Under the pieces are notes generated by a model, which was not told where the DNA came from, did no database searches, and worked only from the letters and a program-made list of their open reading frames with translations. Of a DNA stretch of 64,000 bases, positions 1-64,000 are shown piece after piece; the first letter of the stretch is position 1; the number at the start of each line of letters is the position of its first letter. The stretch spans positions 5,451,709-5,515,708 of the forward strand of contig CAJINV010000002.1 in the NCBI GenBank assembly GCA_905178155.1, in the 5' to 3' direction. A program made the position numbers and the translations under genes. Source of the stretch: Amoebophrya sp. A120 (Eukaryota; Protista; Dinoflagellata).

Positions 1-115
1 TCTAGCAAGACAGACGCGATTTGTGGTCTCAAATCAGCAAGACAAAAACATACCTACTCAATATGGCGAGGGGGGATTTTTCTTCACAATAACTTTTCCG
101 GTGAACGACGCAATC

Positions 116-3100
116 ATGCTGGACGACGAGGACGATGTCGATGGCGACGGGAACACGCCGATGTATGTATTGGCTGCAAAAGCACTATCGTAAACTCGTA
201 CTGATTATCGCAGTCATTCCTGACAAATTTCAGCTCCAACCACAGATCATAAGGTCGTGAGCCAGCATTACAAATTCAAATTTTTCAACGTGAAAAGATT
301 TTTGGTGCAATTTGTTTTTGTTTGTACCATTTGATATACGATACTTTTGCAAAATGCATAGTATGGCGAAAATAACGATGACGTCGAAATGTTGATGGGG
401 GGCAACATGGACGACGAGATTCCGGACGACCAAGAGTTCCCCACGACCTCTGCGGGCGCTAACAGCACCTCGGGTGCAGCGGGTTCAACTCCTGGCTCCG
501 GCAGTTCTATCGAGCCGCACCCGGACCAAAAACTGATGACGGTCTCCAAGGTGAAACTGATCGGGGACCAGCTTGCCGTGCTGGAAAACAAGGCGGAGAT
601 TTCCCTGCCCAAAGACGTTCTCCTCCGGCCGGGCGATTTGGTCGCGTACAAGCGGTCCGACGAGTTTGATTTCCAGTCGACCAATGCCGCGAACAGCATT
701 GTCTGGGGCCTGCTTCCCTCCTCGCTGCAGAGCAAGTTTATCCGGAAGACGGGTGACAAAAACAGCGCGGACTTTGACGCCAACGGCAACCCGAACCTGA
801 ACTTCCTCTCGAAGCTCCAGTTTACCGACTTTCCCCACTGCGTCGCGCGCGTGTCCCGGTACGGAAGGGAGGGCAACGCGTTCTGCAAATCGGACCAGTT
901 GAAGGGTCCGGGCCGGCAGGAGATCTATGTATTCCGGGCTATGATCGAGAACGCGCTCCCCATTGGCACGCAGATCGCCTTCGATGTGCACGTCAGCAAG
1001 AAGAGCAACAAGGCGCAGGCGTCCGCCCCACTCTGGGTGCCGGTGGAAGCCTTGAGCGGCTTGGTGCAGGGCCGGAGCACCAGTCACACGGTGGGCGCGC
1101 TCCTGAACCAGACCGCGGGCCTGGGGTCGGCGGCGTTGAAACCCGGCGGAGGTGCGCTGAAAAAGCTGCCGGGGCAAAACCCGATGGCGTCCGAAAAGAC
1201 GACCGACGAGGTGCGCATGGAGGCCAAGCAGATCCTGGCCCCGTGGCACAACGACTTTGACTATGAAAAATAAACAGAACAAATGTAGCGTCCACGCCCT
1301 TGGTTTGATGTCATGCAAATGCAGCGACAGGCAGAAGCACACGGAGCTGTGGCTTGCTTCTGTGTTGACCACGCGGAGCTCGTAGTCAGCTTCAAGCGAC
1401 TTGTCTCTTCAAACAAGATGCACAAGAACTGCGTTCATCTCACTTTATTCCGCTAGTAAAAATGGGTTTTGCGAACAACTGTTTCTCCGTCTTTGCGAAC
1501 ACAAGTTTCTACTTTCGAGGGTGCGATGGAGGCTCCTGCATGATCTTTGCATTGCATAATGACCCCAATACCTGGATGGTTGGGCAGATTGGCGAACTGA
1601 CGCCGGACGGCGACCACACGGTGATATACCCGGTCAAGTTGGACCATCACGTCGAAGAGCCCAAATACCAGATGGTGTACGCCGAGAACCGAATCCTGAA
1701 CAAGTACGGGCTGAAGGCCAACGAGCTGGGGCTCGGCCAGTCGCTGAGCGCCACGCGGGGCAAGATGATCGCGTTCCAGATCGGATTCAACGAGGATGGG
1801 CACCCGTTATGCAATTAGTAAAAATTTATTTTCCGTACAGACCTCCATTACTTGAAACTCAAAGTCACAAATTTTTCCAACTTCGACCATGTTGCACAAG
1901 ATACCACTTGTGGTAAAAATACCGAATAGGATTAGCGGAAAATTTTGTCATGGAGATGAATCTTCAGCATTTCTTGAAGTGTAAGTATGCCGCTTTGTTG
2001 ATGTACGGGAAGTTTTTATTCGTGTCCATACACGTTAGTCGCGGACGACATTCCGGACAGCTCGGTGTGGGAACTGACGGAGTCGTTTCACAAAAACCAG
2101 CGGGCCTTCTTCGGCGAGCAGTGCCACATTGGGAAGATCATCAACCTGTCCCCCGCCGGGAACGGGTTCGTGGAGTGCGAACCGATGAAGAACGAGCACA
2201 AGCAGGACTGCTTCATTCACTCCCGCATCATGGCGGCCTGCCAGTTGCAGGTCGAGGACGTGGTCATGTTCAAAGTGCACGTCTCCAAGACTGGCACCCC
2301 CCAGGTGTCCGCCCCCTGCTGGCGGCTCTGCAACGAGGGGCAGGTGGAAATGCGGAAGAAGTTTGGCACGAACAACAGGCCGGGCAACGTCTCGTCCGCG
2401 AACGCCGCGCGTGGAGGCGGCCACCCATCTACAACTTCCGGGCATCAACAGCTGTCGACGAACAATAATTATTCTTCCCGTGGTCCTCGCGGAGATGTGA
2501 TCGGGCCGCCGCCGGGGCGCGGAGGTGGTGGTGTGCGGGAACAGAAGACGCATCGGGCGGCCGGGTATGATATTAGTGGAGACCACAACCATAAGTATTC
2601 CTCGCCTTCCATCAGTCAGAAAGTATTGTCCGGGCTGTTGGACAGCCAGAAAGCTAACCCGGCGAAGAAAACTAACAGCAGTTTCAACAGCATGATCCCG
2701 ACCGGCCAGATGGTACACGGGAACGTGGACATGGAGCACTTCGACGAGCACTGGAATTCGACCTTCAAGCTGCAGGGCGTGGTGTCCGCGGTGGACGGGC
2801 AGTGGCTGGGTTTCGAAGACTGCCCGTTCGAGGGCGTGTTTACGAACGTGAACCGGGGCGGCAACGGGTTCATCAAGCTCGACTTCAACCGCTCCAACGA
2901 CCGAACCGGGTTGCTGGAGAAGCTGCAAAACAGTGACGACCGCGACGTCTACGTGCACGCGTCCGTCGTGCAGCGCTGCCAGTTGATCATTGGGGACCGG
3001 TGCCGCTTCAAGGTGCACGTGTCCGAGAGAACCGGGGTGGCGCAGTGCAGCGCGCCCGTGTGGGTGGCGCCGGATAAGAGCGGAATGAAGACCAGCGGGG

Positions 3101-3318
3101 GCGGGGGCCGCGATCGGGGTGGAGGTGGTGGCTTTACGCACCGAGTGGCCGATATGAATGACAGATCTAGGGGTACAACGACCAAGGGCGACGGGAAGAA
3201 GGGCGGCAAGGGTGGAAAAAAAGGTGGTTCATCTGGGAAGCAGGGCGGGGAACGCGACAGCTACCGGCGTGGTCCCTCACACGACGACAACCGCACGCAG
3301 CGCAGTCGGCCGTACTAG
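116..3318 (+). CDS. Multi cold-shock-domain (OB-fold)-like nucleic-acid-binding protein with RGG/Gly-rich C-terminus; exons ~116-167, 366-1261, 1564-1807, 2036-3318
   Basis: ORFs 389-1273, 1462-1818 and 2065-3318 join in frame after removing three TAT..ATA inserts. A repeated motif GNGF(V/I)..x..D(C/V)(F/Y)(I/V)H..x..FKVHVS..G.(P/A)Q.SAP.W resembles dinoflagellate-type cold-shock domains. The tail is RGG/GGKK-rich. Confidence 0.7.
168..360. mobile_element. Introner (degenerate family B)
   Basis: Ends TATTGGCTGCAAAAG..TATCGTA / TACGATACTTTTGCAAAATGCATA. Direct repeat GTATG at 163-167 and 361-365. Removal links ATG 116 in frame to ORF 389. Confidence 0.8.
1262..1558. mobile_element. Degenerate introner-like intron
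   Basis: TATG...GCATA termini, repeat TTGAC/ATGAC, in-frame join F-D-P-N-T-W. The TIR is otherwise eroded. Confidence 0.55.
1808..2030. mobile_element. Degenerate introner-like intron
   Basis: TATG...CATA termini, subterminal inverted repeat TTCCGTACA/TGTACGGGAA, repeat CCCGT/CACGT, in-frame join H-P-L-V-A-D-D. Confidence 0.65.
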
Positions 3319-4534
3319 ATGAAGAGAGCGGGAACAAGATAGAACGACATGCAGTTTGTAGATTCGCAGTGAAATAAGTGAAAAGCGAACTACCGGGAGC
3401 ACGAGGAAAAATGATATGAGTGAAAACACAGCAGCACCAGCACGACGAATGATCAAGATTATCATAGGAAATACACTTGATGGGGCCGAACAATGAACCG
3501 TTTTCAACCCTCTACTTTTCATCGACATGTAGTTTCGCGCTAGGAGTACAACTTCTAGTTCGTTCACAACCCCGGATGGATGAACCGATGGATGAACAAA
3601 AAGCAACACATGATCAATAAGCGAGCTTTTGCCTCCAGACGAGCTCTCGGAGGGCACCACATCTTGGTTTATTTTGGTTCTTCTCCATGTGGTTTTGACA
3701 TTCACTTCCCACCCCTGTACAAGAATATTTAAGTACCTGTGCGTATCACTACGTAAATGATATTTTTGAAAAAAACACTCTGGTGAGCTGCACCTGCGTC
3801 AGGCATCAGATTCCGTTGTTGGGACGATGAAGCTGAGAAGTCTCTTGTTCACCGTCGCTCCTTCGCTGCATCCCTCTAAAGCTACGAGGCGTGATAGTAC
3901 ATCACGTAGATCGCTTGAGCTCTCTTGAAAAGAAAGATCAAGATCATCTGTATGGGCTTTTGATCTTGGTGCAGTTGTGCGATTTGTGTCTCGCCACAGT
4001 TTTCACGCAACAACAAGTGCAGGAGATCTGCAATTCTTCTTCTTGATTGAACGAAGGCAGAGTCGAAAGTCGAGGCATTTCTTGTGGGATGCGGACGAGA
4101 AACAAGATCATGCTCACGAGGCTCGATCCAATGTAAACCTGTATTTGTGAATGAGAAAAGATTAAGATGTGGTGGCCGCATCGATTGCATGTTGTTGTTG
4201 GATTAACATAAACCATAACTATCACTATTGGGCGGTACGTCTCATTTTAGTTCCTCTTCTTATTTCACAACGTTACGGCGCGCTCTATACGACTCTACTT
4301 ATTTGTCAGGGTCGTGGCTCCGCTCAGCACACACTTTTTTTCTGCTACTTTTGCCGCTCCCGATTTTTATTTGTTGTTTCTGTTTGCCATAAAGAAACTG
4401 TGACTGACTACATTTCGCCTGTCGGCATCGTGTAAACATAGGGCAGCTAGCATTTTCCGTATACTTCGCCTCTTCGCAATTTCAATTTCATCAATCTGCC
4501 TCTCCATCTTGTATTCTGTTTGCTTGCCGATAAA

Positions 4535-6965
4535 ATGACCACCGCGAATGCAAGCAGTATGAGGAGCTCCTCCGACGCGGCGGAAGCAACTACCGCTCGC
4601 ACTTCTCACACCGGACCCGGAGGTCGCACCTTGTCTACAACTTGCGGCCGCAAACTGAAGAAATCGCTCTCGACCCCCATTAAGGTGACGACGTCAACGG
4701 CGATTGCCCTCCTTCTCCTCGATTCTGCGCTAGTACAGCAGCAGTGGTGCTGCGCGCTCGGCAAGAAAATCCAACTCAGCTCGGGCCACCAGGCGGGCGT
4801 GCACTTTCTTGCCACGCTGAGGAGCAGTGGCAGTACCGGGACGGAGGTGGATCAAGGTCAAGAACTGCGGCCTACTAGTAGTACTGAGACGGAGGTGGAC
4901 GAGGAGCATCAAGACGACGGCGCTTGTAGTTATCCCAACACAGTAGACGCAGCGCAACAGACCGCATTCACCCGACAACTCCTGGATCTAAACCATGAGG
5001 AGGATCTTCTAGACCAAGATAAAGTCAAAGACTCCTGGATGGTTGCCTACCATCCAGCAGGGATTTTTGCGGATCAGTTGTACGACCATTGCGACTTAGA
5101 TGACATGATGTCAACATGCAGGTCTGACACCGGACGTACCGAAGACCACGAGGATAGTGAGGTGTCTGCTTTTGCTCTCCACAAGTTCTATACTGACCAG
5201 AAAGAGAACTCGGGGAATATCAGAAGTTCTCCGTTCCTCTCAAGCGCCGCACAATCCACGGCGGAATCACTTCTAGAAGCGCGGGAGCCCTCTTCCCCCA
5301 CCTCTGGCACCAGCACCGTGCCCAGCAGCGCTAGTTCGTCCGATGCCGGTGAAGATGAAGAAAGTGGGGAGCATGAAGAAGATCCTTTTGTTTGGCACGA
5401 CGGCTGCAACAGGGACCACGATAGCCAGCGGCCCATACAACAAATTCAACATTTTCTTTCCATACCCTTTACCAGAACCCAGAGCGCCGGCGGAGCCTCG
5501 TCCTCGAGTTGTTCTTCGACGGCCTCTACTGGCGGGGCTGGACAGCTGCAGCCACCTCGTTCTCGTAAATCTGTGACTTCTGCACCAGCAGGTGGAGCTG
5601 CACGACGAGAGCCAGCGCAACAAGCAGCCGCGACAAAAAACGAAGATGCTGATGCTCCACCCACGAGCTGTACTAACACGACCACGATGAACACCTCCGA
5701 CATCAAGCCTCCGCGTGTCATTCGCTTTTCACCCCAGGTGGAAGAGACCGAAGCGCAGAAAAAACAGGCGAAACTCGACTACTTGCACGACATCACCGAG
5801 TTGCGGACGCAACTAACCAAGTCCCTGGACGATCTGAATAAGCGAGAGACTAAGCAGAAAGTGGAGCAAGATCGGGAAATCGACGAGGAGATTGCGAAGG
5901 AATTCTTCCTGTTGAACCTCAACGAAGTGAAAAACCCTCTACAGCACGAAGTTGTCGACAAGAAGCGGCTGCTGAAAGCCTTCCTCGGGGACACGGAAGA
6001 CTGGCCCTGGGAGCAGCGGTTCCACGAGTTATGAGGGTGCACAACTCCCCCTCCCCCTCATTTGTATAGCATGAACGGCAATACAAGCATCAGCAAAAGT
6101 GCCGGCTTTGCATGACAAACCTGCACTGGAGTGTAGTGCTATTTGGTCTACAACCAGAACTTGTCATGCAAACGGTGCCACGAGGCGAAGGGCAGATTGG
6201 GTATTTTGCATGACAAATGAGGGGGAGGGGAAGTTGTGCACTGTCATACAAGTTCCAGGCCTGCCAGAAGCGTAGCAAGGGGGACTCCGCCGTGCCGCAC
6301 GACGGGAATGTGTTGAACTTGTCGTGGGGAAAGGGCAAAGGGAAGGGCAAGGGAAAGAAATTTTTGGCGCAGACGGAGGAGGAGCTGTTTGTATCCTGGT
6401 GTGCAAAAGTACTTTATTGTTCGCGCCGGTTTTTAATACATGCCAGTCCCAGTCTTGCATGAATAAAGATCTACTTTTTTTTGTCAGTCTGCATGACAAA
6501 TTCGATTCTCCTTTTGGAAAAAATTGTCATGCGGGGGAGGTTTAATATAGTTTATACTAGTTGTAGCAGGTAAAATAAAGCTACTTTTGCAATGCATAGA
6601 TTGCAAACATGGACGACTACACGGTGGTCGAAGATCGGAAGCAGTTTCTCCTGCACATGCGCCCGAGTGAGGACGGGGATAGGAAAACTACTGGAAGTAA
6701 CGGAAAGAACAAGATGAACACCGAAGAACAAGCAGGTCAACATGGAGGAAATTCTAATCACGGCAAAAGAACATCAAGCCCCTTCGAGCTCGGCCGCGGG
6801 TTTCTCCAATCCAGCCGCGAATTCTTCAGAGAAAAGTGCAACTTTCTGTCGGTTCTTCTACCGAAAAAAGAAGGGACGAATCAGCACCAGAATCTTTATC
6901 TCAAGGGCGTTGGACGAGCAACCGGAAGCTGCAAGAAGGCCCAGGGACCGGACCCGTATTTGTAG
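4535..6965 (+). CDS. Hypothetical Ser/Thr-rich protein with N-terminal hydrophobic segment and C-terminal coiled coil; exons ~4535-6029, ~6604-6965
   Basis: 504-aa ORF 4520-6034 (first ATG 4535) joins ORF 6609-6965 in frame if 6030-6603 is removed. No family recognised. Confidence 0.6.
6030..6598. mobile_element. Composite introner-like intron containing a nested inverted-repeat element (6037-6241)
   Basis: TATG...TTTTGCAATGCATA termini. Internal ~29-bp inverted repeat GTGCACAACTCCCCCTCCCCCTCATTTGT / ACAAATGAGGGGGAGGGGAAGTTGTGCAC. Several TTGTCATGCA/TGCATGACAAA motifs. The direct repeat is not preserved. Confidence 0.55.
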
Positions 6966-8610
6966 ACGCAACAAGTAGATCAACACTGTAAATGCATATC
7001 AAGATGAACTTTCCCATTGATAGAAGTACTCATACATACACATGCGACTTCTGTTGAAACACGACGGTCCGTCGGGCATGCATCTTCTAGAACTACATGA
7101 TAAATCAACGGCAACTTCTTCTCTTGTTCGATAAGGCGTTTATTGCCGACTGTAGCAGATTTCGTCGAAGTGTGTAAGATAGGAAAAAGAAAATCAATTG
7201 GTTATCATCATCATGCGTTCGCTGTATGGTACTCATAAACTAACTTGTGATTGACACTGAGTCGATACGACCGTCATTGAACTTAACTGTGATACATTTT
7301 CCGAGAAAAATACCACGTAAAACGAAAAGAAACTCTTCGCAAAAGAGATCATGAAAAGACTAGGCATTCGAAATTATCACTCGCTCCTGCAAACACCAAT
7401 TCTTTCAGATGAAACTAGAACTGTGTATTACTATTATCGGAGAACTGAAGAAGACGGCAATAAGTACTTCTGTTGATGGCCACAACGCGCCGCCCTCTCA
7501 GCCACGCCCACGCGTCCATCAAGAAATCATACGACCACAGACAGAAAATGATCTCGAATAAATCAAAAGATTGATTATACTAGCGATGTTGAAATATTAA
7601 AGCTGAAGCTAAACAAATTGCGCGTTTTTACCGGAGGTCTCTCCCTCATCTCGTCGAGCGTCTGACTTCATGATGAAACACTGCTCTAGTACCACCCTGC
7701 TGCAAAAACGAAATTGAACAAGATGTCACGAAAATGCAAAGATATCGATCGTGTGGATGAAATGATATGCGCATGTCAACGTATGGACAGAGCTAGAAAC
7801 AGATCGGAAATGATATTGAAGAGAGTGCAATACATTTGTTCCCGATACAACCCTGGCTCAACGTTATGATCCGCGCAAAAATCGTCCCCGCATCGCTACA
7901 GGCTTGCACTTTCGTTGTCGGATTTCAAATCGTAGGACTTTTTCAGTTTTTTCCCATAGACGATCTGCGTAAGTTTCATCTCTGTGGAGTGGAGCTGATT
8001 TATAGTTCTACTTATCTCGGGAAGCGGAGGCGCAGTTGCGTCTTCCACGTAAAAAACACAGAAGCTAAAAAATGCAAATCGAAAAAAAAAATATTTTTCT
8101 CAACGGGAAATCAATCGAAAGTCCGGAGTTCAAGTAAGGCTAACTTGGTACTAGTAGAAGCCCGATAGGAGAACTAATAGCCGTATCCAAAAATCGAGCT
8201 TTGCCAAATTTTCACTTCGTCTGTTTATGATTTCGAAAAAAAAAACCTACAGCGACCTGATCTGTTTCGGCGAACTAGAGTGTACTAGACTTTCTCGTTC
8301 TCCATCCTCGTAGCACGAAGTCCCGTGAAAAGATTTCTACCCCCACCGTGTCACATCGATCAGACAAAGTTCCTTGCAGTTAGAAACAGTTTTACCTGTT
8401 GCAGCACCACGATTTCTCCTCTACAAAGGAATACGATTTTTTTCGGCGACTCGGCATAGTACCCGTGGTTCGAAGCGACCAGGACCACGACGTATCTCTT
8501 AGAAACCAACGCTGTAATAGCATCCGCGATTTTTAGTTGTACTAGACCACTTTTGTTCTTCTTCCGGGGGTTCTGTTTTGAAAAGAAACCCTCATAGGCA
8601 AAGAAAAAAA

Positions 8611-10164
8611 ATGGGGGGCATGGGCGACTTTATTGTGGACGACGAGGTGGAGGATGTTGGTAAAGACAAACCGAGGGACACCAAGGCTTACAACGCAGAA
8701 GGTCCGGCGAAAAATTGGAGGGCCTGCAACAAGTGTCGACTTTTACTGACGATGGAGCAGTTCATGCGATTGGGCTGCCCAAACTGCCCAGAACTGCTTT
8801 TCACCGAAGAGGAAGCAGAGTACACCAAAGAGAAAACCACCGACGAGTATTGATAATTCTGCAGATATTTATTTTCCACCGCATTTTTCCCATCAGGGAT
8901 TCCAGGTGATGAACATGTGTAACTGAACTACATGATGTGTACTCCAGCACCTGTCCTTTTACTATATGTGTCATCGTTCCCAACATGAAATAAAATTAGT
9001 TCCCAACATCGTTCCCAATTATGTGTCATCGTTCCCAACATGAGGGGAGGCTTAGATCTGCGAGACGCTCAGCGAAGTTTTAAGCACTACTGAAAAAGAC
9101 TGAGTCTAGAGATCGGGTAAGGTTAAATGTTTACCCTGCAGTTCCTGTAATAGCATCGACCAAAAAGTATAAATAAGCCAGTTCAACAACCACAGTGCCT
9201 GTCCTTTTTTCACTTTTTCTTATCGCTTTTGTCTAGTTACACTAATTTTCTACCGCCGCTTTCGAGCGAGCATTCATGAACACTCTTTCGAGTGCTTCTT
9301 GAAATACTACTTGACTTGACTTGAACACTTCCAGGTGGTCCGGCATGCTCTCGCACCTGAACCAGGGCGGATGGTTGAAGCGGGCCGTGCAGATTCCCGC
9401 CTTTTACGCCTACGGGAACTACGCAATACAGATTACCCCAAAGGAGGACTTCAGTGCGTCGAAGAAGCAATTTGGAAAGCCAAAGCAGTACGAGCTCCCC
9501 ACGGACATCGAGCGGGAGCAGAGAATAAGAAACACGAACCCCAAGCCCTCGCCGGTCGCGCAGCCGCTCCAATATCCGGGGGCCGCATCCGCCAGTGGAG
9601 CAGGAAAAATCTCCGCCGCAAGAGTCGCAGTAGACGTGCAGCATATGAATTGCAAAAATGTCTTGGTCTGGCAGGTTGGAACTTGTGATGCTTCCTTTGG
9701 ACTCTCAAAAAAATTGTATTGCATGAACAGCAAGAGGAGTCTAGTTTGTGCTACGCGGGGAGGGCATTTGTCATGCGGAGTAGGCATCAGGAAGCCCTCT
9801 AAAAATCTGTGATGCTAGGTCGTGCATTACAGATATCCTGGATCATGCAAAAGATGCATAACAAACCCGGCAACATTCCAGAGCCAGACACTTTTGCATT
9901 TGATACAGCAGCAGCAGCAGGGGGACGAGGAGGAAGATGACCTCATGGAAGAAAGTATCACAGGAAAAAGCGTTAACGTTAACGGAATTTGTAATGCAGT
10001 AATGCATCGCAAAACGTGCCCAGATTTGTCATGCATAGCATGCATGCTAGGCACAATTTGTCATGCATACTTGCAATCCAGGAAAACCGTTAACGTTAAC
10101 ACTTTTTTGTTTGATAGAAAGCGGTGCGAATCGGAGCACCGGGGGAGTCTTCGACTTGTACTAG
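8611..10164 (+). CDS. SPT4: Transcription elongation factor SPT4 (DSIF subunit); exons 8611-8846, 9335-9643, 9911-9955, 10122-10164
   Basis: RACNKCRLL...F...GCPNC zinc ribbon, then T..EWSGM...W......GNYAIQI, matching the SPT4 pattern. One GT-AG intron (8847-9334) and two introners. Confidence 0.88.
8966..9043. repeat. Short local repeats (TATGTGTCATCGTTCCCAACATGA x2 plus partial copies) in the SPT4 canonical intron
   Basis: GTTCCCAA occurs four times within 80 bp. Confidence 0.8.
9644..9905. mobile_element. Introner family A (forward orientation)
   Basis: Ends TATGAATTGCAAAAATGTCTTGGTCTGG / CCAGAGCCAGACACTTTTGCATTTGATA. TSD CAGCA. Frame restored. Confidence 0.9.
9956..10116. mobile_element. 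Introner family C
   Basis: Ends TATCACAGGAAAAAGCGTTAACGTTAACGG / CCGTTAACGTTAACACTTTTTTGTTTGATA. TSD GAAAG. Confidence 0.88.
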
Positions 10165-11316
10165 CTGAAAATGAAATTCGACGCTGGTCGATGTCGAGCT
10201 GCTGCAAGAGCAAGGAAGAGGGCACCATCTTCGCATCTTCGCTCCTCCGCTCGAGGAGCGAGGTTGAACTCTCGCACATGTTGCTGTACTTTCTACAGTA
10301 CTCCGCATGGCTACTTCACATGAATTTCGTAACTCGACGCACTCTCGCGCTTGTTTCTCGGACAACATGTAGGTACCAACTTCGTGCAAAAAGTGTGTAG
10401 AAGAAGAAATGGAACAACTGCAGGAAGTATCAACCTATTGAAGTGAAGTGCGCATTATACTGTGATGTGTAGCCAGAATGATGCACTGCTTCGCTTGTAT
10501 TCCATTTCCACCCTGTCGACGTGCAGAAGTTTCTGCATCTTGCAGGAACTCGGGAGAGACATGAAATTGCCTACAGTCGTACTGAGAATCACCAGTATTC
10601 GCATATGCAGGGCGGGAGCTGGTTACACTCCCGCATCGCATAATGTAAATGTATTGCATACTTCTATAAGTACGATGTTCGGCTTCGAATCGCCACAGCG
10701 TAGTGGAAATAATTCTAACCCGCTATCATAGTAGTAAACTAAAGTGATGCTCTCGGTAGAAGTTGTAGTACTACGAAGATGCAATTTCTTCAAACGAAAT
10801 GTACCTTTTTCTTCGGTTGACGTAGAATGGCACTGGTGCTTAATTTTTGCGTAGGTCTTTTGTGCAGTCTCGGTGTCCAGCGCAGTGGCGCTGGTGGTGC
10901 TTCTTGTAGTTTTGCTCGGTCAACAAGAAAATCAATGGCAGAATCAGAAAAAATCAGGCACTGCTTGTTGATGAACTCGGTTTCTGCATTCCTGTACTTT
11001 GCTAGTGTTTGCACTACGTCATGAGACTGACATCACTATTGTCGTGTCGGCCCCGTACTCTCTTTTCCACAGTTCCCGCGATTGATTGTTGACATTTGTT
11101 TCTGTAGTTTAAAGATAATTTTCCGCTCGTTCTTTTTTCGTTTTCCGTACAAACTTTTACCTAAAGAAGTAACTGGGCCTTCCCCCTTGTAAGTACAAAA
11201 AATTAAGATCAATGACCTCTCTCTTATCCCCGTAAAAATATTTGAGAACCGTGGTCCATAATAAACTGCGCCAAGAACATTAATACATACCTGACCACAG
11301 CTCTGCTTCTTTCAAC

Positions 11317-12021
11317 ATGCCGCTGCAGAATTCGGTGCGGAAGGAGAAGATTTTTATCCGGCGTTGGTACTGCAAAAAATGCCTGGACGCCTCCTACCTA
11401 TCGTTAAACTTCCTTGATCCCCCGCCGAAGCCAATCAAGCGGTACACCATGCCCACACCGGGGCAGGAAGAGGACTTCAAGAACCAGATCCCGATCGTGA
11501 CTGGCCCGAATCCCGTTACTTATGAGAAGGGAAATTCTGGCGCAGCTTTAGGTCGCGGCGAGTAGAGTCAAGTAGTACACTACTTACAAGTAGCTCGAAA
11601 TCATGCATGGATGCCTACCTATCAGAAAACAAAAGGACGACCACCTCGCTCTACCACAACATGTAAATGTTGTATGCTCAGTGATTATAATATCAGAAGC
11701 AGGGCTGGCTCGCATGCTGCTTGGGTCTACCGACTTTAAAACCGCGACCTTTTCTTTCCCTCGCATACCTTTGGCGCGAGCCCAGTCCACGCCACGAGCA
11801 AAAAGTCTGACGTGCCCGCACATGTGGTGGACCCCTCCCCTTCGCTGAGCGCCATGAGCAGCCTGACCGCGACGGAAAAGGCCAAAATGCAGAGGCTCAT
11901 CGACGAGCACCGGGGGAAGCCGGCCTTCTTCTGCTACGGGTGCGAAACGAAGCCGCTGTTTGACGGGGGCCCTGTCCCGGAGATGGGCTTGAAATTTCGT
12001 CCGTACGACAAGCCTTACTGA
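11317..12021 (+). CDS. Small hypothetical protein with two CxxC motifs (possible Zn ribbon); exons ~11317-11520, ~11773-12021
   Basis: WYCKKC in ORF 11317 and FCYGC in ORF 11812, GC3-rich codons, in-frame join across an inverted-repeat insert. Confidence 0.65.
11521..11767. mobile_element. Degenerate introner-like intron
   Basis: Inverted repeat TATGAGAAGGGAAA / TTTCCCTCGCATA. Frame restored. TSD eroded. Confidence 0.65.
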
Positions 12022-12091
12022 AAAAAAAAACAGTGCAGATTATGGCCAGCGAAATCAAGAAAATGAAAAAGAAATACGCAGTGTTAAAGTT

Positions 12092-12624
12092 GTTCTACTA
12101 CGGCGAGATTACTTATACAATATTAATTTCTCAAACCAAGAATGCAGACGGTGCGGGTGCGCAGTGGTATGTTATAATTTGCGCGTGGTCAAGATGTTGC
12201 TCAGGGAGACTTTTTGGAACAATCCGTATCATAAGGAAGTAGATCATTTACGCGACGAGGGTCAATGTCGACCTGGATCGACGTAGTGCAGTGGGTGAAG
12301 ACGAAGAATCAGTGTTAGATCGCAGAAGATCATACGACGCACACATAAATTTGAATCGACGTCGTCGTTGACAACGACATGTCAAAAGATCCTACAATTC
12401 TTCTTGGATCACCGGCCGCAATAGGAAATAAGGAAATCGCTTTCAGTGCTTCTCGTGATCGTGGCAATATAAGATCAACATGAAGGCGATCACTCACCGA
12501 TGATCCTCGATCGCAATTCGGAATGTAAGTGTGACTAACGATGCTCACGCTCAGATCATGTATTCATATCCAGCAGATCGTAGAGTATTCAGCTGGTAAT
12601 AGTTCGTCCAAACGTCGCTATGGC
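12092..12624 (+). repeat. Diverged ~500-bp direct repeat, copy 1 (copy 2 at ~15985-16497)
   Basis: Collinear shared blocks: TTTCTCAAACCAA, GACCTGGATCG, ATGTCAAAAGATCCTACAA, GGATCACCGGCCGCAATA, AAGATCAACATGAAGGCGA, GCTCAGATCATGTATTC. Confidence 0.9.
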
Positions 12625-12975
12625 TAACTGATTCGTCCAAAACGCAGAAAGTGCAAACAGAATAACACCTCGGTCGAAAGTGCAAGCAGCAAAGTGCTAG
12701 CTACTACTCGCATTGACAACACTTCAATTTCTGTACGATCCTTTTCGCAAAAATATATGTCAAGAAATAAAGTGCACAATTTCAATTTCGAGCAGTAGAA
12801 GCTATTTCATTTTGAATCCTATATAGTGATTATTGGAAGTAGAGCTATTTCATTTTCAATCCTATATCACGAAACTTCTTTTCCTCTTCGCGTTTTCTTT
12901 CTACAAGCTGTCGCTAGCATTTGTCCTTGTTCATTTTCTTTCTACATCAAGCTGTCGCTATTTCTATTTGGTGAT

Positions 12976-14001
12976 CTGGTAACCAAATGCGTGCGCGCGC
13001 GCGCGCAGAGCGCGCGCCGGCCCACGAAGCCGGCGCGCGCGCTCTGCGCGCTTGCGATATTGCTTAGCAAACGCAGCGCGAAGGCAGTTGCCGTTACCAT
13101 ATAGGGCAACCGCCGGGAGGCGTGAAGGTCAGGGAAATGGCCAGAAATGAAGCGGGAGAAGGGAAAAAAAGCGGACCAGATGGGAAAATGGGCAGGACGT
13201 CAAAAATGTCGCAAAAACGGCAGAAACCAAGCGGGAGGAGGTGAAAAAAGAGCATTTTTGCGGTCTGGCCCACTTAGTATCTGAAAAAAAGACGGAGTAT
13301 TTTTTGGTTCGGCCGCTTGACAGCTGCGTCGGAGCAGCAGTTCCGCGACCTGTCCGGAAGCCTTGAGCCGCTTCGTAAGTGGAAAAAGTTGGAAAAAAAT
13401 GACAAAAAATTGCTTCATAACGTGGGTGGAAGCAATCGGCGGATTTTGTCCAGATCACCCGGGCCACTTGAAAAATGGGAAAAGAAGAAAAATTTCGCAA
13501 AAGCGCAATCCCTCCGCAGGCTTCGAAACTGCCAGTCAGGTGGGGGCGGTGAAAATGTCCGGAGCCCTTCGGCCACCTAAGAACCAGAAAAAAGAGCGAA
13601 AATTGAAAAAAACCGAGAACCCTCGGCAGGCTTACAAACTGGCCGCCAAGGGCGGTCCGGCGGGCGCGTGGTCGCGCCATACCATCGAGATTGTGCAAAA
13701 AAAAACGCACTAGAAGCGGGCGGAGGCATGTCACAAAATCCCCATTTGGCCGGGGTTGTGGGCGCAAATCCTGCACCTCCGCCGCGTCTGAAATGGCCGA
13801 TTTTGGTGGCCCGGAAGGGTTCGCGGGTTTTCGGCCTTCCACATACCTTCCGGGCCAGGGGGCCAGTTTGTCATGCAGGGGGCTAGAAAGGATGCCCCGC
13901 TGCGAGCTAGCAGACGGATTTCGCATTCAATGCTTATCGCAGGAGCCTGCGGGCCGCCGCGGGCGACAGTAGTTGTCCGCGGCCCTTTAGGGCCGCGGGG
14001 A
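12976..14001 (+). mobile_element. 3'-truncated copy of the 1.47-kb hairpin/tandem-repeat element at 47761-49249
   Basis: Collinear with 47762-49006. Has the left inverted repeat and 2 tandem units but lacks the right inverted repeat. Flanked by a ~50-bp direct repeat (12922-12975 / 14002-14049). Confidence 0.9.
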
Positions 14002-14069
14002 TGTCCTTGTTTATTTTCTTTCTACATCAAGCTGTCGCTATTTGGTGATACTAGAATCTTCGTTGCAAA

Positions 14070-15422
14070 ATGTCCCGTATGAACCGGATCGCTCCGTCCA
14101 GCGTTTTGAGGCTTTTCGGGTGGGTAATACTTTGCCTGTACGCGTCCATGCCCGTACGCGGAGATTTTGTCAGAGAACTCGTTGATTCCGGTTTGAGCTC
14201 GGAACAGATTGAGAAACTCGCGCACCTGCACCAAAACACGAAGCCCCTGCCGGAGGTTTGTTCAGAGTTCGGGGGAAGGCTCTCGCTCATGACGGAATTG
14301 GTCGCCGTGAATGAGAATGTAGAACGTCCACAAGACGAGCAGGCACAGGTCGATCCCTTTTCCATTTCGGAGGACGCGGCTAGCAAAACTGCTTCGGGGT
14401 TTGCGCTGGTGGAAATTCGACCCCGTGGTGGCGTTCGAGCGAAGAAACACATACACTTCGATTTTCTGTATTGTCTCTTCGCCGGACTTGGGTATGATTT
14501 GTTACGTTTTGCATCGGCGGACCCTGATGATATGCCACCGGAAAATGAGTTGTTCTTGACCAGCCGAATTAGTCAGCTCAACAACGGCCGAGATCGCAAG
14601 GCGTTGTGGGAAAATTTTGCCGAGAAGCACCCGGAGACTTTTTCCTGGAAGCTCTATGATCATTTGCTTTCACTTTTTACAGTCGACATCTGGCCGATGA
14701 TCACCGCCGGCGTGCGGGGGTACATAACAGCTCTGCAGCAGATACAAGAGAGAGACGCGGGCCCTCGTCGCGAAGGCGCAACGCCGATGGCGTGCAGTTT
14801 TGTGTGGCGGGCAAGTTTGCGTCTTGAGATGCGGGAGGGCTATTATCCCTCGTGGCACATCGACCATGGCGCAGGCGATGCTATCCGCTTCTCGATCCCG
14901 CTGTTTGGCGCCCCGACCGAAATTAAATCGAAACCTTTGGTATACGACGACGCGGGCACTGCAAGAAAGCTAGAGTCAGGAAAGACCAAGGACGGCACTG
15001 GCTATTGGGGTGGTGGAGTGCGCCGGCGCGTGTGAAAGGCCGCAGAGGTGGGCGAGGTGACCCAGACTCGGCGTGCTTCCGAGCCTGTCGTGCATGATTT
15101 TTTGAAATTTGGTGAAAGGCTTCACCAAATATCGCACCAGAAGAAAACGGCAACGAAAGCGGCCGTGCGCGGAAGATCGAAATCTGTGCCAACGAAAGCG
15201 GCCGTGCGACGAAAGCGACCGGCCTCACGTCGGGGTCGAAGTCTGTCGCCGAGTGCTAGTTTGGATACGGATGAGCTGCAACTCTTGGGGCTCATGTGGC
15301 AAAACGGGCGCGTTCGTCACCGTAGCCCGACCGAGGAGGACGTGCAGGCTTGGACGCCACCGGGGGCTGAACCGAGTCGATTTGCGCTGTTTGTAGACCA
15401 GGATCGTCGCATCTACGGTTAA
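14070..15422 (+). pseudogene. Intronless 2OG-Fe(II) oxygenase-like (DUF1826-like) ORF with predicted signal peptide, split by an in-frame TGA at 15033-15035
   Basis: ORFs 14070-15035 and 15048-15422 share one frame. Motifs WHID...IRFS..LFGAPTE precede the stop and RHRSP...RFALFVD follow it, giving an HxD...H...R arrangement. Confidence 0.5.
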
Positions 15423-15984
15423 TCCTCAGTTCGGATGACAATTATTCATCCCACAAGGGCGAAGTCAAGCTGATTGAAATTCACGGCCGCGGGTGGACCA
15501 TCACGCTTTGAGGACAAACTAAGTAAGTGAAACAAGGTGAGGTCAAAGTGTTCGATTTGGTGGATGCAGAGACAAATGGCAAGTAAGTGGCATATGCGGG
15601 GTCTAATCATCTACTATCTGACCAATGTTCATCTGGGTATTCGAATTATGTGTACGACGTGCGGACCTACATCAAATCGACGCTCTGTGCTGCTAGAGTT
15701 TTCGCGGAATGCGGAGGCTGTTGTATGACAAATTCGAATTTTAACTGGTTACGTAATAAAAGCAAAACGTGTAGTGCCTGAATTGTTTAGCTGTGCGATA
15801 TATGTATTTCGGTGCTGCCCTGCAGGCTCCGACCATATTAAATTTATCTTCTCTACGTCACCTCGGGGTCGCGCATTTACAAAGAACCGGCTTCCGTCTT
15901 GTGCTAAAAGCTAAAGATGCAACGGCACGCAAGCCAAACTGCACGAGAAACAAAGACATGCCACAGGCAAGACTCTCGAGAAAC

Positions 15985-16497
15985 TCTACTACGAGGTTTG
16001 CAGTATTGATTTCTCAAACCAATGAAGACGATGCGTAGTGGTATATGCGCGTGGTCGAGATGTGGCTCTATGTATATGAGGCTTATCGAACACTACGTAT
16101 ATAAGGTGTAATGCGATCATCTAGTACGAAGGTCAAAGTCAATGTCCTCGACCTGGATCGTAGTGCAGAGGGTGAAGAAGAAGAAGAAGCACTGTTTTTA
16201 GACGGAACAAGATCATAGAAACGACACACACAGAACTAGTCGTATTCGACAAGGACATGATGTCAAAAGATCCTACAAATCGAAATCTCTTTGGATCACC
16301 GGCCGCAATAAGAAAATCGTTTTCGATTCTTCTTCTCGTGATCGTGGGAATCTAAGATCAACATGAAGGCGAGGAACACGATGTTGATCATCGATCGCAA
16401 AGGAATGTAAGTGTTACTCACGGCGCTCCACCAGCTCAGATCATGTATTCCTATCCAATAAATCGTAGAGTATAATGCACCTGCTAGACGCTATGGC
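15985..16497 (+). repeat. Diverged ~500-bp direct repeat, copy 2
   Basis: Same blocks as 12092-12624, with many small indels. Confidence 0.9.
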
Positions 16498-16988
16498 AGA
16501 CACTGGTTCGAAAGCGTCAACGTGAAATCAAGATCCGGTTCGATATTGCCAGAAGATCATTGTCCGTGAAGGAGCCGCAAAAGTGAAGCAGAAAATGCCT
16601 AGTTGCACGAGACGGCTCGTCCTCGTCTAGGCAAGCTGTCTCGGATAAATTCTTGATTTTTGTGAAACCCATTTTTCGTGTAACACCAGAACCAGCACCA
16701 CGCACATATAATGGTCCGTCGTATCTACTGAGACTCTGACACATTATTTTCGCTCCTGACAATATTATTATCATGCCTGGTAGACCTAGACGAGACATTA
16801 GACCTGTTGCGTAGAAGCGACTGCGACTCACCTTTGTATAATCCTGCACACGACGTAGAAATTATGAACAGGAGAGTTTACCACTTCAACATCAGTGTGT
16901 ATCATGGATTGCAGAAGCACCAGCCCGAGCTGATAGTATAGTTTACTATCGTGAAGACCTCCAGGAAATATAAAAACGCTGTGCAACC

Positions 16989-19900
16989 ATGGCGGGCAAA
17001 ACGAAAAAGAAGGCGAACAAGCAGAGGGCCGCCTCGCTGGCCAAGAAAAACCAGGAACAGGCCCAAGGACACCGCAAGCAAGACGAGGCCGAGTACGCCA
17101 AGAAGTCGGGCGCAACAAGGTTCAAATCTTTCCACGAGCGGGTGCGGAGCAGCAACGTGCAAACGACGCGGGAGTTCCTGGAGAGTACTTTTGCCAAGCA
17201 GGCGCACGAGGCCAAGCAGCACTGGGGCCCGAGCACACGAGTCTTTCACGTCAGGAATGCAGAAGACGACGCAGACGGTGGCGTGGGCGAGGAGTTATTC
17301 GATACTGATCAAGTAGACGACGATGGGAACAATTTTACGACACTGCCAGAACCCGCCGGCGGCTACACAAGTAGGGCAGGAGGACCACACGTGGATTATT
17401 TGCACAATGATAAAGAAGACCCGCTCGATATTACTACCCCAGAAGGGAAGAAGATCACTATCGAGCGGATCCTGGAGGCCGAAACGCACTTTGCGGAGAC
17501 GCTGCAGCGCTATGCCTTCAGCTGTCGAGTGTTGAAATGGTCGAAGATTGTGTCGCGGATCAGGCGGATACTGTGCGTGAACAATGGCCAGCAGGATAAA
17601 AACGAGAGAACATCCAACAAACTGGTGACGGGGTCCCTGCCGCAGCTGCTGCTCATGCAGAAGGAGCTGGTGGAAGCCATTCTTGGCTTCGACGAGCCAG
17701 TAGTTTCCCTACAAGAGACGAAAAATGCCACCTCGAATTCTTGTGGGTCAAAAAACTATGAGCATTTAGAGCCTGTTTGTCGGTTACTCTCCGCGTTGAC
17801 GCAGGACCTGCGACAGGATTTTCTCGCCTCCGGCTCCTTTCTGAAGTGTCTGGAGAAGCTGATGCCACTGTCCGTCGTTATCACGCAGAGTTTTTCCAAC
17901 CATGAAACCGAGTCGGCGGCCACGGCGATCGCGGAAATCTTCCGCTTCTGCAACAGCGGATTCAAGTACCTGCATAAAGGGATCGACATGCGGTCGCTAG
18001 TGGATGTTGCACAAGTAGAAGAACCAATTTGCAGTGGTGCAGGAAAAAATAAATCGAGTGAGGTAGAAGAAGATGGAGCTAAAGCAGAAGTACAACAAGA
18101 TCCGAAGAATGAGACCCCGCCCCGTTCATCCCAGTCATTTTCCGCCCTACTCCAAGCCTGTCTCCCGGCAATGAAGACCGCGATGCTGCGACAGCCCTTG
18201 GGCGAGTGTTTCGCTTTGCTGATCACGAAGAAAATGGCTAATTATGCAGCGAACCGTGTCGCCGACGAGGAAGCCGAGAGCGGCAGCTTCGTCACGACCA
18301 TGTGTGGCCACTTTGCGGCGCTTCTGCGGAAGCAGCAGCAGACGCTTGGCCGGCAGGTAGACAAAACGAATCACGTGATCGTCGACACACTGTCTATCGC
18401 CTTTTTCGAGTCTGCTCGCTCCGTCGACGGCCAATTCCGGTTGCAGGCGCAAATGTTGTTGCGGGAATTGGTAGAGGGGATGAAGACGTCGAAGGGCAGC
18501 TTCACCACCAAGAAGATGGTGGACGAGGACGACAACACTTCCTTACAAGAAACCACCCGAAAGTCCCTGCAATTTTACGTGGCCAAAATCCTGATCCAGC
18601 GCTTTTTTGAGTACAGCGAGGCAAGTTTTTTCTCCACGGACAGCGACGCGTCGCCGCTTGGCGCAGAGCTAGTGGCGGCGGTTTTTGAAGATGGCGAGGG
18701 AGAAAATAGCGATGCTCCTAATGATAAACCTGACTCCAAACTCCTGTTATGGTTCTTGGACACGATTCAGGCGTGCTACCGTAGTTTCTTCACTAAGGGC
18801 AAATATGCAGACGGGAAGAAAGTACCGAAAGAAGCACGGAGATTCCTCGCGGAAGTAGCGCAAAAGTGCGGGAAGGCGATTTTTTCGAATGGAATGTCCG
18901 CGGTCGCGTCCGCTTCCAACAGAAGTTTTCCTGCCGACGCTATGGACGTGGAGGACTTGGTCGATGACAGTAGAAATCGAAACGATATTGCAGAAGAAGA
19001 AGAAGATCTTCGCTGGGCCTTGCACTATCCACCAAAGGGGCTCGTGCCTCTCTGTGAAGATGCAGACAGCCGAAACGAAGAGGACCCACTTCCTTACTTC
19101 GAGCGTAGCCTGAGGTCCACCCATTTTCCGAAATTTCTGATCCGCTCGCTCTTCTACGGCTTCGGCGCCGAAATCGACGAAGTCCTAGTGCCTTCCCTTA
19201 AGACAAAACAAACCGCGGTTAGGTTCATCCAGTTGATGCAAGAAGAAATGGAATTTGAGAGGGAGCAAGGCTCTGGTACCGCCTTCCAGCGGCTGTTCGT
19301 CTCGCCCGATGCTGGCAAGACGTCGAAGTTCCAGGAATTCCTCCCTCTAACCCAGACGCGAACCGGGCGGACCGTGCTCAGCAAGTGCGTGTTGCTTATT
19401 TTAGCGACCGTTGGTCGGGCACCAGCAGAGGGAGAGCGAGCGTCTTGTGGTCCCTTGTTGAGCCACACCGACTACAACTGCCTGCTGTTCTGCCTGCAAA
19501 ATCTCGCGCTGACCATGCCGGTGGTTGCAAGGAGTGAGGGACTGTCAAAGGAAGACCTGGGTGGGGGTCTCGACGTGGGCCAGAGAATCGTCGTGGATGC
19601 CTTGGACAAGTTTATGCGGACGAATTACACGTCGCTATCCGGGTCGAAAACCGGGACGAGTTCTGCTTTTGAGGTACCTGGAGATGTATCCACGACGACG
19701 TCCTCGCGGAGCAACCTGCACTACGAGTGCTACTTGCTATACAAAAAGCACTTTGCCGCGTTCTCTACTGCCTCCTGCAATAGCGTCCTCGACAGCGAGC
19801 AGGACCGTACCAAAGCAAACGTTTTCTGGACCGAGTTTGTATCCTGTGCAAAAGTATCGTACTCGTACAAATGCAAGTCTTGCATTACAAATCTTGTTTC

Positions 19901-22900
19901 CAAGGGAAATCTGCATTACAAATTTTATTTCTCATGCTGAGGAAATTTGTAATGCATTTATACGAGTACGATACTTTTGCACAGGATAGTTTGAAGCCAG
20001 CGACTACAAAAACACACTGTTTCTCGAGCTGTGCCTGGTTTCCTGTGCCTCGCTATCCGGAATAAAGGGGGAAGAAAATGACTTGAAGGAGGGCAAAACC
20101 AGAAAGCAAGAAGACGCGATGTTTTTCTCCAAAGTGGTCAGGCAGGTCGTGGAGAATGGTGGTGGGCCGCTTCTGTTGACAGGTTGGGGTGCTAAACAAT
20201 CTTCATCATCAAGAACAGCGACATCTGAAGAACTGGACAGCCGGCAAGAAGACACTCCTTCACCCGAGGAAGAAGCAAACACCACGTTGGCGTTGAATTT
20301 AGAGGCCGTTGCGGCCTTTTTGGAAAACAATAGCGAACCTGTTTCTCGCGGCTGCTTGCTAGCTACTTGCGAACTAAATCGTGGTGAGGAAGAAACAGAA
20401 CAGTTCTACACCAGCCTGCTTCTCCTACTGAACCACCAAGACGCTCGGGTAAGGTGGTGCACGTTGCGAATCCTCAGGCAGCTTATCAAATGTAAAAATG
20501 TCTGGGTCTGGAAGAATGCATGTTTGTCATGCTTGTCTGGCATGAGTCTTAAATCTGTCATGCACGTTGCCCAAGAGCCGCATTTTTCTGTCATTCGGAG
20601 ACGCAGTTTGTCATGCAGAATAGGCAACACCTACAAGCTCAGAAATTTGTCATGCTGAGCCAGCACTTGTGGCCTCATCATGAGATGCCACTCAGCATCA
20701 CAAGTTTCCAGACCCAGACATTTTTACATTTGATACAGCTGCCGGTGCAGCAAATCGCGAGGGAATGCCAATTTGATCTCTCGGAGCCGGTTCTTGCATC
20801 ATCAACGCCCACCGGTGCAGCAACTACAGCAGCCTCTAAACAACCCAAGAATGTTATGATCAAGATGTTGGACCACGACGTCGCAAGCGCAACGGAGAAC
20901 AAACAAAAAGCAAGCCCCGCTAGAACATCAACAAGTAGCGGCCACGAGGAGGAGCTGCAGGACCAAATCGAATTTCTCGTGCACACGTGCTACGAGTTGG
21001 AACAAGCAGAATTCTGTTTGGAGCAGGAGCGTTTCAAGGTGGCAAAGATTTCTTCCATCGTGGAACAGGTGTTGGCTTTGGTGAATGACAGCACGACGAA
21101 AACCACGACCGCAAGAAGTAGAACTTCTTCTCTGCCCCTAGCCGTCGTCTTCGCGGTTCAGGTTCTGCTTTCTCAGTTGAAGAACCGGTTTTCCCCGCTT
21201 TGGAAACCCACGAAGGAAGCGCTGGCGCAACTGGCGAACTGCTCTTGTGAAACGGATAATTTTTCTGGAAAAAATGCAGGAAGTTGTGACAGCCACGCAG
21301 GAGCCGGTCGCGCCATTACACTCCGACACTGCGTCCACACACTGCTGCAGACCACTATTATGGCAGCCTTTGCGGAGCGGAAGCGAGAGCTCATTGATGC
21401 AGAGGACGCATCCTCGCCGGCAGCATTCGCTGTGACAGCAGATCATGCTGAAACCCAAGAACCTAAGAAACCGGTTGTACTAGACGAGTTGAAAAACGAC
21501 GACGCAGAGATAGAAAAGCTGCCGGGCGAAGATATGCAAAAGAACGCAAGTAAAGAGGGCAAGAGCAAAGGCACGGGTAAAAATAACAAGCACGACGCGA
21601 ACAAGCAGACCTCCAGGCATACTTCGAATGGATCGAAGAAAAACAAGGACATTCGCTACGTGGACCTGGAACAGGTCTTCGCCAGCAGTGAAAGCTTTTT
21701 CGCAACAAGAACAGCAGCGGGAGCAGGAGTCCAAGGTACTGCTAATAACGAGGGCGCAGATGAAAACGCCAGCGGTTCTTGTGCCGCGTCACACCAACTT
21801 TTCCTCGCTCCCTTCTGGAGGTCCGGCTCGGAACACGAAATCGGGGGGCAGACCTACCACGACCTGGTCTGGCAAACCGCGACGCGAGTTCTGGTTGAAA
21901 GCGGGGCGGACGATGCTGAGCATCGTGCTGGAACAAGCGACGGTCCGACCAAGATGTCGGTTGCAGGAGCTGATATGACGCTCGTCGGTGAAGCCGACCT
22001 AGCGAGTGTGGAGAGCAGAAAAGAGCTTGACGACGCACAACGACTTCTCTCCAGTCTCGATACCTTCAAATTGTGGGTTTTGCAGAAAAACGTCGAGTAT
22101 CTGAACACCTTCTGGAAGATCGGGACCAAGTCCAAAGTTCTGTGCAAACACGCCCTGCAGCCCATCGCGGAGTGCCTCGCGCCGAATCTAGCGCATTTGA
22201 AGAGCAAGGCGGATGGGGTTCAGGAGCAGGGCAAAAAGAATCCGCCTTCTGCTACCACCTCTCTGGAAACGTACTACGGGATTAAGGGCGGCAGTGAATC
22301 AACTGCTAGTGTCGGATCGAGGGAAAAGGATGTAGAGTCTTCTTCAACCACTGCTGAAAGAAAGCAACTGATCGCCGACCTGCTGTTCGCCCTGGAACAC
22401 TTTCTTCTCCCGTCCGAGGACAGCAGCACGCAGCAGCTGGCCCTGCGGATCCTGCAAACGTCCGAACGGTTCTGGTTTCTGCAAAACTACAGCGAGAATC
22501 TTACCAGACTAACCGACGACAAGAAGTTCCGCCAGGAGCTGACAGCGATCACGTTGGACGAGAGTATTTTGACGGAAAGCGAGAAGCAGAAGGGGGCCCA
22601 CAACGGGGTAAACAGGAAGCTTTTCCCGAACCCGAAGCATCGGAAGCAGATTCTCCCGATTTTGCTAAAATTATTATACGCGAAAATCGTGAAGAAATCC
22701 CGCGCCTTGGACAAGCACAGCAACACGGAGGGCCGAAGGCGCGCGGTCTTTCAGCTGCTCAGCGAGGGGTTCAAGAACAGTCGGGAGGGGAGTGCGGAGT
22801 TGGCGGAGTTTCTGTTGGTGCTGATGAACGGACTGCTCACAGTTGTAAGGCGGGAAGGGGAGGAAAATGACGATGTATCAACTGTAAAAATGTCTGGGTC

Positions 22901-25900
22901 TGGAAGATTCTGACACTTGTCCTGCACGTTTTGCATGAGCCATGATGCCTGTGATCCATACCCTAGCAATACAGATTTTTGAGGGCTTCTTGATGCCTAT
23001 TCCGCATGACAACTGCCTCCTCAGCGTAGCAAAAATTGCCTACTACTACTACTACTACTATAGCGTAGCAAAAATTGCATTCCCTTTGGTACTCATGCAA
23101 GACAGATTTTTTTGGAATCCAAACGCAGCATCACAAGTTGCATTCTTCCAGACCCAGACATTTTTACATTTGATACGATGTCGATGTTGACATCTTCCGC
23201 TCTGCTCGGAACGCGAACCAAATCCGCGCGCAGCGGTTGCAGTTGAGCACGTTGCGGAAATTTCTGACGGAATACTGCTGCGCCAATTTTTCCACGTCTA
23301 CTACTGCGTCGAGGACTACAACTGCACAAGTTCTTATGCCACACAGAACGCAGCAATGCGGCGAAACGAAGCGGATCCTCTTCCTGATGAACACTTGTGA
23401 TTCATCTCCCTCCGCTGCAAGAACAGAAACGAGTAGTAAAGGAACAGTAGAAAGTCCTCTCATCATCTCGCTGGACCTGGATTTCCAAAACCGTTACCAA
23501 CCCTTCCTGATGACGCTGCAGGACGTGGTGAACCAGATGTGGCGCGTGATCGGCACCAACTGCGCCGGCTTTTTCACGGACTTGGTCCTCAGCATCTTGG
23601 CGCAGACCCAACTGGCGCAAAAGTGCTTTGAGGAAGTGGAGAAGAGTAATTACACTGGTGCGGCTGCAGGTGCAGGAGCTTCTGGTCTACTGATCGAAGA
23701 CCCGGATGACAAAAATGATGACCAGCAGCGGGAAGAGCAACAAGTCGCTATTCATCTACAACTTCCCAGCAAAAGATTATCGCATTTCGCAGACAAAGAC
23801 CGCACGCTCGTGCGGCTCTGTTTGTCTCGGCTGCACGATGTACTGGCCAAGTTGTACAACAATCAGAGTGACCTCGACCACCAGAACCAGCTCCACGAAA
23901 CCCTTGACGCGCAGCTGAGCTTTCTTTACCCGGTGTTCAACCACCTTGCGAAAGAGCTCCCGCTCGGGGGCGGAGCGGTGGACCTCTCCGCGTTTGGCAA
24001 ACTGCTGGCCATGATCGGGTCGAACCCGAATTTGTGGCGCATTTTCGAAAAATTCCCCTTCTTCCTGACCAACTGGTTCAAGGTGTTGAGCTCCAGGCCC
24101 GTCATGGCCAAGATCGCGAACCATGGCGCACATCAAGGCGGAGATGGTCCAAAATCATCTGCTTCCAATACGCCTTCCGGCGGTCTTGTGGTGGAGAAAG
24201 TAGTCGAAACCGGGCTCCGGCTGTGCAACGCGGGAATTTTAATGACAACTGCGAAGGAGAAGAAAGCGTTTACCTACGCGGGCCACGAGAACCAACGACG
24301 GTTTGGGAACAAGAAAATTGACCACGACGAGACTAAAGTGCAAGCGAAACTGAACCAATTTGGTGGAGCAGATGACAGTGATAACGACGTGGATCATATG
24401 GAACAACGAGATCATCATGGTCGTCGTGTTTCTGGTCGTTGTACTACGGGAGAAGATGTTGATCTGGAAGAAAGTTCCCTCGCCCTTCTCGGCGTCCGGT
24501 CTCCCGAAGAGGAAGAGTTGTTCCAAAGGCAGAAGCAACTCGGCCTCTCCTTGATCAAGCCGCACGTCGACCTGATCTGCGACGGTTTGCTGCAGTTGCT
24601 CAGCCAGCGCAAGGAGTACGGAAGCAGTGTACTACTAGTCTCCAGCGGGAACAACAAGAACTTTCACACCGCGGGTAGTACAACTCCGAACAACTACCGG
24701 AGTCATGGTTATTTCGACAGCACCAAGATCGTCACGCCGGCCGAACTGCAGCTGATTTTCCAGCTCACGGACCTTTTCCAGCTGGAAAACGTCGAAACGG
24801 CCAAGAAACTCTGCCTGCTGCTCGTCCAAGCGCTGTTTGATTGCGGTCTAGCCAAAGACCACAAGAATACCGTCGAAATTCTAGACGCGCTGGAGAAACT
24901 GGTCTCGAACGTGATCGTTGTTGTGCGAACGAGAACTGCTGCAGCTTCTTCCTCCTGTGACGAGAAAGAAAACGACGACACTGCGTCCTTCTTGCGCGAG
25001 ATTTTCGCAAAGCTGGAAATTCTAGTGGGCGCCATGCGGGACTTGATGAGCCGGCAGAAGTTGTGTCAGCTGCTCTTGGTTTTGGCAGAAGGAGGTTCTT
25101 GTGTCGGAACACCTCGGAATGATGATGAAAATCATTTCAAACCAGAAAATAACCAGAAAAAGACCGAGAAGAAAAAGAAACGCAGTGAAGAAATCGGTCG
25201 CGCTTCTGATAGTACAAACCGCATCAACCCCGTGACTTCATCTCCTCTCCTCGAGGGAGCGACAAACCGCCTCGAGTCCATCCTCCTGCACCACCGCCGC
25301 TTGCAAACAAAGGACCCCAGTCGTTCCGACGAGATTCAACTAGATTGCTACGCTGCCGTGAAGGATTGGGTTTTCGAGTTCGAACATGATTCCAAAACAG
25401 AACCGCAAGAACTCCTAAGCTTAGTACAAGCAAAAACATCAAACACGGTCACCGCGGCCCGCGCTCTCCTGGCTTTGAATTGGACGAAACGGCAGGCAAC
25501 CGTCGAGCCCGATTACGACCTGCACTGCGAAATTTTGGTAGCGCTGAAACAGAGGAAGGTGCTGCTTGTGACCACGACGGGAAGCACATCAAGTTCAACG
25601 GCTGGGAATAGCCCTTCTTTCAATAACTGTGTCGACCATTTAAAGCCGTTATTCGCGCATTTCTGCTTCATCCTGTCGCAGCCCGCGTGCGACCACGCGG
25701 TTCGCACGGAAATCGAACACCTTTACGAACAGTTTGCGGTTGAGGCGGTGGTGCCGTTTGTGAGGAGGGAAACTGATTCATCAGAAGTGAAGATGGAGGA
25801 CATCGACATGGAAAAAAAATCGGGAGCAAATGATTATACAAACTCAGCGACAACTGGTACATTAGCATCAGCAAAACCCAGGAGCTGCACAAGAACTCCT

Positions 25901-28900
25901 CTTCTTGAACTCCTCTTCAAGCACGCGCTGCCTCCCGTTCGGAAAAACTTGACGAACCTGGCTCAGACCTCCCCGGCGGTGGTAGATTCCGCAGTTAGGA
26001 TTTTCCGGGCCTTCTTCCTCGCGGTAAAGGAGAGCGGACTCGCGGAACAAACCGATGCGGTTTTGATGAAATTGGCACGACATCAGGAAGAAACGGAAAT
26101 ATCTTCGAGCTCCCTGAAATACCACGTCCTCGGGCTGCTGATCGATTTCCACCGCGCGCGGGGAAACTTTGTGGCGAAGCAAGTGCGGGATCAGGAACAA
26201 CACTCCTACCCCGCCCACCTCAGTTCCTTCGACCACTTTCTCCTTTTCCGCGAAGGTGTGCAAAGTGGGTTGATTCATGCAGACAAAGTTTTCACTGACG
26301 AAGAAACGCAGAAAGAGCTGGAAAGGCTTTTCTCAAACGGAGAAAAGTCGTCCCATACTCTCCTTCTTGACCTGGATAGCCCTGCGGCGAACTTTCTGCA
26401 CCTCGACTTGATCACGTTTTTCCCCAGCACCTCGCAAGAAGGCGACATCTTCGAAAACCTGATCCACCTGCAGAAGCACCGGCGCGCCCGCGCGCTGCAG
26501 CAGTTGGCGAGTAAGGCCGAGGAGAAACAGCTGAAGAAGTCCACGCTGCTGAATCTGTGCGTGCCGCTAGCTTCGATCGCGATTTTGCAGAAGCAGGCGA
26601 CAAAAGAGAGCTTTGACATTGGGTACGCGGACGTCAGCTTGAAACTACTTTCGAATTGCTTCAAAAACTCCGGGAGGTCCTGTTGGAACAAAATTTTGGA
26701 GCAGATTAAGTTCTTCGCAAAATCGCTGAAGGACTTCAACGACAAAGTGCACGAGCGGTACTTGATCCGGGGTGTTGTCGCGTGTCTGAATTCGTACCAG
26801 TTTCAAGAAGAGGGAAGCAAGAAAAATAGCGGAGCTAGTTCATCTTCAACATCCAGTTTGTTTGAATCGGCGAAGGCACTGACCGCGGAGGAGGTGGTGG
26901 CGAAATGTGCTGGTGACAGAGGTAGCAGTGCCGATGGAGGTGCAGCGACGGGACTAGACAAGCCGGCAACAGGTGTTGAAGCTGCTCCTGCTGCAAAAGA
27001 AGGTGATGTGGCTGCCACAGCTGACGCTTCTACTGCTCCTGCTGCCGAAGAACTAGAGGAACAAGCAGATACAGATCATCCCCTCGATCATGTTGAACAA
27101 GTAGAGCTGCAAGAACAGCCGGCCCCGCCGACGGAGGAGCAACGGAAAGTTGCAGCCTCGCTCAAGAAGCAGGTGCTGCCCATTCTGAAAAAGCTGCTGT
27201 TCGACAAATCCAAAGCCGACGACGCAGGGTCGAACAAGAACAACTCGGGCACCAGCGCGGCAGGAGGAAAGAACGCATCCTCGGCCGGCAGTAAGCACCC
27301 GCCGCTCGGCCAGGTTCGACTCCCGGTTGTGGGGTGTTTGATGCACGTACTTCCCTATCTGGCAGAGCGGGACTTTTACGAGGAGCTGCCGCGACTCATC
27401 CGGCAGCTGTGCGACAACTTGCGATCCCGGCAGTTGGATCTCCGGATCGCCGCCCGGTCCGCGCTGCAGCAGTGCTGTTTGGCCCTGGGACCGAGCTGGT
27501 TCCTCTACATCGTGCAACAACTGCAAACCTGCTTGAATAAAGGCGGGTATCAACAGGCGGTGTTGGTTTTTTCCGTGCACAACGCGCTGCACGCCGTGGT
27601 GGAAGCGTTTTATCTTCACGGCAACAAGAATGACGACGAACACGAAGCGAGGGCTGAGCATCACCCTCTGGACGCGTGCCTCCCGGAGTTGCGATCCTTG
27701 ATCACTGAGGAACTCAACCGCATGGCGGAACCTGACAACGGCGACGAGGGCCAGCACGACGTGGAGAGTGCGCACCGGAAAAATCTGTGCCTGGAAGCGA
27801 AGAAGGTCAAGGGCCCGGAGATTCTGAAGCTGATTTGCTCGGTTGCGACGGTCGAGAACTGCCTGGAAGAAGTCGTCGAAGAGTTGTACAAGTTACTCTC
27901 CGCAGAAACCTTCGCGGACCGGAACCTCGGTGTGCAGGAGATGTCAATCGGCCGCGCGTATTCGGTGAAGTACTTAAACCGGGTCAAGGAACTGCTGTAC
28001 GCTAGTGTGCAGGGCCTGATGAAAAACAAACAATTTACGGTGCAGCACCAGTTGGAAGTGTGTGGCACGAGCCTGTCCCGCTGCAGCGAGCTGATGCAGA
28101 ATAGTAATTCCACTAACCGTGCTCTTTCGTCTACAACCGGCGGAAGAACAGGCGCTAGCTCCACTGCGATGCTGACCAACGGCGATGATCTCTCTTTAGC
28201 CCCGGCCGACCAGGAACAAGCAACGGTGTCGACCTTGTTCAATTTCAAAAAGGAGAACTGCTACTCTGTGCAGCCGGGCGCGGCCCGAGGCAACCAGGAG
28301 TGGAAGATCGCCAAGAGTCGCAAGGGCTTCGACGCCACGGCGCGGGCCGAAATTTTTGGCGCCACGGGGCTGCGGTTGCTGACGCACTTGCTGAAAACGA
28401 CGGCCGGCGGGGAAATGCTCAGTTTGGCAGCTGGCGGTGCAATCGCTACTACATCGCAAATAACGGACGTTGATGGTGATGAAGAAGAACTACAACTACA
28501 CCAGTCTACTGAACGAGATCATCAGCGACACCAAAAAACAAGAACCGTTTGCCGCCAGCTTTTGAAGGACAACATCCTTCCGCATCTGATCCACACCTGC
28601 TTTACCGGCAAGCAGGACAGTCTGTTTCACGCGTCCGCGAAGTGTCTGCACAAACTGCAGCCGTATTTGGACGACGACTTTGACGACAAGTACGCGAAAA
28701 TCATCGCGAACCAAATCCTGAAGACCTTCCAGCACGCCGGCGTGCAGCAGGAACTGTCGATCCGGTTGCGCAAGAAGCGCGCCCACTTCATCGACGTGAT
28801 TCCCTGCGTCACGCAATTGCTATCTGCGTTGCTCGCGAAGAACCGGTATGCATAGCAAAAATGTCTGGGTCTGGAAGATTGCAACTTGCAATGCTGTCTT

Positions 28901-31900
28901 TCGATTCTAAAAAAATCTGTATTGCATGACCGGCAACGGGACTCCAGTTTGTGTTACGCGAAGAGGGCATTTCTGATGCAGAATAGGCATTAGGAAGCCC
29001 TCTAAAAATCTGTGTTGCTAGATCATGCATTAGAGGCATCAATCATCATACAAAATATGCATGACAACCTTGCATCCTTCCAGACCCCGACACTTTTACA
29101 TTTGATAACCGTTCCGCCAAGTGGTTTCTCGAGGCGCTTCTAGACGACAGCTACCTGGACGAAGAGCAGCTGCAGGCCGCCAAAAGGCGGAGGTTGGCGA
29201 CCTTTAGCGCGATTGAGGACTTGAGCGAGAGAACAAACAGTTCGACGTGTTATGCTGGTTCTTCTACTGATTTGCTCTCCTCAAATAGCAGCGCAACGTC
29301 GAGCAAGCGAAAGCAGAAGCAAAACCAGTTTGGGGCCGCCCCCGCGCAGGGCAAAAACTCCAGCTCGTCGAAGAACAAACACAACGACACTACAGCCCAC
29401 AGCTACTTTTTCGAGGCGCTCATCGCCCAGATTTCCGCGAGTCTGGACCAGGCGAAGCTCCGGTCTTCCGCGCTGCAACTTTTGAAACGCGTGCTCAAAC
29501 GAACCACCGCCGGCTTGAAACAGCTCCCCATCGTGTACCAGCTTTTGGACAGCATCGGGGAGATTGTGTGCAACGGGGTCGTGTCCGACGGCTCCAACCA
29601 GGACCTGACGGCGCAGCTCGCGGGGCAATTGTACGTCGACTTCTTACTGGATTTCGAGCACGAGAAGGTCGGGCTGAACAAACGCATTCAAAAACTCGTC
29701 GCGGCCGTCAGTGCCGGGACGTCGACGTCGAGTGGTCTTAACAGCTCCGACTTCTTAAACAGCAAGCTTGCCGGTACGAAGTCGTCGTTGAATTGTTTGA
29801 ACAGCTTAACGCAGCAACTCCCTGAGCATTTGTTGCACGAATTCTCGACCCTCTTCTTCCTCACCGCCACGGCAAGATTGAACACGGAAAAAGACGTAAA
29901 ACTGCGGGAGATGCTGAAGTTTTTCGTGCAAAATCTGGTGAAAAGAATCGGCGCGGACAACCGGAAGCAATTGCTAGATTTGATGTTGGAGTATGTCAAC
30001 ACGATTCCGAAGATCATCCCCGCGTTTGCCGAAGTGATCGGCGCGTTCAGAGTAGTCGCGGCTGGTAGTGCTGTTAATATTGACAGCACTGGACGAAGGA
30101 ACAAGAAGAACAAGCTGTCGGAAGAGCAGCGGGTATCTCTGTTATCGTTGCGAAATCTCGCGACCTTTCTGTCCCACAACGCGACTTCGGCAACGAATTT
30201 CCGCACAAAGTCCAAAATCATGTACAGTGTCGCGCTTGGGTTCCAGGAGCTGGTGGCGAATTCGTATAGTGCTAATATGTCGGGGGCATCGGCCTCTAAT
30301 AGCGAGGAAAAAACCCTAATAAATCCCGTCACGTTCCTCTCCCTGGTGGCCGCGCAGGACGAAACCAATTCGCTCTACTACAGGGAGCTCTCCGCGACGT
30401 TGCTCTCCCCAGAGGCAATTTCCATTTCGGACGAGGTGTTGTGTGATGATGATGCCGACGAGAAAATGGGAACCGTCACCGCTGTAGAGCAACAACAGCA
30501 CGCTGCTCGGAAGCAACTTCTCCTCGAGGTCGATCCGGAAGTGAAGCCGTGGATTTCGGCCTGTGCGCTGCGGTTGATCGGAAGCAGTGAAGTGTTCTTG
30601 CAGGAGCATTTGGACTTGCACGAGCAGAATCACGATATTGATTCCTCCACGCTTCTGAGTTGGAAAGACGCGATTTCGAAACTGATGCTGGACCAAAATT
30701 TGGAGCAAAACTTCAATTCTACTTTGGTGGCGGTCAAAGCGCTGATTCGCGTGGTATTCTGCATGCAGAAGAATGGGACGGCGTGGGAGACACAGTATCA
30801 GCGGTTGCTTGGAAACAGCAAAAATGCGAAACCGGAAGGGGAAGATATTGATGGTGAAGAAGCAGTGGATGGTGCAACGGCTGCCAACGATGACGATGCA
30901 GCCGCCCTTGAGGATGATATGCTGGATGATGATATGGAAGTGGAACACGAGCAAGGGCTTGTTCCTGCGGAGGACGCAGTGGTAGAAGATCAAGCCACCA
31001 ACGAAAATAGAGACACTGCACGGGATCTGGATGCCGAAGGGGCGGACGCAGAAATTGCAGCAGACAACAAGTCTAGCTCCGATTTCGACGAAAACGAATC
31101 TGACGTCGATCAGGACGAAGATTTGGAAGCCCAGCTCTTAGAAGACGACGACGTCGACGTCGCGAACTGCCTGCTGCTACGACAGAACAATAATGGAGAA
31201 GATGCACCAGCGAAGTTGGAGCAATTGTACCATCGGGACGAGGAGGATCTTGCTTGCAGCACGCAAAGAAATAAAGAACGACATCTCGCTACGCATACTA
31301 CTGGTACAACTTCCCCGACCTTCCTCCTCCTCATCCAGAAGACCTGCAGCCACTTCTCCTACAAGGCAAGGTGCTTTCTCAAAGAGACCCGAAAGCACGC
31401 CTTCCGTCTCACGGCAATCCTCCGGTTCTTCGGACACCTGAGCGCCATGGCGGATCTAGAAACCGTGTTGGCCGATAAGAAGGTTTTGCACGCGATTTTG
31501 AGCCTCTTGATGCGGGTGAGCAAGTTCTGCGAACAGGATCTGCTGCAAATCAGCAGTCAAATCGGGACGAGTGGAGGTACTGAAAGTGACTTAGTTTATT
31601 TTTCATGCGTTCGCTTTTTTATTTTTTTTTCTATCATCTTCGTACGTAGCTTTATTCTCCTTGCTCCTCTTCGGGAGGTTCGGGCAAGGCCAAGAATCGA
31701 GCACCTACTTAGCGCTAGACTTCGCGTTTTTTTCGCCTGCTTTTCGTATTCGTTTCACCCGTTGTAGTGCAGCTAGAACTGCCTGAAACAGATGCTACTT
31801 GCATCTAGATGAAAATCATAGGCGCAAAATAAATCAAAATTACGTAACCACTTCCAACAATCCTCGATGAAAATCCACACACAGGCGTCCGTCGCCCGGG

Positions 31901-32273
31901 CAAAGTGACCGCTCCCGACCAGGACCAGCAACTGAAAGCTGCGGTGACGATGGAGGAACTGGCGCGTCAGTCGGAGAATGGTGTGAAATTCACGCTGGGT
32001 ACCTGGGCGAGTGAGGCGATGGAGATGATTACCAAGAGGTTCGCCGACGCGGGGGAGTTGGATCCCAACCTGAAACACCTGTTCGAGCAGGAGAAGCAAA
32101 AGGTGCAAAAACTCGTGCAGGACCGCAAGTTCAAGCGAAAACTCGCGCAAACCGCCTCGAAGGTGGCGAAACCGGAGATCGCCGCGGCAAGACGGGTGAA
32201 GAAGAACAAGACCAAACGGGTAAACAGGAAAGAGAAAAAGAACCAAGCACTGAAATTGCTGAAGAAAAGATAA
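16989..32273 (+). CDS. UTP20: U3 snoRNA-associated protein 20 (SSU processome HEAT-repeat protein), ~4,664 aa; exons 16989-19839, 19994-20483, 20741-22875, 23181-28846, 29113-31576, 31885-32273
   Basis: N-terminal RFKSFHERV, internal LPRLIRQLCDNLRSRQ..RIAARSAL...LG...GGYQQAVLVFSVHNAL, C-terminal VAKPEIAAARRVKKNKTKRVNRK. Joined exons total 13,995 nt with no internal stop. Four introners and one GT-AG intron (31577-31884). Confidence 0.9.
19840..19988. mobile_element. Introner family B
   Basis: Near-perfect ~35-bp TIR TATCCTGTGCAAAAGTATCGTACTCGTA(C/T)AAATGC. TSD GTTTG. Confidence 0.95.
20484..20735. mobile_element. Introner family A
   Basis: Perfect 30-bp TIR TATCAAATGTAAAAATGTCTGGGTCTGGAA. 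TSD CAGCT. Frame restored. Confidence 0.95.
22876..23175. mobile_element. Introner family A (reverse orientation) with internal (TAC)n expansion
   Basis: Family A TIR, TSD CGATG. Interior is the reverse complement of the 28847 copy. Confidence 0.95.
28847..29107. mobile_element. Introner family A (forward)
   Basis: Family A TIR with mismatches, TSD ACCGG/ACCGT. Frame restored. Confidence 0.92.
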
Positions 32274-33065
32274 AGCTTCATCTTGGCTCCATCTGTGTGC
32301 TGGCGGTGCGAGAAGTAGATGAACCAGGGCGCTTGCGCTCCTATCTTGAACGCGAACTTTACGATTATCATTCTGATTTTACATGCAAAGTTACAGGAGA
32401 GGAACATGCGTTATGTGATGTGGTTAACATACTGCGTCAAATGACAACACGTGTCTTTGTCGCTCCTGTGCTTCGACAGCAGCACCGGTGACGTTCTCAA
32501 TGAAGGTGCAATCCTTGTTCTGGGATTGTTGAGGTCGCTGAAAGACAAGTTCCACGAACAACGCGCTCGGCTTGTGTCTGAGGACACAGATCTTGCAGAT
32601 GTCGATCTCCACGCTTGGTCTGTAGTTAGATCCAAAAATATCCATCGTGATGTGAGGATCTTCAGCAGTGCCACTAAGCATCAACAAGATCATGAAGACG
32701 GTTGTTGTTCCCGAACTCAGGTCTTCGAACTGAAAATCAAAACCCGTGGCGGTCCTCGGCTGTGATTGAGGTCGTGGCGCGAGATCTCTTGTTGATCTGC
32801 TACCAATCCTGGTACATAGCGCATGTCTGTGTGCTCCATCTTCTGTAAATGCTTTTCATTAACTTCTTGCCACCAGGTGAAGTAGCACTGGGGCGTTGGC
32901 AAGCTCGCGCAAAAAAAAGAATATGTTTACCGCATTATAGGCACCATTTCATAATTCTTGCACTTCATCGACGATGCTAAGAAGTAGTTGCTGAAGTAGA
33001 AAGATAGTGTGTCCCCTCCCTCGTCTAACATATCTAAGAGCCTGTTGTACATTAGAACAATAAAC

Positions 33066-35183
33066 ATGGCTCCCGGTGAAAGTTCCGATCGCAACTCTGT
33101 CGCCTCCGACTCCGACAGCTGTCCATCGAGTTTCGACGATTTCACCGATTCGGAGGACGACCGGCGGCTGCACGAAAATGATTTGAAGACCCGCTCAGAA
33201 AAGCTTTTCACGTGGGAGAAGGAGTTCATGTTGAACGATGAAAAACACAACTCGGTGAAAAAACAGTACTACAAACGGGAAAAGGAGTTCTTGTGCTTCA
33301 AAACATCAATCTGCGAAGATGTTGACAGTTCTATGAGCCCGGCAGAGTGCCGCGGTCGTGGAGTATTAAATCACATTCGGGAAGACTTACAGTTGAGAGA
33401 AATTCAGTATGAAGAGCTGGTCGCGAGTAGACAATCTCCAGGCGAGAATGGCAATGGGGCAAAAGAAGCTGATAAAGCAGGCAGCAACTGCCAGTTCGTG
33501 CAGCACAGGACTGCCTTCGAAAAAACCGTTCGGGAAGCATTGGAATGTGTTAAAAAGGAGTTGCTGCGGAGGAGACGAAAGGCAGCAGCTGCAACTTCTT
33601 CCTCTGCGAGGGCCCCACCAGCAGGCGGACAAGAAGACGTGAAGGACGAGCGGCAGGACGAAGGTGAAGATACCGAAAATGGGGAGGCCGCTAGAACAGC
33701 CACTCGGGCAAGAATACGATATATGCTGGCCCGATCATTATATCGCACCTCCGGCCCGCAGCGGAATGACGTCGAGAGCAGCGAAAAGGGGCAACGAAGG
33801 GAGGACGAAATTTTTTCGCCCGCGTACAGATTTGAGTTCGAGCAGAACCAGGACACGAGCACACCATCATCTTCATCACAAGACGAACCCACTGCACCAG
33901 CAGGCCGTTCTGAAGATACAACAACCGCGCCGCTCCGCTGCGACTCAGACTCTCCTCGACGACGACGGCGCAGCCCACGACCCCCGGCAAAAACCTCGTC
34001 CGGCGCCTACGCTGCCACCCCGTGTATCCTGAAATACATGGCGGAGTGGGAAAATTGGTCCTGCAAAGACAAGTGGAAAACACCCGAAGAATTCCAAAAG
34101 CACCACGGCGACACACCGATCCACATCACGGAATTCTTCCCGCCAGATAGCAACGTGAAACCCTACAAGGTCCGCATTCCGATCAAGGACTACATCAGCT
34201 ACGCACGCGAGACGCAAGCGGATTTTCCCTGGTACCCCTTCGAGCGCGACTTCGACACGACCGTGTTTACCAAGAACAACCACGGCGCGAAAATCGACCA
34301 GGAGAACCGGGAGTTTCTCCTCCAGGATTTCCAACCGCTACCGGAACTCTTCGGCATCCAGGACGTGTTTGAGCTGACGAGCAGGCTCCGCCACGAATTC
34401 TTTCCCTACTCCTGCCACCGGTTCGTCATCCTCGGGGGGAAGCGAACCGGCGCGAATGTCCACCAAGATCCGCTGCACACCGCGGCGTGGAATTTACTGC
34501 TCGCCGGCCGAAAACGGTGGGTGTTTTTCAAACCGGGGACGGGGGAAAAAGAGATGCGGCTGCAGAGTGTTTCGAGCAAGACATCAACTTCTACACAAGC
34601 TGACGTTGACGACGGTGCTCGTAGTAGAATTCCGTCGACGAACAGCAGGAGCTGCAGTAGCACTACGGATGAAACTGAAAGTTGTAACTCCTATCAGAAG
34701 AAAAAACCTTCCCGTTACAACGACAGCGCTCCGTTCGACTGGTGGGCGGAAGCGTATCCGAAAATTAAGGAGGATAAAACGGTCGAGCTGTACGAAGTCG
34801 TGCAAAATCCCGGCGACACGGTGTACATTCCCCCGGACTGGTATCACGCCGTGTTGAATCTGGACGATTTCACGGTGGCGTGCACCAGTAACGTGTTGAC
34901 CGTGAAGATGCTCTTGAAGATTCTACAAGCGTACGACGCAGAGGAGATAAAATTCTCCGACGCGATGTTGGAAGAGATGCAGTTGGGACTGGAGATCTTG
35001 TTGGAAGAGATTGCCGCGCCCGCACAAATCGATAAGGATATAATCAACGAGGAGATGATGCAAAGATCACCAAAAAGATCGTCAGCCTCCTGTATTATGC
35101 AGAAGAACAGCTGCCATGCTGCTGCACACGACGAGATTACAACGGGTCGACGCGATTGCCGCGTCCACTATGGTGGGTCATAG
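33066..35183 (+). CDS. JmjC-domain 2OG-Fe(II) oxygenase, JMJD6/PSR-like
   Basis: RFVILGGKRTGANVHQDPLHTAAWNLLLAGRKRWVFF and QNPGDTVYIPPDWYHAVLNLD (HxD...H triad). Uninterrupted ORF. Confidence 0.88.
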   Translation: MAPGESSDRNSVASDSDSCPSSFDDFTDSEDDRRLHENDLKTRSEKLFTWEKEFMLNDEKHNSVKKQYYKREKEFLCFKTSICEDVDSSMSPAECRGRGVLNHIREDLQLREIQYEELVASRQSPGENGNGAKEADKAGSNCQFVQHRTAFEKTVREALECVKKELLRRRRKAAAATSSSARAPPAGGQEDVKDERQDEGEDTENGEAARTATRARIRYMLARSLYRTSGPQRNDVESSEKGQRREDEIFSPAYRFEFEQNQDTSTPSSSSQDEPTAPAGRSEDTTTAPLRCDSDSPRRRRRSPRPPAKTSSGAYAATPCILKYMAEWENWSCKDKWKTPEEFQKHHGDTPIHITEFFPPDSNVKPYKVRIPIKDYISYARETQADFPWYPFERDFDTTVFTKNNHGAKIDQENREFLLQDFQPLPELFGIQDVFELTSRLRHEFFPYSCHRFVILGGKRTGANVHQDPLHTAAWNLLLAGRKRWVFFKPGTGEKEMRLQSVSSKTSTSTQADVDDGARSRIPSTNSRSCSSTTDETESCNSYQKKKPSRYNDSAPFDWWAEAYPKIKEDKTVELYEVVQNPGDTVYIPPDWYHAVLNLDDFTVACTSNVLTVKMLLKILQAYDAEEIKFSDAMLEEMQLGLEILLEEIAAPAQIDKDIINEEMMQRSPKRSSASCIMQKNSCHAAAHDEITTGRRDCRVHYGGS

Positions 35184-35893
35184 AAAAGAAAATAAAACGT
35201 GTTTATGTTGCACCATTTTTTTTACCTACAGCCCGCGACTTCTGGCCACTGCGGTCCATGATCGAAGTTTATTGAAAAGACAACAAGCATTTACTTCTAC
35301 AGCAGTATGAAGATGTGTTGCTGTTGCCATTCCCATTTCTCGTCTTCGTCAAGTCGCATTAGCAGAGCTTTTTACAACCACTTGTTCCCTCGTTCAACCC
35401 TTATTTCGCTGTTTGGTATCACTAAAGGGTTTCTTCGACGTCCTGCATGTTTCGATGATTCGAGATCCAGAGGCGTGCACGTACGAGAGAAGATATTTTC
35501 GAAAAATTATGGCAGCTGTGTTCTCGTCTTCAAGAATGAACCAGACAGAGGGAGCAAAAGACAGAACGAGGAAGAGGGAGTTTGCTCGTCGGGGCTCTTG
35601 CAAAAAACCTCAATTTATATGGCTTCTTGATGTGTTTTACGTCGATGAAAATGAGAATTATCATGATGAAAGTTTCTTAGTCTGTCGGATTGGTTCGGCG
35701 GATCGTTCCGATCTTGCTGGGCCTTCACTGACGACTACACCAAATGTCATAGTTACTCTGATGAAAATGAATGGTCAAGAGCTCTCGTTCCTATAAAGAA
35801 AATTCTCGAGGAGCAGTTCTAGAATCACTAGACTAGCAAGCAGGGTACTCATTGTGTTGCAAGAGGAAGAGCCAAATTGTACACATCAACATC

Positions 35894-38502
35894 ATGTTGA
35901 TCTCTACAAGGAAAGCGCAGCAGCAGTTCACGCAGGAGCCGCTCTCGCCGAGCCGGTTGCACCGCAAGAAGCAGCATTCCTACAAGGGTTGGTGCGAGCG
36001 GTGCCGCACCGTGCACGACTGGCGCAGCGGGGAAAACGTGACCAAGGCGTGCATTCCGCCCCTGCACGTCACGGAATTGTTCGACGAGCGAAGGGAGGAG
36101 GTGGTGAAGGTGCCCAAGGTATGTTCATGAATCTTGCAAGACGCTTATTTTGTTCAAGGTGACCATCATGATCATGCGTACAACTACAGGCTGAAGGCTG
36201 AGAAAAAAAATGATGCATCTGATATACTGTGTAAAAGTAGTACTATCTACTTCCACCGACCGAACATCTGCGACCTTCTACCGGACTACCGACATCAAAT
36301 CGTAACCCCTGGACCTTTTCAGGATTACCGTGCCGCGCTGTACGCCTACGAAGGCGCTGGTGGCTACTACACCCTGGAGGGCGTTCTGGACACGTTTTTC
36401 GGCAAGAACCCGCATTTTCCGGGCTACAGCGTGTGGCTCCGGGATGTGAACGAGGAAACCCCCGAGCCGAGTAGCGAAGAGGACGAGGACGGGAGCGAGG
36501 AGACGGGTTCGAATACTCCTACGGGCTTTGAGGAAAATGATAATCCGGTGCACCGGGGCGAAAATTTTGTGACCAAGACCGGTCGTGAAGATCATGCTAC
36601 AACAACAGGAGGTGAATCCAGTCCAACCAAAGGGGGTCAACTTCTGCTCAAGGGCATGGTGGCGGAGGACGATCGCTTTTTCCGGTTGTTAAAGCGCAAC
36701 CGCACGTGCTTCGTATGCATTGCAGGAAATATCTCTGGGGTTGAAAGAATGCAAGGGTCGTTTGTCATGCAACGCTGCGAAAGCGACATTTTTCTGATAT
36801 GCACTAAGAAATAGGGGAATAGAGTGGACATCACCGCCTAGGAATTCAAGAAGTTGTATATGTACAAATATCTATGTGCTTGGCGGCCGACGGACAAATG
36901 AGGCGCTGTCGTGATTCTTCAATGAGCGTAATCACAAGTTTCTTCTTCTTCTAGACCCGGATTTATATTTGCAAGGCATACTTTGGCACGCGAAACAACG
37001 CGACCACCCGAAAGCGGTCCAACTCCCGGTCGCCGAAAAAAGCGGGCTCGCCGAACAAGACCGGCGGAACTACTACTCACTACAACCCGCTGAACCCGGA
37101 GTCGAACCCGGCCACCCTTATTTCCGAGCAGGACATATGGGGTTCTCAAACGTTACATTCAAAGAGTACCTAAATCTGTGCGAAATTTGTAATGCTAAAT
37201 GTGCAGCCTCCCCCCTTTGACTATTGCTATTCTTGCATTACAAATTCGTGTAACAGTTGAGAATGTAACAGTTGAGAATGCCATAGGACATCTACAGGAA
37301 GTGGGACAACGAAAAGGGCTTCCGGATTCCGGAAAAGCTGGTGCAGAAAACCGTCATGCTGGAGGCGGAGAACACCATCGAAAAACAGCACTCCCTGGTG
37401 CGCAACTTACGCATTGCAAATAAATATGTCTGGGTCCGGAAGGTTGCAACTTGTCATGCTGAATCTGAATCATGCAAAAACTCTGCGTAGCATGATTAGC
37501 AACAGCCGTCCTTTTTTACCACGTTGAGAGAGAATTTCTCATGCAGGATAGGCATGATAGAGATCATCTCACAGAATTTGCCATGCTAGGTGCTGCATTT
37601 CAGGCCTCATGGGTAATGGAAAACCTGCATGACAAATAATCTGGCAACATCCTTCCAGATCCAGACCCAGACATATTTGCATTGGATACAACTCCTTCGT
37701 GTACAACGAGTACGACGCCGTATCCTGGCCCTTGACTTTCTTTTTCGGTACGGTGCTGCCGAACACCCGGAAAGAGATCGTGGAGATGAACCAAAAAGCG
37801 AAAAACCTCTCCGTGCCACCCACTGCATCTCCGGGCGGTGACAATAACAACGACCAGACCACAAACGAGGAGGACAAAAAGTTCGAAGAGCCGGAGCAGG
37901 CGTTTTTCGATTCCGACCTGTGGAAGCGGTTCGTGAACCAGTACAAGCCCGGCAGAACAACGTCGACAACCGGAGCAGGAGGTACTAAAAATACGTCGAA
38001 GAACGAGGACACTTCTACCCGCCCCCTCCTGCAGATGAAACTGCTGCCGTCGTTTCTGACCAACCCGAAGGAGCGGAAAAACCGGGAGGACGCGCAGTTC
38101 GCGAAGTTTGCGGCGCAGCTGCAGCGGGTCTACGAGGTGAAAATGGAACAATTCCTGTCGCCGTCGGACGAACAGGAAGCTGGTACAACTACATCAACAA
38201 GTGACGGAGCGAAAGAGGAACAAGCCGATCGAGAGACCCCGTCCTCGGGAGCAGCACAAAATGTTGAGCAACAAGAAACTACGGAGGAAGTACAACAAGA
38301 TCAAGACGCGACATCCTCTGCGCCCGCGTCCGCCACCCGGGTGCACATCCTCCCGCCGCTGAAGGAGTGCGATGCGAAGATGCGCCGGGCACGGAAGAAA
38401 ATGCAGGCGGATGACCGGTGTTTCAAGCCGTACGAAGGAAACAACAACTCGATGAATTACGACGACGAATTTTTCGTTTACGCCAGGTGGGCAAAGTTCT
38501 AG
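35894..38502 (+). CDS. Hypothetical protein; exons ~35894-36118, ~36197-36713, 36986-37135, 37291-37407, 37694-38502
   Basis: GC3-rich segments join in frame across three introners. The acceptor of the first (GT-AG) intron is uncertain. N-terminal CxxC..H motif. No family recognised. Confidence 0.7.
36714..36980. mobile_element. Introner (degenerate, A-related)
   Basis: Ends TATGCATTGCAGGAAATATCTCTGGG / CCCGGATTTATATTTGCAAGGCATA. TSD CTTCG/CTTTG. Confidence 0.8.
37136..37285. mobile_element. Introner family D
   Basis: Ends TATGGGGTTCTCAAACGTTACATTC / GAATGTAACAGTTGAGAATGCCATA. TSD GGACA. Confidence 0.88.
37408..37688. mobile_element. Introner family A (forward)
   Basis: AAATATGTCTGGGTCCGGAAGG / CCAGACCCAGACATATTTGCATTGGATA. 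TSD CAACT. Confidence 0.9.
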
Positions 38503-39443
38503 ACGAAGGCTGCGACTGCGTTTTGTTGTAGTTGAATGAGCTTCTTGAGGAAGATATTGCAAACGGAAGCTGCAGCGCGGCAAGTGAAAGTGTGTATAAT
38601 TTTTCCCTAGCTGGCGAACGAAAATCAAATCATGAACCAAGAAGTACAAATTTTTACTTCAGCCAACAATCGCGAGCGGACAAGGATGCTTTTCGTGAGA
38701 ATTACCTCACGGAAAATGAAGTGAAAAGTTCGAAGATGATGTCTGTACTGTATGATGAACAAAAAACGCTTTATTTAACGACCACCAGACTCGACCCGCC
38801 CCGGCGCTTCTCGTCCAGGAGGGTCGTTACAGCTCATGCTGATAAAAGAAAAAAGAGGGTGCTGTTTGGAACCACGCCAGGCTCAGGGGGTCACTGAATC
38901 GATCAGATTGCGGTATGCAATAAAAGTCGATCCTGACACAAGAAGCCCATCGGTATCTATTGCCGTGTCATGTCAGCACTCAAAGGCTTTCGCTCTCGGT
39001 CACTTCAACAAGTCTATTCCCCTCGGTCGTGCCGTGATGATATTGAAACAGACTTTTACTTCGGTCTTGCACTAGCTTTTGAGTTACTTCCTGTTTTCTT
39101 ATTCCTGCCCCCTCTCTGATTCTGTAACTGTATCTGGTCGGCTTTGGTGATGGCTATTCGGTGGTAACAGAATTTCTGTTCGTGTAGACGACAACGCTTC
39201 GCGGCGTAATCGAATCTATTTATCTGTTTATGTTTAATCGAAAATTTAGCAGCACGAGCAGGGCCAGGGCTCTTTCGCTTTTTACCCCTGCTGCTAGCGC
39301 AACAACTGTAGATTGATACACAGTTTCAGTTAAGGATTTTCCTCGAGCTCCTTCAGAGCTTTATTTCTTTGCTCCTCTGCTTCTGCAGCTACTGCGAACG
39401 ATTCGGCGTTGTGAAAATCAGCAAACCTTTCGCCTCACAAAGA

Positions 39444-39848
39444 ATGGCACTGACCCCGTCGGAGATCGGGAAGCACAACAAGCAGGCGGATTGCTGGGTG
39501 ATATCCTGTGCAAAAGAAAGTATCGTACTAGTATAAATTGCATTACAAATTTTCCGAAGAACAAAAATGCAATTTGTCATCCTATTTCAGGTGGAAACTT
39601 GGATTTGTCATGCACATCTGCAATTAGTACGAGCACGATACTTTTGCACAGGATAGGTGATTATCGGCGACGACGTGTACGACGTCACCAACTGGCTGCC
39701 AAACCACCCTGGCGGCGTGAAACCCATCATGAACTACGCCGGGCAAGACGCCACGGAGGAGTTCGACATGCTGCACGAGCGCGAAGTGATCAAGAAAGTC
39801 GGAATCAAGAAGGGCTTCGTGAAACACCTCGGGAAACTGCAGAAGTGA
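39444..39848 (+). CDS. Soluble cytochrome b5 domain protein; exons 39444-39501, 39661-39848
   Basis: Spliced product MALTPSEIGKHNKQADCWVIIGDDVYDVTNWLPNHPGG...AGQDATEEFDMLH contains the HPGG heme motif. Confidence 0.93.
39502..39655. mobile_element. Introner family B
   Basis: TIR TATCCTGTGCAAAAG / CTTTTGCACAGGATA. TSD GGTGA. Confidence 0.95.
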
Positions 39849-40836
39849 CACGCAAGAGAAGAGGAAGTGCTGATGATGAAGACGGGGCAAGTGATGTGAT
39901 TCAGAAATCATAGTTTCACTACTTGCTTTGTACTTATCGTTAGACACAACTTCATCGCCGGTTGTGATGCAACTATTTCTATACGCCCCATGAATGCAGT
40001 AGAAATGCAAGGGTAGTCGACGCTTCTATTTCGACGTGACGCAGCGGACTTCTTTGTGCTGCCGTGGTGGCAATTTTTTTCTCGAGTAACGCCGAAAAAG
40101 CTGCTTGGTCAAAAAATGGTTGCAAGAACTGAAGTCAATGTGCTTCTGTCATGAAGCCGCATCCTTGTTCTAGTGTTTTTGTTCGCACTGATGTCTTGGC
40201 CTCTCATCTGACGCCTGCCAACAGTGGTGATAAATTGGGCGATTGGAGGGTATAATCGTATGAGACTACTTACGACATTCCTGGTCGTGGTTTTCGTTTA
40301 TGCCGCTGTCGTATTCATTGTCTCGATCGCAAACTCCATCACCGTGGTCGATGTCCAACTGAAATGATTTACCAGGACGGACCCGGATGTCAAACCTGGT
40401 TGGACGTCGAGAGAGATGCAGATGCTGATGCAGGTACTCCGCGACAAAACGGCATGACGAGACCAGAGGACGGAATTCGACTTTCGTTTCGTTGCCGTCG
40501 TGAAGATGAATTCTCTGCTTCTACTTTGGAGTGATTATCGAGAGTAGCGATGTCCGTGTTTCGTGTCGTTCTCGTTTTGTCGTCGTCGTCTGTCTCTATT
40601 ATCAATATGATCTTTAACGACCTAGGACAACTTCCGTGGCCCAGAGATCGTTCGTCGATTCTTGCATCCACTCGCTCTAAACTTCGAGTCCACTCGTCGT
40701 CCTCGGCAGTGTGAGCGTAGTACATTTTCATTGTGCTAATTGCACCTGCCTCCAAGCTGCACATGCGTCTCATTCTTGTTTCGACTATATACTTAAATCA
40801 ATAACCGAAACCATAGAAAACAGTTGAACGACGAGA

Positions 40837-43800
40837 ATGATGACGCAAGTACAACAAGCGGCGTCCCAGCACTCGCAGTCCACCTCTGCAGCATCGTCCA
40901 CTAGTCAGGCTCCAGTGTCAGGTCGTGCTGCCACTTCTAGAACTGGGTGCGATGATGATGAGTCCAAGAAACCACGAGCCCTCTGTTCAACGTCTTTCGA
41001 GCAAATAATGACCACGTCGGCAACTTCCGGAACTTGCTCTTGCAACAGTGCGAGCAGTGGTACTAGTGGTTCTGCTTCATTCACTTCCAATGCGACACCT
41101 ACTTCTACTGCAACATCTTCGTCCTCCCTCTTCACAGCCGCCTTGAACCTGTTCAACATTGCACCAGCGAATGAGAATGGACGAGTTGATGACCATCTTC
41201 CACCAGAAATGAACCAAGAAGCTCCTTCTCCAGCTACAACTGAAAACAAACCAGCCAAGAAGCGTCGAATCATCCGGCGCATGAGACACACGGCAGCTGG
41301 GGCTGCTGCATCTGCTTCTACTCAGGGCAAGGAAATGAAATTACCTTGTGGAAGCGATGACGTTGACGACGGTGAAAAAGATGCCCGCTGCGGAATTATG
41401 AATCACGAAGAAGAGGACGCCAGCAATTCTTCTACAACTGAACCCGTCGCAATCGCAATTGCCGATGACGCGGGCGGAAATAGCTTTGGTCGTCGCACTC
41501 TGCAACACTTCTCGAAGATGAAAAACAAGAAGAAACGATCTTCCCCGGTGGGTTCTTGCCGCGATGCGGCTTTGGCGTTTCTGATCGACGCGACAACCAG
41601 TCTAGAAGGTGCAGTTGCGGTACACCAAGACCGGAAGTGCGAGGAAGAGCAAGATGATGATGGGACGAAAAGGACAAAATCTTCTTCATCTCCATCTCCC
41701 TTGGTGACAGGTCACAGCGACACGAGCTGTGTGCTGGCGATTTCGTGTCGAAAAGGAGCAGACAGTCTTTCTTTTCCCTCCTCTGCGAGAAGAACTAGAG
41801 CTACAGCTTCTTCTCCCATTCCGGATGGAAGTGTGGTCACCGTCACCGCTCCTGGAACAGAAAATGACAAAAACATCACGAAGATGAAGATCACTACTCT
41901 CCTAAAGAATAACAAACCACCCCCCGCGCACAAGCTGCAGCGGCTGCCAGCGATTCAGGAAGAGGATGAGGACGAGCAGGAGGAAGATCATGAAACTGCG
42001 ATCATAAACTGCTGTCCCGACGGCGAACAGGTGGCACAGGTTGCCGTGGTGCAGGGCTCCGCTGCACTGCACGCCTACGCCTCTGCGAAGGCAGACAGCA
42101 CGGGTGGGATCCTCAGCCTCGCCTGCATCCCCGTCATCGTGCCGTTTTCCATGCCCTACGAGAACGTCATCGACTTTTTTCCGCTGAACGATCGGTATTT
42201 TTTTCGAAGGAAAGTGTTGGATTTTCATTTTAGTAATTTTTTCCGTTGAAAATAATGATATATGCTGAGCTAGTTGACGAGCTTGTCTTGCGTCATATTT
42301 GTCACTTGGCTTGATGTTGCACAAAAATCAAAAGCTTCTAGGATGAATGCAAGATGAGTGTCAGAATCCTTGCTGCAACTGCATAGAGCACTACAACAGA
42401 GTGCTGGCTATTTTTATGTTGAAGGAGGTTTCTACTGCTGGATTTCAATAGAATTTTCCTGAAATCGGATCGATCCCAGGGCGACGAAGTTCCAGAAGAC
42501 TTTGATCGTCCTGACTATGACACAAGGCACGGTCTCCCTGGTCCAGCTCCTCCTGGGTGACTTGTTGGGCGGGTTTCTGGGCGGCGTGATGGCGACGTGC
42601 GGAAGCTACGCCACCTCCCCTCAAGGTATCGCGTGGCTGCCGACCTACACGGTGCTGTCTTTCCTCAACGGCTCCGTGGCGGCGCTCAGTCTGCTGGAAA
42701 AGGTATGTCAACTAGAACTCCTCGGTGGATGGTTCTCACGGGCGCCTCGTGTGATGCTGGCAACCCCCTCTTTAGTTGTTCTGTTGTGATTAAGTGCGTT
42801 CATTTCATGAGGTGGGTGTGTTTTCCTTTTCTTCAACATCATATGATTAAATAAGGAGGCTCATTCTTCGGGGGCTGTTGCTTCGGCCTCCTCGGTCTTG
42901 ATTTGAGTTGTCGTAAATGAGTTTGAAGGAAATCAAAAACTGCCAACGCACCACAGATTGCCTTCTCGAAGTTTGCTTTTCTGTCCCTGACCAACCCCTT
43001 CGCCGTGAATTTCGTGCACGCGGTATGAAAGTGGAAAACCTGACTTCCCGTGCTGCCTGTCGGTGCCCCCCGTAGTTGTGGGGCAATAAATGCAAAATCG
43101 AAAGAATGCAAATGCATCTCTACTCGTGCAGCTGTTGTGGCTTTTTATTCTTGGCAGTACGAACTGACAAGTTCTGCCCGCTGAAAAATTGTCCTGCGCA
43201 GAACCTGACACAGTTTCTTTGTCTTGCTAGTATTGTTTTTGGCGTTGTACTGACTAGTGATGGAGTTCTTGAAATGAGGGGGAGATGCTTGTTAGGGTTG
43301 TTGTCGAGTTGTCCACTTTCATCCGCGGTGGTGCTAGCAGCGCCGGTCTGCTCCTTCGCCGGCGTGTATTACAGCCACCAGCTTTTGAAGGAATTGCGGG
43401 CGATATACTAGCTAACTGTCCCCTCGCCCAAAGCCAAAAATTGAAAGAATTGTCTTGCATGGACAGTACCACATGAAACATCATCCGTTGATCATTTGCA
43501 AGACACGACATAATTTTTCGGTCGTTGAGAACACAGACCCTTAATTCAGCAAGCCAGGTCCTATCTTTCGTATGCCTATTTTGCAGGAGATCGTCTTCGT
43601 TGGGATTACGGAAATCTTCTTTTTCGGCGTACTGAAATAGTGCAACATCTCGCATGATCACCAATTGCCGAGCAGGGGGACATTTGTAGTGCATAGGGGA
43701 TGCACTCAGCCAGTGGGTCGCTCGTCGACACCAGTCTCGACATAACGCAGCAGAACGCGGCTCTCGCAGGTGGATTAGCTTCCTCCTCAACCCCCGGTGC

Positions 43801-43903
43801 TCTACCAGGAACGGAGATGCACCGGTCCGCGGCCGCCCAGAATCTCGTGCCCTTCTCCGGTCGGCCGCACACTATTGTCTCCTCCTCCGGTGAGGACCAA
43901 TAA
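40837..43903 (+). CDS. Hypothetical multi-pass membrane protein with long low-complexity N-terminus; exons ~40837-42195, 42469-42702, 42957-43023, 43329-43403, 43701-43903
   Basis: In-frame joins give 3-4 hydrophobic helices (TLIVLTMTQGTVSLVQLLLGDLLGG..., LPTYTVLSFLNGSVAAL, AVVLAAPVCSFAGVYY). One GT-AG intron at 42703-42956. The start is uncertain. Confidence 0.65.
42196..42463. mobile_element. Highly degenerate introner-like intron
   Basis: Direct repeat ATCGG at 42191-42195 / 42464-42468 gives an in-frame join. Starts TAT, but the inverted repeat is largely eroded. Confidence 0.5.
43024..43323. mobile_element. Introner family E
   Basis: Inverted repeat TATGAAAGTGGAAAAC / GTTGTCCACTTTCATC. 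TSD CGCGG. Confidence 0.85.
43404..43695. mobile_element. Introner family F
   Basis: Inverted repeat TATACTAGCTAACTGTCCCC / GGGGACATTTGTAGTGCATA. TSD GGCGA/GGGGA. Confidence 0.8.
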
Positions 43904-45406
43904 GGGACCGGGGAAGTGTAGTTGTAGTGAGAAGAGAAGCGAAGTACTTAGAACGAAAAAACAACAATAAGCAGTCTCGTGAAGTAGAGCCTGACAATGG
44001 GAACAAAAACGAAAACCACGACGCACATATAATACACTAAGTTAGTAGCACCAGGCTTGTTGTCTTCTACTAGGGAATTGTCGTTCGATTGTCTCGATGT
44101 ACAGGTATTCGTCGCAGGATTGTTCTTTCCTGTTCCTGTAAATTTTCTGTTACAGATGAATGAAAAAATGAAAAATTTCATTGTCCGTATCGTCTCCCCG
44201 CATCAGAATCTTGAGAACTTTCAAAAAGCCCATCTAGCGCGACCACACTCCGTCTTGATACAAATTCGCAAGAACGTACGCCTACTCTATTTCAGCTGTC
44301 AGTTGTTTCATCGCCCGCGCAATCCTTGTGCTTTTATTTGAAGAGATCATTTAAGTACGGAATACAGTTACAGATAAATCGAAATCGGGCTTCCCGAGGG
44401 TCCGTCGAGTTCTTGTGCTCCGATACTGTCCACCAAAAAGAATCTCCGAACAGGAGCAAATTCGAATTTTAGCATCCTGGTAAAGGTGAAAGTAGGTTTC
44501 ACAGTCTCTTTTGCTTCGCGTTCTTTTTCCTTTTCGTTCGAGATATTTTTCGAATTGGAAGAGAATGATGAAAGATGTTTCTCCGAAGCAAAACGAAAAC
44601 AGTTGCGAAAAAACGCCTTTGCTGCTAAGAAATTGCCACGAAATGTCTAATGGAAGAGCATGTTCGTCCTACTAGCAATGTCGGTCAAAGTGAAAAAGAA
44701 CACATTGATCCCGGAATGATCTCAAGGTGAAGAGAAAGATCCAGCCATTTTGTTCCAAAAATTGAAATTCATTCCGTCCAACATCGAGGTTCAAATTTGT
44801 GTCAAATCTCCCAACGCATGCCTCACTCAATATTCGCCGCCGGGAAGATCGACCCATGTTGTATGACTGGGAAAATAAAGTCGGTCAAGAAAGTCGTCTG
44901 CCGCTCCTGGCAAATGAGTATGTCGAGGAACGATCGAACGATGATTCAATCATTGCGAAGTACACGCGCTTCTAAGACTTGGTAGACAAAAAGTCTTGGA
45001 TGTGTCGTGGCACGACAGTGGACGCCGAGACTTCTTATCATATATGTAGTACTTCTACTAAAAAGCGTTTGCAATCAACACTCTAATTCTATTTCGCATC
45101 CAAAAGTACAAGTTTGTAGTCAAATCTCATCTCGTGGTGTACTAGCGGCCAGTTTGTCAAGTCGCTCTTGTTGTACAACTAGCGTCAAGTCTGTCAGTCA
45201 CCTCGTAGTGCTTTAAACCCACTCGTACCATTGTCTTCTACAACTTCTACAAGCGGGAAAAAGCAATTGTGATTATAAAGCTCCAAAATAAAAGCGCGAG
45301 GCGATTTCGAACGCGAGCACTCTGTGGGCCGAACAATCTCTTGGCAGTCCAAAAACAAGGAGAACGCACTCACATACTTAGTAAAAGTATAGATACAAAG
45401 ATAACC

Positions 45407-46938
45407 ATGTTTCTGTTTGCGCATACTACTTCCCTGTTGGTCCTCGTGGCCTGCTGGGGCGGAAACTTGCTGCACTTCGGGGCCCCCGCGAGTGGTTCGT
45501 TGTTTGCCATGGTCCGCGCGGTGGGGTTGACATCGACGTCGAAGTCGCCGCCTCGGAAGAAGAGGAGGTTTGGAGGGGCATTGCAACCGTCCTCGGAACA
45601 AGAAACTTCTCGGGGGCCCGAGGCTCTCGAAATTTTCTTCAATGAGCAGAGACGCTGGCAGAATCAATGGCCGTACAATTCTCGTGACACTCCGCTTTTT
45701 CTGGAGCAAGTGCTCCGGAAGGAGCACCTGCGGGAGTATCCGGCCACGCTTCTCGGCGAGAACTTTGTGCAAGCAATTCTTACCGCGTCGACGACTTTCG
45801 GGCCCAGGCACTTATTTTCTTTGGGATTCGCCCCCACCCAAGTAGAAAATGGCTGGACACTGGAAGAAGATTCGCCGCTGGTGCGATCGGTTGCGGAGTA
45901 CTTTTTCAGTAAAACTAGTAGTCCGAGAAAAGTTGACGAGCTCTTGGGTGCTTTGCCGGTACGACGCGACGACGACACGACCAACCGACCTCACGATGGC
46001 AATAACCGCGCAAGCCCCTCGAAAGCACGGCGATCTGCCTGCGAGCAGTGGAGAGTGCGAGCATTTCTTATCATGGTGAAAAGTGCAGCTACCATCCCCA
46101 AATGTGGAAGTGTTTGCATTGCAAAAGTTCTAAAGGAAAACATTTGCCAGCTGGCATGTATCAGCATGAGAAATGTTCCGGCCAGGGCAGCTAGTGAAAG
46201 TGTCGTCTCCTGTTGCAGTTGATGCACAGTGTGACAGTATATAAGCGATGTCTGTCATGCTGAAGTTGCGTCACTGGCTGAAACAAATTTATAAACAATA
46301 AATGCGTCGCATCCATCGAATAAAAAGAAATTCCGTGGTGTGGAAAGTTTGCATTGCAAACTACTTGCGCGGCTTCTGACGGTGAGGAACTTTTCACTTT
46401 GATATCGGCTGTTAAAGAGCTCCTCGTCGACACACGACGGTATGTCGCTTTTGACGACGTCATCAATCATGACGCTAGTCCCCTACTGCTTCCTCTTCTT
46501 CGACGTAAGCTGGACAAAATCGCGCACCAAGCACAGGAGGAGCGGGTTCGAGCGGTTGCAACTTGGCTGTGCAGCCGTGGAAATCCACCTGCGAAGGATG
46601 AAGATAGAGACGAGAAAGAGAGAGAAGCTGCCCGGAACCCCCCCGTTTGCAAATTGATACTCTCCTTCGAGACGTCTCTTGCCCCTGAACCTGAAAGGTT
46701 GCTGGATCTCAAATTCTGGATCGACCTAGAAAGCCCCGAGAGGTTTTCCCATGTCATGAGCATCCGTCTGCCTAATGTATCGAAGGCAGAGCTGGACGTA
46801 TTGAAGGCAGAGCTGGACCACGAAGCAGTACAGGCAACTGGTAGTGGTGCGGCAAGTACTACATCCTGGCCCTCAGATTCCGTCTCGGCAGATCACGTAT
46901 TGGAGCTTCAATGCGCTGATGACGTGCACGTGATTTGA
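45407..46938 (+). CDS. Hypothetical protein with signal-peptide-like N-terminus; probable intron ~46110-46345
   Basis: ORF 45269-46222 (ATG 45407, MFLFAHTTSLLVLVACWGG) joins ORF 46354-46938 in frame via the repeat TGTGGAA. Confidence 0.45.
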
Positions 46939-47760
46939 TATTAGAGGGTGGAATATGACCTTGTTTGAGTTTGTAACAAATAAGATCGCAGGTAGAATCC
47001 ACACATATTCAGCTCGATCTTGTTACCGACTTCTATCTCTTTTATTATGTTCTCTACCAACATTTTCGCAGCAATTTCGCATCAGCTTGTTAGAAAGTTA
47101 GCCACTTCACAGTGCGTTTTGTGCTACGAAATTTGTATCGTTGTAGTAAAAGTAAGCCCGCCCAGTATGTGTATCATTGTATGATTGTAAGTACATAGCG
47201 CCAGTACAAGTATCTCTTTCTGTATGATTGTGACCACAAAAAACCTTTTATTCCGTCTCATCAACCATGGAAAGGTAAAGGAGGACCATGCATTGATGCA
47301 TGTCTCTGTGTACCTGATTTGGAAAGAGATAGAAAAAGAATCTCGCCTGGCGGTGACATCACGTACCAAGTACAACTACAAGCACAGACACGACAGTGCT
47401 CGTCTCGGCTGCAAGGGTTTGTTTTGTAACGGGAAAAAATAATCGAGTTCTTCTTCGGTTTTTTTTCTTTTACCCGTGAAATTTTTTTTTGCGTTTCTTG
47501 TCGGATGTTGGGAGTCAAAGTGCAGATAATGGCTCCTTTTTGATGGCCGCGGCCACTTCACTTGGACAAATTATACTACAGAGAGACCCTTGTCGTGATC
47601 GTGAACCAAGAAGGCGAAGAGAGATACGGTGTTGTACAGAGCAAAAAATCGCAAACAAGCGCCCTCTTTTGCTTTCGTGGCGAGGGACGGGAGTAGACAA
47701 AAAAAAGCCATTTCGTTTTGACAAGCAAAAGTTTTATCTTTTTTATTGATGTTGCCATCA

Positions 47761-49249
47761 TCTGGTAACCAAATGCGTGCGCGCGCGCGCGCAGAGCGCG
47801 CGCCGGCCCACGAAGCCGGCGCGCGCGCTCTGCGCGCTTGCGATATTGCTTAGCAAACGCAGCGCGAAGGCAGTTGCCGTTACCATATAGGGCAACCGCC
47901 GGGAGGCGTGAAGGTCAGGGAAATGGCCAGAAATGAAGCGGGAGAAGGGAAAAAAAACGGACCAGATGGGAAAATGGCCAGGAGGTCAAAAATGTCGCAA
48001 AAACGGCAGAAACCAAGCGGGAGAAGGTGAAAAAAGAGCATTTTTGCGGTTTGGCCCACTTGATATCTGAAAAAAAGACGGACTGTTTTTTGCTCCGCTC
48101 GCTGGCCAGCTGCGTTGGAGAAGCAGGCCCGCGACCTGTCCGGAAGCCTTGGGCCGCTTGATACGTGAAAAAAGTTGGAAAAAAATGACAAAAAATTGCT
48201 TCATAACGTGGGTGGAAGCAATCGTCGGATTTTGTGCAGATCACCCGGGCCACTTGGAAAATGGGAAAAGAAGAAAAATCTTGCAGAAGCGCAATCCCTC
48301 CGCAGGCTTCAAAACTGCCAGTGAGATGTGGGCGGTGAAAATGTGCAGGTCGCCCGGGCCACTTGAAAACCAGAAAAAGATGAAAAATTGCCCAAAAGCG
48401 CAATCCCTCCGCAGGCTTCAACACTGCCAGTCGGATGTGGGCGGTGAAAATGTGCAGGTCGCCCGGGCCACTTCAAAACCAGAAAAAGATGAAAAATTGC
48501 GCAAAAGCGCAATCCCCCCGCAGGCTTCGAAATTGCCAGTCAGATGCGGGCGGTGAAAATGTGCAGGTCGCCCGGGCCAGTTGGAAACCAGAAAAAAACG
48601 CGAAAATTAAAAGAAATCGAGAACCCCCGGCAGGCTTAGAAACTGGCCACCAAGGGCGGTCCGGCGGGCGCGCGCTTGCGCCGTACCATCGCGATTGGGA
48701 AAAAAAAACCGCACTAGAAGCGGGCGGAGGGATGTCACAAAATCCCTGCTTGCCAGGGGTTGGGGGCACAAATTCGGCACCTCCGCCGCGTCTGAAATGC
48801 CCGATTTTGGTGGCCCGGAAGGGTCCGCGGATATTCGGCTTTCCACATACCTTCTTGGCCAGGGGGCCAGTTTGTCATGCAGGGGGCCAGAAAGGATGCC
48901 CCGCTGCGAAATAGCAGACCGGATTTCGCCTTCAATGCTTATCGCAGGAGCCTGCGGGCCGCCGCGGGCGACAGTAGTTGTCCGCGGCCCTTTAGGGCCG
49001 CGGGGAAGTGGTGGAGCCCGCGGTGAATGCGAATCCGGAAGCCCCCGATGACCCAGGTACCTTCCTGGCAAGGGGGCCAGTTTCTCACGCAGGGGGCTTG
49101 AAGAGGAAGGAGTGGGACTGTAATCAAAAATAAATAGCGCCAAAGCGCGGCCCGCAGGGCCGCGCTTTGGCGCGCGGCTGGTTAGGCTTTCGCGCTGGTT
49201 AGATTTTCGCGCACGCATTTGGTTACCAATATCGCCCTCCGGGCGCGAT
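47761..49249 (+). mobile_element. Non-autonomous ~1.47-kb element with 21-bp inverted repeats, GC-rich hairpins and central tandem array; Helitron2/Helentron-like
   Basis: TGGTAACCAAATGCGTGCGCG (47763-47783) / CGCGCACGCATTTGGTTACCA (49208-49228). Hairpins at 47787-47837, 49137-49173 and 49231-49249. Second copy at 12976. The superfamily call is inference and the right boundary is uncertain. Confidence 0.85.
48240..48650 (+). repeat. 109-bp tandem repeat, 3 full units plus 1 diverged unit
   Basis: Units start at 48240, 48349, 48458 and 48567 (CCCGGGCCACTT...GCGCAATCCCTCCGCAGGCTTC...GGGCGGTGAAAATGTGCAG). Confidence 0.93.
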
Positions 49250-49589
49250 CTTCATAGAATTAGAACCACAGCGGCACTCGGCTCATCGTCATCAACAGGA
49301 GACCGACGGACTTAGTAGAAACGCCGGCTTAGCCCCTCTGACTGAATTTTTGCAAATAGAAGAAGATACTGATACCCTAGACCACCCTAAAAAGAGTCTA
49401 ATTCTCCGGTCACGTACAATGAAGCCTAAGTTGAGTAGCCGACAACTACTGTTGCAGATGTTTCAGGCTCTCGACTAACAATGACCGCGTGAACTACGCA
49501 TCTTCTTCGAGAGCACCTCCAGCACCCGGCGCAACAATCAGAAAGTATCCCCTCCTCCGAACTCCAAAGCACGGCAAAGGACGACGCGC

Positions 49590-52500
49590 ATGATGATGAA
49601 GATGAATGCCCCGCCAGTACTAGAAGATGCTGAAGACGAACAACCTCGACACCTCCAAGCGGGATTGCTCCAGCGCCTAACGAACAAAATGACAGCGACC
49701 TCCACCCCGGCGAAACTCACCCCACAACCGACCCCAGCCGCGGACTCTGCCGGCGCGGGGGGCAGTGGTTCCATTTTTTCGTGGTCCCCAGGTAGAAACA
49801 AGAACACTTTCACTAGTGAAAGAACGCCTAGAAGTGCAGCTGGCAAAAGAACCCTCTTCGGCCGCAACTCCAACAACTTGCCAGGAGCTGCTGCTGCTGA
49901 TCTTCTTCCCAGCGCTTCTTGTAATTCTATCGCGGACCGAGAACAACAAGACCGAGACCCTCATGCATCTCCAGGTCACGACCCTCTTCACGCTGCTGGC
50001 CCGCGTGACCACAGCAGCCCCAGTTTTTGCCGGCGTCGGTTCTCGGGGGCTGGGTTGGAAGCTACTTCCACCGTGAAAAAGAAGATGATCAGCCGGAACA
50101 AGATGTCTACTAGTTCAGGTTCCCCAGCATCGAACAAGATGAAGAGGAGGGCAAGTAGATTCACGGCGTTTGGTGCAGCTGGAAAAAGACTACTTGGTGC
50201 CGTATCAAATGTAAAAATGTCTGGGTCTGGAAGATTCTGAGACTTGTCGTGCATGTTTTGCCTGGGCTATGATGTCTGTGATGCATGCCCTAGCATCACA
50301 GATTTTTTGAGGGCTTCGCGATGCCTATTGCGCATGACAAATGCCCTCTCCGCGTAGAAGAAATTGCACTCTCTTTGCTGCTCATGCAATACAGATTTTT
50401 TAATTTTTTGGAATCCAAATTCAGCATCACGAGTTGCATTCTTCGAGACCCAGAGACTTTTACATTTGATATGCCGGAATAACGAGCAATAGTAATGAAG
50501 AACAGGACAGTGACAAAGAAGATGAAGATGTGGATGACGTCAGCAGCCGCGGGAGTAGTTCTTGCTGTAGTGAAGATGATCTGCAACTTCACGAAGATGA
50601 TGAGGAGCGAGGCAACTCCACAAAAAGCCCCCCTGCATCAAAATTTTGGTTCTTCTCCCTCTTTGGAAACATGTTTCCTTTTCAACAGACGAAGAACAGC
50701 AACCGGAAAGAAGGTGACCGGCACGACGCGAACGTCGAAAAGCTAGTCTGCGAAGACGTGAAAAGTGATGCGAAGTTGGAAAACGGTTTTGGAGAAGGAG
50801 ATCTCCTTAGAAGTAAAAATATGGACGACGACGTCCGCAACCACGAGGACCACATTGAAGGTCGCGACTACAACAGCATTCATGGACAAGCCGATATTAT
50901 CACAGAGGACGACTCGTCTTCGTCAGAAATGAAACAAGAAGACCTGCAAATCCTGATGTACAACCACTATCCAAAGAAGTCCTGGGGCGCCTATGCGCTG
51001 GCGCAACTCCAGAAGCCGCGCCTTTCCCGTCGCTTGGATGTGTTTACGACGAGTAGTACTTCTCCTTCTCCAGATGCGGTGGACCTGAACCCCCACGTCG
51101 ACTTTTCTGACAATGACACCGGTACTAGCTGGAAGCCGGCGCCAGTACCAAAAGTAGAACATGGCACAGACCAGAAGAACTGGGGCGCGTGGCTGCTCGG
51201 AACAAAAAAAGCGACGGAGGTTAAGAGAAAAGAGAAAATGATGAAGATTGCGGGAGATGAAACAGTTGTTGTTACCAGAACCGGTACAGATACGAAAGAT
51301 CAAAGGAAAGACTCAGTGGCCCGATTTGCTGGCCCGAAAGGAGTAGAAAACGACACGACCGTTCTTGGAGGGCCACTACTACAACACTCGGCAATTACTA
51401 CCACGCCTCTACTGCCGGTTCTTGTTCCCAGCAACAAGTCGCTGAAGGACAGCATGGTGCAGCGGCCTACCTTCCCGGGCTATCGCTCGACGTGCTCGGA
51501 GGACCATTCCGATGATTTCCCTTCCGAGGACGAGGAGGACTCCGACGTGGAAACCGACTCAGAAATTCTGGAAGAAATGCTTCTCGACTACGAAGACGAT
51601 GAAGCATGTGATTTAGGAACTGCAGGACTTCTCACTGACGAGGACTCGGATAGTTCCTCCAATCCAGACAGCGAGGGGGACCGTGAAGTCGAACAACAGG
51701 ACGACGACGGGGACGGAGCAACAGGCGCTACAAGGAAAAGCTCGTCCTGCTTCCGAGGTATGAACGAAACGTCGTCGTCAAAAACGGGTTCTTCAATATT
51801 CAAAAAATTCTCGAAAAGAAATACCGGCACAGCAATGATTAAGAAGTGGAAAACCTACCTCGCAAAACTGCTCACCCTGCAGTACTACCGAAGAAAGTGG
51901 AACTTTTTGAACAAGGTCTGCGCCGAAGTAGAATTCTTCTATCTGCAAGAAAAACACAACCTGGCTGCGGAGATGAAGACCGATAGTACCGACCAGATGA
52001 ACTTCGATTATTTGAATAAACGAGCGGGAACTACATCAACTTCTAAAAACACCCTGCGGGCCCCTGCTGTTGAAGAACAACATCTACTTTTTTGTGATCC
52101 AGAACGAGTCGTCGACGTTAACTCGCTGAGTTGCTTTGCCATTTGGCGGAAAATCTTATCCCGGCAGGTCCGGATAATGGGGGAGAGGCGGTACAACAAC
52201 CACAGTTACGCGCCTTTATTGCGGGAGAAGAACGACAGGACGAAGCAAGGGGCAGAAGCGTCCCGCGGCCCGCAGCAAGGCTGGGATGTTTCACTGTCAT
52301 CATCTTGTCGAAGTCTCGAGATGAAAAGAATGTGGCAGGAGCGGACGAGGCGGCTTTTGATGTGCATTCTGGTTTTTCTTTTTGTCGCGGTCGCGATTCT
52401 ATTGCTACTATTTCCCTCGTCCACGGCCGCTCCTCCAGTTGCGTTGGTCAAAGATGTGATGCTCACCAGCGTTCCCTCCCTCTACTCGCTGTTTTTGTCC

Positions 52501-55155
52501 GGCACTTCTACAATCTTCACGCTCGAGCACGACGCAAGCCTGCACAGAGAGGACAACTACATCCGCGACGCGCAGCCGCGGTTTGGCGACGAATTTCCCG
52601 GGCAGTTGTGGTCGAGGACCGTAAATAAAATCCTTGCCGGCGTCGGCGTGCAGGAAGGCGACAGCGGAAGCGGAAGCAAATACAATTTTCATCTGAACGA
52701 AGAGGAAGTAGACCATCAAGAACTCGGGTTCGATGAACACGCGTTGGACCAGCAGGAGCAGCATGCTTTCTCCCACGACCTCCACGCCGCACCATCTCTA
52801 CTATTTCCGGAAGTAGACGTTGACCTTCAACTTCATGCGGTTGTGAAAACCCTTGACATGCGGAACAACTTCTTCCAAGAAGCGCTCATTACATTCGTCT
52901 CGGACGAGGTCGTGGCACTGCAACTACAGCATTTTGATAGTAACATGAACCACACCTCCACCTCCGTTTTTCCTCCGAAGCCGCTTTTCGCCTCCGTTCC
53001 GTTTCATTTGCCGATGGACAAGGTCGTTTCGGGAGCGACCAAGAGGCAGAAAAAAACCACCTCCGCAGAGTCAGCAGTACTTCTACAAAAGGCGGTAATG
53101 CACCAAGACGACGACACTGCACGAGGACTCCCGTCTTACGAAATCCTCGAGGGCCGCGACGGAGAAGAAACTGATCAACATCTCCTCCTCTTCAGGGATT
53201 TGTTGAAGAAGAAATCCCCGGAGGAGAAGTTCCTGCAGAGAATGCGAGCGGTTGCGCCCGCCTGGTCTACTGGAATAAAGACCGAGGAGGATGAAAATGG
53301 CGAAAAAAATCTTCAAAGTCATCTTCTTACAAAACCAGCATCAAGTTTCCGTCGTGTACGACGAAAAAAGCGTAGTACCTTGGTTGACTTCAAGTTCTAC
53401 GGAATCAAGGAGGAGTTTTTATCGCTGCCACTAGGAGCAGACGTTGAAGAAGACATGCTGTTTTTATCCGACCACGGGCACCAGGACGAGTACGAAAACA
53501 ACTCCGTGGCGGAAGTAGATGCAGACACTGCCCCTTCCGACAACGACGTTTTCTTCTTCCACGCAAACGGCACCACAAGTGGTGGCCCCCACTTGGAGCA
53601 AGGTTCGGAGCCGGAAAAACTTGTGCAACACGTCGGGGACGAGCTCGCCGGGATCGCCGATGTATTAGACGAGCCGGAGTCCTCTGCTTGTTGTTCTTCT
53701 GAGACCCCGGTCGTGACCCGCATGCCAGATAATTTCATCGTAAACGAGAACGTCACGACTTGGGAAAGAAATCACCACCATCCGAACGAACGGCAGACTG
53801 ACCAAGCGACAGCTGCATCTCTCCGAGGTCGCGTTCTTGTGGTCGATCAAAATGAGAACGAACAGGAAGCCCTTGATGAGAACAAAACGCACACAGATCA
53901 TCATGATCTTCTTCCACTCGCGGAAGTCGACGCTGTCGCCTCTACTGCACCGAACACGGCCGCGCAAAGAACGGATGAAGAGGAGATACATATTCGTGTG
54001 CAAAATAACCTCACTGGTCCTGCTTCGCCGGCCAACAGGACCATGTACAAGCGCAACCAACTCACCAAAACCCGCAGAGAGGAAGTACAACGCATCACGA
54101 CCTCCTGCGAAGCACCAGGTGGACGTAATTTTGAATCGCACCCGCACGACAACAACCCCCTGGCCCTCACTCCATTGAACATCCAAATTCTACGTGGAAC
54201 CTCTTCGGGAACGAACTCCCACCTCACCTCAACCGCGGTAGGTGAGGACTTTTGGTCTTCCTACCTGCTGAAATTCGGCAGCTGGTACTTTTCGACGCGA
54301 GCAAGCAACCACTTTTCCTCTTACCAGCAACTCATTGCTTTGGCGAGGGAAAAGCGGAACTGGGTCGTAATGGGAAAGGTCGCGCAGATGACCATGGCAG
54401 TTGCTGTGCCCCCGCCGGCTTTGCAGGACGAAGACGAAAGAACCCCGAGCGGCGCTCCAGGTCGTACTGCTGCAGCTCCTCCATTCGAAGTTTCCTCGTC
54501 CTCTGGAGCTGGGCTGCTTGATCATTCTATGTCTACTACGCCAAGAGTCGCAGACGTACGGAAAATTCGTGTGCGCACCTGTCGGGCGGAAGATGATCGC
54601 GTTGACACAGGAACATCAAGTAGAAGTCTCGATAGTGCTGGTACATCAAACACCGAAGTACAGGGGTGGACGTGGACTGACGCGAAGAGCGGCGCGCAGC
54701 TACCTCACCCGACGCACTTTCACCTTATCGCGAACGACTTGTTTCACTTGGGAACGTTTCATTTTGTGGACGAGCAAGGAGAAATACCGAATCGGGAAAA
54801 ATCTGTGACTGCTCCTGGTGCGAGACAGGATTCGCCGACATCTCCTGTTGGTGTCGACGAGTCCTCTCTCGGGGTAGTTGTACCCGGCGGAGGACAAACG
54901 ACGACGACCGAGCACGACTTCTTTCTCGAGCAGGACGTGGACGAGCAGGCCTCTTCCTCTTTCGGCCCTAACCGTGAGACCAAGGAGTATAAGAATGTTG
55001 GCAAGCTGCCAGAAGAAGCAGGTGAGGATAAACGGCATCTTCTGCGCAAAGACGGACAACTGCACTCCTTGAGCTTCCGTTTCCACGGTGCCGGACCCTG
55101 GATTTGCCTTCGCGGCGTGGAGGTGTTTGTGGAGGGACCAGAAGCGGGGAGATAA
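49590..55155 (+). CDS. Large single-pass membrane protein with probable divergent C-terminal SUN (Sad1/UNC-84) domain; exons 49590-50202, 50477-55155
   Basis: Basic/acidic low-complexity N-terminus, TM helix LLMCILVFLFVAVAILLLLF, C-terminal FHLGTFHFVDEQGE and HSLSFRFHGAGPWICLRGVEVF resembling the last strands of SUN domains. The CDS is well supported; the SUN call is tentative. Confidence 0.55.
50203..50471. mobile_element. Introner family A (reverse)
   Basis: Family A TIR, TSD TGCCG. Joins ORF 49590 to ORF 50530 in frame. Confidence 0.95.
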
Positions 55156-56785
55156 CATACCACGGTCGTGGCATTGTGACTTGATTAATTGAAAATGAAT
55201 ACAATTTTTGTTGGCTAGTATGCGTTTGTAAGATAAGGATAAAATCAATATTTATTGCAATGATCGAACAGGCCAGCACCCGATTAGCAAAACCAAAATG
55301 AACTCGTGCAGACATCAGAGCACACTTTCGCTTTCTTGCAGCAAACGCAAAAAGTCGTGAACTACATAGTGAGCTGGTTTTTCTTTCCATATCAAAGAAC
55401 GAGTCTGGGCTTTTGCAGGACTAGATCCAAGTTTCTGTCCTTCAATTATGAGCTTCAATTCCACGACTTCTTGAGTGAACTCCAGCGCTTTTCGCGCGCT
55501 CGCAGTTTCAAAGGTTGCTATCCCTTTTCTGAACTAAGTAAGTCTAAGTGGCGGGTCGTTGCGCCGTTACTACTCCGTTATTTTCAACGAAGTGCTGATT
55601 TTTTGTATCAGCTCGGAGCCGATGATGTGTTGTGAACTTTTTTTGGCCGCTTTTTCCTAGAACTTCTTGCCGGCGGTAGTTTTGTATTGGAAATTCTCCT
55701 ATTTCTGTTTCGCGCAACGAAACGAGAGCAACGAGTTCATCGTTGTCACGACTTTATTCACTTCGAGCTGCACGAAATACAGCACGAAAGACTTTGATTA
55801 ACTAGCTGTTAGATAAAGCAAGCACTGAATGAATTTAGAAATGGCCGAAGTTTGCTGTCTTGAGGAGTATGGATGCTCTTGGAAGTGAAGTAGAGCAGAT
55901 GATCTTTTGGTACTATTAGCAAAGCGGCTGGTGTTCGGTTCCTGAAACATTTCCTTAGCGCCACGACTCGTCTTCCTTTGATTCTTGTCGCATTTGTCGG
56001 TCGTTTCAACATGATAATATGAGCACGGTCTTCTTCGCAGTCGTTTCGTTCAAGAGTCAACAATCGTTTTCGACCAAGCGAGCCGGTGATCGCCCAGCAT
56101 TAGGTCGCGTCACGAGAGAACCATGAGTGGCAGTTCTCGCAGCAGCAATCGTGTCGTACTGGTACATCTTTCGGGTTTTTTTCGCGCTACAAGATCTTAA
56201 TCGTGATCCCCGGACAGACACGTAGTCATGATCGTCGTGGTCTATCTTGAAACTCAAATCTCATGAAAGAAACTGCTAGATCTACTAGCGCTTCTACTAG
56301 TATAAGGACCAGCCGATCTGCGCACAGCTTCTACCAAGTTGTAGTACAAAAAGATGAGGCTTCTAGGTACCATAGACACTGTAGTTCGTCCCTTGCCGCC
56401 CGGGAAGCTGAAGCGGAGGCGTGGTCGAGCGTAGTTACACACTGGGAAGAAACGACGTCATCACCTCCAGGACGACAGAAGCGGCTGGAGAGGCCCCGTT
56501 TTCATCTCAGGCAATAAAGGTCATCCTCAGGGGCTTACCTGCTGAACTTACGCGAGGTCACGGTGCGAAATTTGAACCCCTGCCCCGACGAGCTATAGTC
56601 TCAATAAAACCTCTTCCACGGCGGTTTGATCTGAGCCAAGCAGCGCGCAAACCCGGCGATCTTCGTCGCACGCCCGACGCTGAGCTGAGTACTCCTCCAT
56701 CAACAGAGTCAACAGTCGCAACAGCAGTAAGTACGTCCTCGACCTCGACCTCGCCTGTAATTTTTTCCACCAACAAAACAGCAAG

Positions 56786-59700
56786 ATGGGCAAGAAGAAG
56801 GGGGGCAACAAGGAGAGCGGGGGCAAGAGCCTCACCGCACTCGAAGTGTACGATGAGGTCAAGATGCGGTTCGAGGTTCGCAAGCAGACGGAGCGCGTAT
56901 GCACTGCAAATGTGTCGGGGTCTGCAGGACAAGTAGAATGCAAACCTTGTGTGTCATGCAATAAAGGCAGAAATCATCATTTCATGCTTCTAGTACTATT
57001 AGTTGCAGCACACTGTGCACTCCATAAAGGTATTTTTTTCATGATGCTTCGGTAGCTACTGATGAAGTTCTGTCTCTTCCTCATGGGGTCGCATCAAGAA
57101 TGCAAATTCATTTTCTTATTCCCAGAGCCAGCCCTATTTGCACTGCATAGCATGTATCAAATGTAAAAATGTCTGGGTCTGGAAGAATGCAAGACTTGTG
57201 ATACAGGTTTTCCATGACCCATGAGGTCTGGAATGTGAGACCCAGCATGACAGATTTTGTGAGGTCTCTATTATGCCTTTCCTGCATGAGAAACTCCCTC
57301 GCAACTTGGTCAAAAGCGGACAGCTTTTGGTACTCACGCAACACAGATTTTTGCATCATTCAGATTTAGCATGACAACTTCTAACCTTCCAGACCCAGAC
57401 ATTTTTACATTTGATAGCATGGCGATTTGTACGAAACCAGCTTCAAGGACCTGAAGAAAAAGAATGAAATCCTGAAGTCGCAGTACTACTCGCAGCGCGA
57501 TACACAGGCCGACATACTGAAGACGCTGAAGACAAATTTGGAGGAACAGTATGGAAAGGTCGACAAGTACGAGATGCTCATCGAACAGCTGCACAGATCC
57601 ATGGACGACAACCAGGAGCAGATCCGCAAAGAGGCCGTGGAGAAGGACGAAATGTGGAGTCTGAAACTGCAGGAAGCACAGGCGAAGGTAATTCTTTCCA
57701 CAATCCGTATTCTTTTAGAGATATGTCCGTGTACTACATGTGCATATCCCGTGTCATGCAGTGCAAAAACTTCACACTGAAAAGTTAAAGTTTCATAAAA
57801 ACTGAATTTCCAGATCGACGATCTCCAGACGGCGCTGGAGGGCGTGAAATCCTATATCAAAAAGCGCAACGAGATATCAGATGCAAAAATGTCTAGGTGG
57901 TCTGGACGAGGTGATAGAAGCAGCATGGTCATGCTCATGGTGTGCAGGAAAGATCAAGACAATAAGCAGGCAATTTGTAAATAAGTGGCGCTGTCGCATC
58001 TCCCGCAACAGCGGTACTAGTAGGTGCTTTTCCGCAAGAACTGTACAGGCATCGTAGAGACAGTGTAGTACAGGCGAAATATTAGCTACCGTGACGAGCG
58101 CAAAATCAGCGCAAGGCTACTTCTTGGTTGCGACTACCTTGTACCAGACCTCCACTACAAATTTGCGATGCATAGATGATGCAAGAGAACCTGGAGCAGC
58201 TGGAGCAAAAACTGAAGGAAAAGGACGAACAGCGAGACAACGAGGTGGCACAGTTGGACCGAAAAAAGGCCATGGAAATAGACCAGTTGAAAAAGGATAT
58301 GCTCGCAAGGATACGAGACACCCGGGATAGCTTGAGGTGCCGTGCCAACTGTTGCAACAGACTTGAATTTGACGTATGTATGTATGTAAATGAGAAAGTC
58401 AAGTGAATTATCTAGTCGATTTTTCATCTTCGAGCTACATGTAGATGTACGACTACGATTACTTTTCTTACATAGATGTATTCCTCTACTCGCTCAAAAC
58501 AAACGGAGCAGTCTGGTCAAAAGCCAATCAACATTTGACTTGTTTTTTTCAGGCTGAAGACCAAAGAGCAGCTGGACGTGATTACGAAACGCACGATTAT
58601 GGAGAACGAGCAGATGAGCAGCGAGCTTGCGTTTCAGCGGAAGGAGGTGGAAAAAGTCGTGACCCGCTCGAAGCACTTATCCGAAGAAAACGCCAAGTTG
58701 CGGCGCAACATGGAGCTGCACACAGAATTGGAGGAGGAGCTGGCCAAGCGAACTCATGTCTACCAAAAATTGATCAAGAAACTCAACACCAAGGTACTTG
58801 TTACGATCTTGCTTCACATCAAAAGTCAGGAACTTGCACGTAGTTTTGTTCTTTTTGATCTCACCGCCCGCCGTCAAAAGTAGGAGCAGGCGAGGTTCGT
58901 TGGTGGTCGACGTGCGTGCGGTGTACTAGCACAGGAGCATGTAAGTAGTAAATTCAGTGTAGGAAGTAAATACGTAGAATGGATGGAACAAGAGTATGTT
59001 AGTCGTGTCTCTTCGACCCTGGATTTTCTACTTCCATATCACCAGATAAATCTTTTCAGCAGTGATGTACAACTCGAAAAGTATGTAAGGAGGCTTCCAT
59101 GCAGCTTACCTTTCAAAAGATTGTGCTGCGTTTCTTCGCATTTCAAACACGTTGCACACACCACTGTCAGGTCGAGGGTCTGGAGGCGAAAGTAGACGAG
59201 CTGCAGGACGAGCAGAATTACCTTAACAAGCACCAATCTGCCTCCCCGAATACAGTGGAAATGTCCGTCAACATTACCAACACCGAGATCCTCGCCTCCC
59301 CCAAGGCCTCACACGTCAACACCGCGTTGATATGATCCAGTGCACGACTAAGTTCTTTGTCGTATATCTTTAGTGCACCATAGCATATGGTGTTTGATGA
59401 ATCTACAATAAAGTCGTGGGTGTGCGTGGTATGGACATGGAAATGGAATTACGACTAAATAAGGACCTCTCGGCGTCCTGTTGCATAAGAGGACACGGGA
59501 TCCAATTCTTGCGTCCCCCTGCTTTGGCTCCAGCTTGACTTGGCCGATCTCACTCTATCTCTTGAAGCTCGCCCCACCTACATGCAGAATGGAGAGGTTC
59601 TCTATCACGCGTATTGTGCAGCAAGTGATGTACTTACTAGAAATAAAGATGTACGAAACGCAGAACTTTTGCGAAAGTGCATAACATCAAAAAGAGGCAA

Positions 59701-61183
59701 CGAGCAGAAGTGCAAAAAACAGTGCCCGGAACGCAACCGAGACCGTGACGCTGCAGAGTAACAAGATCGGAAACAATTTTGTAAATTCCGGGAACAAGCC
59801 AAGCGGATCTTCCACTTCATCCAGCAAACCTTCCGGCGCCGCGGCGAAAAAGGGTCCAGGCTACTTTAATAACCCAAACGCTAGTGCAGCGACTTCTAGC
59901 AACGGAAATAGTAAAACTAGTGCAGGCAATAATGCAGCGGCTTCGCAGCAGGCAAGGAAAGATCAAGCAAGTGGCTCTTCCCCGCGGCAGCAGAGCGATC
60001 CGCAGTCCAATGCCAGTTCGCCAGTAGACGCCGCAAAGAATCAGCAAGACGGCGCCGAGCATCAAGGGGTGCATGGGAGTGGCGGCGCAGCCACGTCGCA
60101 CAGTTCATCTTCTTCGAGTGGCAACCATAATAAACCGGCGTATTTGCCACGGGACGAGCGGGCTCTACTGCAGGCAGAAATCGAAAGCTTGCGGAGACGC
60201 TTGGAGCAGTCCACCGACGAGCTGAAAAGGTTTCGCCGGGACCACCTGGCGGTGCTGAATTTGAGTGACCACGCAACCAGAATGATCATCCTGGAGCTCT
60301 ACGAACTGAAACGGGCGATGGATGACTCGGCGACTAAAGAGGTAAGTAAGTAGTTGCAGTTTGAGTTTCGCTTTCGACGATCAACATCTGCAGCATTCTC
60401 ATTCATGATACCATGCATGTTGCTCTATCATTGAATGCGTACTTGTAGTAGTTTGTGTTGCGCAGAACAAAAATCCATATGTACTTTCTTATACCGAACA
60501 GGGGTCGCTGGACACCTTTTTCGAACGCGAAGAGCTCGCCCTGTCCGGGTTTTCGGCCAATCAGAATCCGTTCATGCTGGCGAATATGCATTGCAAAAGT
60601 ATCGTACTAGTACAAATTGCGTCACAAATTTTGGCAAGCAGAATAAAAATGGAATTTGTAATGCTGATTCATATTGGGAGTCATGCATGACTGCAATATC
60701 ACCAGTGCAAGTGCGATGCTTTTGCACTGCATAGCGAATCAGCAGCAGCAGATCATCGATCCGGGTCAGCACATCTTCACGCAGCTGACGAACAAGCAAC
60801 GGCAGTCCTTTTTCCGGTTTTTGCTTGAGAAGCTGGTGCACAAGAGGCTCGAACCGAAGACGCGCAAAGTTCTCGACGCGGTCCTCCAGCACTTCAGCAC
60901 GGCAAACGCCTCCACGCAAACCACCCCAGACCACGCGGGTGACATCGCACTGGTGCCGCCGGTGCCACGGGGGCCCCGCGCCCAAAACATGATGACGCCC
61001 CTGTACCACGACGACAAGGTGCGCATGGTGCGCGGGGAAGTCCGGCAGTGGGGGTCGAGTGCGGCCGGGAGCAGCGGCGCGGCGGTAGTTGCACCTGGCG
61101 GTCAGCACGGCAGTGGGAACAATGGTAACACCTCCTCGGTGGTTCCACGACCCGCAGCAAAGAGACGACTGGTGCTGTCCTAG
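56786..61183 (+). CDS. CFAP157: Cilia- and flagella-associated protein 157; exons ~56786-56897, 57422-57687, 57814-57874, 58180-58336, 58553-58793, 59171-59330, ~59689-60341, 60502-60584, 60739-61183
   Basis: Coiled coil with LKKDMLARIRDT...QLD.ITKRTIMENEQMSSELAFQ...ENAKLRRNMELH..LEEELAKRTHVYQKLIKKL. Four GT-AG introns plus introners. Confidence 0.82.
56898..57149. mobile_element. Introner (older, A-related), directly abutting the next element
   Basis: Ends TATGCACTGCAAATGTGTCGGGGTCTG / CAGAGCCAGCCCTATTTGCACTGCATA. Flanks GCGCG/GCATG. Confidence 0.85.
57155..57416. mobile_element. Introner family A (reverse)
   Basis: Perfect 31-bp TIR, TSD GCATG. Confidence 0.95.
57875..58174. mobile_element. 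Introner (degenerate family A)
   Basis: TATCAGATGCAAAAATGTCTAGGTGGTCTGG / CCAGACCTCCACTACAAATTTGCGATGCATA. Frame restored. Confidence 0.8.
59331..59683. mobile_element. Degenerate introner-like intron
   Basis: TATG...CTTTTGCGAAAGTGCATA termini. Element plus 5 nt restores frame. TSD not preserved. Confidence 0.45.
60585..60733. mobile_element. Introner family B
   Basis: TATGCATTGCAAAAGTATCGTAC / GTGCGATGCTTTTGCACTGCATA. TSD GCGAA. Confidence 0.92.
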
Positions 61184-62558
61184 CGCCAGCTGCTGTTATT
61201 TCCAGAAGTGTAAGTCGATAAACGTTGTATTGAGTAAAATAATGTGCAAATAATCTCCACCTTGACCTTGCTGTAGCGAAAAAAACAAAATTGAAAAGTT
61301 TCCACACTTTCAGATAGGCCTTGGCGATGTGTACGATGAATAATGCTCGTGATGAGTATTCCTGTTCTTTCTCGTGGCCGGCGAGGATGTCACTAATTAT
61401 ACCAAATTAAATACGAAACACCCATCAATGTATATGATTTAGGACGTAGATGAATGCTGAATGAATCCAATAGGTGGCAATCTGATACTACAGTATGCTT
61501 CGCTCTATGAGTCGAAGGAAGTAAAGATAATTCTGCTTTCGGAATTTTTAGGACAACATGGAAAACCAACATAAGATCAAAGAGCAAGACTGATTTTCTG
61601 CAAGAAAAAAATGTTGGCTGGTAAGAGAAGACTTCTTCATTTCCGCTTTTCTAGTAGGGCTCTCTCTTTGTACATCCATTGCTGTGTGGCGTGAATTCAG
61701 CACGTCGTGTAAATCCTATGCAATTGTGCTTTTATCTTTTACTCTCATGTCAGAATCTGAATCTCCAGAAGCAGCCACCTGGAAAGAAAACATTCTCGGC
61801 CCCGTTATTCGGTTCGGTACAACTCGAAGTCATGGCATGGTGTGCAGGGTCCTTAGAATGTTTCTTTGTGTTCTGTTTTTCTCTAAAAATCTCGAGAGAG
61901 GAGGAACTACTCAGTGAGCGCAGCTGCACGCGCTGCGTATCAGCAAGCCAAATTGGATTTGGATTGTTTTAAACAGGCACGAAGCAAAGGGGTAGATGTG
62001 CAGAGGTAGACCAAATAAGGATGATGTGGATTCACATCACTGTTTAGCACGGAGCAGATGATCTAGTTTTTCTTTTTGTGTTGATCTGCTACATTTTTTT
62101 TTGTCCTACTTAACATGAAAATCAAAATGCAATAAAGAATGGGTAGTAGATGACACACAAACATTTATCTTCTGCAGGACCCATCATATCATAGCATGCA
62201 TATTCGATCGTTGCCTTTTTTCGAAACGATCAACGTCTGACGTGTGTCCCCCCTTCTGCTCGGCAAAAGTCTATGAGTATGAAAATGAGCCGGTGTTTCG
62301 TTAAATATGGCTTGAAAGTTTCTCAAAATTTCCGTGCGCATGTACGTGATAAAGACATAACTTTTCCATAGCGCATTTCCGGTCTCGGTCTGTAGTTACG
62401 TTGAAATAGAAGTTCGTGTACATATGATGATATTCGATTTCGAAATAACGCCCGAGCTACTCTTTACTCTGCCGCTTGGAGAAGAACAAAGTGGCCATAT
62501 CTCTCGTTGGTTTTGATTTTTATACACTTGAGCTCTTGCTCCTACAGTAACGGCCACC

Positions 62559-64000
62559 ATGTCCTCCACCACTTCCTTTTATGGGGGCACGGTGAACACC
62601 CGGGCCAGCAACACGCCCCGCGAGAAGCAGCCCCGACACTACGCCCGGGTTCCGATTGTGAATATGAGCGGCAGTGCCTACTTCATCGCCGTTCCCACCC
62701 CGGTCGTGCAGACGAGCACAACTGCCTCGGCCGGAGTGTTGAACAATAACTACGGCGCATTCCATCTCGCTGCAAACTACAACAACGCTGACCCAGAAGG
62801 AGGGAGTTTATTTCACCCGACCGGCGGCGCGGCTTCTAACCTACAGCACACGGCACCGGGTGCGGTGCAAAACATCCACAGCCGTTACGAGGACTTTTTC
62901 TTCTCAGACAACACGAACGCCGGGTTCACAGCGGCAGGAGCATCATCTTCGAAAGACTACATATCCATCGCAAAAGTATCGTTATCGTACGAGTTGTAGT
63001 AATTTTTGCATGGCACCACACTTTATCAGCATGACGAAAAATTCAATTTGTAAGGCTGAATGAGGTAGGAAGCAGCCAGATATGTCATGCAAGACTGCAG
63101 CTAGTACGAACGAGCTTGACATTTTTGCAAAGGATGTGACATTACGAGAGCGCGCAATAAAGGCGTACGAAGCAACGCCTCTGCGGGCAGCGGCTCCCAC
63201 AGCCAAGGGCCGCCGTCTTTGGCGGACCAGAATCAGCTGCAAAAATCAAAGTCCTGCGCGACGAGCAGCAGCCGCAAGATGAAGCAGAACTCGCGGACGC
63301 GGGAATCTTCGGTCGTGAGCCGCAAGACGTTACTTTCGGAACGGGGCAGCTGTCTCCGGAATCGCGACGACGATCCGTTCGTGCGGCAGTGGGATTTTTC
63401 TGACAACGAGGACTTTTCTGACGAGGACCACTTACTCCAGAATTTCAACTTGTTGAAGAACCTCCACGATTCGCCGGCGTCCAGCGAGAGTACGGATGAG
63501 GAGGAAGTTCTTTCCGATGTGGAGCTGCACGATAAGCATCTACTTCAACACCGGCACAGCGACGGTATGAGCAGTAGCTCCACCAGCACGGAGGAAAGCG
63601 ATCTGGCGCTCGACAGCTGCGGGCCGATTGGGAAAATGCTGTACTCGAAGCACATGTTCATTCAGCACAAGTCTGCTTATCAACTGTAAAAATGTCTGGG
63701 TCTGGAAGAATGGAACTTGTGATGCTAAATCTGAAGCATACAAAAATCTGTGTTGCATGATTACCAAAAGTCGTCCAGTTTTGGCCAAGTCGGGAGGGAG
63801 TTTCTCATGCAGGATAGGCATGAGAGAGAGTGCGCAGAATCTGTCATTTTAGGTCCTGCATTACAGACCTCATGGGTCATGAAAAAGCTGCATGACAAAT
63901 CGCGCATTCTTCCAGACCCAGACATTTTTACATTTGATACTGCTGCCCTGTTGGCGAGTCAGCAGCACAGCCAGCATGGTACTGACCCGGATCATCTTAG
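62559..64000 (+). CDS. Hypothetical protein, 5' part (runs off the window); exons 62559-62961, 63142-63677, 63945->64000
   Basis: ORFs 62559 and 63219 join in frame across two introners. No family recognised. Confidence 0.7.
62962..63136. mobile_element. Introner family B (degenerate)
   Basis: TATCCATCGCAAAAGTATCG / ATTTTTGCAAAGGATG. TSD CTACA/TGACA. Frame restored. Confidence 0.82.
63678..63939. mobile_element. Introner family A (forward)
   Basis: TIR TATCAACTGTAAAAATGTCTGGGTCTGGAAGAATG / CATTCTTCCAGACCCAGACATTTTTACATTTGATA. TSD CTGCT. Confidence 0.95.

What the first reader, a model, noticed from the sequence alone, without database searches (positions are those of the whole stretch)
22876..29107. 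Family A introners occur in both orientations within the same gene
Seen: the asymmetric interior (…TAGGCAT…GAAGCCCTCTAAAAATCTGTG.TGCTAG…) reads forward at 9644, 28847, 37408 and 63678, and as the reverse complement at 22876, 50203 and 57155. All host genes are on the + strand, and UTP20 carries both orientations. Inference: removal cannot depend on a strand-specific branch point or polypyrimidine tract in the interior. The signal must lie in the symmetric ~30-bp TIR or its hairpin, which is unlike normal spliceosomal recognition.
Basis: partly seen in the sequence, partly recalled or inferred. Interest (0 to 1): 0.8.

Follow-up and report, generated by a model that had tools for sequence, protein, structure and literature searches.

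The report
Two-way transposon introns, fixed cut
These are short transposon copies sitting either way round inside protein-coding genes, likely the already published hairpin-ended introns of the marine parasite Amoebophrya, and they are likely cut out of the RNA at one fixed position set by their mirror-image ends instead of by the usual GT-AG signals.

Summary
Observation confirmed: seven 261-300-nt copies with ~30-nt terminal inverted repeats (TAT...ATA) and 5-nt target duplications, four forward and three reversed, all in + strand genes; UTP20 holds both. They match the published introners of Amoebophrya A120 (Farhat 2021; organism inferred from motif). Introners that work in both orientations are also published (Aureococcus, Polarella). 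Added here: five joints in probable-RNA contigs (one study) all fit one register, 1 nt before TAT and 4 nt after ATA; one joint is exact, two carry a caveat. In 173 copies from another assembly neither G at +1 nor a terminal AG exceeds background, and family A lies 59 forward to 41 reverse. No contig bridges a reverse copy alone; one lacks the reverse copy 57155 as part of a twin. The signal is likely in the symmetric ends and there is no AG. But a branch point and U-tract normally lie within those last ~40 nt, so spliceosomal removal is not excluded, and one old copy is cut exactly with no predicted hairpin. The scan noted the same register twice before on other DNA of this genome.

The parts
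16989..32273 (+). UTP20 host gene; predicted 4,669-codon frame after removing four TAT..ATA elements (each plus 5 nt) and one canonical intron
   Evidence: Pfam UTP20_N and UTP20; no stop in the spliced frame; homologue P0002 matches both sides of 22876 in order
22876..23175 (-). Family A element, reverse orientation, TSD CGATG; predicted intron 22875-23179 (GT..AT); carries a ~39-nt internal insertion
   Evidence: retention gives a stop at 22911; no RNA contig bridged it
28847..29107 (+). Family A element, forward; absent with 5 flanking nt (266 nt) from a spliced contig; intron 28846-29111 under the common register (GT..CG)
   Evidence: X1 record 5, contiguous in the record
20484..20735 (+).
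19840..19988 (.). 149-nt element of another TAT..ATA family in UTP20
31577..31884 (+). Canonical GT-AG intron removed in the same contig as the 28847 element
9644..9905 (+). Family A element, forward, in the last coding part of a Spt4 gene
37408..37688 (+). Family A element, forward, in a 552-codon spliced frame with 36714 and 37136
63678..63939 (+). Family A element, forward; 85% complementary to 57155
50203..50471 (-). Family A element, reverse, splitting a 1,798-codon frame (49485-55152)
   Evidence: retention gives a stop at 50238; not bridged by RNA contigs
57155..57416 (-). Family A element, reverse, inserted 5 nt behind an older element (56898-57149); both missing from one contig (524 nt, 56897-57420)
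   Evidence: X2 joint 56896->57421, one contig, depth 5.5, flagged 'between: not known'
59331..59683 (.). Old TAT..ATA intron with no target duplication and no predicted terminal stem; cut unambiguously at 59330-59687 (AT..AT)
   Evidence: X2 record 12, contiguous, no shift possible
57875..58174 (.). Old TAT..ATA intron; joint compatible with the common register
   Evidence: 'between: not known'
60585..60733 (.). 149-nt TAT..ATA intron, removed with 5 nt in X2 and X4 contigs

Best explanation
These are non-autonomous TIR transposon copies with 5-nt target duplications that lie in coding sequence in either orientation, are missing from spliced contigs together with exactly five flanking bases, and are likely removed by the cell's own U2-type spliceosome reading their identical end motifs at a fixed register instead of GT and AG. 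Shown: anatomy, both orientations, removal of element plus 5 nt in probable-RNA contigs, no enrichment of G+1 or terminal AG. Inferred: one register (cut 1 nt before TAT and 4 nt after ATA) for all copies; that lone reverse copies are removed like forward ones; that TAT serves as positions +2 to +4 of a 5' splice site (N|TAT, like G|TAT) and the 3' arm supplies a U-run and branch A at a fixed distance from an AG-free 3' cut. Because 1+4 equals the 5-nt duplication, the original mRNA is restored at any insertion site, which would let the family spread freely through exons.
For: All five TAT..ATA joints are compatible with -1/+4 and no other single register; 59330-59687 is exact. The same contigs also lack five canonical GT-AG introns, and DNA-like run X5 has contigs running from exon into element ends. 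Farhat's Table S4 lists only NT donors as predominant in A120 and TT donors in A25, whose repeats start TTA, so T+2 and A+3 recur in two unrelated repeat families (inference); these are the most constrained spliceosomal donor positions (recalled). Farhat report 83 of 89 spliceosomal proteins and U2, U4, U5, U6 in A120. Precedent: Fritillaria MITE-derived non-GT-AG introns are ascribed to the U2 spliceosome. In loci L001-L131, 59 forward and 41 reverse of 127 family A copies could be called (p = 0.09); removal of element plus 5 was the best frame for 41 of 51 forward and 26 of 32 reverse copies, and retention gave a stop in 25 of those 26. One old copy is cut exactly without a predicted terminal stem.
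Against: No lariat, branch point or snRNA pairing was observed. G+1 (49 of 173, background 27%) and terminal AG (16 of 173, background 7%) show no selection, which is extreme for a spliceosome (recalled). [quoted passage not shown] Young copies fold into strong terminal stems in both orientations (z -8.6 and -5.7; mean pair probability of the first ten positions 0.58-0.97) that would hide both sites from snRNAs. The two arms are equally conserved in young copies, which transposase binding alone explains. RNA evidence is contigs of one sample whose RNA nature is a guess by the tool; two of five joints are flagged 'between: not known'; no contig bridges 22876, 50203 or 63678. Per-element strand calls lean to forward (57:33, 54:32, 45:22; 47:24). 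The frame test is partly circular, as host strand was chosen after removing element plus 5.
Confidence: 0.55

Rival explanations
1. A non-spliceosomal route removes them: an endonuclease recognises the terminal TAT/ATA stem, cuts with a fixed stagger (1 nt out on the 5' side, 4 nt out on the 3' side) and a ligase joins the exons, as proposed for euglenid nonconventional introns.
For: Fixed geometry relative to the stem with free end bases; equal folding of forward and reverse copies (MFE -0.391 and -0.393 kcal/mol per nt); U1 not found; euglenid introns pair positions +4 to +6 with -8 to -6 and leave as circles without lariat.
Against: 59331-59683 is cut exactly though its terminal pairing probability is 0.06 and it folds no better than shuffles (z -0.93); 28847 also has weak pairing of its first ten bases. 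T+2 and A+3 recur in both strains. No such nuclease was looked for or found here.
Confidence: 0.3
2. Orientation matters: reverse copies are spliced poorly or only with help from a neighbour, and are tolerated or on their way out.
For: No contig bridges a lone reverse copy; forward copies are 59-67% of calls in the other assembly; an orientation bias is reported for all two-way Polarella classes.
Against: Retention of 22876 would stop UTP20 at 22911, before its main conserved domain; 26 of 32 reverse copies sit in frames that stay open after removal; the 3' cut of the twin lies 4 nt behind the reverse copy 57155.
Confidence: 0.08
3. Each orientation uses its own ordinary or cryptic GT-AG sites near the ends.
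For: 10 of 21 window elements have G at +1; frame-keeping GY..AG options exist for 9644 and 57155.
Against: None exists for 22876, 28847, 37408, 50203, 63678 or 20484; none of the five joints ends in AG at the common register, and 59330-59687 is AT..AT; GT and AG together in 4 of 173 copies.
Confidence: 0.03
4. The joints come from DNA (empty alleles, somatic excision) or assembly, not from RNA processing.
For: The tool only guesses that X1-X4 are RNA; the joint table for DNA-like X5 was swamped (612 rows not shown) and the cross-run check was not given.
Against: The same contigs lack canonical GT-AG introns; the exact joint at 59330-59687 has no duplication to recombine on; X5 contigs run into the elements at even depth.
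Confidence: 0.04

Closest known systems
Introner elements of Amoebophrya sp. A120 (Farhat et al. 2021, PMC7789003; read: abstract, passages, sections 10, 11, 12, 16, supplement parts 1-2 of 5 and the Table S4 rows; figures not seen)
   Same: Inverted repeats starting TAT, seven variable bases, then at least AAA; 3-5-nt direct repeats (5 bp in the Fig. S19 legend); non-canonical ends; mixed with GT-AG introns; co-oriented genes. Almost certainly the same elements (organism inferred from motif, not by sequence match).
   Different: The text read does not treat element orientation and calls splice sites 'variable' relative to the hairpin (Fig. 3 legend); here the joints fit one register. Repeats here are ~30 nt against the 8-20 nt motifs reported.
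Two-way introners of Aureococcus anophagefferens and Polarella glacialis classes 2, 3, 6, 7, 8, 10 (Roy et al., bioRxiv 10.1101/2020.10.14.339549; passages only; supplements closed; the Aureococcus paper was not read)
   Same: TIR transposons with target duplications that make introns in either orientation.
   Different: They carry or recruit G[T/C/A] donors and AG acceptors from element or duplication; here neither G+1 nor AG is above background.
Non-GT-AG MITE-derived introns of Fritillaria borealis (via review PMC11282704, parts 1-3 of 5, and passages of PMC13326754)
   Same: Transposon-derived, TIR and TSD, non-canonical ends, ascribed to an altered U2 spliceosome.
   Different: Preferred ends (AG-AC, AG-AT) and a conserved U1 there; free end bases and no detected U1 in Amoebophrya.
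Euglenid and diplonemid nonconventional introns (PMC11282704; passages of PMC12621601)
   Same: Ends paired by inverted repeats at a fixed offset from the cuts; MITE origin proposed; no GT-AG.
   Different: Stem at +4/-6 with CAG/CTG there, +2/-5 with TAT/ATA here; circular excision products are reported for Euglena and untested here.

Membership tests
Amoebophrya A120 introner elements | IR starts TAT + 7 variable nt + at least AAA | tested here: met
   across 173 copies T1 and A2 fixed by the search, T3 in 169-173, A11-A13 in 158-168
Amoebophrya A120 introner elements | 3-5-nt direct repeat at the boundaries | tested here: met
   5-nt duplication at all seven named copies
Amoebophrya A120 introner elements | Removed from transcripts with non-canonical ends | tested here: met
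   five joints in contigs guessed to be RNA
Amoebophrya A120 introner elements | Window is from the A120 genome | not testable with these tools
   no genome held; inferred from motif only
MITE (non-autonomous TIR DNA transposon) | Short, TIRs, TSD, many dispersed copies, no transposase ORF | tested here: met
   (127 family A copies in 131 loci); 250-300 nt, too short for a transposase
MITE (non-autonomous TIR DNA transposon) | Cognate autonomous transposase and superfamily | not tested
   none seen in the window's Pfam scan; not searched elsewhere
Canonical U2 spliceosomal intron | GT (GC) donor and AG acceptor | tested here: not met
Canonical U2 spliceosomal intron | Branch point and lariat intermediate | not testable with these tools
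   only yUnAy matches at -7 and -14 in the 3' arm, short and not evidence of use
Euglenid-type nonconventional intron | Terminal stem at a fixed offset from the cuts | tested here: inconclusive
   met in young copies, not predicted for 59331
Euglenid-type nonconventional intron | Excised as full-length circular RNA without lariat | not testable with these tools
   only contigs mapped; raw reads X9 and X10 did not cover exons

The most novel reading that the evidence does not exclude
Amoebophrya has a second, non-spliceosomal mRNA splicing machine that reads transposon ends: it binds the TAT/ATA termini in either orientation, cuts 1 nt outside the 5' end and 4 nt outside the 3' end whatever the bases, and so undoes any insertion of these transposons at the RNA level, a general RNA-level antidote to a DNA transposon superfamily covering tens of thousands of introns.
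Probability: 0.3. Interest if true: 0.85.

Novelty: already known. Interest (0 to 1): 0.42.

Why it matters
The elements and their odd ends are published, and two-way introners are known, so the headline observation is expected. What it adds is a simple rule for a system described in print as having variable splice sites: one register, free end bases, either orientation. The rule would explain the NT-NN list in Farhat's Table S4, allow re-annotation of many thousands of junctions, and reduce an open question (how Amoebophrya removes over 60% of its introns without GT-AG or a detected U1) to one experiment: lariat or circle. Either answer matters: a spliceosome indifferent to G+1 and AG, or a second eukaryotic mRNA splicing route outside Euglenozoa. 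I did not find the register or the orientation analysis in searches, but that library lacks most subscription papers, and figures were not visible.

Tried and rejected
No whole genome held, so no genome-wide count. No RNA holder is on record; X1-X4 are guessed RNA. Including DNA-like X5 swamped the joint table, so only listed pieces could be used. Lack of cover at 22876, 50203 and 63678 says nothing either way. A search for full-length UTP20 homologues with lengths 'longer' found none; the representative search gave 16 distant homologues at 30-40% identity, too far to fix the junction to the residue. Rfam: no match in the window, so no snRNA to test pairing; the Amoebophrya snRNA alignments are images in the supplement and were not seen. 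A strand asymmetry between 5' and 3' arms, which would show splicing-specific selection, was not seen in young copies. The idea that the internal GCATBACA motif ~40 nt from the 3' end is a branch point was not supported: it is absent from the last 60 nt in 53 of 73 copies of other families and is more simply a subterminal transposase repeat. An alternative removal of element plus 2 nt (GT..AG using one duplicated base on each side) was considered and does not fit the contiguous joints. A - strand host for 9644 was considered and rejected on the Spt4 match.
Full report
Observation. The seven coordinates given are the first bases of 261-300-nt elements bounded by TA[T/C] and ATA, with ~30-nt terminal inverted repeats and a 5-nt target-site duplication. 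A strict search found 16 such elements in the window and 0, 0 and 1 in three block shuffles; a relaxed search and the RNA joints raise the working list to 21. Alignment and trimmed-interior identities confirm four forward copies (9644, 28847, 37408, 63678) and three reverse copies (22876, 50203, 57155): reverse copies reach 78-81% to the reverse complement of their best forward match and 53-61% in direct sense. The interior is only partly asymmetric, since an inward-facing TGTVAYGC repeat extends the symmetry to about 50 nt from each end; 41 of 51 window matches to that motif lie in the elements, which cover 7.8% of the window.

Host genes. Removing each element plus 5 nt joins long + strand frames. 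UTP20 (Pfam UTP20_N at E 6e-16 upstream of 22876, UTP20 at E 3e-34 downstream; human UTP20 at E 8e-13) becomes a 4,669-codon frame after removing 19840, 20484, reverse 22876, forward 28847 and one GT-AG intron. Retaining 22876 gives a stop at 22911. Homologue P0002 matches both sides of 22876 in order. A codon model trained on this window favours + at all 21 elements.

RNA evidence. No run is on record as RNA; X1-X4 are contigs that the tool guesses to be RNA, from one sample. I laid 4 runs on 19700-39699 (X1, X9, X10, X5) and 4 on 49300-64000 (X1-X4). An X1 contig skips 266 nt at forward 28847 and a GT-AG intron at 31577. X2 and X4 contigs skip four more TAT..ATA blocks and four GT-AG introns. 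Allowing for sliding, the 5' cut relative to TAT can be -6 to -1 (28847), -1 or 0 (twin 56898+57155), -2 to +1 (57875), exactly -1 (59331) and -5 to +1 (60585), always with element plus 5 removed. The only common register is 1 nt before TAT and 4 nt after ATA, giving ends GT..CG, GT..AT, AT..TG, AT..AT and AT..GA. Three joints are contiguous in their records; the twin and 57875 are flagged 'between: not known'. The reverse copy 57155 is missing only as part of the twin, in one contig at depth 5.5. No contig bridges 22876, 50203 or 63678. Raw runs X9 and X10 did not cover exons. DNA-like X5 has contigs running from exons into the element ends at even depth.

More copies. A scan of metagenome contigs with one TIR arm gave 131 loci, all with one contig-name prefix and not overlapping the window's exons. 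They hold 218 distinct elements, 127 of family A. Host strand was called with the codon model (100 of 111 within-locus pairs concordant); 173 of 218 could be oriented to the sense strand. Family A: 59 forward, 41 reverse, 27 not called (p = 0.09 against 1:1), with both orientations in 11 loci. Per-element calls lean more to forward (57:33, 54:32, 45:22; 47:24), so a mild bias is open. Removal of element plus 5 gave the best frame for 41 of 51 forward and 26 of 32 reverse copies with enough flank (Fisher p = 1); this test is partly circular. Under the -1/+4 register the first intron base is G in 49 of 173 (background 27%), the last two are AG in 16 of 173 (7%), both in 4. In the window itself the first base is G10, A7, T4, C0 of 21, against C in 40 of 173 (p = 0.009); this difference is unexplained.

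Structure. Forward and reverse copies fold equally well as RNA. But 59331-59683, cut exactly at -1/+4, has no duplication left, folds no better than shuffles (z -0.93) and has terminal pairing probability 0.06, so short end motifs may matter more than the long stem. The 3' arm offers a U-run and yUnAy matches at -7 and -14 in both orientations; these short matches are not evidence of use. The two arms are equally conserved in young copies.

Mechanism. Insertion duplicates five bases; cutting one base before and four bases after the element removes exactly one copy and restores the mRNA at any site (shown for the joints, inferred for the rest). Since both ends read the same on either strand, orientation need not matter. 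I favour a modified U2 spliceosome (0.55): the intron starts N-T-A-T, the published donors are NT in A120 and TT(A) in A25, most of the machinery is present, and Fritillaria is a precedent. A hairpin nuclease-ligase route as proposed for euglenids is the main rival (0.30), favoured by the free end bases and the missing U1. Neither was tested directly.

Comparison with what is known. Farhat et al. 2021 (PMC7789003) describe A120 introners with TAT + 7 nt + AAA repeats, 3-5-nt direct repeats and non-canonical ends, 29,850 copies; they call the splice sites variable relative to the hairpin, and the passages I read do not treat element orientation. Roy et al. (bioRxiv 10.1101/2020.10.14.339549, passages) report intron creation in either orientation in Polarella classes and cite the same for Aureococcus. 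Gozashti et al. 2022 and 2025 (passages) place Amoebophrya A120 among introner-rich genomes. Literature searches showed no paper stating the -1/+4 register; Farhat's figures, the preprint's supplements and subscription papers (Huff 2016, Henriet 2019, Roy 2023, Guminska 2021) were not seen and may hold it. Two unreviewed notes of this scan on other pieces of the same genome reach the same reading; I had written mine before the look-up, and they are not independent evidence.

Verdict. The elements are already known and two-way insertion is expected. The fixed register is a modest, testable addition. Interest 0.42.

Noticed in passing
window 56898-57416: Twin elements 5 nt apart: the reverse family A copy sits at the edge of an older element; one-step or two-step removal at -1/+4 gives the same joint. 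A frame-keeping GT..AG pair is available at 57155 but the listed joint does not end there.
   Followed up: partly
window 47760-49230 and 12974-14004: A different, longer repeat (88-91% identity) with inverted ends beginning TGGTAACCAAATG and 109-nt internal tandem units; it lies outside the long coding frames; the 12974 copy looks truncated and is flanked by a ~35-nt direct repeat.
   Followed up: no
window 23022-23078: The reverse copy 22876 carries an internal ~39-nt insertion: a duplicated ~19-nt stretch around a (CTA)n run.
   Followed up: no
window, 21 elements: First intron base is never C in the window (0 of 21) but is C in 40 of 173 copies from loci L001-L131.
   Followed up: partly
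loci L001-L131: The two arms of one element are often different variants of the family repeat (for example L011:1501-1764), suggesting arm exchange between copies.
   Followed up: no
window 31577-31884, 57688-57813, 58337-58552, 58794-59170, 60342-60501: All five canonical introns follow exonic AG and read AG|GT...CAG; no shared branch-point motif was obvious by eye.
   Followed up: no
window 33000-35180: Intronless JmjC-domain gene (Pfam PF02373) covered by one X1 contig.
   Followed up: no
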